Assembly: GCA_026982315.1 (NCBI GenBank)
Contig: JALSHI010000061.1
Span: 19,018 to 83,017 of the forward strand
DNA from: Lysobacterales bacterium
GTDB taxonomy: Bacteria; Pseudomonadota; Gammaproteobacteria; Xanthomonadales; Marinicellaceae
Length of the DNA stretch: 64,000 nucleotides
Direction: 5' to 3'
The notes beneath the pieces were generated by a model. It was not told the DNA's origin, searched no databases, and saw nothing but the letters and a program-made list of their open reading frames with translations. A program made the translations under genes and the position numbers. Shown here piece by piece: positions 1 through 64,000 of this stretch. The stretch's first letter is position 1. Every line of letters begins with the position of its first letter.

Positions 1-546
1 CAGAATGGCCGCGGCCAGGTTTTCCTTTAACGGCGCCGCCGTGGCCTTGTGCCGATACCCCCGCAAATGCAGGCTGCGACCGGACAAATCCAGGGAAAAG
101 GTGAGCCGGTTGTGATGCAAGCGTGCCGAAAACAGGAGATCGGGATTGTGCTTGTCCACGCCTGGGCGATAACCCTTATGGCGAGTGAACCAGTCCACCA
201 GGGCATCCTTGGCTAATTGGGCGCCATACTGGCTATTGCGAATAACTGCATTGGTGCCGGAAAAATGAATCCATAAAGAACGGGGTTTTCCACGAATCAG
301 TGCATCCCAGTTCACCGCCAGCAGTTGTTGATACAAATCATCTGCCGTGCGTAGGGAAAACTCACTGACTGGCAACAGAATGCGATTGGCCAGTCGTGTC
401 CAGAGAATGATTTTTTCGACAGTCGCCGCATCAGCAGAAAAATCCACGCCAGCCAGTTTTTCTCCGGCGGTATGAGCCCCCAAGGCCAGCAATTCCTCTT
501 TCAACAACAGTTCCAGGCCCTTGGGGCACGTGGCAAACAGCCTCAT
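1..546 (-). CDS. rlmL: 23S rRNA methyltransferase RlmL/RlmKL, N-terminal (THUMP) part only; gene runs off the left edge
   Basis: Absent from the ORF track because it is truncated. Manual minus-strand translation from ATG (cat at 544-546) gives MRLFATCPKGLELLLKEELLALGA...IRNSQYGAQLAKDALVDWF...LHLRGYRHKATAAPLKENLAAAIL. This matches my memory of the E. coli RlmL N-terminus. Confidence 0.8.
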   Translation of the reverse strand, partial: MRLFATCPKGLELLLKEELLALGAHTAGEKLAGVDFSADAATVEKIILWTRLANRILLPVSEFSLRTADDLYQQLLAVNWDALIRGKPRSLWIHFSGTNAVIRNSQYGAQLAKDALVDWFTRHKGYRPGVDKHNPDLLFSARLHHNRLTFSLDLSGRSLHLRGYRHKATAAPLKENLAAAIL

Positions 547-554
547 CAGCGCCA

Positions 555-1739
555 TCAATTCAACCGGATGCGGATGGTTTCGGCCATGCTGCGGACCTTC
601 TTGCGGGCCGCATTGGTGGAATGATCCCGCGCCAGACAAACCCCCACACGGCGTTTACCATCCACAGTGGGTTTGCCAAACAGGCGCACATCGGTCTCGG
701 CTGCCTTCAGTGCTTCCCGCAGGCCGGAAAAAGTGGGGTTCTTGCCCTGCCCTTCGGCAATCAGGACATGGGAGGCGGCCGGGCCATAATGGACAATCTT
801 GGGAATCGGCAAGCCAAGAATGGCGCGCACATGCAAGGCGAACTCCGACAGGTTTTGCGACACCAGCGTGACCAGGCCGGTGTCATGCGGCCGCGGAGAC
901 ACTTCGGAAAACACCACATCATCGCCCTTGACAAACAACTCCACACCAAAAATCCCGTAACCGCCCAAAGCATCGGTAATTTTCCGGGCAATATCGCGGG
1001 CTCTGGCACGCGATACGTCAGTCAATTGCTGGGGTTGCCAGGACTCACGATAATCACCATCCACCTGGGTATGACCAATGGGCTCGCAAAAGTGTGTGCC
1101 GTCAGCATGGCGCACTGTCAGCAAGGTAATCTCAAAGTCAAACTTGACAAAACCTTCAACAATGACACGGCCACCGCCACTGCGCCCGCCTTTTTGGGCG
1201 TATTCCCAGGCGGAATCCACATCGGCCTCGTTTTCAAGCACGGACTGCCCCTTGCCCGAGGAGCTCATTACCGGCTTGACCACACAGGGAAAACCCAGCT
1301 CCCTGACGGCATTCTCAAAAGCCTGTTTGTTGTCAACGAATCGATAGCGGCTGGTCGGTAACCCCAACTCCTCGGCGGCCAAACGGCGAATACCCTCCCG
1401 ATCCATGGTTAAACGCGCCGCCTTTGCCGAAGGCACCACATGGAACCCTTCGTCTTCCAGTCGAACCAACTCATCGGTGGCAATGGCCTCTATTTCCGGC
1501 ACAATCAGATCCGGCCTCTCCGCCTCGACCAGCGCGCGCAAAGCGGCGCCATCTAGCATGTTAATCACATGCCAGCGATCCGCCACCTGCATGGCAGGCG
1601 CCCCGGCATAACGATCCACGGCCACCACTTCGCAACCCAAACGTTGGGCCTCGATGGCCACCTCCTTGCCTAACTCACCTGCGCCTAACAGCAAAATTTT
1701 AATTGGCGTCGTGCGTTCATCTGTGAAAAAATGGTTCAT
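555..1739 (-). CDS. purT: Formate-dependent phosphoribosylglycinamide formyltransferase (GAR transformylase 2)
   Basis: Near-collinear with E. coli PurT as recalled ([55 protein letters not shown]). The start was moved from the track start 1811 to the ATG at 1737-1739 ([19 protein letters not shown]), giving 394 aa. Confidence 0.95.
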
Positions 1740-1783
1740 GCGATCCCTTTGTATTCCTGTCCTTATTTTTGAAAACCATAGCG

Positions 1784-3388
1784 ATGTCAACATCCATAAC
1801 AGCCATAACACCGCATCCCCCTCGGCGTGCGCCGCGGATTATAGCATTGATTGGCCTGGCCCTTGCGATCGGCTGCGGTTTGTCCGCCCATGCCCGCGAC
1901 AAACACCATGACAACACAGACGAGTGGATGGCTATCCTGGTCGATGGTCAAAAAAGCGGCTATGCCCATCATAGCCGGCGCATCGTGGATGGTGATATTG
2001 AAACCAGCCAGAAAATCCACTGGCAACTGCATCGCAGTGGCGTGCCAATCAGCATCGAAATTCACGAAACCAGCCGCGAAACCGCAACGGGGCAACCCGT
2101 GTCATTTTCCAGCGAGCAGAAAATGTCTGGTCTCGGCCTGCGCGTCAGTGGAAAAATGCTGGATGACCATACCTTGCAAATCACCAAAACCGGGCCTGGT
2201 TCACACAACCAAAAGACCCTCACCTGGCAGCCAGACTGGATGATGCCAGAGCACCTTCGGCGGTCGCAAATCGCAGCTTTCAAAAAAGCTGGTATGCAAC
2301 CGGGCAGTACAATTACCAGCCGGGTTTTCGTCCCCAGTCTGGAAAAAGCTTTAACCAGTGAGAGCCGTCTGGGCGCCATGGAAGACGTTGACTTGCTGGG
2401 CCATACCCAGCGCTTGCGCCACATCACTGAAACCACTGATATGGGTGGTTTTTTGCAAGTCTCCCAGGCATGGGTCGATGACGATTTCAACGTCAAGAAA
2501 ATGCAAATAAACATGATGGGCATGACGCTGGAAATGATTGCTTGCCCCAAGGCCTGCGCCACCGCACCTGACCAGCCGTTTGATGCTTTCAGCAATACCC
2601 TGATGCCAGTACCGGTTTCCCTGTCCCCTGATGAGCTCAAACAACCCCTGCAATGGACATTTCACCTGCGGGATAAAGTGAGCCGTGTGCATCTGCCCAA
2701 CAGCCTGGAACAACAATCCCGCATTGAAACCCTCGCTGATGGTCAGCAAAAACTAACCGTCACCATTTATCCTGATCGTCCTGTGGCCCGGGCTTCAGCC
2801 GCATCCACCGATCAATCCTCCTCGCACGTTACTGAAAACCCGCTTGCCAATCACCTTGAAACATGGACCCGGCCCACGCCCTGGCTGCAAAGCAATGCCG
2901 AACTGATCAAAGGGCTGACAAAAAAAACCATCCGGAAAAACCAAGGCCCGGCGGAAAAAATGCAAGCCATCACCGGTTTTGTACGCCAGTACATCAGCAA
3001 TAAAACCCTGTCTGTGGCCTATGCCTCGGCGCTGGAAACCGCGCGTAATCGCAATGGCGACTGCACCGAACATGCTGTGCTGACAGCCGCCATGGGACGC
3101 GCCGCCGGCATTCCCACCCGCATCGCCACCGGACTGGTATACACCCCAGAATTTGAAGGCAAGAAAAATGTGCTTGTGCCTCACGCCTGGACCCAGGCCT
3201 GGGTGGATGGGGCCTGGAAAAGTTATGATGCGGCCCTTGGCCATTTTGACAGCGGCCACATTGCCCTGGAGTATGGCGATGGGGACCCTGTCGCCTTTTA
3301 TTCCAGCGTCCAGCTCATTGGTAATCTGGCCGTGGATTCGGTACATGCGATCAAGCCGGCCAACCCTGGACCAAACCAAATCCCGTAA
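1784..3388 (+). CDS. Transglutaminase-like domain lipoprotein (function unknown)
   Basis: The C-terminal part has a transglutaminase-core Cys/His/Asp pattern ([10 protein letters not shown]...HAWTQAW...YDAALG). The N-terminus has [18 protein letters not shown], a signal peptide with a lipobox-like Cys. The track start at 1769 is TTG; the first ATG is at 1784. Confidence 0.7.
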
Positions 3389-3579
3389 AACCGCCAACCT
3401 TTTCTTTTTTCTCATGACAGACTGACATAATCACCCGGATCTTGGTCTAAGGGTTCCTCGACACAAACCCATCCGGGAGCAGTCTGCACCCGGAATGGCG
3501 AAACTCGCCGTTATTTTGAAACCATCACTCTTTCAATTCCTGGATCGATAATGAGGCAATACACCCCACACTGGCGCAA

Positions 3580-4197
3580 ATGAATCGGGACAATTACAAT
3601 GCATGCATGAAAATAGCCAAACACCCATTGCCTTATGTGGGCAAACTTGCTCAGCGCTCGCCTGAAGCCATCGACACAGTGGTTATCCACTGTACGGAGC
3701 TGCCTGACATGGTCACTGCACGGCAATATGCTGAAAAAATCCACTATGCCAGCGGCACTGGCAATAGCGGGCATTTCTATATCAGCAAACAGGGTGACAT
3801 CCGGCAGTGGGTTCCTGTTGAGCGCATCGCTCACCACGTGGCGGGGTATAATGCCCACACCATTGGCATCGAGCTGGACAATCGCGGCCGTTACCCGCAC
3901 TGGTTTTATTCGACCTTTCAGACACCCAACGACCCTTACCCAGCCGAGCAGATCGAAGCGCTTGTCAGGCTGCTCCAGTTTTTGCAAAAAACACTGCTGT
4001 CGCTGAAATATATCGCAGGCCATGAAGATCTGGATCGCCGAATGATACCGGCAGAAGATAACCCCAAAGTCATGATTCGACGAAAAATCGACCCCGGGCC
4101 ACTGTTTCCATGGAAGCAGGTGATGCCACACATCCGACTTATCAATATTGGCCAGCAACCCGTCAATCACAACACCTTAAAGACAAAAACGCCATGA
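3580..4197 (+). CDS. N-acetylmuramoyl-L-alanine amidase, amidase_2 (AmpD/PGRP-like), apparently cytoplasmic
   Basis: Motifs VVIHCTE, HFYISKQGDIRQWV, HHVAGYNAHTIGIELDN, IAGHEDLD and RKIDPGP fit the zinc amidase_2 fold. No signal peptide is seen. Confidence 0.8.
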   Translation: MNRDNYNACMKIAKHPLPYVGKLAQRSPEAIDTVVIHCTELPDMVTARQYAEKIHYASGTGNSGHFYISKQGDIRQWVPVERIAHHVAGYNAHTIGIELDNRGRYPHWFYSTFQTPNDPYPAEQIEALVRLLQFLQKTLLSLKYIAGHEDLDRRMIPAEDNPKVMIRRKIDPGPLFPWKQVMPHIRLINIGQQPVNHNTLKTKTP

Positions 4198-5090
4198 GTA
4201 CACTGAACGAAATTGAACAATTACTAAAATTTTTTAACCTGGAAACCATTGAGGAAAACATTTACCGCGGACAAAGCCTGGACATTGGCACTGGCCGGAT
4301 TTTCGGTGGCCAGGTGCTGGGACAAGCCCTGGCAGCGGCCAGCCGGACAGTACCAGAAGATCGCCAGGCGCATTCCCTGCATGCCTATTTTTTGCGAGAA
4401 GGCGATTGCAATAAACCGGTGGTGTTTACCGTGGACCGCGCCCGCGACGGCCGCAGTTTTAGCAACCGCCGGGTGGTTGCCATTCAATATGGCCGTCCCA
4501 TATTGAACCTGGCCGCTTCATTCAAAATCGACGAAACTGGTTTTGCGCATCAAATCGATATGCCATCGGTTCCATTTCCCGAGGAACTTCATGAAAAACC
4601 CTTGATACCCGCTTCAAAAATAAAGCATTTATCACCAAGAATGCGACGTACATTAACCACGCAAGGGCCACTCGAAATCCGGCCGGTCACCGATATCGAC
4701 CCCTTCGATACTGAGCCCAAGCCTCCCATCAAACAATTGTGGTTTCGCGCCCGCTACCCGGTGCCTGATGATCGTGCCTTACAACGCGTGCTGCTGGCTT
4801 TTGTATCTGACTACCATCTGGTTAACACCGCCACGCATCCGCATGGCATTTCCTATCTGGATCCCACATTGCAAATCGCCAGCCTCGACCATGCCATGTG
4901 GTTCCACCGGGATTTTCGCATTGATGACTGGCTGCTATATGATTGCGACAGCCCGGTGGCCAGTAACGCCACCGCACTGGCCATCGGGCGTATTTTTAAT
5001 CGGGAGGGTGTTCTGGTCGCCACCACAGCACAGGAAGGTCTGATGCGAAAACATGATAAGCCACGCCCGCCTCATGGCCGCCAGGCTTGA
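4194..5090 (+). CDS. tesB: Acyl-CoA thioesterase II
   Basis: MSTLNEIEQLLKFFNLETIEENIYRGQS...IFGGQVLGQAL...RDGRSFSNRRVVAIQ is collinear with E. coli TesB as recalled. The ATG at 4194 overlaps the upstream stop (ATGA). The track start at 4110 was rejected. Confidence 0.9.
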   Translation: MSTLNEIEQLLKFFNLETIEENIYRGQSLDIGTGRIFGGQVLGQALAAASRTVPEDRQAHSLHAYFLREGDCNKPVVFTVDRARDGRSFSNRRVVAIQYGRPILNLAASFKIDETGFAHQIDMPSVPFPEELHEKPLIPASKIKHLSPRMRRTLTTQGPLEIRPVTDIDPFDTEPKPPIKQLWFRARYPVPDDRALQRVLLAFVSDYHLVNTATHPHGISYLDPTLQIASLDHAMWFHRDFRIDDWLLYDCDSPVASNATALAIGRIFNREGVLVATTAQEGLMRKHDKPRPPHGRQA

Positions 5091-5220
5091 GCCATCAGGC
5101 AGCCGAGCTTTTGGCTGTTCTGACAAATCTCATGCCAGAAATGCGGATATCTTTTTGTTATCTGACAAAAAGGCCTTTGCCGGAAGCTGCAAGCCCTGTT
5201 TCGGCTACAGGACAAACCTG

Positions 5221-5256
5221 TAAAAAACGCAAAAGCCCCAATTGACGGGGCTTTTG
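5221..5256 (-). terminator. Rho-independent terminator downstream of ssb (possibly bidirectional, also follows tesB)
   Basis: A 9-bp stem aaaagcccc / ggggctttt (5231-5239 and 5247-5255) has a 7-nt loop. On the minus strand it is followed by gcgtttttt. Confidence 0.6.
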
Positions 5257-5283
5257 TTATGGACTGTCAATACGCGAAATAAC

Positions 5284-5757
5284 CTAGAACGGAATATCGT
5301 CGTCAAAGTCATCATCAACCACAGGCTGTTGCTGTGTGTTGGCCCCGCCATTGTAAGATGACTGCTGGCGGTTATTCGGCGCCGCCGGTGCGCCACCAAA
5401 TGGCGCTTGACCACCGGATGGATTGCCACCGAGCATCTGCATTTCATTGGCCACGATTTCCGTTGTGTATCTGTCCTGACCGTTCTTGTCCTGCCATTTG
5501 CGGGTTTGCAGGCGGCCTTCGATATACACCTGGCGGCCTTTTCGCAGATATTCGCCAGCGATTTCCGCCAGCCGCCCGAAAAACACCACCCGGTGCCATT
5601 CTGTCTTTTCCTGCTTTTGGCCTGTGTTCTTGTCTGTCCATGACTCCGTGGTGGCCACGGTGATATTTGTCACCGCAGCGCCACTGGTGGTGTAACGGAC
5701 CTCTGGGTCTTGGCCAAGGTTGCCGACCAGTATGACTTTGTTAATGCCTCTTGCCAT
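5284..5757 (-). CDS. ssb: Single-stranded DNA-binding protein
   Basis: [23 protein letters not shown]...[14 protein letters not shown] is an OB fold. It is followed by a Gly/Gln/Pro-rich linker and the acidic tail [10 protein letters not shown]. Confidence 0.97.
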
Positions 5758-5892
5758 AGTTTCTATACTCGTATATGAACCGTTTCAGATAAGTCGCATC
5801 CGGGGTCGCCAGACGCAGATTGCCGGATTGTAGCACGCCCGCGGTCACCCGAACATAAGCTTTGTGCCCAAAGAAATGCAGGAAACTGTTGA

Positions 5893-7101
5893 TTACAGCT
5901 GTTGCCGAACATGTCCTGACTGATTCACTCGCCATACCACCAGCGCCGTGATAAACACCAGTATGGCTGTTCCAAAAAAGACCGAGGCATAGCCATGGCG
6001 AAGGAGATAGCCAGCCAAAGTCGACCCCACAAACGCTCCGATAAATTGACTGGAAGAATACATGCCCATGGCCGCGCCTCGGAATTTCTCACCCGCCAGC
6101 CGCGACAACCAGGCAGGCATCCCGGCTTCAAGAAAATTGAACATGCCAAAAAACAGCACCAAAACAGCTGCCACGGTTAATACCGAAACCAGAGCCAACG
6201 GCAATAGCAACTGAGACAAACCCAGCCCGGCCAGACCCGCCAGAATATATTGAGCATGCCGCCCTGATTTCTCCATGCGAATAATCAGAGGCAGCATGAT
6301 GGCCACCGAAAGCACCAGTACCGGCAAATACATCCACCCGTGCCGCTCTGGTGGAAAGTGCAGTTTTTCGCTCAATACCAAAGGCAGGGCCACAAAAACC
6401 GCGGTCATCACGGCATGGAGCACAAAAACCGACAAATCCAGAGCCAGCAATCGCGGATTTTTCAGGGTACTCAACAGCTCTTCCAGCGAAAATCGGATGC
6501 TTTTGTGTTTTTTGGGCTCTGAAACAAAAACATGTAACTGAATCAAAGCCAGCGTAGCCAAAAGCGCGGTCAGCCAGAACAACCCGGACATGCCGATTTT
6601 GGCATATAACAGCGGGCCAGTCATAAATGCCAGCATAAAGGCCGCGCCAATGCTCATGCCGATAATGGCCATGACCCGGCCACGCACCTGCTCCCGGCTG
6701 ATATCCGCCACCAGCGCCATACCCACCGAGGCAATGGCTCCGGCGCCCTGAATGGCGCGTCCTATAATAATGGTATGAATATCTGTGGCCAGCGCCGCCA
6801 CCACGCTACCGGTGATAAAAAACAGCAACCCCACAGTCAACACGGGTTTGCGCCCAAAAATATCAGACAACAATCCCATGGGGATTTGCAAAACCGCTTG
6901 GGTCAGGCCATAAACCCCCAAAGCCAGGCCGATAAGCACGGGCGTGGAATGCGGTAACGAGCGGGCATAAACAGAAAATACCGGCATAATCAAAAACAGC
7001 CCGTACATGCGCAGAGCGACAAGAATCGCGACACTGATGGCCGCCCGCTTTTCTTCGGGCAACAATGCCACTCGTTTACTGGACGTATCTGTATGGTGCA
7101 T
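5893..7101 (-). CDS. MFS transporter
   Basis: About 12 predicted TM helices are present, with the MFS loop motif GLLSDIFGRKPVL. An MFS gene upstream of ssb is a common arrangement in Pseudomonas-like genomes, as recalled. Confidence 0.85.
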   Translation of the reverse strand: MHHTDTSSKRVALLPEEKRAAISVAILVALRMYGLFLIMPVFSVYARSLPHSTPVLIGLALGVYGLTQAVLQIPMGLLSDIFGRKPVLTVGLLFFITGSVVAALATDIHTIIIGRAIQGAGAIASVGMALVADISREQVRGRVMAIIGMSIGAAFMLAFMTGPLLYAKIGMSGLFWLTALLATLALIQLHVFVSEPKKHKSIRFSLEELLSTLKNPRLLALDLSVFVLHAVMTAVFVALPLVLSEKLHFPPERHGWMYLPVLVLSVAIMLPLIIRMEKSGRHAQYILAGLAGLGLSQLLLPLALVSVLTVAAVLVLFFGMFNFLEAGMPAWLSRLAGEKFRGAAMGMYSSSQFIGAFVGSTLAGYLLRHGYASVFFGTAILVFITALVVWRVNQSGHVRQQL

Positions 7102-7124
7102 GTTATTGGCCCAAAATCGTGATG

Positions 7125-8048
7125 CTAAACCGCTTTATAACCGTTGTCTCCCACTGGGGTCAGAAAATGCGCATATTCTTTTACGCGCCCGTGCACCACA
7201 TCCTGATAAATTTGTTTCATCCGGGCCGTTACAGGACCAACCGAGCCATCACCAATGGCATGGTCGTTAATAGAACCAATGGGAGTTACCTCCACCGCCG
7301 TGCCTGTAAAAAACGCCTCGTCAGCGGCCAGGGCATCGTCCAGCGTTAAATTTTTCTCCAGGACTTTCAGCCCCTGATCCCGGGCCAGTTGCATAATGGT
7401 GGCTCGGGTGATACCCGGCAAAATATGCCCCAACGGCGGTGTATATATAACGCCGTCTTTGACAATAAAGAAATTTTCACCTGCACCCTCTGCTATATGA
7501 TCGTCAGAGGTCAGGAACAGCGCCTCATGGTAATGGGTATTCTGAATTTCAAGAGAAGACAAGATACCATTGACGTAATGGCCGCAAATTTTGGCATCAA
7601 TGACCGTCGCCTCGGGGTTGATGCGCCGGTATTTGCTGACTTTAACGTCAATGAATTCATGGGCAAAATAGGCGTCCCATTCCCAACAGGCGATGGCCAG
7701 CTCCGGCGGGTTGCCTTTGGCCGAAACCCCCAGCTCTCCATAGCCAAAATAGGCGATGGGGCGAATATAGCCATAACGCAACTGATTGGCGCTGACAGTG
7801 TGGACGATGGCATCAAAAATGCTGCGCGCATCCCAGGGCAGTTCCATACCCAACACCTGGCACGAATAGACTAGCCGCTCCACATGCTCCTGCAAGCGGA
7901 AAATGGCCGGCCCCTGTTGGCTTTCATAAACCCTGATGCCTTCGAATGCCCCGCCGCCGTAATGCAGGGTATGGGTCAGCACATGCGTCTGGGCATCATC
8001 CCACGGGGTTAACTGACCATTTTTCCAAATCCAGGCTGTTTTTTTCAT
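7125..8048 (-). CDS. ilvE: Branched-chain amino acid aminotransferase (class IV)
   Basis: MKKTAWIWKNGQLTPWDDAQTHVLTHTLHYGGGAFEGIRVY and later motifs fit IlvE; 307 aa. Confidence 0.9.
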   Translation of the reverse strand: MKKTAWIWKNGQLTPWDDAQTHVLTHTLHYGGGAFEGIRVYESQQGPAIFRLQEHVERLVYSCQVLGMELPWDARSIFDAIVHTVSANQLRYGYIRPIAYFGYGELGVSAKGNPPELAIACWEWDAYFAHEFIDVKVSKYRRINPEATVIDAKICGHYVNGILSSLEIQNTHYHEALFLTSDDHIAEGAGENFFIVKDGVIYTPPLGHILPGITRATIMQLARDQGLKVLEKNLTLDDALAADEAFFTGTAVEVTPIGSINDHAIGDGSVGPVTARMKQIYQDVVHGRVKEYAHFLTPVGDNGYKAV

Positions 8049-8076
8049 AAGGCGCTCTTTTCAGGGTTCATTAAAA

Positions 8077-10161
<2,085 letters not shown>

Positions 10162-10178
10162 TTATCAATAGTTTGTGT

Positions 10179-11219
10179 TTATTTAAGGGTAGCACTGGCC
10201 TGCGCCTGCAATTCAACCAGATTGCGGCGCATTTCCACCCACTGCTTTTGTTGCCAGAATGGTTGACAGACATCCAGCATCGAGCGCCCCAGCAAGCGGT
10301 GGCACACCTGCACCACCGGAGCCTTCGGCGACTTGCGTGGCAACGACGCCAACAGTTCACAGGTCAACTCAGGCGTACAGGTCAAGGCCACATGGGCGCC
10401 CGCCTCGGAGCACGCATTGTAACGCGCCAGGATGCCGCCCACGCAAGTGGCCGCTTCCATTTCCAAATCATCGCTGATAATGGCGCCGGAAAACCCCAAG
10501 GCAGATTGCAGGATTTTCTTGCTCCAGTAAGCCGAGAAGCCTGCCGGTTGCTCACAAGCCCGGGCATAAACCACATGAGACAGCATGACCGCATCCAGTT
10601 TTTGTTCAGCAATCAGCCTGGCAAAAGGAACCATGTCGTTCTGTTGTATGTCCTCTGGCGTGCGCGTATCCACAGGCAACCGGTGGTGGGAGTCGGCCTG
10701 AACCGTGCCATGGCCGGGGAAGTGTTTGCCCGTGGTTTTCATGCCTGCAGCGTGCATACCGGCACAATATATCTCCCCTAACTCAGCAACCACTTTCGGG
10801 TCAGATGAAAAGGCTCTGTCGCCAATCACCTCGCTGCCATTATCGATATCCAGCACCGGCGCAAAGCTCATATCAACACCGACTGAAAGCAATTCCGCAG
10901 CCATCAACCAGGCATGCGTGTGTGCCAAGGCCCGGGCCAGATCCGGATTGTCGCCCCATACAGCACCAAGATCACCCAGGGCCGGAAGCTGGCTAAAAGG
11001 CAGTCCAAACCGCCTGACACGGCCGCCTTCCTGATCAACCGTAATCAGGAAGGACTTGCCCCGGATGGCCCGAATGGCGGTAATCAATCGCCGGAGCTGG
11101 TGATAGTCGTGATAATTCCGCTTAAACAGAATCACACCCCGCACCAGCGGATGCATCACTATCTGTCGGTCAGTCTGTGTGAGTTCAAGACCGGAAATGC
11201 CAGCGATGAGCGCGGTCAC
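10179..11219 (-). CDS. nagZ: Beta-N-acetylhexosaminidase (peptidoglycan recycling)
   Basis: HPLVRGVILFKRNYHDYHQL and VDQEGGRVRRF are GH3 NagZ signatures. The start is GTG (rc of 11217-11219) and overlaps the upstream stop as GTGA. Confidence 0.9.
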   Translation of the reverse strand: MTALIAGISGLELTQTDRQIVMHPLVRGVILFKRNYHDYHQLRRLITAIRAIRGKSFLITVDQEGGRVRRFGLPFSQLPALGDLGAVWGDNPDLARALAHTHAWLMAAELLSVGVDMSFAPVLDIDNGSEVIGDRAFSSDPKVVAELGEIYCAGMHAAGMKTTGKHFPGHGTVQADSHHRLPVDTRTPEDIQQNDMVPFARLIAEQKLDAVMLSHVVYARACEQPAGFSAYWSKKILQSALGFSGAIISDDLEMEAATCVGGILARYNACSEAGAHVALTCTPELTCELLASLPRKSPKAPVVQVCHRLLGRSMLDVCQPFWQQKQWVEMRRNLVELQAQASATLK

Positions 11220-13102
11220 TGCGGCTTGGCCCCAGCATCTTTAGTATGTTCATGGCTGATAACATGCAGGCGATCAATAGGCAGCGTGGTGGTGATTTGT
11301 TCGTGCCCATCCGGCCAGACAACTCGTACACGATAACCCGCCGGATCTGGCTTTTTACCCAGGCCAAAAGTGACCACCGGTTCAGTTTGAGCCAGATAAC
11401 TGCGGGTCAGGCTCTGCAATACCGCTGGCCCCAATGTCTCGCCATCAGCATCCAGTAATTGTACCCGGGCGCCGATGGCATCCGGATTTCCCTGCGGCCC
11501 TTGCAGCCGCACCCTGAGCCAGTGACCTGTATCGCTTTGGTTGATGAACAATAAGGCAGGCCGATTCACCTGCGTCAAAACAATATCCAAATCGCCGTCC
11601 GCATCCACATCGCCATAAGCCGCGGCCCGTCCCACAACCTTCATATCCGTCAAATCGCCCGCTTTTTCCACCGCCACGAAGGTACGGGCGCAATCTGCGC
11701 CACAATTCCAGAACAACTGACTTTTTTGTGCGTAATGCTGGGCTGGCTGAACGCGATTAATTTCGTTTTCCACATGCCCGTTAGTCTGAAAAAAGTCAAG
11801 GCGGCCATCCAGGTCGTAATCAAAAAAGAACAAACCAAAACTGAGCGCATGGCGGCTTTTCGGCCCCACACCAATAATGACCGAATCGTCAGTAAAGAAA
11901 GGTTGCTGCTGGCGCTTCACATAAAACGACGTCATTTCGTTGGCGAAATTGCCAATGCTCAAAGCCAAATCGGCAGAATTTTGGAAATGGGACACATCCA
12001 GCCCCATGGCACCGGTGGCCTTGCCGCTGGCGTCATAAGCCACGCCATAGCGGTCACCGGCTTCGGTAAAGTGGCCATGGCCATCATTGACAAACAAAAA
12101 GTTACCGCTGGTATCATTGGCCACTGCCACATCCAGCCAGCCATCCTCGTTCACATCCAGAAACACCAGTGCCAGGCCCTTGCCTGCAGGCTGGCCCGTG
12201 GCTGGATTCAGCACTTTCAAGCCGGTTTTTTCCGTCACGTCAACAAACTGGCCATCGCGATTTTCAAACAGACAATTCCAGCTGCCGGGGAAATTGCTGG
12301 GCGGCCCATAAGCGCGGCCAATGCCGTCCAGGCGATAGTCAGCCATATAGTCCAAGTCCTTGTTCCATTGCACATAGTTCACCACGAACAAGTCCAGATC
12401 CCCGTCCCGGTCATAGTCAAAAAAGCCCGCCGAGGTGCTCCAGGCATCCTGCATGCAATCCAGCGACTGTTTTGACTGTTCAAAGTGGGTGCCATTGCGG
12501 TTAATAAATAACCGGTTTTTCCCCACCGCGGACACAAACAGGTCGCGCCAGCCGTCGCCATTCACATCACCCACAGCCACGCCGGTGCCATAAAAGGACT
12601 TGTCCAGCCCAAAACGCCCGGTGGCGTCACTGAAGTGGCCACTGCCGTCATTCAGAAACAACTTTTGCGTTGGCGGGGAGCTGGGCTGCGGATCCCACGG
12701 CCAGGCCATGCCATTGGTTAAAAACAGATCATCATCACCGTCATTGTCCACATCAACAAAGGCCACGCCACTGCCCATGGTTTCCGGCAGCATGCGCTCA
12801 CCGCGCGCGCCGTTATATTGGTGCATGTGGAGCCCCCGTGAAACCGATTGTTCACTAAACTGCGTGGCCGGCGGCGTCTTGGACAGGTTGCTGGCCTGCA
12901 AGGCTGCAGGCGCTTGAAACTGACTCTTTTCATGAACTGCATGCGCCTTAGAGTTGCGCTGCATTCCCCACCATAACAAGGCGGCTATGGCCATGACGAC
13001 CACTATAACCAGCAATGACCGCTTGAAAAAGATTTCTATCACCGCCTCTCCTTCTGGAATGGCGGTTTGTGGCTTGTTCTTGTCCGGTGAAGATGTATTC
13101 AT
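11216..13102 (-). CDS. CRTAC1-family protein: N-terminal TM anchor, FG-GAP/VCBS repeats, ASPIC/UnbV-like C-terminus
   Basis: Repeated Ca-binding loops are present (VDVDNDGDDDLF, GDVNGDGWRDLF, DYDRDGDLDLF, LDVNEDGWLDV, GDVDADGDLDIV). The C-terminal part is GARVQLLDADG...VVTFGLG. The TM anchor is LLVIVVVMAIAALLWW. Confidence 0.8.
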   Translation of the reverse strand: MNTSSPDKNKPQTAIPEGEAVIEIFFKRSLLVIVVVMAIAALLWWGMQRNSKAHAVHEKSQFQAPAALQASNLSKTPPATQFSEQSVSRGLHMHQYNGARGERMLPETMGSGVAFVDVDNDGDDDLFLTNGMAWPWDPQPSSPPTQKLFLNDGSGHFSDATGRFGLDKSFYGTGVAVGDVNGDGWRDLFVSAVGKNRLFINRNGTHFEQSKQSLDCMQDAWSTSAGFFDYDRDGDLDLFVVNYVQWNKDLDYMADYRLDGIGRAYGPPSNFPGSWNCLFENRDGQFVDVTEKTGLKVLNPATGQPAGKGLALVFLDVNEDGWLDVAVANDTSGNFLFVNDGHGHFTEAGDRYGVAYDASGKATGAMGLDVSHFQNSADLALSIGNFANEMTSFYVKRQQQPFFTDDSVIIGVGPKSRHALSFGLFFFDYDLDGRLDFFQTNGHVENEINRVQPAQHYAQKSQLFWNCGADCARTFVAVEKAGDLTDMKVVGRAAAYGDVDADGDLDIVLTQVNRPALLFINQSDTGHWLRVRLQGPQGNPDAIGARVQLLDADGETLGPAVLQSLTRSYLAQTEPVVTFGLGKKPDPAGYRVRVVWPDGHEQITTTLPIDRLHVISHEHTKDAGAKPQ

Positions 13103-15951
13103 GGTTTTTCAACCTGCTTTACAGATAAAGGCGAATCAGTGGAAGCAAGCCCACTAGCCTGTTGCCCCAGGTATTCTTTAAAAGTATCCACAGGTTGCCA
13201 CCGACCCGCGCTCGATAATGTGTAAATGGCAATGGGATTGGCGGCATGGTCAGCGGCTGGATCCTTGCTGCGGGCCAAAGCAATGGCGCGATCGCGGGCA
13301 TTATCATCCAGCTTGTACTTTTGGTGCAAGGCCCGGTGTTTGTCCGCCTTGTTCATATCGCCCATTGCCGCGTAAACCTGGGCCAGCCCGTAATGGGCGT
13401 CCGGCCATTCCAGGTTCATGCTTAACACTTGCTGATACAGCTGCCGTGATTTTTCCAGGGCCTGTTGTCGGGATTCTCCGTGGAGTGTTTTGCTGTGCTG
13501 AAATACCGCTTCTGCAAAGCGTGTCACGAATGCATAGTCTTTTGAGAAGTCAAAGTCCGCGGTTTGTGCCGCTGCATAATTGCTCTGATAAATGCGGTTG
13601 AAATCTGCCACCGTTTTTTCCAGAAAACCACTCTGCCAGTCAATCAATCCGGAGAAAAAGTCCAACTGCCATGGCCAGGGATGATCCGCTTTGGCGGCAG
13701 AAACCAGCGCTGCGGCGGTCTCCTGCAAGCGGCCCTGCTGAAAATAGCTGCGCACCAAATTCACCCAGGCCAAAGGATATCCGCTTGCAGCCAGTGGTTG
13801 CAATACTTCCTCGGCCTGCCGGTAAGCACCGCTGCGCATGGCGCCAATGGCATAATCATTCCAGCGAGTCCATTGTTGTGAGTCAACGACCGAGGCTGGG
13901 TTGACATGTTCCTGACTGGCACCATTTTCATCAATGCGCAAAAGCAGGCTGTCCCGGTCCAGCGTGACAATGGGCAAATCATTAATTTTGTCTGGCTCAT
14001 TCATGAACAGCCGATAGTAGTTGGTGTCGAATTTGCGGTAATGCAAAGCGGCTTCAATCCTGAATTGGCCGCGGGCATCCTCAGGCACTTCAATGGCGTA
14101 ATGCACCAATGCCGCGGCCCCTGGCGGTATCTGATGGTTATAAAGCACGGTGAATATGTCTTCGACATTGCGCCGATCGATGCGGTTGCCGTCGCGATCA
14201 ATCACATAGGCATTGACCTTGTAAGCCCAATCATCCAGAACGCCATTTTCATCCACACCACCATTAATCGCCACCAGTTTGTCGTTGTGATACAAGCGGA
14301 CTTCCAGCCAGATCTGGTTGGAGTCGGCTGTTCCCTCGGTGAACCAGTGTCCCGGTGTCCGGGTGCGTAAGACTGTTTCCAGCAGGTATTTTTTACCTGG
14401 CTGCACCGTCAATTGTTTACGCTGCTCGTCTTTTTCTTCAGTCACCACAAGCGGATCGGTTAATTTGCCACCTGCGCGCAATGCGAATAAATCCACGGTC
14501 ACCGCATGCGTCAACATATCCCTGCCGGGTTCCTTCTCCAGCCCGGCGATGTGACGCACGGCATCATTGGCGGCCGTAAACCAGTGGCTGTGTATTCTCG
14601 GCGTTTCATCCAACGCATCACTAAAAGCGCCGAAATCGGCTGAGGGCTGCTCGGGCATATGGCACTGGGCACAATTCTGCTTGGCCATCTTGGGATAATA
14701 AAAACTGTTCACTGCATGCCCGGATACACCACTGAGAAAGAAGCTGTCATAGTGATCTTGCCCCCGCATCCAGTGGTAACCATTCAACTCAACCGGCAAA
14801 CCCACCTTGTGGCATCCACTGCAAAATTCGGCCGTTTTATGCACAGGCTTCAAATAGGTTTCCTTATGTAACTGCGGCTTGGCTTTAATCAGGGTTTTTC
14901 CCACCCAGGCCAAAGCCGGTGATTCGCTTTTACTGAACGGATAAACGGCTGGCGGCACCAGTGTGAATCCGCCATTGCCCTTGATGGTATGCACTGCAGC
15001 AATGGCATGGCAGGTGGTACAAGTCACACCGGCCTGGCCGATTTGCGTGGTTTCAAAACGCGCCTGAGGATCATCAAACTGACCGCTGAAAAGAATCACC
15101 GGATCATGACAGGCAGCGCAAAAGCGTGCGGCTTTGACATTGCCATCCCGCTTTAATAAAAACTCCCGGGTGTTATTGACTGCAAAGGTATAGGCCGGGT
15201 TGTTAAAACTGGACAGGTGATGGACACTATTTTCCCAGCCGGCATGCGCATCCTGGTGGCATTCCTGGCAAAAGTCCGAGTCATTCAGAACCGAGGCAGG
15301 AATGTACGCATCATTGGCCGTTTTGCTAAGCGCCGGATAAAACTTATCAGAAAACTCAACACCATCATCAGTCAATGCAGGCAGCGGCTTGGATAACCAC
15401 AAAAACAAGGCCGTCAACACCACAGCGGCCAAGATACTCCACTGCCCCGGCTTCCAGTTAATGCGGCGGCCCGCCAGACGGTGCATGATAAAAAGCCAGA
15501 TGACCGCCAGGGTCAGAATCACATGAAGCCAATAAGCCAGGCTTCTCATTTGTGGGTGCTTGAGCTCCAGATAAGGCACACCACGGGTTAACAACAATCC
15601 GGTCAACAACACCACAATGGCGGAAAAAAACAGCGCCAACCCGGCTTGAATTGCCCGCCGGTTGGGGCGATGACGGGCATTCCGGTAGTGGATGACTCCA
15701 TAAACAATAACGGGCACCACGAGTAAAAGGCCAATGAGCAAGTGGAACAAAAACATGCTCAAATAGACCGTGTTTTGCCAGGATTCACCGGTCAGGCGCT
15801 CCAGCACTCGCACCGCCAGCAAATAAATGGAGTTGATCGAAATCAGGGCAAACAGGGCAAAAACCACCCATAGTAACTGCTTCAGGCGGGGACCCACCAC
15901 GGCCCGGGCGCGAGTGGTTGCCGATTTGTTTTCTGCTGGCTTACCGACCAT
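13099..15951 (-). CDS. Membrane-anchored multihaem (5x CxxCH) c-type cytochrome with a C-terminal TPR-like region
   Basis: Five predicted TM helices span about residues 24-187. There are five CxxCH motifs (CQECH, CAACH, CTTCH, CSGCH, CAQCH) at residues 228-431 by my count, which is nt 14659-15270. The helical TPR-like tail contains YGLAQVYAAMGDMNKA. The ATG is at 15949-15951, and an ATGA overlap joins it to the next gene. Confidence 0.85.
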   Translation of the reverse strand: MVGKPAENKSATTRARAVVGPRLKQLLWVVFALFALISINSIYLLAVRVLERLTGESWQNTVYLSMFLFHLLIGLLLVVPVIVYGVIHYRNARHRPNRRAIQAGLALFFSAIVVLLTGLLLTRGVPYLELKHPQMRSLAYWLHVILTLAVIWLFIMHRLAGRRINWKPGQWSILAAVVLTALFLWLSKPLPALTDDGVEFSDKFYPALSKTANDAYIPASVLNDSDFCQECHQDAHAGWENSVHHLSSFNNPAYTFAVNNTREFLLKRDGNVKAARFCAACHDPVILFSGQFDDPQARFETTQIGQAGVTCTTCHAIAAVHTIKGNGGFTLVPPAVYPFSKSESPALAWVGKTLIKAKPQLHKETYLKPVHKTAEFCSGCHKVGLPVELNGYHWMRGQDHYDSFFLSGVSGHAVNSFYYPKMAKQNCAQCHMPEQPSADFGAFSDALDETPRIHSHWFTAANDAVRHIAGLEKEPGRDMLTHAVTVDLFALRAGGKLTDPLVVTEEKDEQRKQLTVQPGKKYLLETVLRTRTPGHWFTEGTADSNQIWLEVRLYHNDKLVAINGGVDENGVLDDWAYKVNAYVIDRDGNRIDRRNVEDIFTVLYNHQIPPGAAALVHYAIEVPEDARGQFRIEAALHYRKFDTNYYRLFMNEPDKINDLPIVTLDRDSLLLRIDENGASQEHVNPASVVDSQQWTRWNDYAIGAMRSGAYRQAEEVLQPLAASGYPLAWVNLVRSYFQQGRLQETAAALVSAAKADHPWPWQLDFFSGLIDWQSGFLEKTVADFNRIYQSNYAAAQTADFDFSKDYAFVTRFAEAVFQHSKTLHGESRQQALEKSRQLYQQVLSMNLEWPDAHYGLAQVYAAMGDMNKADKHRALHQKYKLDDNARDRAIALARSKDPAADHAANPIAIYTLSSAGRWQPVDTFKEYLGQQASGLASTDSPLSVKQVEKP

Positions 15952-18900
15952 GCCGATACCTCACGTTATATTTCTGATTGAGTGCCTTCGCGGTCTCATC
16001 AACGGGGCCTTGTTGGGGAATCGGCGCCAGGGTTTCCCCGTCTTTGGTCATTAAATCCATGTCCTTGGCCCAGCCTGTAAATTTCATGACAAAATAGCGA
16101 TTCCAGCCGGGCATCAATTCAGGCAAGTTGTTATCAAATGTCATTTCAATGGCCTCACCCGGGCCAATAATGGCCAGCGCATTATCGGTTTTTTCTACCA
16201 AAGGCTTGACATTACCCAGTACCGAATAGTTGCCTTGCATATAGCGCGTGTCCCAAAACGGCTGGCGCCGGGAATAATCATAATCCGGGCGGCGTTGGGG
16301 GCCATCTGTGCGCTGGGGGAAACCCGGCTTGAATAACCGGGCTGAAACCAGCGGCAAGGCGTGCATGTCAACGGCAGGCGGCGTTTCCCGTTTAACCAGA
16401 GCCAGCTCATCCAGATACAACTCCTGATTGCTGCGGATGCGGATTTTTTTCGCGCCGCTCACCGCCTGCCCCAAAGGGATGCTGGCCAGCCGCGGCATAC
16501 CGGCCGGGTAGCCGGCCTCTGCCACCACAGGCTGCCAGCGGCCATTGCGCCACACATCCACACTGGGTGGTTGCCAGCGCAAACCCGCCTGCCAGGCGGC
16601 AAAGCCGGTTTGGGAATAACCATATTCCACCCAGCCGCGCATGAGCAACACCCAGTCGCCGTCAGGGATATGGTCAAACCGCAGGGTAAGCGTCTGCTCG
16701 CCATCGGCAAAGCCCATAAAGCGCTTATCCAGTGCCGCCGGTTCAATCGCATGATTGTCCGCATACAGCCCCGCAGCGGTCACATCTGCGCCATCTTGCC
16801 TGGTTATGGTCGACGGATTGATCCGTTGACGATAGAAAACCGGTTCGCCAGTGACCTCTGGCAACCCTGTTTGCATGCGTTCATCCAAAAGCACCTGCCA
16901 ACCAGGCGGCACATCGAGCACTTCCACCTGCACAGAGTCCAGATAAGCGGCTTCTTCCATGGGCTCGGTAAACAAAAGGGAATACCCGCTCTCATCAGCC
17001 GTCCAGCGGTGACCTGGGACCAGATAGTTTTCCCATGGCCGCGGCTCTGCATAAAGGTCTTTGCCGATGGCAAAACCCATGCCGCCCACACCCAGAACGT
17101 CGCTTTCAAACTGGTATTCTCCATCCCGCTTGAGAAAAATCACCGGACAGGATGAGAGTTGCCGCTGGGTTTCGGCAATCCGCACATACCGGCCCGTGGG
17201 CAGATTTTGCTCTGTTTGATAGACGCCATCGGGCCATTCGATAGCGATAAAGTCCAGTTGTTTGGCACCACAAGCGGCGGAAACCGCTTGATAGTTCTGC
17301 CCCGTTCCCAAGCCATTGAACCAGGTGGTGCCGGTACTGGCGCAATCGCCAGCAAAAACCGTGTATTTGACACCAATACCGGATTTGTTGGAGCGCACCG
17401 AATTGGCCTTGTCTTCGGCACCAGTAAACGCCAGCAGCGCAAAGGGTGCCCGATTGGCCGTGGCTCCCAGGCGCATCCAGTGGGAGCCGGTGTAAAATAA
17501 CAGTTCCGGCCCTTGCTGGGTACGCCATATCAAGGGCGGAAATGTTGCAGAGAACCCGTCAAGGGTATGTTTTTCTAATGGCTCGCCTGTTGGCGATGCC
17601 AGAACCCGTATTTCATCAGAAAAAAACAGCAATACATCCTTGCTCCCGTCGCCACTGATATCCACTGCGGCCAGCATTCGGGGGGTCGCATTCAGCCGGC
17701 GAAACCTTTCAATAGGCTGGAGGCGTTTTTCAGCAGGGTTCCAGGCCCAGTGACTCATACCCTTGTCATGGCTTATCAACCAGTCGGGGATGCCATCATT
17801 ATCCAGATCCGCCACCGCCAGTGATACAGGCGGCTTGTCCAGCTTGAGTGTATGCAATCGATAATGCCACATACGATCATTACGAAGCCAGCTGATACCG
17901 TCGCGCTGGCGCAAGATAATATCCACATCCCGGTCGGCATCCACGTCCGCCAGCAATATTTGCTCTACCTGGGAAAGTTCAGGGATGGCTTTTTCGGCAT
18001 TCAACACACGCCAACTGCCATCCAGGTTATTGTTCCAGAGCTCAAAGCCACCGGCCATGGTTACCGCCAGAATGTCCAGATCGCCATCATGGTCAGCATC
18101 CGCGAGGCGAACATTGCGCCAGGCCGGACCACCCAGACCAAACTTGTCATCGCCAGCCAGTGTAAATTGACCTTGTTGATTCCGCCATAACTGACTGGAT
18201 GCGCCAGCCAGAACCACATCCAGCTGGCCATCATTGTCTACATCCCCCCAGGCCATGGCGCGAAAACCGGATGTATCTGGCAACTGAATCAACCGTTCGG
18301 CTCTGGACGAGCCGGAATGCGAGGTGGGCCGGGAAACATTTGCTGCTGGCAAGGGCCGCAAGTAAACCCCGTTAGGCCGCAACGTGGCCAACCCTGTCTG
18401 CCCATTGTGCTGCAAATCCACCAAATTGGCGGTAATTGCTGGCTGAACAGACTTCGCAAACAGTGTTGCCGGCTCAGTAAAAAACGGCGCTTTCAATGGC
18501 TGTTTATTGGGCTGTGCCCCAGAAGGTGCCCCGTGAATGATGGTTTTTACTTCCGCCTTTGGGCCCATGCGGGTATATTTGATTTCCGCCAAACGGCTTT
18601 GTGGATTGGCCTGCAATTTCTGATAATCCGCCAGCATTTTTTCAGCCAGTGGCAACTGCCCCAGTTGCTGGGCAGTCATAAAAGCGCTGTAATAGGCGCT
18701 GCGTAAATAGCCATCCGCGCGCACAGCCTGTTGAAACCGGGCCAAGGCGGCATCCGGTTGTCCTTGCTGCAACAAACATTGCCCGGAAAAGTACAAGGCG
18801 TAGGCATCATTCGGGTCAGCCTGTACCACCTGTTCAAAATGAGGCAATGCCGCATCACAACGACCGGCATTCAAGTGCAGCAAGCCTGCGATATAGCGGG

Positions 18901-19294
18901 CCTGGATTTCATCAGAATCCCTTTTGGCCAGTCCTTCAGCCAGTTGCAGGGCTTTTTCTTCATCGCCCTCGTGCTGGCGGTTTAGCAAGGCAATCAAGTG
19001 ATTGAGCTGGAACAGCCGGTTATCAGGGCGCTGCTGCAATAACTCCGCAAAGGTTTTTTCCGCCTTGGCATATTCAAAACGCCCCATTTCCGCCACTCCG
19101 CGGTTATTCAGGGTCACCAAGGCGGGTGGAATGACCGGCGCATTATTGTGCCCGGCTCGGTCTCCAGAACGGTCGGTTTCTGGCTCATTATTTGTATTTT
19201 GACACGCGCTCAGCGCACCAAGCGCCAGTCCAAAAAAAACGCATCGCACCAGGCAAGAAAAACGAACACCCACGTGGCGAAAAGTCAGCTTCAT
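15941..19294 (-). CDS. Large lipoprotein: TPR region, FG-GAP/VCBS repeats, ASPIC/UnbV-like segment, and an unassigned C-terminal region of about 400 aa
   Basis: The signal peptide ends in the lipobox ALSAC. TPR-like helices cover about residues 60-235. FG-GAP loops are GDVDNDGQLDV, ADADHDGDLDI, ADVDADRDVDI, ADLDNDGIPDW and VDISGDGSKDV. An ASPIC-like segment reads SNKSGIGVKYTVF...IAIEWPDG. Confidence 0.8.
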   Translation of the reverse strand: MKLTFRHVGVRFSCLVRCVFFGLALGALSACQNTNNEPETDRSGDRAGHNNAPVIPPALVTLNNRGVAEMGRFEYAKAEKTFAELLQQRPDNRLFQLNHLIALLNRQHEGDEEKALQLAEGLAKRDSDEIQARYIAGLLHLNAGRCDAALPHFEQVVQADPNDAYALYFSGQCLLQQGQPDAALARFQQAVRADGYLRSAYYSAFMTAQQLGQLPLAEKMLADYQKLQANPQSRLAEIKYTRMGPKAEVKTIIHGAPSGAQPNKQPLKAPFFTEPATLFAKSVQPAITANLVDLQHNGQTGLATLRPNGVYLRPLPAANVSRPTSHSGSSRAERLIQLPDTSGFRAMAWGDVDNDGQLDVVLAGASSQLWRNQQGQFTLAGDDKFGLGGPAWRNVRLADADHDGDLDILAVTMAGGFELWNNNLDGSWRVLNAEKAIPELSQVEQILLADVDADRDVDIILRQRDGISWLRNDRMWHYRLHTLKLDKPPVSLAVADLDNDGIPDWLISHDKGMSHWAWNPAEKRLQPIERFRRLNATPRMLAAVDISGDGSKDVLLFFSDEIRVLASPTGEPLEKHTLDGFSATFPPLIWRTQQGPELLFYTGSHWMRLGATANRAPFALLAFTGAEDKANSVRSNKSGIGVKYTVFAGDCASTGTTWFNGLGTGQNYQAVSAACGAKQLDFIAIEWPDGVYQTEQNLPTGRYVRIAETQRQLSSCPVIFLKRDGEYQFESDVLGVGGMGFAIGKDLYAEPRPWENYLVPGHRWTADESGYSLLFTEPMEEAAYLDSVQVEVLDVPPGWQVLLDERMQTGLPEVTGEPVFYRQRINPSTITRQDGADVTAAGLYADNHAIEPAALDKRFMGFADGEQTLTLRFDHIPDGDWVLLMRGWVEYGYSQTGFAAWQAGLRWQPPSVDVWRNGRWQPVVAEAGYPAGMPRLASIPLGQAVSGAKKIRIRSNQELYLDELALVKRETPPAVDMHALPLVSARLFKPGFPQRTDGPQRRPDYDYSRRQPFWDTRYMQGNYSVLGNVKPLVEKTDNALAIIGPGEAIEMTFDNNLPELMPGWNRYFVMKFTGWAKDMDLMTKDGETLAPIPQQGPVDETAKALNQKYNVRYRHGR

Positions 19295-19324
19295 AGCTCT
19301 GGCCTACATGAACAAGTCATTAGA

Positions 19325-20248
19325 TTAAACCGAGTTATTGTAACAGTTCGGACGATTATGCTGAGCCATACAATGCCCTTTCCGCCGCTGTCTCTCATAA
19401 TGTAGAGCCGCAAGATCAATGGGCGCCACCACGATGCGCTCGCCCGGCCCCGGTTCGGCCTGAGCCATTATGCGCCCATCAAAGTCAACCACCATGGAGC
19501 CCCCTGGCCAACTAAAGGGAGGAAATCGCTCACGCGTGGCGCCTTGGTTACTGGCCACCACATACACCGTGTTTTCCAGCGCCCGGGTACGGTTAACCAG
19601 CGGCCACCAATTCATGGGTTCGGCACTGCCCCAGGGGTCCATATAAGCCGAAACACGGCAGATAACATCGGCCTGTTGATAAGCAATCGCCTGAATGCAC
19701 TGAGGGAACAGCCAGTCATAGCAAATGGCCACCCCCAGGCGGCCAATGGCTGTATCGGCCACCGGAAACAGAGGTTCCTCGTAACCGGCAATGTCCGCCG
19801 GTGAGCTGTGGACTTCCCAGGGCTGCCACGGATTCACCTTGCGATAGCGGCTCAGGACGCCTTCAGGCCCAATGAGCAAAGTGCTGTTAAACACATGCCC
19901 CGGATAACGGGGATCCTTCTCCAGAAAGGTGCCTGTCTGCAAATAGACATTCAGATCCCGGGCCACTTCCAGATACGGATTGAGAAAATCACCAGACAGC
20001 TCGACGGCCAGTTTGTCATACAGGCTTTTGGCGTCGGGATACACCGGCGCCTGATGCGCAAACTCAGGAAAAACCAGCAAGCGAATATCGAAAACCGGCG
20101 CATATGCCTCCACAGTCTGGCGCGCCAGCTCCGCCAACCGCCGACAGCGAGCCGGTAGCTCCCTCAGCTTGTCCAGCGCCGGCAAATCAGTCTGAATGGC
20201 GGCCGCGTAATAGCGCTTAAACACCGGAGATAACAGCCGGCTTTCCAC
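19325..20248 (-). CDS. Carbon-nitrogen hydrolase (nitrilase superfamily), aliphatic amidase/formamidase-like
   Basis: A Glu-Lys-Cys triad context is present: LVFPEF, YRKVNPW, VAICYDWLFP. The track start is GTG at 20248 and overlaps the upstream gene by 32 nt. An in-frame GTG at 20222-20224 would remove the overlap. Confidence 0.75.
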   Translation of the reverse strand: MESRLLSPVFKRYYAAAIQTDLPALDKLRELPARCRRLAELARQTVEAYAPVFDIRLLVFPEFAHQAPVYPDAKSLYDKLAVELSGDFLNPYLEVARDLNVYLQTGTFLEKDPRYPGHVFNSTLLIGPEGVLSRYRKVNPWQPWEVHSSPADIAGYEEPLFPVADTAIGRLGVAICYDWLFPQCIQAIAYQQADVICRVSAYMDPWGSAEPMNWWPLVNRTRALENTVYVVASNQGATRERFPPFSWPGGSMVVDFDGRIMAQAEPGPGERIVVAPIDLAALHYERQRRKGHCMAQHNRPNCYNNSV

Positions 20249-21218
20249 CCGAGCGCACAGCGGCTTCGTCCTGAAGTTTGAACTCCACCCGGTAACGGCG
20301 CGTTAAGGGTTCACTAATACCGTAGTTTTGTGGAGGCTCAAAGCGCCATTGCTGAACGGCCTTCAAAGCGGGTTTGGCGAAAATACGCTGATTGCGGTAT
20401 ATCTTCACCACATCTGCCTGCTGAACAGTGCCATCAGGATTGATAGTCACATCCACATCCACCCAGCCTTCCTTGCGTTCCCGATAGGCCTTGACCGGAT
20501 AGTCCGGAGCCACTTTATGGACAAATGTCCACTGGTAGGCTTTGGGAGTTGACGAGGCTGATTGGGTATTGCCGGATGCCTCTGCTGGCGTGGCAGGTTG
20601 TTGCGGCAACAACCGCTGACGTTCAACCTCTTCAGCGGCTTGCAGTTCCCGACGACGGGCTTCAAGCGCGGCCTGTTCGGCCTGTTGCTGACGTTGCTTT
20701 TCCGCTTCTGCTGCCAGTCGTTCCTGTTCCCGGCGCTGGGCTTCCTGGCGAAGTTGTTCCTGCCGTCGGGCTTCTGCTTCCGCTGCCAGGCGCTCCTTCT
20801 CCCGGCGTTCTGCCTCTTGCCGAAGCTGCTCTTGCCGGCGGGCTTCTGCTTCCGCCGCCAGGCGCTCCTGCTCCCGGCGCTGGGCTTCCAGTTGCTGTTG
20901 GCGTGCCTTTTCTTCAGCCTGTTTTTTTTGCGCCGCCAGCGCAGCACTCTGCTTGGCTGTTTCTGACTGCTGGGTTTCTTCCGCAGGCTGGTTTTGAGAG
21001 TCTTCTTCGGCAAAAATATCGCCACGCTGTTCGCGGTCGCCAAAGTCGCTCATATCGAGATCCAGCTCGATTTTTTTCCGGGTTTCCTTCAGCACTTCCA
21101 TATCCGGCGCTTCAGTTTTTTCCGGCAAATCTTCAGACCAGCTCGGTTTGTCTGCCGTTTGCGCTTGCAGCAACAGCGGCAGCAAAAGCAGGGCTAATAT
21201 CAGTAAGTCTCTTTTCAT
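20217..21218 (-). CDS. TonB C-terminal domain protein with a long E/Q/R/A-rich repeat region
   Basis: The C-terminus (PDYPVKAYRERKEGWVDVDVTINPDGTV...ALKAVQQWRFEP) fits the TonB_C fold. The N-terminus MKRDLLILALLLLPLLLQAQ is a signal peptide or anchor. The ATG is at 21216-21218; the track start at 21275 was rejected. Confidence 0.7.
   Translation of the reverse strand: MKRDLLILALLLLPLLLQAQTADKPSWSEDLPEKTEAPDMEVLKETRKKIELDLDMSDFGDREQRGDIFAEEDSQNQPAEETQQSETAKQSAALAAQKKQAEEKARQQQLEAQRREQERLAAEAEARRQEQLRQEAERREKERLAAEAEARRQEQLRQEAQRREQERLAAEAEKQRQQQAEQAALEARRRELQAAEEVERQRLLPQQPATPAEASGNTQSASSTPKAYQWTFVHKVAPDYPVKAYRERKEGWVDVDVTINPDGTVQQADVVKIYRNQRIFAKPALKAVQQWRFEPPQNYGISEPLTRRYRVEFKLQDEAAVRSGGKPAVISGV
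20688..20879. repeat. Imperfect 72-bp (24-codon) tandem repeat, about 2.7 copies, inside the TonB-like gene
   Basis: The peptide unit ERLAAEAEARRQEQLRQEAERREK recurs: REQERLAAEAEARRQEQLRQEAERREKERLAAEAEARRQEQLRQEAQRREQERLAAEAEKQRQ. The DNA unit ttctgcttccgc[ct]gccaggcgctcc... is visibly repeated. Confidence 0.7.
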
Positions 21219-21334
21219 GTTAGACGGCTTCGGGGAGAATGCAAAATATCTTAACAAGACAGCACGTTTTTTCAAGAAAACGATGGACTTATCGCTGGTT
21301 TTTGCAGATTCAGGGACGATTCCGCTCCCCGAGT

Positions 21335-22039
21335 TCAGGAGTTTTTCTTATCCCTTGCCACAATGGGGCGAAGCAACTCCCGGGCCCGCAGCTTTTTTCC
21401 ATCCACAGCATCATCAATACACTGGCGCATGAGCCGTTTTAACGCATTCAGGTTAGAGGATTCCGGACTGCCGCCTTGTAAAAACCGAGCCATGGCTTCA
21501 TAGGCAATGGCATCTGGCCGCGGTTTCGAGGCATGATATAGTTGCAATCCCTTTCCAGGCTGGTAATGGCACAGGCAATTCGTGGCCTGGTGGGAGTTTG
21601 GCAGGCTCAAGCCATAGCCGCAACTGGCAAGAACCTGGCGCTCGAAATGACGCAGCGCCCACTCCAACCGTTTTCCCGACGATACCGGCAATGCCGCCAT
21701 CAAGGTTGAGTAGGCGTCAAATACGCCGCTGTCACTGTCATCATTCGCCAGAGCGTGGATAAGCTCGTTGGCGTATAAACCACAGGCCTGCTGGACATAG
21801 CTCAAAACAGGTGGGCTCTGCCCGCACTCCAGTGCCCGGGCTGTTTTCAGGTCAGAGCGGCCATAGCAGTCCAAATGCAGACAGACGAAAGGTCGCAAGC
21901 CAGGAGACAATGGGGATTTGGGACGGCGAGCGCCCTTGAGAATCGCTGATACCATACCGCCAGGGGTCAGAAAATGCCCAATAACGCTACTATCGCGCCA
22001 ATTAAAGCGGTGTATGAGATATGCGCGCACAGTGGTCAT
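21335..22039 (-). CDS. recO: DNA repair protein RecO
   Basis: MTTVRAYLIHRFNWRDSSVIGHFLTPGGMVSAILKGARR is a typical RecO N-terminal OB domain. Its position downstream of era fits the conserved order. Confidence 0.88.
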   Translation of the reverse strand: MTTVRAYLIHRFNWRDSSVIGHFLTPGGMVSAILKGARRPKSPLSPGLRPFVCLHLDCYGRSDLKTARALECGQSPPVLSYVQQACGLYANELIHALANDDSDSGVFDAYSTLMAALPVSSGKRLEWALRHFERQVLASCGYGLSLPNSHQATNCLCHYQPGKGLQLYHASKPRPDAIAYEAMARFLQGGSPESSNLNALKRLMRQCIDDAVDGKKLRARELLRPIVARDKKNS

Positions 22040-22049
22040 GGCGCCGTGG

Positions 22050-23039
22050 CTAAAACTCGTCTTTATAACCCATTTTCTGAATCAGCCCATCATTATCAGC
22101 CCAGGCTTTTTTCACCTTGACCCATAATTTCAGGTTGACCTTTTTTCCGAGCAGTTTTTCAATATCCCGGCGGGCCTGAATGCCGATTTGTTTCAGGGCC
22201 TGACCACCGGCGCCCACCAGCATGGCTTTCTGGCTTTCCCGTTCTACCCAGATAATGGCGTGAATATGCGTGATTTTCGCTTCTTCCCGCCATAATTCGA
22301 TTTCGACAGCCACGCTGTAAGGCACTTCCTGATGAAAACGCTGCATGAGCTTTTCGCGAATCAATTCCGTCACCAGGTAACGAACCGATTTATTGGTGAC
22401 TTCATCTTCGGGGAATATCGGCGGCCCTTCAGGCAAGCGCTCATAAATGCCAGAGACCAGTTCTTCTGTGCCCTTGCCTTTGTTGGCGGAAATCAGAAAA
22501 ACGCGATCAAAGGGATATTTCTCGCTCATTTCCTGCACAAAGGGCAGTAATTTCTCTTTTTGAGGCACTTTGTCAATTTTATTCACCACCAGAAAAACCG
22601 GAGACTTAGCCCCCTTCAGTGCGGCCAATGCCTGTTCATCATCATCTGTCCAACGTAACGCCTCGGTGACCAACAAAACCATATCGACATCGGTAACAGC
22701 GGCTTGCGCCGCCCGGTTCATGTACCGATTCAGGGCTTTTCCTTGCCCTTGATGCAGCCCCGGGGTATCCACAAAAACGATTTGACCGGGCGCTTCGGTA
22801 TAAATGCCATAAATTTGATGCCGGGTGGTTTGTGGCTTGGCTGTGACAATACTGACTTTTTGCCCCAAAATCTGGTTCATAAGCGTGGATTTACCCACAT
22901 TTGGCCGCCCAATAACAGCCACATAACCACTTTTTTTCTCCGGCTGAGCTTCTTCTCTTGAAATCGCATCAGCACGCTGGAGCGTGTCCGGTGATATGGA
23001 AAAATCTGGGGAATCGGGTGATTTTTTTTTGTCAGACAT
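22050..23039 (-). CDS. era: GTPase Era
   Basis: The G1 motif is GRPNVGKSTL and G3 is DTPG. NKID and a KH domain at the C-terminus are also present. The first ATG is at 23037-23039 (MSDKKK); the track start at 23045 is GTG. The N-terminal extension of about 35 aa is longer than in E. coli. Confidence 0.92.
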   Translation of the reverse strand: MSDKKKSPDSPDFSISPDTLQRADAISREEAQPEKKSGYVAVIGRPNVGKSTLMNQILGQKVSIVTAKPQTTRHQIYGIYTEAPGQIVFVDTPGLHQGQGKALNRYMNRAAQAAVTDVDMVLLVTEALRWTDDDEQALAALKGAKSPVFLVVNKIDKVPQKEKLLPFVQEMSEKYPFDRVFLISANKGKGTEELVSGIYERLPEGPPIFPEDEVTNKSVRYLVTELIREKLMQRFHQEVPYSVAVEIELWREEAKITHIHAIIWVERESQKAMLVGAGGQALKQIGIQARRDIEKLLGKKVNLKLWVKVKKAWADNDGLIQKMGYKDEF

Positions 23040-23075
23040 AAACACTCAAGAAATGATTGGCCAGTAATGATCCCA

Positions 23076-23750
23076 TCAGGACGACAAGACCGATGGCAGG
23101 CGTTGCAACATTTTTCCAGCGGCGTCCTGTTCGGCCCGCTTTCGGCTGGCGCCTTCACTTATGACTTTCAAACCAAGCGGCGGTACGGCGCACTCCACCA
23201 CAAAGTGTTTATTATGATCCTGACCACTTTCCGATAAAGTCCGGTATTCGGGCAACGGCAAGGCCCGCTTTTGCAGCATTTCCTGCAAACGGCTTTTGGG
23301 ATCCTTGAGGTTGGTTTCCGGGTCAATTTTATCCAGCCAGGGCTTGAGAACGGCAAGAATAAATTGCCGCGCCGCCTCATGGCCCTGCTCGATCAGCACC
23401 GCGCCAAACAAGGCCTCTACGGCGTCCGCCAGCACTGACGAGCGATCGAATCCCCCGGACTTCAACTCGCCACTGCCCAGCACCAGGGAATCACCCAACT
23501 GATAGCGGCGTGCCACTTCTGCCAGGGTTTCGCCTTTGACCAGGCTGGCGCGCAACCGGGAGAGCTGGCCTTCACTCAAGGTGGGGAAATTCCGATACAG
23601 CCACTCGGAAACCACCAAAGACAGAATACTGTCGCCCAAAAACTCCAGGCGCTCGTTGTTTTTTTTGCCGGCGCTGCGGTGTGTCAGAGCCTGTTTAAGT
23701 AACGCCGGTTGTAGCGCAACACTCTGGCCCAGAATGGTTTTCACGAGCAA
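23076..23750 (-). CDS. rnc: Ribonuclease III
   Basis: ALTHRSAGKKNNERLEFLGDSIL is the RNase III signature, and a dsRBD follows at the C-terminus. There is no in-frame ATG near the N-terminus. The start must be TTG (23750) or GTG (23744). Confidence 0.92.
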   Translation of the reverse strand: MLVKTILGQSVALQPALLKQALTHRSAGKKNNERLEFLGDSILSLVVSEWLYRNFPTLSEGQLSRLRASLVKGETLAEVARRYQLGDSLVLGSGELKSGGFDRSSVLADAVEALFGAVLIEQGHEAARQFILAVLKPWLDKIDPETNLKDPKSRLQEMLQKRALPLPEYRTLSESGQDHNKHFVVECAVPPLGLKVISEGASRKRAEQDAAGKMLQRLPSVLSS

Positions 23751-23755
23751 AGAAC

Positions 23756-24145
23756 CTATCGCAAGGTCACCTGATTCTGAAAATGCATCAGGAAATCCAG
23801 ATTGCCAATAAAAGGTTCACGGACATCATACTTGACTGTCACAACATAGCCACCATTGCCTCGGACAACCTTGACATGTTGCGGCTTGACAGAATCGACG
23901 TAGCTTGTGTAGAAAATGCGGTCCAAATCTTTCCTGATTTGCGCCGGGCTTCCGCCACCCCACTGTTTTTGCAAGGTCTTCATGGAGTCCTTGACGCCTT
24001 CAAACTCAACATAATGAGGAACTAACTTGAAGCCGGCATAGGCAAAAAGCCCAACGATCATCAGCACAAAAATAAAGCCAATCAGTGTCATTCCCGATGA
24101 TTTTTTAATGGCATTCACTGGCACACCTCTTTTTGCTAAAGTCAT
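23756..24145 (-). CDS. DUF4845-family small membrane protein
   Basis: MTLIGFIFVLMIVGLFAYAGFKLVPHYVEFEGVKDSM is typical of the conserved small gene between lepB and rnc. The ATG at 24143-24145 was chosen; the track start is GTG at 24163. Confidence 0.7.
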   Translation of the reverse strand: MTLAKRGVPVNAIKKSSGMTLIGFIFVLMIVGLFAYAGFKLVPHYVEFEGVKDSMKTLQKQWGGGSPAQIRKDLDRIFYTSYVDSVKPQHVKVVRGNGGYVVTVKYDVREPFIGNLDFLMHFQNQVTLR

Positions 24146-24239
24146 ACAAGCCAAGTCTATCACAAGCGTTTAAGAGAAAAGAAACCAACTCGTCTGAGCA
24201 CAGCAAACAATCAACTCCAGTGACAAAAACGAAGCAACA

Positions 24240-25031
24240 TCAGCTGATTTTTGTGCCGATTCTTTTGAGTCCTTCCCAAAAATCAGACAAGCGCCAATGC
24301 ATCCAGATATATTTTGCCTTACCCACCAGATTGCGCTCAGGCACCAAACCCCAAACGCGGCTGTCGGCGCTATGATCACGATTATCGCCCATGGCGAAAT
24401 AGTAGCCCTCGGGGACGGTGAGATCCAGATAGTTGTAAGGGTAGTAGTGGTTGTTGTGAGTCAGAATATCATGCTCCACGCCCAGCAAGTTTTCTTTCTT
24501 CAAAATCAACCCACGAGGGTCAATGTCGTCATGAAAACCGGTATAAGGGCCTACCACGCTTTGTGGTATCACCGTGCCATTGATGGTGAGCTGTTTGCGT
24601 ATGGGGTCGTAATGAATTCTATCTCCAGGCAGACCGATAATGCGTTTAATATAGTCCTGGCTTTGATCCTTGGGGTAACGAAAAACCGCCACATCACCCC
24701 GTTGGGGGTGGCCGGTTTCAATCAAGGTGCCGTGAAAAACCGGCATTTTCAGGCCGTAAGCCGACTTGTTGACGTAAATAAAATCACCGGTTAACAGCGT
24801 TGGCATCATGGATGAGGACGGAATCCGGAAAGGCTCAAAAACAAAACTTCGTACCAACAGCACGACCAGAACCAATGGAAATACCGAGCGTGCAAAGTCG
24901 ACGACATGCGCCACCACGCCATCTGGCTTCATGCGCTTTTTCAAAAAAACATGATAAGCCAGAACAATCAAACCGCTGGTCACTGTAGCCAATGCCAGAA
25001 AAGCCTCAAAATCAAAGTGAATTTCGTTCAT
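24240..25031 (-). CDS. lepB: Signal peptidase I
   Basis: IPSSSMMPTL is the catalytic Ser box. YIKRIIGLPGD and GDNRDHSADSR are also present. The ATG at 25029-25031 (MNEIHFDFEAF...) was chosen; the track start at 25064 is TTG and overlaps lepA. Confidence 0.9.
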   Translation of the reverse strand: MNEIHFDFEAFLALATVTSGLIVLAYHVFLKKRMKPDGVVAHVVDFARSVFPLVLVVLLVRSFVFEPFRIPSSSMMPTLLTGDFIYVNKSAYGLKMPVFHGTLIETGHPQRGDVAVFRYPKDQSQDYIKRIIGLPGDRIHYDPIRKQLTINGTVIPQSVVGPYTGFHDDIDPRGLILKKENLLGVEHDILTHNNHYYPYNYLDLTVPEGYYFAMGDNRDHSADSRVWGLVPERNLVGKAKYIWMHWRLSDFWEGLKRIGTKIS

Positions 25032-25053
25032 ATGGGGAACCCGTATCAAGTAA

Positions 25054-26838
25054 TCAGTTATCAACCTTCAATATCGCTAAAAAGGCGGCTTGTGGGACTT
25101 CCACAGAGCCAATTTGTTTCATCCGTTTTTTACCGCGTTTTTGTTTTTCCAGGAGTTTGCGTTTCCGGCTGGCATCACCACCATAACACTTGGCGGTGAC
25201 ATTTTTTCGCAAGGCTTTAACGGTTGTCCGGGCAATAATGTGCGAGCCAATGGCTGCCTGAATGGCCACATCAAACATTTGCCTAGGAATCAGTTCCTTG
25301 AGTTTTTCCGCCAGTTCGCGCCCACGGCGCTGGGCCTGATCGCGGTGGGTTAGAATAGACAAGGCATCCACCCGTTCACCGTTAATCAGGATATCTACCC
25401 GCACAAACGGTCCGGGTTCAAAGTGACTGAATTCATAGTCAAAGGAAGCAAACCCCCGGCTAACCGATTTGAGGCGATCAAAAAAATCCAGAACCACTTC
25501 GCTCAAAGGCAACTGGAAGCTCAACTGCACCTGCGAGCCCAGATAGTGCATGTTTTTTTGCACCCCGCGCTTTTCCATGCACAGCCCCATGACTGAGCCC
25601 ACATAATCCTGAGGAACCAGGATATTGGCATTGATGATGGGCTCCCGTATTTCCTGAAAATTGTCAGGCAAATCAGCCGGATTATCCAGTTTGATGACCT
25701 CTCCTTTTTGGGTCACCAGTTCATACACCACCGTCGGGGCGGTGGTAATCAGATCCAGGTCAAACTCCCGCTCCAGCCTTTCCTGGATGACTTCCATGTG
25801 TAACAGACCAAGAAAGCCACAGCGGAAACCAAAGCCCAGCGCACCTGATGTTTCCGGTTCAAAGGTAAAGGATGCGTCATTCAAGCGCAGCTTTTCCAAG
25901 GCCTCACGCAAGTCCTGATAATCGTCTGACGAGGTGGGAAACAAGCCGGCGAACACTCGGGGTTGCGACTCTTCGAATCCCGGCAAGGGCTCAGGGGCCG
26001 GGTTATCCGCCGATGTGATGGTGTCCCCCACCGGCGCGCCGTGAATGTCCTTGATAGAGGCGGTTAACCAACCCACCTCACCACAGGCCAGGGATTCTTT
26101 TTCCACACGCTTTGGCGTAAAAACGCCCAGATTCTCGGCCAGGTGCTCATTTCCCAGGGACATAATGCGGATTTTTTCTTTCTTGTGTACAATGCCATTA
26201 AATACACGCACAAGAGAAACCACGCCCAGATAATTATCGAACCACGAATCAATAATTGATGCTTGCAGTGGACCTTCTGGATCGCCTGAAGGCGCTGGAA
26301 TACGCTCGACAATGGCTTCCAGCGCCTCATCAATACCCTGCCCTGTTTTGGCGCTGACCAGAATGGCGTCAGAGGCATCAATACCAATGATTTCCTCAAT
26401 TTCCCGTTTAACCTTTTCAACGTCAGCTGACGGCAAGTCAATCTTGTTAATCACTGGAATCACTTCCAGCCCCATTTCAATGGCTGTGTAACAATTGGCC
26501 ACTGACTGCGCTTCCACACCCTGGGCCGCATCCACCACCAGCAGAGCGCCTTCGCAGGCGGCCAGGGAGCGGGATACTTCGTAACTGAAATCCACATGGC
26601 CTGGGGTATCAATAAAGTTCAGTTGATAGGTGTGTCCATCCACAGCCTGATAGTCCAGGCTCACGGCTTGCGCCTTGATCGTAATTCCCCGTTCTTTTTC
26701 AATGTCCATGCTATCCAGCACCTGGGTTTCCATTTCGCGCTCGGACAAGCCGCCGCATTTCTGGATAAATCGGTCTGCCAGGGTGGACTTGCCATGGTCA
26801 ATATGGGCAATAATGGAAAAGTTGCGAATGTTTTTCAT
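25054..26838 (-). CDS. lepA: Translation elongation factor 4
   Basis: [31 protein letters not shown] and the LepA-specific C-terminus are present; 594 aa. Confidence 0.97.
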
Positions 26839-26900
26839 GAAGGGTCACAAGTATTGCCGGATATCTGTGGCAGGTTAATGATGGATATCGCGCCAAGGTA

Positions 26901-26931
26901 AACAAAAATCCCGTGGAAACCACGGGATTTG
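26901..26931 (-). terminator. Rho-independent terminator downstream of the DegP/MucD-like gene
   Basis: The stem is aaatcccgtgg / ccacgggattt (26906-26916 and 26920-26930). On the minus strand it is followed by ttgttt. Confidence 0.6.
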
Positions 26932-26959
26932 GCTGGTGCCTATTGTAATGATATCGGTG

Positions 26960-28303
26960 TTAACGTTCAATCACAATAAAACGGTTGGCGCCTTGGCGCT
27001 GTATCAGCAGCACCAGCGGCTCTTTTGCGGCCAGGCGACGAATCTCGCGGCCAAACTGGCGGGTGTTCTTGACCGGTTGCTTACCCACTTTAAGAATAAT
27101 ATCACCTTGCCGTAACCCGCTGCGCTGGATCTGGGGATCGGTAACGCGAGTCACCACCACACCGCCGGAAATACCAGCCTGAGAGCGGATGGCCTCATCC
27201 ACATTGGCCACGCTGAAGCCCAGGTTTTCCGGGCTGACACTTTTGCCATTAGCAGCGACGGTGCCATCCAGCGCATCCAAGGTGGCTGTGAGTGTTGTTT
27301 CCCTACCGTCCCGATAAACCACCAAAGCCACCTTGCTCCCCGGTGGCTTTGAACCCACCAGTGGCGGCAAATCATTGGCTGAGCCCACCGGCTCACCATC
27401 GACACTCAGAATAACATCTTGTACCTTGATGCCCGCTTTTTCAGCGGCAGAGCCCTTGGAAACATGATTCACCAAGGCCCCCTGCGGGGTTTTCATCTGT
27501 AAGTAATCCGCCATTTTCTGGGTGACAGGTTCAATGCCAACTCCCAACAAACCGCGCTTCACCTTGCCGTTGGTCTTGAGTTGTTCGGCCACCGAAGCGG
27601 CGACTTCAATGGGAATGGAAAAAGACAAGCCCATGTAACCACCGGTATTGGACAAAATCAGGGTGTTAATACCCACCACTTCTCCATCCATATTGATAAG
27701 CGGCCCACCAGAATTACCCCGGTTGATGGGTACGTCGGTCTGGATATAGGGCACGTACTGCTGACCTCGCATGCTGCGCCCCTTGGCACTGACAATGCCT
27801 TTGGTAACGGAATGTTCAAAACTCAGTGGCGAGCCAATAGCCATGACCCATTCGCCAATTTGGAGCTTGTTGCTATCACCCATTTTGAGGCTGGGCAAGC
27901 CTGTGGCGTCCAGTTTCAACAAGGCAATATCGCTGGGTTCATCAGCCCCCACCAGCCTGGCTTCCATTTCCCGGTGATCCGGCAGGCGAACAATAATTTT
28001 GGTGGCGCCATTAACCACATGGCGATTGGTGAGCACATATCCGTCCGGAGAAATAATAAAGCCGCTGCCAATAGAAACCCTGTCCTGAGGCATGGGAGGG
28101 ATAACCTTGCGATGAAAGGGATCAACCGGCACCATTTGAGGCGGGGTTTGGGTTTCCGTGTGGGCTTCGATGTTGACAACGGCATCGCCGGTTTTTTGCA
28201 CCAGCTCGGTAAAATCAGGCAAACGACCAGCATACGCCGGCAAACTCAGAAAAAACACTGTGGCAATGGATATCCCTTGCCAGAATCTGAAAGCGAATTT
28301 CAT
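26960..28303 (-). CDS. Periplasmic serine endoprotease, DegP/DegQ/MucD family (two PDZ domains)
   Basis: A signal peptide is present. The trypsin-like core has TNRHV, DIALLK and GNSGGPL, followed by two PDZ-like regions. Its position after rpoE-rseA-rseC resembles mucD in algU-mucABCD. Confidence 0.9.
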   Translation of the reverse strand: MKFAFRFWQGISIATVFFLSLPAYAGRLPDFTELVQKTGDAVVNIEAHTETQTPPQMVPVDPFHRKVIPPMPQDRVSIGSGFIISPDGYVLTNRHVVNGATKIIVRLPDHREMEARLVGADEPSDIALLKLDATGLPSLKMGDSNKLQIGEWVMAIGSPLSFEHSVTKGIVSAKGRSMRGQQYVPYIQTDVPINRGNSGGPLINMDGEVVGINTLILSNTGGYMGLSFSIPIEVAASVAEQLKTNGKVKRGLLGVGIEPVTQKMADYLQMKTPQGALVNHVSKGSAAEKAGIKVQDVILSVDGEPVGSANDLPPLVGSKPPGSKVALVVYRDGRETTLTATLDALDGTVAANGKSVSPENLGFSVANVDEAIRSQAGISGGVVVTRVTDPQIQRSGLRQGDIILKVGKQPVKNTRQFGREIRRLAAKEPLVLLIQRQGANRFIVIER

Positions 28304-28466
28304 GTTTTATTCTCCTAAAATCGAGGATCTGCTCATGGATAAGGTTTGGCTGGCGAATGGCTGCTGACAATGATTGCAGCTATGCACACAACCGATGTGC
28401 AGTAAAGACAATTGAGAAAAGAAAAAAGTTTCGCCGCCAGAATGAGCGGTAGTCACAACGCGGTTT

Positions 28467-28928
28467 TCAGGAAAATCGAACCATGTTGGCCGGCTTATAA
28501 CGCGCAACCACTTGACGAGCGGTGAGTAAGCCCATCAAGGCTCCGACCACGCCCCCTAAGTCGGCAGGCCACGTCCACACGCTGAAAGCCAGATAAAAAA
28601 CACCCATGCCTAACACAATAAACAACAGGGGCAGTCCATAGAGCCATCCGGCCGAACGTAACATAACATTGTCATCCAACTCAATGACAAAACGGTCGCC
28701 CACCTGAGGGTTTTCGGAAAAAAAACCATCATGGTCAAACAGTGAACGCGTATGCTGAGGCTGCGAGTGCTTTCTATGGATAATGACACGATTCCCCTGC
28801 GCCCCAGAAAACCAGTCCAGTGCATTTTTGTGGCATCCCCCAGTACAGCCAACGCACGCTGCAGGCCGTTCGATAATGGCTTCAATAGTCTCTGGAGAAA
28901 CACCTGTCACACGGGCATGTCGTTTCAT
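28467..28928 (-). CDS. rseC: SoxR-reducing system / sigma-E regulatory protein RseC (MucC)
   Basis: The N-terminus has the Cys motif CVGCTGGC, and two C-terminal TM helices follow. The location is within the rpoE cluster. Confidence 0.75.
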   Translation of the reverse strand: MKRHARVTGVSPETIEAIIERPAACVGCTGGCHKNALDWFSGAQGNRVIIHRKHSQPQHTRSLFDHDGFFSENPQVGDRFVIELDDNVMLRSAGWLYGLPLLFIVLGMGVFYLAFSVWTWPADLGGVVGALMGLLTARQVVARYKPANMVRFS

Positions 28929-29068
28929 AAGTCCATATAAGTATCAACGATTTACAGTGATATCTTAAACAAAATCATAACGCAAAGCACGTTCTCTGAC
29001 AACGGATTGACCAGTCAAGCCGCTGCGTCAAGACGGAGCCTACAGCACCTGCCTGCCACCTGGGGCAC

Positions 29069-29698
29069 TCAATGCGATCGGGCTCGGCTTTCCTGGGATT
29101 CAGGCGTTACCAAATATACATAAGGGGCATGCTGAACCAAACCGGTTGGAGCCTTTTGACCAGTTTCCTGGAACAGGAAACCACGGTGCCGAGGTGGTTT
29201 CATGGACGGGTAGCCACTTGTTCGCCACTCAGAAACCGAAGTGGCCGGCTGCGCCCGCGGCAGGTCCACAAACTGAACTGGCGGCGTTTGCACCGGCACG
29301 GACTGTGAAGGTATTTTCTGTTGAACCAGGAAAGTTTCAGGCTGCCCGCCTGTGGTTCGCTTGGCCGGTGATTGCTGGAGCAGGAAAACCGCTGTGACCG
29401 CCACAGATGCGGCGATTCCCATGCCTGCCACCGGCTTCAACCACCGGTATAGCCGGGTGGGCTTTTCCGATTGGTGATAGTCTCTAACGCCCAAGCGTGA
29501 CAACACCTGGTCGGCTACATTGACCACCAAAGGTTCGTCTAAACTTTTTTGCAAGCAAGCGCGAATCAGGTGATAGCGGTTCCAGGTCTGCCCCAACGCA
29601 GGGTCTGAAACCATGCGCTTGACAAGAAAGCGGATGGCATTGGACTCCAATTCGCCATCCATAAGTACTGATATTTTTTCATGGGATCTATCCGACAT
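29069..29698 (-). CDS. rseA: Anti-sigma-E factor RseA/MucA
   Basis: ISVLMDGELESNAIRFL...WNRYHLIRACL is the RseA N-terminal anti-sigma domain. There is a single TM helix (GMGIAASVAVTAVFLL). The start overlaps the rpoE stop by 11 nt. Confidence 0.8.
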   Translation of the reverse strand: MSDRSHEKISVLMDGELESNAIRFLVKRMVSDPALGQTWNRYHLIRACLQKSLDEPLVVNVADQVLSRLGVRDYHQSEKPTRLYRWLKPVAGMGIAASVAVTAVFLLQQSPAKRTTGGQPETFLVQQKIPSQSVPVQTPPVQFVDLPRAQPATSVSEWRTSGYPSMKPPRHRGFLFQETGQKAPTGLVQHAPYVYLVTPESQESRARSH

Positions 29699-30293
29699 AA
29701 GTCACTCGTGATGGTTTGTCTGCTAGTAAGGGTTTCAGAGCCTTGTCAATGGCATCGCGCGCACGGAAAATGCGTGAGCGTACCGTCCCGATGGGACAGG
29801 CCATGGCATTGGCGATTTCTTCATAACTCATGCCATCGACTTCTCGCATAACAATGGCCGAACGCAAATCATCCGGCAAGTCATCCACAGCCCGGGTCAC
29901 CGCTGTTTCAATTTCCTGGCGCGCATATTCTGCTTCCGGCGTGTCAAAATTCTGCATTTCCAATGCGCTGGCGTAACGCTCGGCCTCTTCTGGCTCAACC
30001 TCGGAGTTTTGAATCCGCCGGGACCGGGCCACAAGATGGTTTTTTGCCGTATTAATGGCTATCCGGTAAATCCAGGTATAAAACGCACTGTCCCCCCGAA
30101 AACGGGGTAACGCCTTGTACACCTTGATAAAAACCTCCTGGGTCACATCCAACACTTCATCGCGGTCACGCACATAGCGAGAGATAATATTGGCGATTTT
30201 CTGCTGATAACGAGTCACCAACATTTCAAACGCTCGGGTGTCCCCGGCCTGGGCTTGGTTGACCAGTTCCTGATCAATGGCTTTTTCAGACAT
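29688..30293 (-). CDS. rpoE: ECF RNA polymerase sigma factor sigma-E (RpoE/AlgU)
   Basis: MSEKAIDQELVNQAQAGDTRAFEMLVTRYQQKI aligns with the E. coli RpoE N-terminus as recalled. I prefer the ATG at 30293 (201 aa) over 30314 because a sigma-E-type promoter sits at 30324-30351. Confidence 0.92.
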   Translation of the reverse strand: MSEKAIDQELVNQAQAGDTRAFEMLVTRYQQKIANIISRYVRDRDEVLDVTQEVFIKVYKALPRFRGDSAFYTWIYRIAINTAKNHLVARSRRIQNSEVEPEEAERYASALEMQNFDTPEAEYARQEIETAVTRAVDDLPDDLRSAIVMREVDGMSYEEIANAMACPIGTVRSRIFRARDAIDKALKPLLADKPSRVTYVG

Positions 30294-30323
30294 GTTGTTA
30301 TTTTCTTTTGTCATTGTCTTATC

Positions 30324-30351
30324 TGTGACCGCCGATGGGTTAAAAAGTTTC
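30324..30351 (-). promoter_or_regulatory. Candidate autoregulatory sigma-E-type promoter of rpoE
   Basis: The minus strand reads GAAACTT-N16-TCACA. The consensus I recall is GGAACTT-N16-TCAAA. The predicted transcription start is about 24 nt upstream of the ATG at 30293. Confidence 0.35.
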
Positions 30352-30403
30352 CCGGTATCTGAACAAATAGCACTGATATGGCAGCCTTCCCGAAAATGGC
30401 TGC

Positions 30404-33007
30404 TCAGGATATCGAAGCTTCTTGCTCCAATAGCTGGTAGGCTTCAAGAATGTTATGAATTTCGCTGGCAGGTAATGGCCGGCAAAATAAAAAGCCTTGA
30501 AAATACTGACAACCTTTGTCGACCAGGTATTCGCGCTGAGCTTCGGTTTCCACGCCTTCTGCCACCAATTCGTGACCCATGCGTTTGGCCATATTGACGG
30601 TGGCCTCAAGAATGGCCTCATCATCCGGACTGACACCAATATTGCGCACAAAGGTCTGGTCAATCTTAAGGTATTTGGCCGGAATTTTCTTGATATAGTC
30701 CAGGGACGACTGACCAGTCCCAAAGTCGTCAATTGACAGTGAGTAACCTAACTCATTGAGTTCCCGTAAAACATTCAGCAAGTTGGGGACTTTTTCCAGA
30801 CTAATGCTTTCGGTAATTTCAAAGTCCACAAATTTCGGATGCAACCCGGTGGCAGAAACGATGCCATCCAGGTGCTGTACCAGATCGGAGTCAACAAACT
30901 GGGCTGGCGATAAATTCACTGATATAGTCAACGGTTGATTGAAGACCTGTTGCCACTCCAGACACTGTTTACAGGCCTGTTCCAGCACCCAGTAGCCGAT
31001 TTCCCGAATGAACCCGGATTCTTCCGCCATGGGAATAAAAAAACCGGGGCTAATCAGCCCAAGTTCCAGGTGTTTCCAGCGTACCAGCGCCTCAAATCCC
31101 ACAATTTTTTCGCTGGCCGCGTCAATTTTTGGCTGATAAAAAACGAGTAGCTGTTTGCGTTTGATGGACTGCCTCAGTTGCGATTCCAGCTCCAACTTTT
31201 GCTTTCCTGCTTCACTGCTGACTTCTTTTTCTTCATAGACCTTGATGCGGTTGCGCCCACCCAGCTTGGCATCATACATGGCCAAATCGGCATTTTTCAG
31301 CAGTGTGGCTGTGGTTTTTCCGTGGTCAGGAAAAAAGCTGATACCAATGCTGAGTGTCATCAGCAGTTCACTGCCGTTGCTCAATAGCAATGGCCGGCTC
31401 ATTTTATCCCGAATTTCATTGACCAGCTTGATGACTTCATCCCGGGATGTAACCTGATCAATCAGAATGGTGAACTCATCGCCGGCAAATCGCGCCAGCA
31501 GCCCACGGTTTCCCAGGCTTTTTTTCAGTAATTGAGTGACCGTGAGCAAGACTTCGTCACCAATATCATGGCCAAGTGAATCATTAATGTTTTTGAACTT
31601 ATCCAAATCCACGAAAATGACCGCAAGATGCGTGTTCTCCCGGCTGGCTTTGTCGATGCTTTTGTCCAGCTCTTGCACAAACAGCAGACGATTCGGCAAA
31701 CCGGTCAGCGGGTCGTGCTGTCCTTCTTGCTTGTAAAGCCGGTACAAACGCCCGATATGAGCACTCTTTGCTATATGCGCTGCCATTTCGCTCAATAAAA
31801 AACGGCTGATTTCACTATTTTGGCGCGGTTCGGACGCACTGGCAACCAGAAAGCCTGTGAGGCCACCATCCTCCCGGCAGAAAGGGTAAGCAAGGACACA
31901 GCGCGCTCGCGTCTGGTTCAACCAGGTATCGGAGGGTATCAAATTGGCTGCGTCATTCTCGATTTCCACCGCCTGCCCCTTGCGCAATTGCCGCATGAGA
32001 TAGGTATGCTGATCAGACTGCCATGAATGCCAGTGTTCGGCTGACATGCAGGGATCCGGCTCAGCATCTCCGGTTTCTCCATCCATGTGAGCCACCACCA
32101 GATAATCCAGACCCAACCATTGAACCACTTGTCGATATAATTCCTGACACTTTTCGGCTTTTACATGAAGCGGTTGTAGCTGGCTGATATATTCCATGAC
32201 TCGGGAAAAGGTCGCCACATCATCCTGGTCCTGGAGCATGCCCAGGTAAACGGGCTTGCCAGCCAGGACAGTAATTTGGTAATGGGCTTTAACCCACCGC
32301 GTATGGTCATCGCCTGTGGCCAGTTTGAACTGGAATGATACATGTCCCTGGGAGTTCAGGTCTTTATGGTAGCGGTCGTACTCGACCAGACTGTGAGTGC
32401 GATCAAGTTCATGCCAGGAGTGGCCGATACACGCAGTATCGGAACACCCGGCAAGCTGGCAAAAAGCCTCATTGACCTTGATAATCCGCTGGCTCTGGGC
32501 ATCAACAATCACCTGGGGGATGGCGGAGTCCTCAAAAAACAAATGCCAGAATGCCTGGCTTTGGTCTTCGCTATGCGCGTCTTCACGTGGTTGTATTTCG
32601 GCACTTTTTGCATGGGAATGAAGCAAAAAATCCACTGCCTGGGTGTTCACCGGCGAAAACAGCAGTCCATCGCAGGCTTCACTCACTTGCTGCCAAGTCG
32701 CGCCGTCTTTAAGCTGGCCGGAACCCACCAGTGCGAATAGCCTCTGAGGCGGTTTAAGACTCTCTTTTATGGACTTCAGTTCTCTGAGGTTATTGACCCA
32801 TGGCGTGCCAACTTCAATCACCAGAGTATTAAAACCCGATTCAGCCCAGTCCCGGGGCAAGCGGGAGGCGTCTTTTGCGGTCCGTAACTGGTGACAGTTT
32901 TTCTGGTCAAAATAATCAAACAGCGCGTAGCGGTCGCGTTTGTTGCCACAGGCAATCAACACATCCCAGTCTGAAAAATCACCCATCCAGCGACACCCAC
33001 TGTCCAT
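30404..33007 (-). CDS. Multidomain c-di-GMP signalling protein: degenerate REC-like, PAS, GAF-like, GGDEF (AGDEF) and EAL; FimX-like architecture
   Basis: GGDEF-domain motifs are PLTGLPNR, FVDLDKFKNINDSLGH and RFAGDEF. EAL-domain motifs are YQPKID, FEALVRW, DDFGTGQSSL, KIDQTFV, EGVET and QGFLF. An alternative ATG at 32986 would remove the 29-nt overlap with the upstream ORF. Confidence 0.88.
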   Translation of the reverse strand: MDSGCRWMGDFSDWDVLIACGNKRDRYALFDYFDQKNCHQLRTAKDASRLPRDWAESGFNTLVIEVGTPWVNNLRELKSIKESLKPPQRLFALVGSGQLKDGATWQQVSEACDGLLFSPVNTQAVDFLLHSHAKSAEIQPREDAHSEDQSQAFWHLFFEDSAIPQVIVDAQSQRIIKVNEAFCQLAGCSDTACIGHSWHELDRTHSLVEYDRYHKDLNSQGHVSFQFKLATGDDHTRWVKAHYQITVLAGKPVYLGMLQDQDDVATFSRVMEYISQLQPLHVKAEKCQELYRQVVQWLGLDYLVVAHMDGETGDAEPDPCMSAEHWHSWQSDQHTYLMRQLRKGQAVEIENDAANLIPSDTWLNQTRARCVLAYPFCREDGGLTGFLVASASEPRQNSEISRFLLSEMAAHIAKSAHIGRLYRLYKQEGQHDPLTGLPNRLLFVQELDKSIDKASRENTHLAVIFVDLDKFKNINDSLGHDIGDEVLLTVTQLLKKSLGNRGLLARFAGDEFTILIDQVTSRDEVIKLVNEIRDKMSRPLLLSNGSELLMTLSIGISFFPDHGKTTATLLKNADLAMYDAKLGGRNRIKVYEEKEVSSEAGKQKLELESQLRQSIKRKQLLVFYQPKIDAASEKIVGFEALVRWKHLELGLISPGFFIPMAEESGFIREIGYWVLEQACKQCLEWQQVFNQPLTISVNLSPAQFVDSDLVQHLDGIVSATGLHPKFVDFEITESISLEKVPNLLNVLRELNELGYSLSIDDFGTGQSSLDYIKKIPAKYLKIDQTFVRNIGVSPDDEAILEATVNMAKRMGHELVAEGVETEAQREYLVDKGCQYFQGFLFCRPLPASEIHNILEAYQLLEQEASIS

Positions 33008-33494
33008 CCCTTAAACCCACACGGGCAGCGCGTGGTGAGTCCAGGTTAATTAATTTGACATATTCACTGCTCTCCAGTGCGGGCACTTTTTGCCCGGCCG
33101 GCAAGACAAACATGAGTTTCTTTTTGTCATGCAGGGCTTCCCAACTGCGATGTTTTGGCAGCACCGCCTGCATTTCCACCAGTTCGTCACGGCTATGAGC
33201 GGAAAAAAGGTAAACCCCGTAATGACTGCTGCGATCTGCATAACGCAATGCATCAGATAATCCGCGGGTTCCCGGCACTGGCACATCTCGGGATTTAAGG
33301 CTAACCAAACCTCTACCACTGGACCAGGAATAAATGGCCAGACCGCTTTGTAAACTGATGCGTTGCATGAGCCGCAACAAATCATCAATGCCGTCGGTGT
33401 AAGCCAACAAGGTGTGAGGGGTTTCTGTCAGCGCTTTCTGGATACGGTTTAGCTGGCTGCGCGAAGGTTGCTTGAACGGCGTGTTCACAAACAA
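32979..33494 (-). CDS. Hypothetical protein (171 aa with a TTG start; no family recognised)
   Basis: The ORF fills the whole gap between pilZ and the GGDEF/EAL gene and begins 2 nt after the pilZ stop. The start codon is TTG (33494) or GTG (33488); the first ATG is at codon 43. There is no TM helix or signal peptide. Confidence 0.5.
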   Translation of the reverse strand: MFVNTPFKQPSRSQLNRIQKALTETPHTLLAYTDGIDDLLRLMQRISLQSGLAIYSWSSGRGLVSLKSRDVPVPGTRGLSDALRYADRSSHYGVYLFSAHSRDELVEMQAVLPKHRSWEALHDKKKLMFVLPAGQKVPALESSEYVKLINLDSPRAARVGLRDGQWVSLDG

Positions 33495-33496
33495 AA

Positions 33497-33856
33497 TTAC
33501 ATGGTCTCAGTGGCCACGTCTTCTCCCCGGTACGGTGCCAGCAGTGTTTCAATTTTAGAACGCACGACTTCCATGTCACTGCTATCGGAAAACTGGATGC
33601 CAATGCCCACTTTTTTCAGCCCCTGGGAGCCTGCCGGTGTAATCCAGACCACCTTGCCGGTAACGGGCATCTTTTCTTCATCCTTAATGGACAAAAGCAA
33701 AAACACCTCATCCCCCAGTTTGTAGGCTTTGGTTGTTGGTACAAAAATGCCACCATTTTCCAGGAATGGCATATACACCTTGTGCAAGGATGCCACATCC
33801 TTGACATTCAGTGACAGAATGCCCTGCTTGGCTCCGCCTGGTCCCATAAATGCCAT
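33497..33856 (-). CDS. pilZ: Type IV pilus assembly PilZ protein
   Basis: GILSLNVKDVASLHKVYMPFLENGGIFVPTTKAYKLGDEVFLLLSI...VTGKVVWITPAGSQG...GIGIQF closely parallels P. aeruginosa PilZ (PA2960) as recalled. The position downstream of holB is conserved. Confidence 0.85.
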   Translation of the reverse strand: MAFMGPGGAKQGILSLNVKDVASLHKVYMPFLENGGIFVPTTKAYKLGDEVFLLLSIKDEEKMPVTGKVVWITPAGSQGLKKVGIGIQFSDSSDMEVVRSKIETLLAPYRGEDVATETM

Positions 33857-33932
33857 AATAGAAATCCTCTTTTTCTGCCTGGTAAACAGTTATTCAACGA
33901 GCGTTTTTACATATGCCTTTGATAGCTTTCCA

Positions 33933-34967
33933 CTATAGGCTCGATTCAGGCAATGCACTGTGGCTCCAGTTTATCAAAAATTCCTCAAACAACAGCCCTT
34001 TTTTCAAAACCGACGACCAATGCTGGCGCAAATACGCCAATTGTTGCATTTTTTTACGCATGATCTCAGAATTGTGCAGCACCGGCGCCATCTGGTTGAC
34101 TAAAGCATGCTCACCTGGCAGTGGCTCTTTCACGCCTGCGTAAACCGCCTGTAAATGAAGCAAATAACGGTAAAGAGCCTGCCACCACTGGTCATCTAGC
34201 ACATCCTGCCACTGTTGAGCGATGGTCATTATCCTGTCCTGGCCTGTGTTGGAAATCAGGCTCGCCAAATCATTCATCAGTTGCATAAAATTCGCCAGCC
34301 GGTCAGCCATAAGCCATTCTTTGGCCAAAAGCGGCGCACCCCCGGACACAATCAATGCCTGCTGGGTGATATTATCCGTTTTTCCCAGCCATTGCGCCAA
34401 TGCAGATGCCGCTGGCGGTTTAACCGGCATCAATCGACACCGGCTGGCGATGGTGGGCAGCAGGCGATCCGATTCAGCGGCAATCAGCACAAGACAGGTT
34501 CTGTCGGCAGGTTCTTCCAGGGTTTTCAGCAAGGCATTGGCGGCGGCCAGGTTCATTTGCCCGGCAGACTCAATAATCACCACCTTGTATCCGCCCCGGT
34601 GCGCGCTTAAGGACAGTGCACTGGATACTTCGCGAATTTGAGTCACCTTGATAAACTGGCCCAGGGGCATAACAGCATAAAAATCGGGATGATTCCCTGC
34701 CGCCAAAAGCTGGCAGCCTGCACATTCTCCACATGCTTCGTGCGTATGCCCTTGGTCAAGGGCGCTTTCACAGAGCAGATCCGCCGCCAACGCCAGCGCC
34801 AACGCCTTTTTGCCGCTCCCGCTTATGCCGCGAATCAGAACCGCATGCGGCAGTTGCTTTTGAAAAGCCAGCTTTTGCCATTCCCGACGGTAAGGTACAA
34901 GCCACGGGTAAATGCCTTTTATGACCGGTTTGCCCAATAATGTTGCATCACTGTCAAGCACAGTCAT
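33933..34967 (-). CDS. holB: DNA polymerase III subunit delta-prime
   Basis: YPWLVPYRREWQKL...LPHAVLIRGISGSGK is present, with the zinc module CGECAGCQLLAAGNHPD. The position after tmk fits the conserved order. Confidence 0.88.
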   Translation of the reverse strand: MTVLDSDATLLGKPVIKGIYPWLVPYRREWQKLAFQKQLPHAVLIRGISGSGKKALALALAADLLCESALDQGHTHEACGECAGCQLLAAGNHPDFYAVMPLGQFIKVTQIREVSSALSLSAHRGGYKVVIIESAGQMNLAAANALLKTLEEPADRTCLVLIAAESDRLLPTIASRCRLMPVKPPAASALAQWLGKTDNITQQALIVSGGAPLLAKEWLMADRLANFMQLMNDLASLISNTGQDRIMTIAQQWQDVLDDQWWQALYRYLLHLQAVYAGVKEPLPGEHALVNQMAPVLHNSEIMRKKMQQLAYLRQHWSSVLKKGLLFEEFLINWSHSALPESSL

Positions 34968-34972
34968 GGACG

Positions 34973-35641
34973 TTAAGACTCCGTACCCAAAAGCTGTTGC
35001 GCATAATTCGCCTTGAGAAAGGCCCGCATATCACGCTTGATATCGGCCTGTACCTCGTCAATGGGCTTTGAGGCATCAATCAGCCGAAACCGTTCAGGGT
35101 GCTCACTGGCCCGTTGCCGATAGGCGGCCTGGACACGCTCAAAAAATGCCTGCTGTTCATTTTCAATGCGATCCGTGTGTTGGCGGTCTTGGATGCGTTG
35201 CATGCCAATTTCCGGGGCAATATCCAGTAAAAAGGTTAAATCTGGCTGAAAAGTCCCCACGACCGCCTTGTCCAGTTGCGCGATAAGGTCCAGAGAAATC
35301 CCCCGTCCACCGCCCTGATAGGCGTAACTGGCATCCACATAGCGATCAGAAACCACCCACTGGCCATGGCGCAAGGCCGGCGCAACCACCTTCGCCACAT
35401 GCTCCCGCCGCGATGCAAACATGAGTAACAACTCGGTCAGTGGCTCCAAGTGAGGGGATTTCAACAAGATATCACGAATAGCCTCCGCCTCGGGGGTGCC
35501 GCCCGGTTCACGCGTGAGTATGTACTGGATGCCTGCCTCATCCAGTACATCCCGAATACTTTTAAGCGCCGTGGTTTTCCCGGCGCCTTCGCCGCCTTCG
35601 AGGGTGATTAATCGCCCCTGTACGGTATCTTTAGTTTCCAT
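34973..35641 (-). CDS. tmk: Thymidylate kinase
   Basis: GRLITLEGGEGAGKTT is the P-loop. TREPGGT and DRY are also present. Confidence 0.95.
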   Translation of the reverse strand: METKDTVQGRLITLEGGEGAGKTTALKSIRDVLDEAGIQYILTREPGGTPEAEAIRDILLKSPHLEPLTELLLMFASRREHVAKVVAPALRHGQWVVSDRYVDASYAYQGGGRGISLDLIAQLDKAVVGTFQPDLTFLLDIAPEIGMQRIQDRQHTDRIENEQQAFFERVQAAYRQRASEHPERFRLIDASKPIDEVQADIKRDMRAFLKANYAQQLLGTES

Positions 35642-36749
35642 TGTCTTGGTGCTTTTGCGGCGCCACAGGAGGGCGTAACGTTTTTTTTGGCTTTTCCACT
35701 TTGTTCACAGTACCCGCCTGATCGGCTTGTGCGTCACGTGCTGTTTGACCAGCCAGATAGTTTTTCACCGCTTTTTTATGTTCGCTGAAAGTTGTGCTGA
35801 AAACATGCCCGCCCTGATTGTCAGCGACAAAGTACAAGGCATCGCCCTTGGCCGGATGCGCCACCGCCTCGATTGAATCCCGCCCCGCCATACTGATGGG
35901 CGTCGGTGGCAAACCGGCACGCGTATAGGTGTTATAGGGCGTGTCTGTGCGCAAATGCGCATAGGTAATGTCCCCCGCATAGGCCTCCCCCAGTCCATAA
36001 ATTACTGTGGGGTCGGTTTGTAGTCGCATGCCTTTTTTCAAACGGCGCACAAAAACACCAGCGACCTGGGGCTTTTCAGCGGCCAGGGCTGTTTCCTTTT
36101 CCACGATACTGGCCAGAATCAGCATCTCATAGGCCGATGTTAGTGGCAGTTCATGATCCCGTTGTTGCCAGGCGGCATCAAGCACACGTTGCAATGCTTC
36201 ATACGCGCGCTTGAGCACCGACAAATCCGAGTCACCCCGTCGGTATTGCCAGGTTTCAGGCAAAAACAGGCCTTCTGGGCTGGGCGCTTTCGCGGATAAC
36301 CATTGCAGCAACTGTTTATCATTCATCTCGGCTAGGGGATGCTGCAAAACAGGATCCTGGAGCAAACGTTGCTTTAGCTGCTTCCAGGTTTGCCCTTCAA
36401 TGATGGTAAAGGTATAAGTTTTGACATCGCCCCGAGCCAGTTTCTCAAGCAATTCCTGAGGTTGAATTTTGCCATCAAAGCTGTATTCCCCCGCCTTGAT
36501 CTGGCTTTCCAGTGCTGATAACCGCCCCAACACACGCCACTGCCACATTTCGCCCCCGGCGCCTTGCTGTCGCAATAATGCCACCACTTTTCGGAAAGAA
36601 GCTCCGGCAGGCACTTCCAGTATGATTTCTGAGCGCGCATCGGAAAATACCGGCTCAGACAGAAACGCCCGATACTGCTGCCAGCCCCAGAAAAATCCAC
36701 CCAGCGCCAGCAGCAACACGAATACAGCCGCAAGAAAAAACTTCTTCAC
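35631..36749 (-). CDS. mltG: Endolytic murein transglycosylase MltG (YceG)
   Basis: An N-terminal TM anchor is present. The YceG-like core has ILASIVEKE, QTDPTVIYG, YNTY and GLPPTPI. The start is GTG (rc of 36747-36749). A low-complexity C-terminal tail overlaps the tmk start. Confidence 0.88.
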   Translation of the reverse strand: MKKFFLAAVFVLLLALGGFFWGWQQYRAFLSEPVFSDARSEIILEVPAGASFRKVVALLRQQGAGGEMWQWRVLGRLSALESQIKAGEYSFDGKIQPQELLEKLARGDVKTYTFTIIEGQTWKQLKQRLLQDPVLQHPLAEMNDKQLLQWLSAKAPSPEGLFLPETWQYRRGDSDLSVLKRAYEALQRVLDAAWQQRDHELPLTSAYEMLILASIVEKETALAAEKPQVAGVFVRRLKKGMRLQTDPTVIYGLGEAYAGDITYAHLRTDTPYNTYTRAGLPPTPISMAGRDSIEAVAHPAKGDALYFVADNQGGHVFSTTFSEHKKAVKNYLAGQTARDAQADQAGTVNKVEKPKKTLRPPVAPQKHQDNGN

Positions 36750-36807
36750 ATTAAACCTCGATCCAGCGGGCGCTCCATTGACAGGCTGGCGCTTACGCGG
36801 TGTCTCG

Positions 36808-37653
36808 TCATTCCGGCAAAAACAGGGCTTCCCATGCTGTCATTATCTCACTGATGCGTTGTTGCACCACAGATTTTTGCAAACTCCGGTTAAAGCAGAC
36901 AGGCCCTGCGCTGGCAGCCACACGGAATCCCCTGATGCTGTTGCACAGTAATAGCGCGTCCATCTGTGTTATTTGGGCGTACGGCAGAACCCGGGAAGCC
37001 ACAGGGAAATGGGCTTGCAGCCAGGACAAGGCCACACCCTGAACCCCACAGCCACTCAAATCCGGCGTTATCCATTCAGAGCCCTGAAGCATGACCAGAT
37101 TGCTGCTGGTGGCTTCCACCAGATTATCATCAGCGTCCAGCAACAAGCCATCATCATAACCTGCTTGGCGAACTTCCTGACAAGCCAGCACATTTTCCAG
37201 GCGGTTCAAGTGCTTAATACCCGCCAGCGCCGGTTGCCGGGCCAGGCGCATGGTGCATTTCATAACACGCAACTTCGCAGTTGGAGCGGCTTGGTGCGAC
37301 TGACCAGCCGGGAAAAACTGAATGGCCAAAGCGCTGTCCCCACCCTCGGGACAATAGCCCCGAAGAACCCCTTTGGACTGGCGATACAACACCAGCTTGA
37401 GTACACCGGAGATATTTTTTTTCGGCGGCAATGCGGCTGACTCCAGCACGCTTTCAATGGCATGCCATGTCTCAGCGCAATCAGGCAAATCCAGCCCCAG
37501 ACGTTGTCCTCCCCTGCACAACCGTTGCCAGTGTAACACCCATAAAGGCGCGTGGCCGGCAGTCACCCGAATACTTTCAAAAACACCATCGCCGTAAGCA
37601 AACGCCCGGTTGGCAAACAAGTTCTTTTGATCAGTCTGTAGCTGGCAACTCAT
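36808..37653 (-). CDS. pabC: Aminodeoxychorismate lyase (class IV aminotransferase fold)
   Basis: NRAFAYGDGVFESIRV is a class IV fold motif. The gene lies between pabB and mltG, as in other gammaproteobacteria. The ATG at 37651-37653 was chosen, giving 281 aa; the track start at 37773 lies deep inside pabB. Confidence 0.78.
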   Translation of the reverse strand: MSCQLQTDQKNLFANRAFAYGDGVFESIRVTAGHAPLWVLHWQRLCRGGQRLGLDLPDCAETWHAIESVLESAALPPKKNISGVLKLVLYRQSKGVLRGYCPEGGDSALAIQFFPAGQSHQAAPTAKLRVMKCTMRLARQPALAGIKHLNRLENVLACQEVRQAGYDDGLLLDADDNLVEATSSNLVMLQGSEWITPDLSGCGVQGVALSWLQAHFPVASRVLPYAQITQMDALLLCNSIRGFRVAASAGPVCFNRSLQKSVVQQRISEIMTAWEALFLPE

Positions 37654-38998
37654 AACCTGTCTCAGTGCCCGGCGCCGTAGCGTCAACGCCCAGCGCACGC
37701 AAAAGACCCTTTGCCTTATGCCCGATTTCTTCAACCTCCCGGCTGGGGACTGAATCCATAACAATTCCCGCACCGGCCATAAAGTTCATTTGTTTTCCCT
37801 GTTTTATCAGCGTGCGAATGAGAATATTGCTGTCCATATCGCCATTATGATTAAGATAACCCATGGTGCCAGTGTAACCGCCCCGGGGGCGTTGCTCCAG
37901 TTCGTGGATAATTTCCATGCACCGGATTTTGGGGCAGCCGGTAATGGTTCCACCGGGAAAAACCGCTTTGATAACATCACTAAAGGCGGTATTCCGACGC
38001 ACACATCCCTGCACATTGGAAACAATGTGATGCACATGCGCGTAACTTTCGACCACCATCAGTTCGCTCACCCGGACACTGCCAGGCTGACAGATACGCC
38101 CCAAATCATTCCGTTCCAGATCGAGCAGCATAATGTGCTCGGCCCGCTCTTTGGGATGGGCAATCAGCTCTCCCATGAGCCTACTGTCAATCTCTGCATT
38201 AGCACCACGCGGACGCGTCCCGGCAATGGGGCGGGTTTCTACAAGATCTCCCCGGCGGCTGACCAGGCGCTCTGGAGAGGAAGAGATAATGGCAAAGTCA
38301 TGCCAGTCCAGCACCCCGGAAAATGGCGCGGGATTACACCGGGCCAACTGACGATAACACTGAACCGGCGTGGGCCAGAAAGGGGCCTGCAAATGCCATT
38401 GACGGGCCAGATTCACCTGGTACACATCGCCAGCGGCAATATACTCCCGCACTCGCTGAACCTGTTTTTTAAAATATTCCGGCGGCTCGACTGTCACCAC
38501 ATATTGCGGCCACTGATGATCTGTCTCAGGGACTTTGGCCAGGACTTTCTGATAAATGCGCTGAGCCGACGGCTTGTCCTGCGCTGTTACCCATACCTTT
38601 CCAGTGGCATGGTCCAGCACCACAGCCCCGGCGCATTTAAGGGCCAGCGCCAACGGTTCCCCTGGCGGCTGGCGCATGCTGGCCAAGCGAGGCTCCCAGC
38701 CAGCCATCGCCTCATAGGACAGATAAAAAAACCAGCCATGCTCAAACGGCAAGACAGACTGGTTCTTACTGGCATCGGGCGCAATCGCCATACCCGCATC
38801 CAGGGAACGAAACCACTGCGGCATGTGCTCAGGCCGTGTAGCAAGCTGCTGATCAATCACATCAGCAAAAACCATAGAATAACGGCCAGTGGCAGAATGA
38901 TTGGCCTCGCTGGCCAGCAAGGCCGGAAAAAAATCCCGATCAGCCGCCACCAAGCCGGGCAAGTCCGGCACAAAGTCCAACAGTAACTGGTAGCTCAT
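37631..38998 (-). CDS. pabB: Aminodeoxychorismate synthase component I
   Basis: Chorismate-binding family motifs are present: SSSPERL, PIAGTRPRG, HPKERAEHIMLLDLERND, VFPGGTITGCPK and RGGYTG. Adjacency to pabC favours PabB over TrpE. Confidence 0.85.
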   Translation of the reverse strand: MSYQLLLDFVPDLPGLVAADRDFFPALLASEANHSATGRYSMVFADVIDQQLATRPEHMPQWFRSLDAGMAIAPDASKNQSVLPFEHGWFFYLSYEAMAGWEPRLASMRQPPGEPLALALKCAGAVVLDHATGKVWVTAQDKPSAQRIYQKVLAKVPETDHQWPQYVVTVEPPEYFKKQVQRVREYIAAGDVYQVNLARQWHLQAPFWPTPVQCYRQLARCNPAPFSGVLDWHDFAIISSSPERLVSRRGDLVETRPIAGTRPRGANAEIDSRLMGELIAHPKERAEHIMLLDLERNDLGRICQPGSVRVSELMVVESYAHVHHIVSNVQGCVRRNTAFSDVIKAVFPGGTITGCPKIRCMEIIHELEQRPRGGYTGTMGYLNHNGDMDSNILIRTLIKQGKQMNFMAGAGIVMDSVPSREVEEIGHKAKGLLRALGVDATAPGTETGYELPATD

Positions 38999-39100
38999 AC
39001 AACGGAGATATGGCGGCGGAAAACAGGGACGTAGGCTAATTTCTGCGGAAAGCTCGCCGACAGAAAAGGCATGGCTACCATATACAGGAAAAAACCAATA

Positions 39101-40354
39101 TCAACCGCCCTGGCCAAAACGCCTGAACACGAGGCTGGCATTGGTGCCGCCAAAGCCAAAGGAGTTGGAAATGACATATTCCAGACTTGCCGGACGTTTT
39201 TCATTGGGCACATAGTCCAGATCACATCCCTCACCGGGATTTTCCAGGTTTATGGTCGGCGGTATCATTTGATCCCGTAACGCCAATACACTGAAAATGG
39301 CCTCAACCCCGCCGGCGGCGCCCAACATGTGGCCAGTGGTGGATTTTGTCGAGCTTACAGCCAGCTTGTAGGCATGCTCGCCAAAAGCCTCTTTAATGGC
39401 CCGGGTTTCCGCCAGATCGCCCAAAGGCGTGGACGTCCCGTGTGCATTGATGTAATCAATGGCTTCCGGCTCAATACCTGCATCGGCAATGGCATTACGC
39501 ATGCACTGTCTGGCGCCTTCTCCGTTTTCTGGTGGCGCTGTCATGTGATGGGCATCGGAACTCATGCCAAAGCCCACCAGTTCAGCATAGATTCTGGCGC
39601 CTCGCGCCTGGGCATGTTCGAGCGATTCCAGCATCAGAATTCCGGCACCGTCACTAAGCACAAAACCATCGCGTTTGGCATCCCAGGGACGCGAAGCCTT
39701 TTGGGGCTCATCATTGCGGGTGCTCAATGCCTTGGCTGAACAAAATCCGCCGATGGCCAAGGGTGTGGTGGCATATTCTGCGCCGCCGCACAACATGGCA
39801 TCGGCTTCGCCATAAGCGATGGCGCGCGCCGCCAGGCCAATATTGTGAGTGCCGGTGGTACAGGCTGAAACGGCCGAAAAACTGGGACCTTTGGCCCCCA
39901 GCATTATCGACAAATGTCCCGCAACCATATTGATAATGGAGCCGGGCACAAAAAAAGGCGATATGCGGCGTGGCCCCTTGTTCAGCCAGTTTTCCGTGGT
40001 TTTCTGGATGGTGTCAATGCCGCCAATGCCTGCACCCACGTAAACGCCCAGCCGATGCGCGGTATCCGGGGTGACTTCATAGCCACTGTCAGCCACCGCA
40101 TCCAGACCAGCTCCTATGCCGTAGTGCATAAACGGATCCATTTTCCGTGAGTCCTTGGGGCGAAGATACTTCGCCACATCGAAATCCCGGACCTCGCCTG
40201 CGATCGTGGTAGCAAACCCTTCCGCATCAAAATGGGTAATCGAGCCAATGCCACTGCGGCCAGCGAGAAGATTCTGCCAGGCGCTGTCCAGCGCATTGCC
40301 CACCGGTGAAACAATACCCATTCCAGTTACAACGACCCTGCGTTTACTCTGCAT
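39101..40354 (-). CDS. fabF: Beta-ketoacyl-ACP synthase II
   Basis: [17 protein letters not shown], the active-site [17 protein letters not shown] and [11 protein letters not shown] are present. The gene follows acpP. Confidence 0.95.
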
Positions 40355-40518
40355 AGCTGTCCCCTATGACGACAGTCATGAATAGCGACTGCCCGATAAA
40401 CAGGCGGGGAAAGCCCCTGCCGATGTCATGGACGACGGCAAGCGATTTTCCCCGATACTTGTTGTGCATATCCATGCCTGATATTTCAGGCAGGCATAGA
40501 CACGTATTTACTCATGAA

Positions 40519-40758
40519 TCATGTATTGGCTTTGACGTAGTCAATGGCCTGCTGTACGGTTTGGATTTTATCTGCGTCTGACTCTGGAATTTCACATTCA
40601 AACTCCTCTTCCAGCGCCAAAACCAGCTCTACGGTGTCCAGAGAGTCGGCACCCAGGTCATCCACGAATGAAGCGTTATCGTTCAGTTCAGACGGATCAA
40701 TGTCCAGATCCAGTTGTTCAACGATAATGGCTTTTACTTTTTCTTCGATATTACTCAT
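40519..40758 (-). CDS. acpP: Acyl carrier protein
   Basis: [16 protein letters not shown]...[13 protein letters not shown] contains the phosphopantetheine site DSLD. The track start at 40794 was rejected. Confidence 0.97.
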
Positions 40759-40915
40759 TGGTTTTGTTAACCCCTGTGGTGAAAATGCAGTCATTGTAGG
40801 TTAAGAGGTGGCGTTTTGCCAGTCAACCGGCTGGAGAAAAACCGATTTTTTCAGTTTAAAACGGGCGTTTGACGGCTCTTTGAAACAACGCATGAGTGAC
40901 ACGTTCCGTGGAAGA

Positions 40916-41656
40916 CTACACCATGTACATACCGCCATTAACATGTAGGGTTTCGCCCGTTATATAGCCCCCCATATCCGAGGCCAAAAAAAGAACAGCA
41001 TGGGCAATGTCTTCTGGCGAGCCCAAGCGTTGCAACGGTATCTGGTCTTTAAGCTTCAGTTGCTGATCTTCGGGCAATTCACGGGTCATATCAGTCACAA
41101 TGTATCCGGGCGCCACCACATTCACCGTAATGCCCCGAGAACCGATTTCCCGCGCCAGAGACTTGCTAAAGCCCACCAATCCAGCCTTGGCCGCAGCATA
41201 ATTGGCCTGACCAGGATTGCCCATGGCACCAATCACTGAGCCAATACTGATAATGCGGCCGCTGCGTTTCTTCATCATGGGCCGCAAACACGCTTTCGTC
41301 ATTCGAAAAACCGCGGTCAAATCGGTATCCAGCACCTGCTGCCATTGTTCATCGGACATCCGCATTAACAGGTTATCGCGGGTGATACCGGCGTTGTTCA
41401 CCAGAATATCGGGCATCCCGGGGCCGGTTTTTATTACCTCCAGCGCATGACTGATGCTGTCTGGGGCACAAACGTCCAAAACCACACCCTGACCACCATG
41501 GGCCTGTAAACGTTCTGTAATGGCGATAGCGCCGGCCTCGGAAGTCGCTGTGCCCACCACCGTGGCGCCAGCTGCAGCCAGCGTATCGGCAATGGCCGCG
41601 CCAATGCCACGGGAGGCTCCCGTAACCAACGCCACCTTGTTATTCAGGCTAATCAT
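40916..41656 (-). CDS. fabG: 3-oxoacyl-ACP reductase
   Basis: VALVTGASRGIG, NNAGIT, YAAAKAG and the C-terminal HVNGGMYMV are present. Confidence 0.95.
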   Translation of the reverse strand: MISLNNKVALVTGASRGIGAAIADTLAAAGATVVGTATSEAGAIAITERLQAHGGQGVVLDVCAPDSISHALEVIKTGPGMPDILVNNAGITRDNLLMRMSDEQWQQVLDTDLTAVFRMTKACLRPMMKKRSGRIISIGSVIGAMGNPGQANYAAAKAGLVGFSKSLAREIGSRGITVNVVAPGYIVTDMTRELPEDQQLKLKDQIPLQRLGSPEDIAHAVLFLASDMGGYITGETLHVNGGMYMV

Positions 41657-42612
41657 GCGGTATTTCTCCTTTTGTTCAGATCGAGTTTGCTGATATCGTC
41701 AGGGCTTTGTATGCTGGCAGTCGGCCAACGCCGGTCAAACCGCTTGAACAAGCCGGATAGCACTTTACCCGGGCCACATTCAATCACTGATTCAACACCG
41801 GCGTCTTTCAGATATTGCATGGTTTGCGTCCAGCGCACAGGCGAAAACAGTTGCCTCACCAAAAGCGCCCGGATTTCCTCTTCCGACTCACAGGTTTTGG
41901 CCGTCACATTGTGCACCACCGGTATTTTTGGGGCTTTCAGGGAAACCGACTGCAAATCATAAGCCAGTTTTTCCGCGGCCAGTCGCATTAAGCTGCAGTG
42001 AGACGGCACGCTGACAGCCAAAGGAATCACCCGCTTGGCTCCTGCCTGACGAGCCTTTTCCGTGGCTTTGCGCACTGCATCGGCATGGCCGGATATCACC
42101 ACCTGCCCGGGCGCATTAAAGTTCGCCGCGCTGACAGCGCCGTCTTTTCCAATGTCTGCGTTGACCTGTTCACAGACTGATTCGATCACCTGGTCTTCCA
42201 GCCCCAAAATGGCAGCCATGGCGCCTTGGCCCTCTGGCACGGCCGATTGCATATACTGGCCCCGCTTGTGAACCAGCGCCACCGCATCATCAAAATCCAG
42301 GGCACCGGCGCAAACCAAAGCGGTGTACTCTCCCAAGGAATGACCCGCCAGATAATCCGGCATGGATCCTCCGGCAGCTTGCCATCCCTGCCAGGCTGCC
42401 ACAGCAGTCACCAACAACGCAGGCTGGGTCCATTGCGTCTGGCCCAATACTTCCTCAGGGCCTGATTGCACCAAAGCTTTCAAATCACACTGTAATACGT
42501 CGCAGGCACGCTGAAAAAGCGAGTCAGCCTGGCCAGATGCATTTAGCCAGGCATCGGCCATGCCGACAAATTGTGACCCCTGTCCGGGAAACACAAAAGC
42601 GGTTGTAGTCAT
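41653..42612 (-). CDS. fabD: Malonyl-CoA-ACP transacylase
   Basis: FVFPGQGSQ and the active site GHSLGEY are present. An ATGA overlap joins it to fabG. Confidence 0.95.
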   Translation of the reverse strand: MTTTAFVFPGQGSQFVGMADAWLNASGQADSLFQRACDVLQCDLKALVQSGPEEVLGQTQWTQPALLVTAVAAWQGWQAAGGSMPDYLAGHSLGEYTALVCAGALDFDDAVALVHKRGQYMQSAVPEGQGAMAAILGLEDQVIESVCEQVNADIGKDGAVSAANFNAPGQVVISGHADAVRKATEKARQAGAKRVIPLAVSVPSHCSLMRLAAEKLAYDLQSVSLKAPKIPVVHNVTAKTCESEEEIRALLVRQLFSPVRWTQTMQYLKDAGVESVIECGPGKVLSGLFKRFDRRWPTASIQSPDDISKLDLNKRRNTA

Positions 42613-42689
42613 GATTTTGTCCCCAAATTGTTATTGTGGATGCGACGAAGGTTGACGCCACATGATTTCTGGCCGGATCAACTCCGGAA

Positions 42690-43670
42690 TTACATTTTTA
42701 TCAACGCCGAACCCCAGGTAAAGCCACCACCAAAGGCTTCCAGCAAGACAGTCATACCAGGCTTTATCTGACCGCTACGGACAGCCACGTCCAGCGCCAT
42801 GGGCACTGAAGCAGATGAGGTATTGCCATGTTTGTCCACAGTCACCACAACCTGGTCCATGTCCATGCCCAATGCCTTGGCAGTGGCATTGATAATGCGT
42901 AAATTGGCTTGGTGGGGCACTAAAAAGTCAATATCGGATTTGACCATGCCATGCGCTTCCAGGGTTTCAGTCACGATGCGCCCCAGTGTGCGCACGGCCA
43001 CCTTGAAGACCTCATTGCCTTTCATCGTGATTTTGAGGCCTCCCCGCTCTTCAGCCTTAAACCCTTTGGACACGCCTGCGGTGGCGGCCAGCAAGTCCGC
43101 ATAACCACCATCTGCGTGCAGATGCGTGGACAACACACCGGGTTCTTCACTGGCTTCCAGAACCACAGCCCCGGCACCATCACCAAACAAAACCGCCGTG
43201 GACCGGTCCGTCCAGTCCACCATGCGGGTCAGGGTTTCAGCCCCCACGACCAGGACTTTTTGCTTGGCGCCGGAGCGGATAAAGTTATCCGCCACCCCCA
43301 GTGCATAAATAAACCCGCTGCATGCCGCATTCACGTCCATGGCCGCACAGCCATTGGCTCCCAGTCGACTCTGTAACAAACAGGCGGTGCTGGGAAAGAC
43401 TAAATCCGGTGTCGTTGTACCCACAACGATCATGTCCAGTTCGCTAGCGCTGACATCGGCCGCCTGCAAAGCTTTCAATGCCGCCTCATAGGCCAGATCA
43501 CCAGTGGTTTCTCCTTCCGCGGCAATATGGCGTTGCTGAATCCCCGTCCGCTCGCGTATCCACTGATCGCTGGTATCCAGCGTTTTTTCCAGATCGGCAT
43601 TGGTCAGAATTTTTTCCGGCAAGTGGCTGCCGGTACCAGTAATGCGCGAATAAGCCGGGACATGGTTCAT
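42690..43670 (-). CDS. fabH: Beta-ketoacyl-ACP synthase III
   Basis: Motifs are [26 protein letters not shown] and GNTSSASVP. Confidence 0.95.
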
Positions 43671-44668
43671 ATGAGATTCTCCAAATGGGTTTTGAAATCA
43701 GCCATGACCCGGCCACAGGCCAATCGCCAGGCCGAGCTCAATGCCGAAATGTAGGAATTTATATCACAGGCGCCGTGGCTTTTCACAACCGGTTTTTCAA
43801 ACCCCAGCAAGATCGCGCCATTATGCCGCGCCGGATGTAGCCGGGAGCTGTGTTGCAAAAACCGGCGCAAGACAGGAATTCGGGTCTGCCAGCAGCCGGA
43901 CTCCAGCATGTAACGCGCCATGCCTTCGCTGCTTTTCAGCGCCACATTGCCAGCAAACCCTTCGCTGACAATTACCGCATGATGACCGGTAAACAAATCT
44001 GTACCTTCGCAATATCCCTGATAATTCAGGCGAGAGGATTGCAAAAGCTGGTTGGCTTGCCAAATGGTGTCATGACCCTTGATGGCCTCCCGGCCGATAT
44101 TCAGCAAACTCACAGCGGGCTTGCCAGCCGTGCCCAGAGCGCGCATCAATGCCGAGCCCATCATGCCAAATTGCAGTAACTGCTCGGAGTCTGCAGACAC
44201 CGATGCACCGGCATCCAGTAAAAGCGTTCGACCTGATGGCGTGGGTAAAAACGCCCCCAAGGCCGGTTTCTGGATACCGGGCAATGCGGTAAGAAAGTAT
44301 CGGGCAAAGGCCACCAAAGCACCTGTATTGCCCGCACTCAGACATACCTGACTGTGCTTTCCCAAATCAGCGATGGCGCAGGCCAAAGTGGACTCGCGCC
44401 CATGGCGAAGAGCCCGTGACGGCGGCTCATCCATCGCCACAGCGTTGTCACAGGCGATGAGCGTCAAACGCGTGTTTTCAACGGTTTTCAGCGCCGTAAC
44501 ATGCTGATAAAAGTCCCGGGTGACAAAGGCCCGAATTCGCGCCTGCGGTTGCTGCCTGAGAAATTTCCGGCACGCTTCAAGACGCGCATCAGCCGGGCCA
44601 TCGCCACCCATGACATCCACTGCCATCACCCCGGCATCAGGGACTGGCGTTACGCTCACATCAGACAT
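43667..44668 (-). CDS. plsX: Phosphate acyltransferase
   Basis: [11 protein letters not shown] and the later [13 protein letters not shown] are present. The ATG at 44666-44668 was chosen. The track start is GTG at 44683, and the ATG at 44626 is also possible. Confidence 0.9.
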
Positions 44669-44760
44669 TGACCGGACAGGCACCCGACAGGCTTTAACTC
44701 AAAGCCGAAAACAAAGAAGCCAGCGCAATGCCGGCTTCCTGCTGTATTTTCAAACAACCG

Positions 44761-44955
44761 TTACTCGGCTTCGAAAACATCTTCGTTAACGTCAATCACC
44801 TTGCGGCCACGGTAATAGCCTTCAGCGCTGACGTGATGACGCAGATGCACTTCACCGGTTTCCGGCTCAATGGACAGCGTCGGTGTTTTCAGCTTATCGT
44901 GGGAACGACGCATACCGCGCCGAGAAGGGGTTTTGCGACTTTTTTGTACGGCCAT
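44761..44955 (-). CDS. rpmF: 50S ribosomal protein L32
   Basis: The sequence begins [23 protein letters not shown]. The track start at 45006 was rejected. Confidence 0.95.
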
Positions 44956-45033
44956 GACCGTTTCTCCTAACGTAAAAACTATATAATGCGACCACCGTGG
45001 GCACACCCACGGGGCGGTTTCCTGACAAATGAA

Positions 45034-45561
45034 CTATTTGCCCTTTAACTTTTCCAACACCGCAAACGGGTTGGTCTTTGGTGCTTGTTGCCGGGCCTGC
45101 GCTTCCATCTGCTCCGTCTCCGCCAGATATTCTTCGGGCACCTGGCCATTGGCAGACACGGGAATTTCAGGAATGGCCAAAATCAGCTCATCTTCCACCA
45201 AATCCCGCACACTGACCTGACCTTCTGACAGCCAGGCTGGCTCCATATCCGGCGACAAGCGGTTCAACTGCTCCGAGGTTGAAACAAATCCCACCTGGCG
45301 ATCCACATCCACCGCAAAGTCAAAGTCCTGCAGGGACCGCTGACACTGCAACGGCAATACCGCTCTGGCCTGAACCCGCGCTTGCCCCGGCAATAAACGG
45401 GATCCGGAGAACTCCACTCTGAAGCTCACAGCGCCCTCTGGCTCAGAAGTGCCAAGCAACTCCAGCAGGCGCGGAAAATCACGCAATGGCAGTTCCCCTT
45501 CCCAGGCATGGCCTGCAATGGCTTTGGCCAAATCGATCTGTTTGGGAACGCGAGTCGCCAT
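45034..45561 (-). CDS. yceD: YceD family (DUF177) 23S rRNA accumulation protein
   Basis: The position immediately upstream of rpmF is conserved. The acidic C-terminus and size of 175 aa fit the family. Confidence 0.8.
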   Translation of the reverse strand: MATRVPKQIDLAKAIAGHAWEGELPLRDFPRLLELLGTSEPEGAVSFRVEFSGSRLLPGQARVQARAVLPLQCQRSLQDFDFAVDVDRQVGFVSTSEQLNRLSPDMEPAWLSEGQVSVRDLVEDELILAIPEIPVSANGQVPEEYLAETEQMEAQARQQAPKTNPFAVLEKLKGK

Positions 45562-45643
45562 AGCCGGCGGATTTTAACGGTTTCGAATCTGGTTTGCAAT
45601 CATTTTACCCGGCAATCACAGGCATCTGGCGCTGGTCGACACT

Positions 45644-47596
45644 CTACCAGCCGCCACCCCCACCGCCGCCCCCGCCGCCGCCGGAAAACCCACCGCCAGA
45701 AAAGCCGCCACTGCCTCCGGAAGAACTTGGCGGTGTGGCCGCAGCAGCCACGGAACTGGCTAATCCGCTGGCGACGCTGGAGGTGATAATACGAGGCGAA
45801 AAAGCACTGCCATCGTAACTGGAGTACCAAGTCGGCTGATAATGATTGTCCGGATCGGCCGCCGCGGCTTTCAGCACATCTTCAAATTGCTCGGCCCACT
45901 GATTTTCCACATCCAGCGCCAAGGCATAGGGAAGATACTTTTCAAACAGCTCCGGCGTTTTTTCCGGGGGGTGCATTTTTTCAAAGCGGTTTTGCTCGGT
46001 GGTGGATAAAAACAAGCGGAACCCGGCGATTTCATCCAATACCTGACGCCCAAAAGGCGTTGGCGCCTTCAACAACCAGGCAAACAGGCCATTGATGGCT
46101 ATCAATAACAGCACCACGATAAAAAAACCGCGCGAGAAATGAAAATTTTGCTGGCTTGCCGCCAGCCCTTGAAAAAACATAATCACCAGCCATGGCAGCA
46201 GTGTCACCCCTGCTGTCAACCAGCCACGGTGTGCTTTCATGCCCACCATGGTGGCCACAACCATGGCCCCGGCGCCCAGCAGGAATATGGCCACATATTG
46301 CCTGCTGCCATAAAACTGCATCCAGAAAAGCCATAAAATAAGCAGCGACAACCCCAAACCAATCCATGAATAACGGCTGTTATCGCGGTAACAGGCATTC
46401 TGATATTCTTGCCGCAAGTACCTTGCCAGGGCTTTTTGCGCCCGGCGAATGCGGGGATTATAGGCTTTGCCTACTTCTTCGGTCTGACTTAAATGGGAAT
46501 AGACTTTTTCCTCGCCGGCACTGAGCGGAGCATGACTGGCGGCTTTGCTTTTATCAGGGTCGGTTTTGGTAAACCGGTAAGCGCGCTTTCCCAGCTTTTC
46601 CAGTTTCAAAAATCCCTTGACCGCCAAATCCAGTAAGGCCGCTGTCATGGCTTTGCTGTCTGCCTGCTCTTTCCAGATATAGCGCACCGCCGCCGGAGAC
46701 AAGTCCCGGGGAGGTTTGAACCGGGCCATCACAGCTCCGGCTGGAGGATCCCGCCCAACCTTGTCCCAGGCGCGGTAGTAGAACCACGGGAACCACAGCA
46801 TCCCCAGAAAACCCAGGATACCAAAGAAGTTATCCTGAAAGAACCACTGGATTTTTTTCCAACCTGAAGGCTTGTGAAAGAATCGCTCTGGAAACAGGTA
46901 CCAGACCGTAAAGTCTTCACCCGGCACAATGGTGCGCAAACTTTCTGCCACCAAAGTACTGTCGTCGGGTTGCCAGAGACGGACAGCCGAGCCATCCTGA
47001 GAACCGGGGCGCCCCAGCCAGGCTTTGCGCTCGACCGCAGCGGCAGCCGCGCCTGCAGGCGTATGCACCACCACTTGCGCGTGGTCAATGGGAAAACGCC
47101 AGTCACTGCCGGTCACATTCCACCAGAAACGCACCAGACCACCGGCAAAAGCCAATTGCCGGTTGCTGCGGTAACGGATGGTGTATTCGTGCTCACCCAC
47201 CGGTACCAATCGCCGGGGCGAACCAATCTTGACGCGCTTTCCATTGGTCAAGGATTCCACTTTATAAGGCTCTGGACGGCCATCCAGCAACACCTCGTCC
47301 ACCGCGAAACCCACCACGGTATTGGTCAGGCCATGCATGTCCTTATAATGCGTGGGAAAGTCGCGATAAATGCCATGGCGGATGTTTTTCCGCTCCACAT
47401 TGACCCGAATTTTTTCCGTAACTCTCATGTTGCCATCGGCAGATAACTGAATATCACTGCGATAATCAGTAATGCGTTCAGCCGCCGGAGCAAACCCGGG
47501 AAAAAGGCCCAGAAGACAACAGATCAGCAGCGCGCAACCAGACAGCCCCCACGAGCCAGTCGGCCGCACCCGGGGCCAGATCAAAAGGTCACCCAT
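45644..47596 (-). CDS. DUF2207-family membrane protein with a Gly-rich C-terminal tail
   Basis: It has a signal or anchor, an extracytoplasmic N-terminal domain, several TM helices, and the tail SSGGSGGFSGGGFSGGGGGGGGGGGW. It lies directly downstream of lemA with a 4-nt gap, which is the usual LemA/DUF2207 pairing as I recall it. The ATG is at 47594-47596. Confidence 0.7.
   Translation of the reverse strand: MGDLLIWPRVRPTGSWGLSGCALLICCLLGLFPGFAPAAERITDYRSDIQLSADGNMRVTEKIRVNVERKNIRHGIYRDFPTHYKDMHGLTNTVVGFAVDEVLLDGRPEPYKVESLTNGKRVKIGSPRRLVPVGEHEYTIRYRSNRQLAFAGGLVRFWWNVTGSDWRFPIDHAQVVVHTPAGAAAAAVERKAWLGRPGSQDGSAVRLWQPDDSTLVAESLRTIVPGEDFTVWYLFPERFFHKPSGWKKIQWFFQDNFFGILGFLGMLWFPWFYYRAWDKVGRDPPAGAVMARFKPPRDLSPAAVRYIWKEQADSKAMTAALLDLAVKGFLKLEKLGKRAYRFTKTDPDKSKAASHAPLSAGEEKVYSHLSQTEEVGKAYNPRIRRAQKALARYLRQEYQNACYRDNSRYSWIGLGLSLLILWLFWMQFYGSRQYVAIFLLGAGAMVVATMVGMKAHRGWLTAGVTLLPWLVIMFFQGLAASQQNFHFSRGFFIVVLLLIAINGLFAWLLKAPTPFGRQVLDEIAGFRLFLSTTEQNRFEKMHPPEKTPELFEKYLPYALALDVENQWAEQFEDVLKAAAADPDNHYQPTWYSSYDGSAFSPRIITSSVASGLASSVAAAATPPSSSGGSGGFSGGGFSGGGGGGGGGGGW
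45647..45740. repeat. Low-complexity (GGN)n tract encoding the poly-Gly/Ser tail of the DUF2207 protein
   Basis: The plus strand reads ccagccgccacccccaccgccgcccccgccgccgccggaaaacccaccgccagaaaagccgcc... Confidence 0.6.
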
Positions 47597-47600
47597 GGGT

Positions 47601-48167
47601 CTAAAATTTGACTGTGGGCACTTCCCGCGCCACATCATTGTCATCCAGCTCAAAAAACTCCGCTTCCTTGAAGCCAAAGCGGTCTGCAATCAAATTGCTG
47701 GGGAAAGACTGAATCGTGGTATTGTAGTCTCTCACGGTGGCGTTATAGTAGCGACGCGCGTTCTGAATGGCTTCTTCCACTTCCTGCAACTGTTGCTGCA
47801 ATTGACGAAAATTGGCATCGGCCTTGAGCTCTGGATAGGCCTCGACCTGCACCATCAAACTGCGTAATGCATTGGATATGGCCTGCTCCTGCTTTGCCGA
47901 GCCCACGGCCGAACCTGTCGCCTGGCTGGCCGAACGCAATTGGGTCACCGAAGACAATACATCCTTTTCATGCTTGGCATAACCTTTAACGGTTTCAAGG
48001 ATATTGGGAATGAGGTTATGGCGGCGCTTAAGCTGAACCTCGATGCCGCTCCAGGCGTCTTCCACCTGGTTGCGCCGCCGCACCAAGGTGTTGTACATGC
48101 CGATGGCCCAAACGACAACAGCCACGGCCAATCCAGTGAGAATCAGAAAAAAACTGCCTGCTCGCAT
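47601..48167 (-). CDS. lemA: LemA family protein
   Basis: An N-terminal TM helix is followed by YNTLVRRRNQVEDAWSGIEVQLKRRHNLIPN...VEAYPELKA...ARRYYNATVRDYNT, which is the characteristic LemA sequence. Confidence 0.9.
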   Translation of the reverse strand: MRAGSFFLILTGLAVAVVVWAIGMYNTLVRRRNQVEDAWSGIEVQLKRRHNLIPNILETVKGYAKHEKDVLSSVTQLRSASQATGSAVGSAKQEQAISNALRSLMVQVEAYPELKADANFRQLQQQLQEVEEAIQNARRYYNATVRDYNTTIQSFPSNLIADRFGFKEAEFFELDDNDVAREVPTVKF

Positions 48168-48221
48168 AACACGCCCTCTTATTTAATGGAATAACCGCTT
48201 TCAATGTAACAGACAAGATGA

Positions 48222-48253
48222 CACAAAAAAAGGGCCATAAGTCACGGCCCTTT
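48222..48253 (-). terminator. Rho-independent terminator downstream of the Slp-like gene
   Basis: The stem is aaagggcc / ggcccttt (48229-48236 and 48246-48253) with a 9-nt loop. On the minus strand it is followed by a T-run. Confidence 0.55.
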
Positions 48254-48307
48254 CCGGCTTTTTTCCTCTCTGAACACCGGTCTGCCCTGGCCTCAGTAAG
48301 GAGCCGG

Positions 48308-48826
48308 CTAGTCAATTTTTCGGGGCGGATGGTAAATCAATCCGCTGTCCTGGCGGGCCGGACCACCCCGGTCCATCACCAGAATTTTTTCCACCTTGAG
48401 CAAAGGCCGGTTGTGCATAAAGCCAACCACCTTGCCCACAAGGCGCACGTAGTTGTCAATTTTCAGATCGCTCTTGCGGTACTTGCCTGGCAGACACGCC
48501 CAAAATTCATTACGCAATTCAATCTGGCTGATTTGGCTGCTACCGGCCATGGAGTCTTCATGCCCGTAAACCCGGATACAGGTTTCATTGCTATCGGGCA
48601 AGTAACGGTATTCCCGAATCACACCAGCCCAGCGAACATAGAAATTTAATGTGTCGTGGCTGGAAACCTGGAAAGGCGCCACCGAACGATACGGCACATG
48701 TTCTGGAAGGGCCAGGACATTTTCCGTCTTTGCAGCGGCCGGTTGCTGGCGAGTACCGCCAGTCTGGCCGCAGGCTGCCACACTGGCGGTCAGGATAACA
48801 GCCAACAATACTTTTAATGCAGTCAT
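48308..48826 (-). CDS. Outer-membrane lipoprotein, Slp-family-like
   Basis: The lipobox is SVAAC. YVRWAGVI resembles the VRWGGxI motif of Slp-family proteins as I recall it. The size also fits the family. Confidence 0.5.
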   Translation of the reverse strand: MTALKVLLAVILTASVAACGQTGGTRQQPAAAKTENVLALPEHVPYRSVAPFQVSSHDTLNFYVRWAGVIREYRYLPDSNETCIRVYGHEDSMAGSSQISQIELRNEFWACLPGKYRKSDLKIDNYVRLVGKVVGFMHNRPLLKVEKILVMDRGGPARQDSGLIYHPPRKID

Positions 48827-48925
48827 GATTTTTCTCCACCTGGGTCAACCCGAAGCTGTAGTCACGCAAGCAGCCCAACGCACAACACGCGCCACTGGCT
48901 GTAAAGATCGGCCCAAACGGTCAGT

Positions 48926-49432
48926 TCAGCTATCCGCGTTTCGCCTTTGCCGCCGAGCAGCAAAAAAATCACGTAACATACGGGCCGAATCAGTGGCCAA
49001 CACGCCGCTGTGAACAGCGATGTGATGATTGTGGTAGGACCGCTGAAAAGCGTGATCCACGGTGTCTATCACCCCTGTCTTGGGGTCACTTGTGGAAAAA
49101 ACAAGTTGTTTAATGCGCGCATGTATCAACGCCCCGGCGCACATCAGGCATGGCTCCAAAGTCACATACAGGGTGCTTTCTGGCAGGCGATAATTGTTTT
49201 CCCGGGCACCAGCGTCGCGCAAGGCCATGATTTCTGCATGCGCGGAGGGGTCATTCAGGGTAATGACCCGGTTATGCCCCTGGCCTATCACTTCTCCATG
49301 GCGCACCAGCACCGCACCCACAGGCACTTCCCCCATGGCTTCGGCCTGGCGCGCTTGCTCCAATGCCAGACGCATCCAGCGCTCGTGTTCGTCCTCAAAA
49401 GAAAATGATGGCTGTGCGGCCTTTTCTTTCAT
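48926..49432 (-). CDS. tadA: tRNA adenosine(34) deaminase
   Basis: The zinc-binding deaminase motifs HAEIMALR and PCLMCAGAL are present. Confidence 0.92.
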   Translation of the reverse strand: MKEKAAQPSFSFEDEHERWMRLALEQARQAEAMGEVPVGAVLVRHGEVIGQGHNRVITLNDPSAHAEIMALRDAGARENNYRLPESTLYVTLEPCLMCAGALIHARIKQLVFSTSDPKTGVIDTVDHAFQRSYHNHHIAVHSGVLATDSARMLRDFFAARRQRRNADS

Positions 49433-49533
49433 TATGTTTCCGGTTTAACTGGCCATGAATACCACCTGTTTGGAAGCGGCCATACTCTGAACATGGGGAA
49501 TATACCCGGCCTTGGCCGATGCCCGCTGCCGGC

Positions 49534-51117
49534 CTATTCCCACTCAATGGTGGCCGGCGGTTTGCTGGAAATATCATAAACCACCCGCGACACCTCTTCG
49601 ATTTCGTTGATAATGCGGCGAGACACCACATCCAGCAACTCATAAGGCAAGTGCGCCCAGCGAGCCGTCATAAAGTCCACGGTTTCCACCGCCCGCAGTG
49701 CTATCACATAGGCATAGCGACGTGCATCACCCACGACACCAACGGATTTAACCGGCAAAAAGACGGCAAAAGCCTGGGCGGTTTTGTCATACCAGCCCGC
49801 TTTTTTCAGCTCAGTGATAAAAATATGATCAGCACGCGCCAGAATATCCGCATATTCGGGCCTGATTTCCCCCAGAATACGCACCCCCAGTCCCGGGCCG
49901 GGAAACGGATGCCGGTAAACCATTTCCCTGGTCAACCCCAGGTGTACCCCCAGCTTTCTGACTTCATCCTTGAACAAATCACGCAGGGGTTCCAGCAGTT
50001 GCAAACCCATTTCGGCCGGCAAACCGCCCACATTGTGGTGTGACTTGATGACATGCGCCTTGCCGGTCGCACTGCCTGCCGACTCGATCACATCCGGATA
50101 AATGGTTCCCTGAGCCAGCCATTTGACATCCTTGAGTTTGCTGGCTTCCTGCTCGAATACACGAATAAACTGTTCGCCAATAATCTTGCGCTTTCTTTCA
50201 GGGTCTGTTTCTCCCTGGAGGGCGTTGAAAAACCGTTCCCGGGCGTTGACGCGAATCACGTTGATATCCATTTCCCGCGCAAACATGGCCATGACATCAT
50301 CGCCTTCGCCATAACGCAACAGGCCCGTGTCCACAAAAATACATGTGAGCTGCGGGCCAATGGCCTTGTGCAGCAAGGCCGCCACCACTGAAGAGTCCAC
50401 CCCGCCGGAAAGCCCCAGCAAGACCTTGTCAGCCCCCACCTGCTCCCGCACACTGCGAATGTGGGTCTCGATAATGTTTTCCGCCGACCAGTCTGCCGCA
50501 CAACCGCAAATGTCATGCACAAAGCGCGACAGGATTTTTTCACCCTGTCTGGTGTGAGACACTTCGGGGTGAAACTGCACGCCGAAGAAAGGAGCCGACA
50601 CATGCTCAAAGGCCGCTACAGGGGCTGTTTCGGTGCGGCCTGTGACAGTAAAGTTGTCCGGCACTGCGACAACTTTGTCACCATGACTCATCCACACATC
50701 CAGCACAGGATGACCGGCGACATTGTGGCGATCTGCCAAATCCGCAAACAGGCGAGACGGAGCGATGACTTCCACTTCGGCATAACCAAATTCTTTTTCA
50801 TCCGAAGGCGCCACCTGCCCGCCAAAATGCTCACACATGGCCTGCATGCCGTAACAAACGCCCAAAACCGGCACCCCCAGAGAAAAAACGCCTTCCGGCA
50901 ATCTCGGTGCATCGGCCTGATGAACAGACTCAGGCCCGCCTGACAAAATGATGCCATTGGCGTTGAATTCACGAATGGCGCCCAAGTCGGCATCCCAGGG
51001 CCAGATTTCACTGTAAACACCCGCCTCGCGAACCCGGCGGGCAATGAGCTGGGTAAACTGGGAGCCAAAATCCAGGATCAGGATGCGGTTGTTTTTAATG
51101 TCACCGGTTGTGGTCAT
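49534..51117 (-). CDS. guaA: GMP synthase (glutamine-hydrolysing)
   Basis: The GATase domain has GVCYGMQ, the ATP-PPase domain has SGGVDSS, and the C-terminus ends PPATIEWE. Confidence 0.97.
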
Positions 51118-51125
51118 GGTTGTCC

Positions 51126-52589
<1,464 letters not shown>

Positions 52590-52726
52590 TTATCCTCCTG
52601 GGAACCGCAGCCGAAAGCAAGACGCTGGTATCATCCGGTGAGCCAGACACGCCATGCCAGCATGGCCGGATAAATCGCCCCATTTTACCACAACCACAGC
52701 GGCCAACGAGGCGGAATATTCCCAGC

Positions 52727-54349
52727 ATGAATGAAAAACCTGCACGCCGGAAAGCGGAAAAGGATCTGTTTGCCTCACCAAGCCAGACAGCCGTCAGCCC
52801 GGTCTTATCCCCAGATGAATCAGCGCCTGGAAAAAGCCCCCAGCAGGCATTAACACCCAGCAGTCTTAACCGCCTGGCCAGAGAGCTGATGGAAAATCAC
52901 ATCGGCCGGGTCTGGATCCGGGGCGAGGTCAGTGGTTTCAACCGGCACAGGACTTCCGGCCATTGTTACTTTTCCCTCAAAGATGCACAGGCCAGTCTTT
53001 CCTGTGCCTGGTTCCGCCGCCAAATACGGCCGGGGCAGAATCTGCAAGATGGCGACCAGGTGCTTATTTTGGGCCAGGTCAGCATTTATGAGGCGCGTGG
53101 CAACTACCAGCTCATCGTTCATCAGGTCGAGGTGGGCGGTCAGGGAGATTTACACCAGCAGTTTGTGCAGTTAAAAAACCGCCTGCAAGAACTGGGTCTG
53201 TTCGACACGCAATTCAAAAAAAAACTGCCTGAGCATATTCAACGCATTGCCATCGTTACATCGAAAAGTGGCGCGGCCATACAAGATGCGCTCAAAACCA
53301 TTGCTCGCCGGAACCCGTTACTGGATGTAGCCATTTTTCATGCTGCCGTTCAGGGTGAAAACGCCCCCGAATCACTCATGAACGCGCTGGAAGAAGCCGA
53401 TAAAGGCAGCTTTGACGCCATTTTACTCACCCGTGGCGGCGGTTCCCTGGAAGATCTGATGGCCTTTAACCATGAAGGGCTGGCCCACACCCTGTTTACC
53501 CTGAAAACACCGGTGGTTTCGGCCGTGGGTCACGAGCGGGACTTTACCATTGCCGATTATGTCGCGGATGTGCGCGCAGCCACCCCGACCGCTGGCGCTG
53601 AACTGCTCTCGCCTGAGCTTGAGTTAACCCGCCTGCGGCTGCAGCAGCACCCCCAACGCCTGCTACACGCCCTGCAACGGCAGTTAAATAACCGCGCACA
53701 AATGCTGGATCAACTCACAACGCGTCTGTTCCGGGTTCAGCCACAATCCAGAACGGCTTACGAGCGCCAGAAAATACTGCACAAGCGACACCAGTTGGAA
53801 CAACAAATCCATCAGCGCATCAAACACCACAGGCGCACTCTCAATAACGCAGAAAATCTGCTTTTACAAGCACACCCACGTTACCAGCTGTCCCGGCAAA
53901 AGCAATATCTCCAGCGCCAGCGCCAGCGACTGTTTGGGCATGTGGAAAAAAACCTCCAAAAAGCCCAAAAACAGCTAGACCTTCTCCAGCAACGCCTGTT
54001 GCGGCAAAAACCCCGGATGGAAAGCCTGCGCCACGCTTGTCATCATAGCCAGCAGCGATTGCTCCAGAGTTGGCATAATGCCCAGCAACAACGCCGCTCA
54101 ACCCTGCGCCGCATTGAATCCATTCTTGACAGCCTCAGCCCACAAAGGGTGCTTGAACGCGGCTACAGCATTACCTGGCATGCCGAAACCGGAGCGATTA
54201 TCACCTCGACTGAACAGTTGCAGCCAGGAGATAAAATCCGGACCACCCTGAAACAGGGTGAAGCCCTGTCTCAGGTGCTCTTGACCATGCCCGCAAAAGG
54301 GGCAAAGAACTCCCCGGGCCATGCAGAAAAAACATCCTCCGACTCATGA
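52727..54349 (+). CDS. xseA: Exodeoxyribonuclease VII large subunit (with N- and C-terminal extensions)
   Basis: GRVWIRGEVSGFNRHRTSGHCYFSLKD, IAIVTSKSGAAIQD, RGGGSLEDL and SAVGHERD are present. The gene is divergent from guaBA, as in E. coli. It is 540 aa, against about 456 aa in E. coli as recalled. Confidence 0.9.
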   Translation: MNEKPARRKAEKDLFASPSQTAVSPVLSPDESAPGKSPQQALTPSSLNRLARELMENHIGRVWIRGEVSGFNRHRTSGHCYFSLKDAQASLSCAWFRRQIRPGQNLQDGDQVLILGQVSIYEARGNYQLIVHQVEVGGQGDLHQQFVQLKNRLQELGLFDTQFKKKLPEHIQRIAIVTSKSGAAIQDALKTIARRNPLLDVAIFHAAVQGENAPESLMNALEEADKGSFDAILLTRGGGSLEDLMAFNHEGLAHTLFTLKTPVVSAVGHERDFTIADYVADVRAATPTAGAELLSPELELTRLRLQQHPQRLLHALQRQLNNRAQMLDQLTTRLFRVQPQSRTAYERQKILHKRHQLEQQIHQRIKHHRRTLNNAENLLLQAHPRYQLSRQKQYLQRQRQRLFGHVEKNLQKAQKQLDLLQQRLLRQKPRMESLRHACHHSQQRLLQSWHNAQQQRRSTLRRIESILDSLSPQRVLERGYSITWHAETGAIITSTEQLQPGDKIRTTLKQGEALSQVLLTMPAKGAKNSPGHAEKTSSDS

Positions 54350-54990
54350 GTCATCAGAAAAAAAAACATGGGCGCCAAAAGCCCTCAGACAAATCAGTCT
54401 TTGCAAAAAAACCCAAGGAGGTCGTGCGTCAGGAAGAAGTTATCAAGAAAAGTACATTTATCGCGCTCATTGCTCCGGCAGAAACCCCTGCGGGGGCCAT
54501 GGATTTCATTCACAAAAACAGCGATCCCGCGGCCACTCACAACTGCTGGGCTTATCACATTGGCCAGAATTACCGCTTTAACGATGACGGCGAACCCGGC
54601 GGTACGGCCGGAAAACCCATACTGGCTGCCATAACCGGCCAGGGCTTTGACCACACAGTGGCGCTGGTCATTCGGTATTTTGGCGGCATCAAACTGGGCA
54701 CCGGCGGTCTGATGCGCGCCTATGGCGGCGTGGTGGCCAGGGGTTTGCAGGCGACTTCTTTTGAGTACCTGGTCCCAGAAGCCACTCTGACGATTCAGGT
54801 GCCTTTTGAATACATCCAGGCCATCCATAATGTGGCAAAAAAACACGGGGGCACATTGCTCAATGAAACTTATGGTGAGCATGGCGCCATCATCCACCTG
54901 CGTGTGCCGCAGTCCAATCGGCAGCAACTGCTGCTCGAAGCCGGCAATATGACCCGGGGACAAGTGCAACTGACCTCGGTACAAAGATAG
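54346..54990 (+). CDS. yigZ: YigZ / IMPACT-family (UPF0029) protein
   Basis: KSTFIALIAP...ATHNCWAYHIG...NDDGEPGGTAGKPIL is present. An ATGA overlap joins it to the xseA stop. Confidence 0.85.
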   Translation: MSHQKKKHGRQKPSDKSVFAKKPKEVVRQEEVIKKSTFIALIAPAETPAGAMDFIHKNSDPAATHNCWAYHIGQNYRFNDDGEPGGTAGKPILAAITGQGFDHTVALVIRYFGGIKLGTGGLMRAYGGVVARGLQATSFEYLVPEATLTIQVPFEYIQAIHNVAKKHGGTLLNETYGEHGAIIHLRVPQSNRQQLLLEAGNMTRGQVQLTSVQR

Positions 54991-55121
54991 GTAGCGGACA
55001 AACCCCAGGTCAGCCATGGCAAAACCGATTGATAAGCTCTATTAGTCTGAACCAGATTTTGCATCATACAGCCTGGCCATCTGTGGTAATCTTGCCGCCA
55101 ATCAATACCGAAAACGCACAT

Positions 55122-55673
55122 ATGGCTCTGCCCCACACCAAACAAAAGGAACTTCAAGCCTTATGGCGCGCCTACTGGGAGACACCCTACTTTAATCAGC
55201 GGATCCAATTGGTTCCTGGTCAAAAAACGCCAGTCACACCCGATTCTGACACTGTCACTTTGTGGCTGACAGCCGAAAACCCGCACTCACAGCCATGCGA
55301 CAAGGAAGAAAACCAGCGCAGAAACCAGCATTTGGCCAGTGAAATCACCAAACTGCTCACAAAAAGCTTGCCGCAGGAGTTGATACATGTTGAAGCGGCA
55401 ACAGCCCGCCACCCCAATCATCAGTGGCCTGCCGAGCAGGGTTTTTTTGTGTTTATGCCAGCGGCTGTCTGGGCGCAAACGCGCAGCGAGTGGGAAACCC
55501 TGGCGGCCCGCTGGGGTCAAAACGCCATTGTTGTGGCCGAACCGGGAAAACCCGTCATTGTGATGCCCACCGATCCGATGTTTCGCCAACAGCTCACAAG
55601 TGCCGGTTTATGGTCTCCAGGCCGCCCCGAAAAGGATAGCAGTGTCATCAACCACGCGCCCGCATCACACTGA
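55122..55673 (+). CDS. DUF3293-like hypothetical protein
   Basis: TLWLTAENPHSQPCDKEENQRRNQHLASEI resembles the ITAxNP...eN motif I recall for DUF3293. The first ATG is at 55122; the track start at 55029 is TTG. Confidence 0.5.
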   Translation: MALPHTKQKELQALWRAYWETPYFNQRIQLVPGQKTPVTPDSDTVTLWLTAENPHSQPCDKEENQRRNQHLASEITKLLTKSLPQELIHVEAATARHPNHQWPAEQGFFVFMPAAVWAQTRSEWETLAARWGQNAIVVAEPGKPVIVMPTDPMFRQQLTSAGLWSPGRPEKDSSVINHAPASH

Positions 55674-55692
55674 ACTTGCAAGACTTGCCAAA

Positions 55693-56391
55693 ATGAAATC
55701 TGTCATGCCATTTGAGCCCAGCAGAACCGCCTCTCAGATGCCTGTAAAAAAAGCGCATGAATGGCGTCTCCAAGGCTCGTTACTGAGTTGTGAGCGCGAA
55801 GGTGCTGCATTGTTCAAACCGGTTTCCTTCCATATTTCTGCTGGAGAGTCACTCTTATTGAGCGGCCCCAATGGCATTGGTAAAACCACATTACTGGAGG
55901 CCATCGCCGGCTTGCGGCGCTATACCAGTGGCACTCTGCGGCTCAACAATAAAAATATTCAGGACCAGTTGCCCGCATGGTGGAAGAGCCTGTGCTATAT
56001 CGGCCATAAAGATGGTAATAAAAAGGCCTTGAGCTGCTTGGAGAACCTGAAATTCACCGCACGCCTGCACGGCCATACCCCCACAACCGAGTCACTGCTA
56101 AACGCGCTGGATGCAGTGGGGCTGGCCGGTTACGAACACCATCTGGCCGGCAACTTGTCCGCAGGACAAAAAAAACGCCTGTCACTGGCGAGACTGCCGC
56201 TGGTACAAGCGCCTGTCTGGATTCTGGATGAACCCTTTGTCAACCTGGACGTAGCAGGCAATCAATGGTTGCTGGAGTGGCTAGATGCCCACCTGCAACA
56301 AGGCGGAATGCTATTTATTACCGCTCATGACAACCAGGAAATGCACCGCCGCGCCACCTATCGGCAGGAACTGTACCCCACAGACACATGA
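55693..56391 (+). CDS. ccmA: Cytochrome c biogenesis heme-exporting ATPase CcmA
   Basis: The Walker A motif is GPNGIGKTTLL, the ABC signature is LSAGQKKRLSLA, and Walker B is WILDEP. The ATG at 55693 is the first after the upstream stop; the ATG at 55738 is also possible. Confidence 0.88.
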   Translation: MKSVMPFEPSRTASQMPVKKAHEWRLQGSLLSCEREGAALFKPVSFHISAGESLLLSGPNGIGKTTLLEAIAGLRRYTSGTLRLNNKNIQDQLPAWWKSLCYIGHKDGNKKALSCLENLKFTARLHGHTPTTESLLNALDAVGLAGYEHHLAGNLSAGQKKRLSLARLPLVQAPVWILDEPFVNLDVAGNQWLLEWLDAHLQQGGMLFITAHDNQEMHRRATYRQELYPTDT

Positions 56392-57095
56392 TTCATCTGA
56401 TGCCGCAAAAACCAGAAAAACTGAAAACCACTGTGATGCTGGCAGCACTCATCCAGCGGGATGTGCTGATTGGCCTGCGACAAAAATCGCAAATTTATCA
56501 GCCACTGGTCTTTCAACTGCTGGTTGTCACCATGTTTCCCCTGGGGCTGGGAGCTGGCGCAAAAACCCTCGCCGCCATCGCACCGGCGGTCATCTGGGTA
56601 TTGGCGCTACTGGCCAGCCTGCTTACGTTGGATCATATTTTCAAAGTCGATCACGAAGATGGCTCTCTGGAAACCTATGTGCTGTCACCGGTACCCTTGC
56701 CGGCTTCGGTTCTGGCCAAAGCCGGCGCCCACTGGCTACTGACCGGCTTACCTTTGACTCTATTTTCGCCTATAATAGCGGCCCTGATGCACCTGCCAGA
56801 ATCCGCTTTTGGCACCATGCTGATATCGTTACTGCTGGGAACGCCCACCATGAGCCTGATCGGGTCCATGGGTTCGGCATTAACGATCAGCCTGAAACAT
56901 GGTGGCTTGTTACTGACTGTTCTGGTCATGCCCTTGCTGGCTCCAGTATTGATTTTTGGCGCCAGCGCCATCCTGGAAAGCACGCTTGGCAATCCTGCAT
57001 CCGGACAATTGCTGGCACTGACCGCTCTTCTGGTATTTTCCCTGACATTGGTGCCCTTTGCCGCGGCCACCGCCATTCGAATTAACCTGGAATAG
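56388..57095 (+). CDS. ccmB: Heme exporter protein CcmB
   Basis: It is a six-TM protein. An ATGA overlap joins it to ccmA, and its position in the ccm operon fits. Confidence 0.9.
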   Translation: MIHLMPQKPEKLKTTVMLAALIQRDVLIGLRQKSQIYQPLVFQLLVVTMFPLGLGAGAKTLAAIAPAVIWVLALLASLLTLDHIFKVDHEDGSLETYVLSPVPLPASVLAKAGAHWLLTGLPLTLFSPIIAALMHLPESAFGTMLISLLLGTPTMSLIGSMGSALTISLKHGGLLLTVLVMPLLAPVLIFGASAILESTLGNPASGQLLALTALLVFSLTLVPFAAATAIRINLE

Positions 57096-57102
57096 ACTCC
57101 AC

Positions 57103-57861
57103 ATGAACCGTCTTGTCAAACTCTATCACCAACTGGGATCACCCCCTACCTTTTACCGTATCACTGGTAAATGGTTGCCATGGTTACTGGGCGGTGCCCT
57201 TGTACTCATGTTCTGGGGCTTGTACGACGGCCTGTTTGTGGCCCCGATTGATTACCAGCAACGCGAAAGTTTCAAAATTTCCTATATCCATGTGCCAGCC
57301 GCCTGGATGTCCATGTTCATCTACCTGGCCATGGGTATTGCCGGCTTTATGGCCCTGGTCTGGAGAATGAAAGTCGCAGAAGCCATTCTTATTGCTTCGG
57401 CGCCTGTGGGGGCCATATTCACACTTTTGGCATTGCTGACTGGCTCTTTGTGGGGCAAACCCATGTGGGGCACCTGGTGGGACTGGGATGCCCGCATGAC
57501 GTCCGAGCTTATCCTGCTTTTTTTGTATATTGGTGTTATGGCCACGTATAACGCTTATGACGATCCCCGCAAAGGTGCACGCGTCGCCGCCCTGGTGGCG
57601 GTGATCGGCCTGGTCAACCTGCCCATTATTCACTTTTCCGTCCAATGGTGGTCAACCATTCATCAGGCTTCCACAGTAAGCCTGTTTGGCAAGCAACACA
57701 TTCCCTGGAGCATGTTGCGTGGCTGGCTTATTATGGCCGTCGGCACCAAACTTTATTATGGCTATTCCGTGCTCAAGCGCGCGCGTTTGTTATTGCTGGA
57801 GACAGAAAAAAACACCGCCTGGGTGCAAAAAATCATTGAACAGGAGTGTCGCCATGCCTGA
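57103..57861 (+). CDS. ccmC: Heme exporter protein CcmC
   Basis: The WWD motif WGTWWDWDARMT is present. The ATG at 57103 was chosen. Confidence 0.93.
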   Translation: MNRLVKLYHQLGSPPTFYRITGKWLPWLLGGALVLMFWGLYDGLFVAPIDYQQRESFKISYIHVPAAWMSMFIYLAMGIAGFMALVWRMKVAEAILIASAPVGAIFTLLALLTGSLWGKPMWGTWWDWDARMTSELILLFLYIGVMATYNAYDDPRKGARVAALVAVIGLVNLPIIHFSVQWWSTIHQASTVSLFGKQHIPWSMLRGWLIMAVGTKLYYGYSVLKRARLLLLETEKNTAWVQKIIEQECRHA

Positions 57862-58045
57862 TTTCCTCGATATGGGCAAATACAGTTTTTATGTCTGGAG
57901 CAGCGTCGCCCTTTTCTTTATTCTCATCGGCTGGGACATGTTTTCCCTGCAACGCAAGCAGAAAAGTCTGTGCCGCCAGTTGCTCGCCATGCAGCGGCGG
58001 CAAAAACACCGCCGACGCAGCCACAGGAACCAGCCACTTGAATAG
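57854..58045 (+). CDS. ccmD: Heme exporter protein CcmD
   Basis: The 63-aa product MPDFLDMGKYSFYVWSSVALFFILIGWDMF has a single TM helix. It overlaps the ccmC stop by 8 nt. It is embedded in a longer track ORF (57686..58045) that I rejected. Confidence 0.8.
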   Translation: MPDFLDMGKYSFYVWSSVALFFILIGWDMFSLQRKQKSLCRQLLAMQRRQKHRRRSHRNQPLE

Positions 58046-58089
58046 ATGGTCATACTGCCAATCCCCTTAAATTTACAGAGATCATATCG

Positions 58090-58551
58090 ATGACTCCAAA
58101 ACGCAAAAAACGCCTGATGGTAACCCTGCTGATTGTGTTGGGCGTGGCGGCAGCCACCGCATTGATGACATCGGCTTTCCGGGAAAATATCCTCTATTAC
58201 AAAAGCCCATCGGATATTGCTGAAGGCAACTTCCCGCAACAACGCAGTTTTCGCATCGGCGGCATGGTCAAGGAAGGCACTTTCCACAAGGCGGATGACA
58301 GTTTAAAAGTTGATTTTGTGATTACCGATTATGCCAAGGAAGTGCCCGTGCATTATGAAGGCATTCTGCCTGACCTGTTCCGGGAAGGCCAGGGCGTCAT
58401 TGCCATTGGCCGTATGCGACCTGACGGCACTTTTGTCGCTGAGGAAGTACTGGCCAAACACGATGAAAACTATATGCCGCCAGAGGTGGCCGCCAGTCTC
58501 AAAAAGAAACCCGCTGCAGATACCGCAGCGCCCCAAGAATCCTCACAATAA
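58090..58551 (+). CDS. ccmE: Cytochrome c-type biogenesis heme chaperone CcmE
   Basis: A TM anchor and an OB fold are present. The heme-binding region is LAKHDENYMPPE. Confidence 0.93.
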   Translation: MTPKRKKRLMVTLLIVLGVAAATALMTSAFRENILYYKSPSDIAEGNFPQQRSFRIGGMVKEGTFHKADDSLKVDFVITDYAKEVPVHYEGILPDLFREGQGVIAIGRMRPDGTFVAEEVLAKHDENYMPPEVAASLKKKPAADTAAPQESSQ

Positions 58552-58563
58552 AGGCCCACTATC

Positions 58564-60543
58564 ATGCTGGCAGAAATCGGACAATTCCTGTTAGGACTGG
58601 CTTTACTTACAGCGCTGTGTCTGAGCATCATTCCCTTGCTGGGTTATTTTCTCAAACGAAAGGACTGGTTGCTGCTGGCCCGCCCCCTGGCTTATTTACT
58701 GTTTATATTGGTATTCGGCGCGTTTCTCTCACTGGTCTGGCTGTTTGTGGTGCAAGATTTTTCCGTGGCCTATGTCTGGCGCAACTCCAACACCCTGCTG
58801 CCGCTGCGTTACCGCATATCGGCCGTGTGGGGCGCCCATGAAGGGTCCATGTTGTTATGGGTGACCATTCAGGCCCTGTGGGTGGCGCTGGTAGCGCGTT
58901 TTAGCCAGTCACTCAGTCACGACCGCATCGGCCGCGTTTTGGCGGTTCTGGGTTGGGTCTCTCTGGGCTTTCTGGCCTTTGTGGTATTCACCTCCAACCC
59001 ATTTGAGCGCCTGTTTCCCATCCCCGCCGAAGGCGTGGACCTAAACCCCCTATTGCAGGATATTGGCCTGATTATTCACCCGCCAATTCTTTATGCCGGC
59101 TATGTGGGTCTGTCTGTCCCTTACGCCATCGCCATTGCGGCTTTGCTGGGCGGCGACCTGGACGAAAAATGGATTCGCTGGTCGCGCCCATGGACCAATG
59201 CCGCCTGGGCCTTTCTGACCCTGGGAATCGTCCTGGGCAGCTGGTGGGCTTACTATGAGCTGGGCTGGGGCGGCTGGTGGTTTTGGGATCCAGTGGAAAA
59301 TGCCTCTTTCATGCCCTGGTTGGCCGCTACTGCCCTGATCCACGTCCAGGCCGTGAGCGAGCGCCGCAACGCTTTTCGCGGCTGGACAGTGCTGTTGTCC
59401 ATCCTGGTTTTCAGCCTGAGTGTTTTGGGGACTTTTCTGGTTCGCTCAGGAATTTTAACGTCTGTTCACGCCTTTGCCAGTGATCCGGAGCGCGGAACTT
59501 TTGTTCTGGCCCTGCTGGGCTTTTACACCGGTGGCGGCTTGCTGTTATACGCCCTGCGCGCCCATCGTATCCGCTCTGAACCGGGCTTTGAGCTTAGCTC
59601 CAGGGAGACCTTGTTACTGGCCAACTCCCTGATTTTCCTGGTGGCCACATTGACCGTTTTGCTGGGCACTTTGTTTCCATTGGTATTTGATGCCTTCGGC
59701 AAGAAAATTTCTGTCGGCCCACCCTACTTTGGTCTGATGTTCTTCTTGATCATGGTTCCCATGGTGGTGCTATTGCCTTTGGGAGTGATGATGCGGTGGC
59801 ACCGGGACTCTTTCAGGCGCGTTATCCGCCTGCTACTGCCGCCTTTTGTGCTCACGACGGTATTAACAGTGATCGTCTGGTGGCTACTCAATCCCCTGCC
59901 GCTGAAGGCGCTGGCTGGTGTTTATGGTGGCATCTGGCTGCTGGTGAATACCCTGTTTGCCATTTTCACCGAAAAAGGCACATTAACCCGGGCGCGTCTG
60001 GGCATGCATCTGGCGCATCTGGGCGTGGCCTTTTTCGTATTTGGCGTTTCCATGACCGAGCACACCGACTTTGAGAAAGATCTGTTGATGAACCCCGGGG
60101 AAAGCGCCACTTTCAAGGGTTATACCTTCACTTTTGAAGGCGTTCGCCGCAAACGGGTAGAAAACTACCTTGCCGAAGAAGGCACCTTCAAAGTCTATCA
60201 AGACAACCAACTGATTACCATTTTGCACCCGCAAAAGCGGGAATACCCGCGCCAGCAAAAGCCCATGACAGAAGCCGCCATTGACCCTGGAGTCATGCGC
60301 GATATCTACATTTCCCTGGGGGAACAACTGAATGACCAGGGCGGTTGGTCGGTACGGATTTACATCAAACCCTTTATTCGCTGGATGTGGGGCGGCGGTC
60401 TGCTGATGATGTTGGGTGGCTTGCTGGCCGCCACAGATCGGCGTTACAAGCGCCATGCTACTGCTGAAAGCCGGCATCTGGCTGACCAGTGGCTGGAAAA
60501 TAATGCCCAACCAATATCCGCAGGGACAACGAGTAAAGCATGA
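58564..60543 (+). CDS. ccmF: Cytochrome c heme lyase subunit CcmF
   Basis: The WWD motif WGGWWFWDPVEN is present in a polytopic 659-aa protein. Confidence 0.95.
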   Translation: MLAEIGQFLLGLALLTALCLSIIPLLGYFLKRKDWLLLARPLAYLLFILVFGAFLSLVWLFVVQDFSVAYVWRNSNTLLPLRYRISAVWGAHEGSMLLWVTIQALWVALVARFSQSLSHDRIGRVLAVLGWVSLGFLAFVVFTSNPFERLFPIPAEGVDLNPLLQDIGLIIHPPILYAGYVGLSVPYAIAIAALLGGDLDEKWIRWSRPWTNAAWAFLTLGIVLGSWWAYYELGWGGWWFWDPVENASFMPWLAATALIHVQAVSERRNAFRGWTVLLSILVFSLSVLGTFLVRSGILTSVHAFASDPERGTFVLALLGFYTGGGLLLYALRAHRIRSEPGFELSSRETLLLANSLIFLVATLTVLLGTLFPLVFDAFGKKISVGPPYFGLMFFLIMVPMVVLLPLGVMMRWHRDSFRRVIRLLLPPFVLTTVLTVIVWWLLNPLPLKALAGVYGGIWLLVNTLFAIFTEKGTLTRARLGMHLAHLGVAFFVFGVSMTEHTDFEKDLLMNPGESATFKGYTFTFEGVRRKRVENYLAEEGTFKVYQDNQLITILHPQKREYPRQQKPMTEAAIDPGVMRDIYISLGEQLNDQGGWSVRIYIKPFIRWMWGGGLLMMLGGLLAATDRRYKRHATAESRHLADQWLENNAQPISAGTTSKA

Positions 60544-61091
60544 AAAAATCGACTTCTACATGGCTTAAAGCCATTTTGCCACTAATCATTTTTATTGGCT
60601 TTGTGGCGCTGCTCATGAGCGGAATCGGTAAAAATCCACGCCTGATTCCCTCGCCTCTGATTGGCAAGCCGGCACCAGATTTTGCACTGCCCTCCTTACA
60701 CGACCCCAAGCGAATTATCCGCAAGCAGGACTTGTTGGGGCAGTATTACCTGCTGAATGTCTGGGGCAGTTGGTGCCCATCTTGCCGGGTGGAGCACCCG
60801 ATGGTGAGCCAGCTGGCCAGTTCAGGCCTGATTCCTGTTTATGGCCTGAACTGGAAAGATGAGCCTGAAAATGCCAAAGCCTGGCTGCAGCAGTTTGGCG
60901 ACCCTTATGCTGATATCCTGGTGGATTACGAAGGCCGAACAGCCATTGATTTCGGCGTTTATGGCGCACCGGAATCCTTTATCATTGATAAAAAAGGCAT
61001 TATCCGCCATAAAGTGGTGGGTGAAATCACACCACAGGTGGTTCAAAACGAACTGATCCCTTTGATACGTATCCTGGACGCGGAATCATGA
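60540..61091 (+). CDS. ccmG: Thiol:disulfide oxidoreductase DsbE/CcmG
   Basis: WGSWCPSC is a thioredoxin-type CxxC motif, and GVYGAPESFIIDKKG is also present. Confidence 0.92.
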   Translation: MKKSTSTWLKAILPLIIFIGFVALLMSGIGKNPRLIPSPLIGKPAPDFALPSLHDPKRIIRKQDLLGQYYLLNVWGSWCPSCRVEHPMVSQLASSGLIPVYGLNWKDEPENAKAWLQQFGDPYADILVDYEGRTAIDFGVYGAPESFIIDKKGIIRHKVVGEITPQVVQNELIPLIRILDAES

Positions 61092-61591
61092 AAACACAAC
61101 TCAGGAAAAAGCCGGCGGCACGGCCGTTTTTTCAATACCCAAGAAAATGGCTACTGGCAGCGCTGCTTTTCAGCCAAACGCTGTTGGCCATTGATGTGTA
61201 CCAGTTTGACACGCCACAGCAAGAAGCCCTCTATCGCCATTTAACAGAGGAGTTACGCTGCCTGGTGTGTCAAAACCAGAACATCGCCGACTCCGATGCG
61301 GATTTGGCCAAGGATTTGCGTCAGGAAGTGGCCCAGTTTGTCAAACAGGGCAAAACCCAAGAGGAAATAATTGACTACCTGGTACAGCGTTACGGAGATT
61401 TTGTGCGTTACAGTCCACCTGTGCGCATTGATACCATTGTCTTGTGGACTTTGCCCTTTGCTGTGCTGTTATTTGGTGGATGGGGGCTCATCCGCACAAT
61501 CAAGGCCAACAACCAGACAAACGCCGCGGCCATTGCCAAAACCCACTCACAACCGACATCCGCTGACTCTCCCACGGAGCCTGACTCATGA
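61088..61591 (+). CDS. ccmH: Cytochrome c-type biogenesis protein CcmH
   Basis: The motif is LRCLVCQNQNIADSDADLAKDLR. Confidence 0.9.
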   Translation: MKTQLRKKPAARPFFQYPRKWLLAALLFSQTLLAIDVYQFDTPQQEALYRHLTEELRCLVCQNQNIADSDADLAKDLRQEVAQFVKQGKTQEEIIDYLVQRYGDFVRYSPPVRIDTIVLWTLPFAVLLFGGWGLIRTIKANNQTNAAAIAKTHSQPTSADSPTEPDS

Positions 61592-62784
61592 CCAGTTTTT
61601 ATGGCGCCCTTATCGCACTCATGGTGGTTGTTCTGACCCTGTTATGGTGGTTTTCCCGACGCGCCGATCAGCACAAACAACAAGCTATTACGCAGCTTAC
61701 TGAAACCCTGCGACAGCCTGGTTTAAGCGCGGAAAAACGTCACGGACTGCAACAAAAACTGGCCGAAGCCATGCTCAATGCCGGACACAGTGATACACGC
61801 GCCTGGTGGGTTCCAGCAGTTATTATCGTTGCCGGCGGCTTCTATCTGTATCACATGACCGGAATGCCCGGGGCCACTGACAAATTCGCATACGCAGCCA
61901 ACAAAAACACCCGTACAGAAACCTCATCAGCCGTGCCGGACATGCAAACCGCACTGGCGGCCCTGAAAAAACGCATCGCAACGGATCCGGAAAACCTGGA
62001 CAACTGGTTATTGTACGGGCGCAGCATGATGGCCATGAAAGACTATACCGAGGCCGTACGCGCCTATGAGCAAGCGCGCCAATTGCAGCCGGATAACGCC
62101 TGGGTGCTGGCTTCGCTGGCCGAAGCCAAGGCATTCGCCGCAGGCACTGGCACCTTCCGCGGCGAGCCGGAAAATCTGCTGAAACGGGCGCTGGAATTGG
62201 ACCCCGACAACCAGAAAGCCCTGTGGCTCATGGGCATGAATGCCTATGAGCAAGGCCAGCCAGCGATCGCCGAAAAACTCTGGACCCGGCTACTGGCTCT
62301 GATTGACAACCCGCGCGTGGCAGAACAGCTCCGTAAACAGATCGATCTGGTCCGGCAACAACAAGGCAAATCCGCCCTTGCCGATACCGACTCAACGCCA
62401 GTCAAAAATGGTAACACCACTGCGGCTGGAACCCCAGCGGCTATCCCTGTTCGTGTTGACATCAGCCCTGAAATGCGCGCGCAACTCAGCAACAAACCGG
62501 CTGTGCTTTACATTTACGCCAAGCCCGCCGGTGGCATGCCCATGCCCATTGCTGTCGTGCGCAGCAATGCCAGCGATCTGCCGATTGTCACGACTCTGAG
62601 TGATGAAAACAGCCTGCAAGCCGCTCGCCCTTTATCCGGCTTTGACAAGGTTATCATTGGCGCACGCATCAGTTTCAGCGGCAATGCCATGCCTCAGGCC
62701 GGTGATATTGAAGCCGATGAAAAGACCGTCACCACCCAAGGGCATAAACAAGCAATCAGCCTTTTACTCAACAAAATTCGATAA
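61588..62784 (+). CDS. ccmI: Cytochrome c-type biogenesis protein CcmI (TPR)
   Basis: Two N-terminal TM helices and TPR repeats are present. It is the last gene of the ccm operon, joined to ccmH by an ATGA overlap. Confidence 0.8.
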   Translation: MTSFYGALIALMVVVLTLLWWFSRRADQHKQQAITQLTETLRQPGLSAEKRHGLQQKLAEAMLNAGHSDTRAWWVPAVIIVAGGFYLYHMTGMPGATDKFAYAANKNTRTETSSAVPDMQTALAALKKRIATDPENLDNWLLYGRSMMAMKDYTEAVRAYEQARQLQPDNAWVLASLAEAKAFAAGTGTFRGEPENLLKRALELDPDNQKALWLMGMNAYEQGQPAIAEKLWTRLLALIDNPRVAEQLRKQIDLVRQQQGKSALADTDSTPVKNGNTTAAGTPAAIPVRVDISPEMRAQLSNKPAVLYIYAKPAGGMPMPIAVVRSNASDLPIVTTLSDENSLQAARPLSGFDKVIIGARISFSGNAMPQAGDIEADEKTVTTQGHKQAISLLLNKIR

Positions 62785-62788
62785 TACC

Positions 62789-63736
62789 ATGACAACCATA
62801 CGCAAAGTCCCGGAGCTGGATTTAGTCCATTTGACCCACGGCACCCCGCTGGAAAAACAACGTTTTATTGATAATTTTTATAGCGGGTTGGTGGATTACG
62901 GCTTTATTGTGCTCAACCCCCATGAGTTTGACTTTTCTCTGGTCGATAGTGCCTATGAAAAGTTTAAGGAATTCTATGCCTTACCCGCCGAAGTTAAACA
63001 AAAATATGACATGAAGAACGGCGGCCAGCGCGGTTATGTACCGAAACTGGTGGAGCATGCCAAAGACAACCCCAACCCCGATCTGAAAGAATATTATCAC
63101 GTGGGCCGGGAGCTCCCGCCTGGCCACCATTTGCGAGGCGAATACCCGGATAATGTCTGGCCTGAAGAGATTCCCGGTTTCAAAGAAGTGGCTCTGGCGC
63201 TGTATGAGCAGTTGGACCAAACCGCCCGCACCATTTTTACCGCGCTGGCGCCAGCTCTGGATGTGCCGCCAAGCTATTTTGAAGAACTGACGCGCGATGG
63301 CAATTCCATTTTGCGCAATATCCATTATCCGCCACTCAAAGAATTCAACCTGGAAAACTCCGTTCGCGCCGCCGCCCATGAAGACATCAACCTGATTACG
63401 CTGCTCGTGGGCGCGACAGACTCGGGGCTGGAATTGCTGGATCGCGATGGCCAATGGCTCAAAGTCGAAAGCACGCCGGGGCAAATCGTGGTAGATTCCG
63501 GAGATATGCTCTCACGCATCAGCAATGGTGTCATTCCCGCCACCACTCACCGCGTTGTCAACCCCGACAACAGCACTTCGGCCCGTTACTCCATGCCGTT
63601 TTTTTGCCACCCACATCCGGATGCCGTCCTGGGCTGCATCCCCTCCTGTGTGGGCAATGGACGAAAATACGAAGACATCACTGCGCGCGATTTTCTGCAC
63701 CAGCGCCTGGTGGAAATCGGCGTGGCCAGCTACTAG
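62789..63736 (+). CDS. Fe(II)/2-oxoglutarate-dependent oxygenase (isopenicillin N synthase-like family)
   Basis: The HxD...H facial triad is AAHEDINLITLL and ATTHRV, and the RxS motif is RYSMPFF. The ATG is at 62789, 4 nt after the ccmI stop; the track start at 62600 was rejected. Confidence 0.85.
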   Translation: MTTIRKVPELDLVHLTHGTPLEKQRFIDNFYSGLVDYGFIVLNPHEFDFSLVDSAYEKFKEFYALPAEVKQKYDMKNGGQRGYVPKLVEHAKDNPNPDLKEYYHVGRELPPGHHLRGEYPDNVWPEEIPGFKEVALALYEQLDQTARTIFTALAPALDVPPSYFEELTRDGNSILRNIHYPPLKEFNLENSVRAAAHEDINLITLLVGATDSGLELLDRDGQWLKVESTPGQIVVDSGDMLSRISNGVIPATTHRVVNPDNSTSARYSMPFFCHPHPDAVLGCIPSCVGNGRKYEDITARDFLHQRLVEIGVASY

Positions 63737-63745
63737 CCCGCTAAT

Positions 63746-64000
63746 ATGGAGCAAAGACGCTCACCACTGGCCTGGATTGTGGAGCAGCCTGGCAAGCCTG
63801 CCAGACTCACCCCGGCACGCGGGCAAGAAGACCTGCAGCCCGGGGAAGTCCGCCTTCAGGGCTGGTATGCGCCCATCAATTACAAGGACGCCCTGTCACT
63901 GACCGGCGGCGCCCCCATTGCCCAAAAAACACCGCTGGTGGCCGGTCAGGATGTGGCAGGTGTCATCACAGAAAGCCGCCATAGCCGCTTGCAACCCGGT
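63746..64000 (+). CDS. MDR-family oxidoreductase, YhdH/AcuI (acrylyl-CoA reductase)-like, N-terminal part only (runs off the right edge)
   Basis: Manual translation from the ATG at 63746 gives MEQRRSPLAWIVEQPGKPARL...GWYAPINYKDALSLTGGAPIAQKTPLVAGQDVAGVI. The INYKDAL...G motif matches YhdH/AcuI as recalled. Confidence 0.65.
   Translation, partial: MEQRRSPLAWIVEQPGKPARLTPARGQEDLQPGEVRLQGWYAPINYKDALSLTGGAPIAQKTPLVAGQDVAGVITESRHSRLQPG

Follow-up and report, generated by a model that had tools for sequence, protein, structure and literature searches.

Di-haem transmembrane cytochromes b (FdnI, NarI, HybB/CbcL-type proteins, and cytochrome b of bc1) couple periplasmic redox enzymes to quinones, and in Geobacter CbcL a membrane domain of the b type is fused to a multihaem c domain. 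A different type of multihaem protein is MccSep/ExtKL, the selenoprotein polysulfide reductase of Geobacter sulfurreducens (PDB 9wt8, 9wt9). MccSep consists of a pentahaem cap and an Ig-like stem, and the stem supplies an active-site residue (bioRxiv 10.1101/2025.11.18.688581). Non-anammox hydrazine-synthase-like clusters include a gene annotated as 'CRTAC1 family protein', and such a CRTAC1-family FG-GAP gene lies between periplasmic haem-c genes in Planctomycetota, Acidobacteriota, and Desulfobacterota (PMC12758564).

The window, which is the whole 64-kb stretch of DNA analysed here, contains a locus that can be compared with each of these systems (Table 1). The preliminary description had reported three overlapping same-strand ORFs of 1117, 950, and 628 aa, named here P1, P2, and P3, and their coordinates and overlaps were re-read exactly as claimed. 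The P2 ATG at 15951 is 11 nt upstream of the P1 TAA end and is preceded by GAGG about 9 nt on its 5' side, and the P2/P3 junction is ATGA at 13102-13099 (all read directly from the sequence). The haem attachment machinery said to be encoded in the window was also found, as CcmA and CcmF. In addition, P3 overlaps the next gene, nagZ, via GTGA at 11219-11216, an overlap absent from that description.

Table 1. Features of the P1-P2-P3 locus and the adjacent hydrolase gene (positions in the window)
Feature	Position	Strand	Description or basis
CN_hydrolase gene	19325..20248	-	307 aa nitrilase-superfamily enzyme, Pfam
P1	15941..19294	-	ORF, 1117 aa; lipoprotein: TPR, FG-GAP propeller, weak UnbV_ASPIC segment
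P1 lipobox L28-S29-A30-C31	19202..19213	-	Read from translation
P1 TPR region, ~residues 70-240	18575..19087	-	Pfam TPR_16 2.2e-12, TPR_2 4.5e-10
P1 FG-GAP repeats, ~residues 346-560	17615..18259	-	Pfam FG-GAP_3 2.7e-23, five stretches
P1 C-terminal region, residues 620-1117	15944..17437	-	Weak UnbV_ASPIC ~665-703, then unassigned domain
P2	13099..15951	-	ORF, 950 aa; membrane cytochrome: 5-TM, pentahaem c, beta-sandwich, TPR arm
P2 TM domain, residues 21-186, five helices	15394..15891	-	AlphaFold2 models
P2 pentahaem c domain, residues 205-470	14542..15339	-	CxxCH at C228, C278, C311, C377, C427
P2 beta-sandwich, residues 484-673	13933..14502	-	AF2 strands
P2 TPR arm, residues 685-905	13237..13899	-	Pfam TPR_19
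P3	11216..13102	-	ORF, 628 aa; membrane-anchored CRTAC1-like: FG-GAP propeller + UnbV_ASPIC
P3 N-terminal TM anchor, ~residues 29-47	12962..13018	-	Read from translation
P3 UnbV_ASPIC, residues 542-612	11267..11479	-	Pfam 6.1e-12, 45.7 bits vs cut-off 23.4

The main domain calls made earlier for the three proteins hold in HMM searches. For P2, the five CxxCH sites and the TPR tail were supported by the invariance of the motifs and by Pfam TPR_19, respectively. For P3, the TM anchor, FG-GAP loops, and ASPIC/UnbV-like C-terminus were recovered (Pfam FG-GAP_3, E 2.2e-29; UnbV_ASPIC, 45.7 bits). Residues 481-600 of P3 match the human CRTAC1 structure (PDB 9etn, E 3.4e-11). Ser29 of P3 is invariant in 48 orthologues and present in 8% of paralogues, and a further set of residues is conserved specifically in orthologues (W134, W246, D251, R263, K308, E347, R417, H443, E445, Q455, and W465).

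P2 has five TM helices in an N-in, C-out orientation, and AlphaFold2, in models without cofactors (pLDDT 89 and pTM 0.87 for the whole protein), reproduced the helix number proposed earlier. Two histidines on TM2 (H70 and H88) and two on TM4 (H143 and H157) show no variation in sets of 111 and 28 sequences. Their spacings are i+18 and i+14, and in the AF2 model their distance to the periplasmic helix ends is 9-10 residues and that to the cytoplasmic helix ends 2-4 residues. The cytoplasmic-side pair is found in ~80% of diverse representatives (n=80), and the periplasmic pair is more universal. TM3 carries two invariant glycines, G104 and G118, with i+14 spacing. We infer that the four histidines bind two b-haems. 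Neither by sequence nor by fold does the TM domain significantly match any known cytochrome b: Pfam Ni_hydr_CYTB and DUF4405 each hit one member out of 28 (E ~0.04), a profile search of the PDB gave no match, and the best Foldseek E-value was 0.7. The few matches of raised probability, in the N-terminal Foldseek search only, were di-haem b proteins, namely complex III cytochrome b (0.77), NOX5 (0.6-0.7), and Dcytb (0.2). A link of P2 to the quinone pool is plausible. It is not obligatory for the P2 family because TM-less variants exist.

The five CxxCH motifs of the periplasmic domain are invariant in 111 homologues and in 80 diverse representatives; no conserved Cys outside CxxCH was found in the same two sets. 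Pfam Cytochrome_C554 matches at 25.1 bits (cut-off 20.8). The P2 profile retrieved c552 (5ze8, 5.9e-6) and MccSep (9wt8/9wt9, ~6e-4) from the PDB, and the NCBIfam ExtKL model gave 1.7e-8 and 33.5 bits, not reaching its cut-off of 250. By these matches, the pentahaem cap is a distant relative of c552 and MccSep. Only four non-motif histidines are universally conserved (H244, H362, H456, and H535) for five c-haems, so that one c-haem may have no universally conserved distal His. The beta-sandwich following the cap has no Pfam match and contains the universally conserved loop G534-H535-x-F-T-x-G-T-x-D-S-N-x-x-W548, with H535 present in 100% of 80 diverse representatives. This loop and the cap show the strongest conservation of P2 outside the haem motifs. 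The TPR arm matches MamA and TPR structures in Foldseek (TM-score <=0.8 on target), and the C-terminal segment after it is highly conserved. The P2 TM histidines, the beta-sandwich, and the c552/MccSep relationship had all three gone unseen in the preliminary description.

The haem cap related to c552/MccSep, followed by a beta-sandwich and with one c-haem perhaps lacking a conserved distal His, would also suit a self-sufficient, membrane-anchored P2 acting as a MccSep-like or NrfA-like periplasmic reductase or peroxidase. P3 and P1 would then be non-redox accessories bound to the TPR, as befits TPR and propeller domains, which are typical protein-protein interaction modules. We regard such a P2, with P3 and P1 as scaffolds, chaperones, or envelope tethers, as rather improbable. 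Equivalents of the MccSep catalytic Cys239 and Sec325 are absent, as is any conserved non-CxxCH Cys, and the ~90% coupling of P2 and P3 across phyla at 40-54% identity is unexpected for a mere accessory.

This coupling was observed in a broad family. P2 has more than 4144 homologues, 490 clusters at 50% identity reach E<=1e-30, and the identity between phyla is 40-53% across >90% of the length. At least 597 species-representative genomes carry a relative; they belong to Gammaproteobacteria, Planctomycetota, Verrucomicrobiota, Acidobacteriota, Methylomirabilota, and others, and most are of aerobic heterotroph lineages. Synteny was evaluated in the best-scoring 80 of the at least 597 loci, which are mostly MAG contigs with uncertain labels, and P3 orthologues were accepted at >=40% identity on the same strand as P2. 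Within this sample, 60 of 69 loci have a P3 orthologue no more than 700 nt downstream of P2, and 64 of 69 have one within 3 kb, leaving five without an adjacent P3. The same-strand adjacency amounts to 87-93% of the loci with room and spans at least five phyla. Among 45 pairs measured by ORF coordinates, an overlap of 4 nt is the most frequent spacing. A TM-less P2 relative with 33% identity (P0353) likewise shares a 4-nt overlap with a CRTAC1-like gene, with the gene order reversed, and lone TPR genes adjoin CRTAC1-like genes in four loci (L089, L090, L091, and L009). The association of P2 and P3 is far beyond chance; the adjacency recurs across phyla. The two are very probably functional partners, their adjacency being conserved in at least five phyla and also in the TM-less subfamily of reversed order.

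The same data bear on whether these genes are same-strand neighbours by chance, with incidental overlaps and no shared function. P3 overlaps the housekeeping gene nagZ as well, the region is one long minus-strand gene run with tiny gaps, and P1 and the hydrolase gene are found elsewhere without P2-P3. However, P2-P3 adjacency holds in 60-64 of 69 loci in at least five phyla, neither nagZ nor the TonB-like gene is kept as a neighbour in the 80 loci, and a four-gene block with P1 and the hydrolase gene recurs in Wenzhouxiangella marina and Planctomycetota MAGs. We therefore consider a chance arrangement very unlikely for the block. For P2-P3 it is effectively refuted by synteny.

The preliminary description had treated the three genes as one unit. 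Conservation across genomes was confirmed for P2-P3 but not for the whole trio: P1 is directly 5' of P2-P3 in only 9 of 54 loci (best 80 of at least 597), and three further loci have a more distant P1-like gene, for a P1 rate of ~17-22%. The conserved unit is the P2-P3 pair, not the trio. P1 itself belongs to a family of at least 864 proteins at ~40% full-length identity. Its lipobox, TPR, and five FG-GAP stretches were as described (a lipobox-like motif in 89 of 120 homologues; five DxDxDG-type loops), but the ASPIC call is only sub-threshold in Pfam (15.7 bits vs 23.4). UnbV_ASPIC was matched in the corresponding segment of 15 of 22 P1 relatives. The C-terminal domain of ~400 aa, beyond the weak UnbV_ASPIC segment, has an invariant S715-C716-P717 motif and no Pfam or PDB sequence match.

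The gene upstream of P1 on the same strand encodes a protein with a Pfam CN_hydrolase domain (9.4e-35) and no signal peptide. It has no NCBIfam equivalog, the best model being formamidase (96.5 bits vs a cut-off of 406). This gene lies 5' of P1 on the same strand in nine loci (L008, L027, L051, L064, L075, L081, L088, L092, and L093), and the protein is 55-64% identical across Gammaproteobacteria and Planctomycetota. The hydrolase gene and P1 are a conserved pair of their own and part of an extended module. The hydrolase had been overlooked as a partner of P1. In some lineages, this window included, the upstream, codirectional pair of a putative cytoplasmic nitrilase-superfamily hydrolase and the P1 lipoprotein probably extends the P2-P3 pathway, but both genes also occur without P2-P3.

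The combination of a multihaem cytochrome with a lipoprotein, together with a weak Pfam match to MtrC/MtrF domain II/IV (25.6 bits vs a cut-off of 30), could point to a porin-cytochrome conduit for extracellular electron transfer, with P1 at the outer membrane. We consider this highly improbable. The 80 loci showed neither a porin nor any other family that recurs as a neighbour; P1 is absent from most loci; P2 is an inner-membrane protein with five c-haems only; and the carriers are mostly aerobic heterotroph lineages.

With slightly better than even confidence, we propose that P2-P3 is a conserved two-gene module of a membrane-bound, quinone-linked periplasmic redox system that carries a propeller on the TPR arm. 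H70 and H143 would hold a b-haem near the periplasmic face, and H88 and H157 another near the cytoplasmic face, giving a transmembrane wire and a quinone site as in FdnI, NarI, and cytochrome b. This wire would exchange electrons with the five c-haems. The cap/beta-sandwich interface with its H535 loop would be a functional, possibly catalytic, site, as suggested by the conservation of this loop, by the c-haem that may lack a universal distal His, and by a layout parallel to that of MccSep, whose Ig-like domain provides the catalytic residue. The TPR arm would dock P3, which would bind or transform a substrate in its orthologue-specific polar/aromatic pocket. The TPR-propeller link follows a Rosetta-stone argument, in which P1 fuses TPR with FG-GAP/ASPIC and the genes of P2 (TPR) and P3 are coupled. 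Electron flow from quinol to a periplasmic acceptor is our working guess. As the preliminary description had supposed, full-text literature searches found no function or description for the P2-P3 module, nor one of the P2 architecture of TM bundle, pentahaem cap, beta-sandwich, and TPR arm. We regard P2-P3 as a credible candidate for a hitherto unrecognised redox system of the cell envelope.

The roles could also be divided so that P3 is a catalytic Ca-dependent propeller enzyme that oxidises or reduces a periplasmic or envelope substrate, and P2, as a dedicated electron wire, does no more than link it to the quinone pool. Oxidation of the substrate by P3, if it fed quinone reduction at the cytoplasmic face, would give an FdnGHI-like energy-conserving redox loop, which the di-haem transmembrane arrangement read from the P2 His pattern would suit. 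The orthologue-specific polar/aromatic residues of P3 differ from generic Ca loops, and CRTAC1-family genes lie between haem-c enzyme genes in hydrazine-synthase-like clusters (PMC12758564). Nevertheless, we think a catalytic P3 unlikely. The P3 sequence has no recognisable redox-cofactor motif, Cys pairs, or His clusters, and the top conservation outside the haem motifs, in the P2 beta-sandwich loop and cap, argues for a site on P2. We know of no CRTAC1-family member with redox activity, and our literature search gave none.

For the proposed membrane-bound redox system, the closest described relatives share parts of the architecture. In P2, MccSep, Thermochromatium tepidum c552 (5ze8), and PtdA of the ptd cluster, an alpha-helical cap with five CxxCH motifs precedes a beta-sandwich. 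Haem motifs one to three of P2 and its motif five, CxxCHM, align with those of c552/MccSep, and the beta-sandwich, which holds an active-site residue in MccSep, holds the most conserved loop in P2. Nothing in P2 corresponds to the haem-ligating Cys239 of MccSep or to its Sec/Cys325. P2 also differs from these proteins in having a 5-TM anchor with four invariant His in place of a signal peptide, an extra TPR arm of ~220 aa, and a CRTAC1-like gene as an almost constant partner. With the di-haem cytochromes b, including the ferric-reductase domain of NOX/MsrQ, P2 shares two His pairs on two TM helices at matched depths, the i+14 His spacing on one helix as in helices B and D of cytochrome b, an i+14 Gly pair on a neighbouring helix, and conserved Arg at helix ends. 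P2 has five helices, however, not four, six, or eight, and its b-haems are candidates. P3 resembles vertebrate CRTAC1 (cartilage acidic protein 1, 9etn) and bacterial ASPIC/UnbV proteins in its FG-GAP Ca-loop propeller and UnbV_ASPIC domain, but it has an N-terminal TM helix anchor, no EGF-like tail by Pfam, orthologue-specific conserved residues, and a gene adjoining a cytochrome gene. The hydrazine-synthase-like clusters represent a second, independent association of the CRTAC1 family with haem-c redox enzymes, in which the cytochrome partners are HZS alpha-like and beta-gamma-like proteins rather than the 5-TM pentahaem-TPR P2, and the gene order differs.

P1 (a TPR/FG-GAP lipoprotein), P2 (a pentahaem cytochrome with five transmembrane (TM) helices and a TPR tail) and P3 (a membrane-anchored CRTAC1-like protein) had been described as three large same-strand ORFs with overlapping stops and starts; they lie on the minus strand, and both their coordinates and their lengths agree. 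The junctions were also as described: the P2 ATG at 15951 lies 11 nt within the end of P1 with GAGG ahead of it, and P2 and P3 have a common ATGA at 13102-13099. One further junction had been missed, in which the P3 stop overlaps the GTG start of nagZ (GTGA). Upstream, P1 is separated by 30 nt from a nitrilase-superfamily (CN hydrolase) gene. Base composition is uniform throughout the P1-P3 block. A promoter and terminator scan at the gene boundaries gave no convincing element, and an Rfam scan of the 64-kb window gave no RNA family (no tRNA, rRNA, or riboswitch). The haem maturation genes said to be present in the window were located as CcmA, a CcmF/NrfE-type haem lyase, and a CcmI/NrfG-like TPR protein.

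Positions and strands of the features discussed
Feature	Position	Strand	Remarks
P1	15941-19294	-	ORF, 1117 aa
P2	13099-15951	-	ORF, 950 aa
P3	11216-13102	-	ORF, 628 aa
Nitrilase-superfamily hydrolase	19325-20248	-	ORF upstream of P1
P1 conserved C-terminal domain, ~400 aa (residues ~720-1117)	15944-17437	-	invariant S715-C716-P717 (Ser-Cys-Pro)
P2 segment after last TPR helix (residues ~875-905)	13237-13330	-	KYKxDDNARDRAIAxAR...AADHAA...IxIY
nagZ (beta-N-acetylhexosaminidase)	10179-11219	-	NCBIfam equivalog, 394 bits vs cut-off 207
FadH/OYE-family Fe-S flavoenzyme, 690 aa	8077-10149	-	Oxidored_FMN + Pyr_redox_2; after nagZ
TonB-C/TolA-like protein, 352 aa	20217-21275	-	3' end overlaps CN-hydrolase start by 32 nt
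CcmA	55600-56391	+	cytochrome c maturation system I (system at 55600-62784)
CcmF/NrfE-type haem lyase	58564-60543	+	cytochrome c maturation system I
CcmI/NrfG-like TPR protein	61588-62784	+	cytochrome c maturation system I

P2 belongs to a large and widespread family. More than 4144 homologues were found, and the best 120 are full-length with 45-79% identity and only generic names. The relatives recovered by an exhaustive search (E<=1e-30) fall into 490 clusters at 50% identity. When one genome per species was scanned, carriers appeared in at least 597 species genomes, including Gammaproteobacteria, Planctomycetota, Verrucomicrobiota, Acidobacteriota, and Methylomirabilota. Several of these (Planctomycetota, Verrucomicrobiota, Acidobacteriota, and the marine Gammaproteobacteria) are abundant in marine, soil, and freshwater habitats. 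P2 identity between phyla is 40-53%, a constraint that speaks for an important function. Cultured isolates with the module are Wenzhouxiangella marina (CP012154.1) and, among the Planctomycetota, Rhodopirellula europaea 6C, R. maiorica SM1, and Stieleria mannarensis JC639. Most of the compared loci are MAG contigs, some with implausible taxon labels. Four of them (L028, L042, L049, and L073) are labelled Akkermansia muciniphila, Bifidobacterium sp., or Halobacteria archaeon and come from lake or sediment samples; these labels probably reflect mistakes in binning or labelling, and counts by phylum therefore call for caution.

We compared the window proteins by tblastn with 80 loci, the best-scoring subset of the at least 597. 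The preliminary description had proposed P1, P2, and P3 as one set of neighbours, which holds widely for P2-P3 but for P1 in a minority of loci. Of the 69 loci with at least 2 kb of room, 60 have a P3 orthologue (>=40% identity) in the orientation of P2 and no more than 700 nt from it, and 64 have one within 3 kb. The commonest P2-P3 gap, among 45 pairs measured from ORF coordinates, is a 4-nt overlap. Full-length P1 is directly upstream of P2 in only 9 of 54 loci, with a more distant P1-like gene in three more. The hydrolase precedes P1 in six of those nine loci, and a hydrolase and P1 or P1-like pair occurs with no P2-P3 next to it in a 5.4-Mb and a 7.6-Mb genome (L088, 8874-13285; L093, 10001-14948). 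A Binatia MAG has P1-P2-P3 without the hydrolase, and in the complete genome of Wenzhouxiangella marina all four genes stand together with gaps of 36, 3, and -4 nt. From these counts, the unit consists of two conserved pairs, [hydrolase-P1] and [P2-P3]; some lineages, that of the window included, carry them joined end to end. Merely incidental adjacency of the genes is unlikely.

Clustering of all neighbouring ORFs in the 80 loci yielded no recurrent family beyond CRTAC1-like, TPR, and CN-hydrolase proteins. An extracellular electron conduit of the porin-cytochrome (Mtr) type is also an unlikely reading of the module, since no porin family is found among these neighbours and the MtrC-like Pfam match of P2 is below cut-off, as is its NrfB-like match. 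The other genes flanking the block were set aside. The nagZ gene was rejected as a fourth member, being a housekeeping equivalog that adjoins P3 only in the window's own lineage (L001 and L002); not one of the 80 cross-species loci has it beside P3. The TonB-C/TolA-like gene was likewise rejected, as it is not recurrent and is a neighbour only in the same lineage; the middle of its product is long, repetitive, and rich in Q, E, A, and R, with units 'RREQERLAAEAEARRQEQLRQEA'. The best NCBIfam matches of the FadH/OYE-family flavoenzyme are all under the equivalog cut-offs, and its gene is not conserved with the module.

The AlphaFold2 model of P2, built from 111 homologues and without cofactors (pLDDT 89, pTM 0.87), contains the five TM helices described before (residues 21-54, 61-92, 98-121, 133-159, and 166-186), followed by a helical haem domain (205-470), a beta-sandwich (484-673), and a TPR arm (685-905). 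Judged by the charged residues that it shares with the loops 93-97 and 160-166, the N-terminus is inside, which puts the haem domain in the periplasm, the location required for c-haem attachment. Four TM histidines, H70 and H88 of TM2 and H143 and H157 of TM4, do not vary among 111 close and 28 cross-phylum sequences. H70 and H143 are 9-10 residues from the periplasmic helix ends in the model, and H88 and H157 are 2-4 residues from the cytoplasmic ends. The histidine spacings are i+18 and i+14, and the invariant G104 and G118 of TM3 are likewise spaced i+14. As a sequence pattern, the four histidines fit two bis-His sites at opposite membrane faces. In cytochrome b, FdnI, and NOX-type domains such a pattern represents two bis-His b-haems stacked across the membrane, and by analogy we infer that the TM bundle is a candidate di-haem b site. 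Across 80 diverse representatives, essentially every member that bears the domain retains the periplasmic pair, and ~80-90% retain the cytoplasmic pair.

Direct searches gave no confirmation of this site: no significant sequence or fold similarity was found between the TM domain and a known di-haem cytochrome b family (Ni_hydr_CYTB/FdnI, cytochrome b, FRD/NOX, or b561). Against Pfam, its profile gave only Ni_hydr_CYTB and DUF4405, each in one of 28 members at E ~0.04, which is not credible, and against PDB sequences it gave no relevant match. Foldseek with residues 1-470 gave no significant match (best E 0.7; 5ze8 and 9wt8 outside the top 50), and the few matches of raised probability were the di-haem b proteins complex III cytochrome b, NOX5, and Dcytb. 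If the domain binds two b-haems, it would add a new sequence family to the transmembrane electron wires that couple to quinone.

The five CxxCH motifs and the TPR region reported for P2 were found, and the motifs, all in the cap preceding the beta-sandwich, are invariant across homologues. Residues 228-315, with haem motifs 1-3, match Cytochrome_C554 (PF13435) at 25.1 bits, just above the cut-off of 20.8; this is a generic multihaem model and assigns no function. A profile of residues 200-690 matches the pentahaem cytochrome c552 of Thermochromatium tepidum (5ze8, 5.9e-6) and the Geobacter multihaem (seleno)protein MccSep (9wt8/9wt9, ~6e-4), with alignments spanning haem motifs 1-3 and the fifth motif, CxxCHM. 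The NCBIfam ExtKL model (NF040886) gives 1.7e-8 and 33.5 bits, far under its cut-off of 250. Foldseek with the full model against the PDB returned TPR proteins only, giving no information on the rest of the protein.

Outside the five CxxCH motifs, P2 has no conserved cysteine (111 homologues; 80 diverse representatives). Of the histidines outside the motifs, the 80 representatives universally share just four, namely H244, H362, and H456 of the cap and H535 of the beta-sandwich; H371 is kept in only 62%. H535 is in a strongly conserved loop, G-H-x-F-T-x-G-T-x-D-S-N-x-x-W. Five c-haems are thus set against four universal distal candidates, one of them from the beta-sandwich, and this residue pattern suggests that a special site lies where cap and stem meet. 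Low pLDDT, common in cofactor-dependent loops, is seen in the conserved segment 395-412. The segment after the last TPR helix is more strongly conserved than the TPR repeats, has pLDDT >90, and may be a docking element.

For P3, the N-terminal TM anchor noted earlier was found, and the CRTAC1-like assignment was borne out by Pfam matches to FG-GAP_3 (2.2e-29, 102 bits vs cut-off 26.9), FG-GAP (2.4e-10), and, in residues 542-612, UnbV_ASPIC (PF07593, 45.7 bits vs cut-off 23.4). The phmmer match to the human CRTAC1 structure 9etn (E 3.4e-11) covers residues 481-600 only. The aspartates of the DxDxDG loops are invariant in 48 orthologues. A comparison of these with 13 paralogues of <40% identity, taken from the loci that encode them, showed the Ca-loop aspartates to be generic. 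Residues specific to the orthologues are W134, W246, D251, R263-A264-x-G266, K308, T331, E347, F386, M390, R417, H443, E445, Q455, and W465, together with S29 in the TM anchor, a set that is consistent with a dedicated pocket or interface.

The partnership of P2 with CRTAC1-like proteins extends to relatives of different architecture. Some relatives of P2, such as P0353, P0382, and P0317, begin with a signal peptide and have no TM domain, although the five haem motifs, His loop, and TPR region are all retained. At the one TM-less locus with DNA (L091, 6250-10205), the gene for the cytochrome (734 aa, 33% identity) directly follows a CRTAC1-like gene and overlaps it by 4 nt, the reverse of the P2-P3 order, and a small TPR protein is encoded further upstream. 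The pairing in this variant argues that the partnership is older than the split of the P2 subfamilies. Judged from these sequences, the TM domain appears to behave as an exchangeable electron-input or electron-output module. TPR and FG-GAP/ASPIC domains occur fused in P1, split over P2 and P3, and as separate neighbours (L009, L089, L090, and L091), which by a domain-fusion argument points to docking of the propeller on the P2 TPR arm. Many loci also carry, beside the module, extra paralogous sets of a CRTAC1-like and a stand-alone TPR gene (L089, 1486-12824; L090, 4311-13375; L009, 14646-18593), among them one for a 1293-aa protein with two FG-GAP/ASPIC units. These sets suggest lineage-specific expansion of TPR-propeller pairs.

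In P1, Pfam matches confirmed the TPR (~residues 70-240) and FG-GAP calls, the latter in five stretches (FG-GAP_3, 2.7e-23). The lipobox was read in translation as L28-S29-A30-C31, with a similar motif in 89 of 120 homologues. The ASPIC/UnbV-like segment also attributed to P1 is sub-threshold in the window protein, where UnbV_ASPIC after the FG-GAP stretches reaches 15.7-15.9 bits vs cut-off 23.4. Of 22 related segments, 15 match at E<=1 (best 1.4e-5), and a PF07593 match is precomputed for many P1 homologues. The C-terminal ~400 aa gave nothing beyond this weak segment against Pfam and PDB sequences. Many loci encode, near P2, further large FG-GAP proteins that also contain this domain, at 26-30% identity. 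The hydrolase has the CN_hydrolase fold (9.4e-35), and its Glu-Lys-Cys triad motifs FPEF, RKVNP, and AICYDW were read in translation. All its NCBIfam equivalog scores are far below cut-off, the best being formamidase (96.5 bits vs 406). These low scores place it in none of the characterised branches formamidase, aliphatic amidase, AguB, Lnt, and deaminated-glutathione amidase.

The best-supported reading is that P2-P3 forms a membrane-bound periplasmic redox module. Electrons would pass between the quinone pool and the periplasm by way of the putative di-haem b bundle of P2, the chain of its five c-haems, a site where cap and beta-sandwich meet, and the CRTAC1-like propeller. The TPR arm would hold this propeller, which would be the substrate-binding or co-catalytic partner. 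Rival readings differ chiefly over which subunit is catalytic. A fuller proposal, which we advance only tentatively, is that P2-P3 is a cross-phylum respiratory or periplasmic redox enzyme in which a CRTAC1-like propeller captures or converts a substrate and is connected to the quinone pool by a b2c5 cytochrome whose haem-b membrane domain is of a new type, and that the hydrolase and P1 process the same, possibly nitrogen-containing, substrate. The CRTAC1 family includes a human osteoarthritis biomarker and, to our knowledge, has no established biochemical function in any organism. Its near-obligate genomic pairing with a multihaem cytochrome is a concrete, testable lead on that function. If the wiring of the quinone pool to the propeller is true, it would be the first molecular function for the CRTAC1/ASPIC-UnbV family.

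Full-text literature searches returned no description of the P2-P3 module. The component domains and quinone-linked multihaem systems are already known. What we did not find described there is the architecture of TM His-bundle, c552/MccSep-like cap, beta-sandwich, and TPR, the near-obligate pairing of such a cytochrome with a CRTAC1-like protein, and the hydrolase-P1 pair. The only related item, a CRTAC1-family gene within hydrazine-synthase-like clusters of non-anammox bacteria, concerns a different cluster (PMC12758564). A preprint on peat multihaem cytochromes was rejected as a description of the module because it deals with other, haem-dense cytochromes. P2 does not fit the quinol dehydrogenases of the NapC/NirT/NrfH/CymA type (NrfH TIGR03153, 18.3 bits vs cut-off 134); those proteins have a single N-terminal TM helix and four haems, against five of each in P2. 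The polysulfide reductase MccSep consists of a pentahaem cap and an Ig-like stem, from which the catalytic selenocysteine extends to the His/Cys-ligated haem 2 (bioRxiv 10.1101/2025.11.18.688581), and PtdA has the same layout. P2 has this layout in common with MccSep but not the chemistry: the distal cysteine of haem 2 (C239) and the catalytic Sec/Cys (U325) are both absent from P2, which rules out MccSep-type chemistry.
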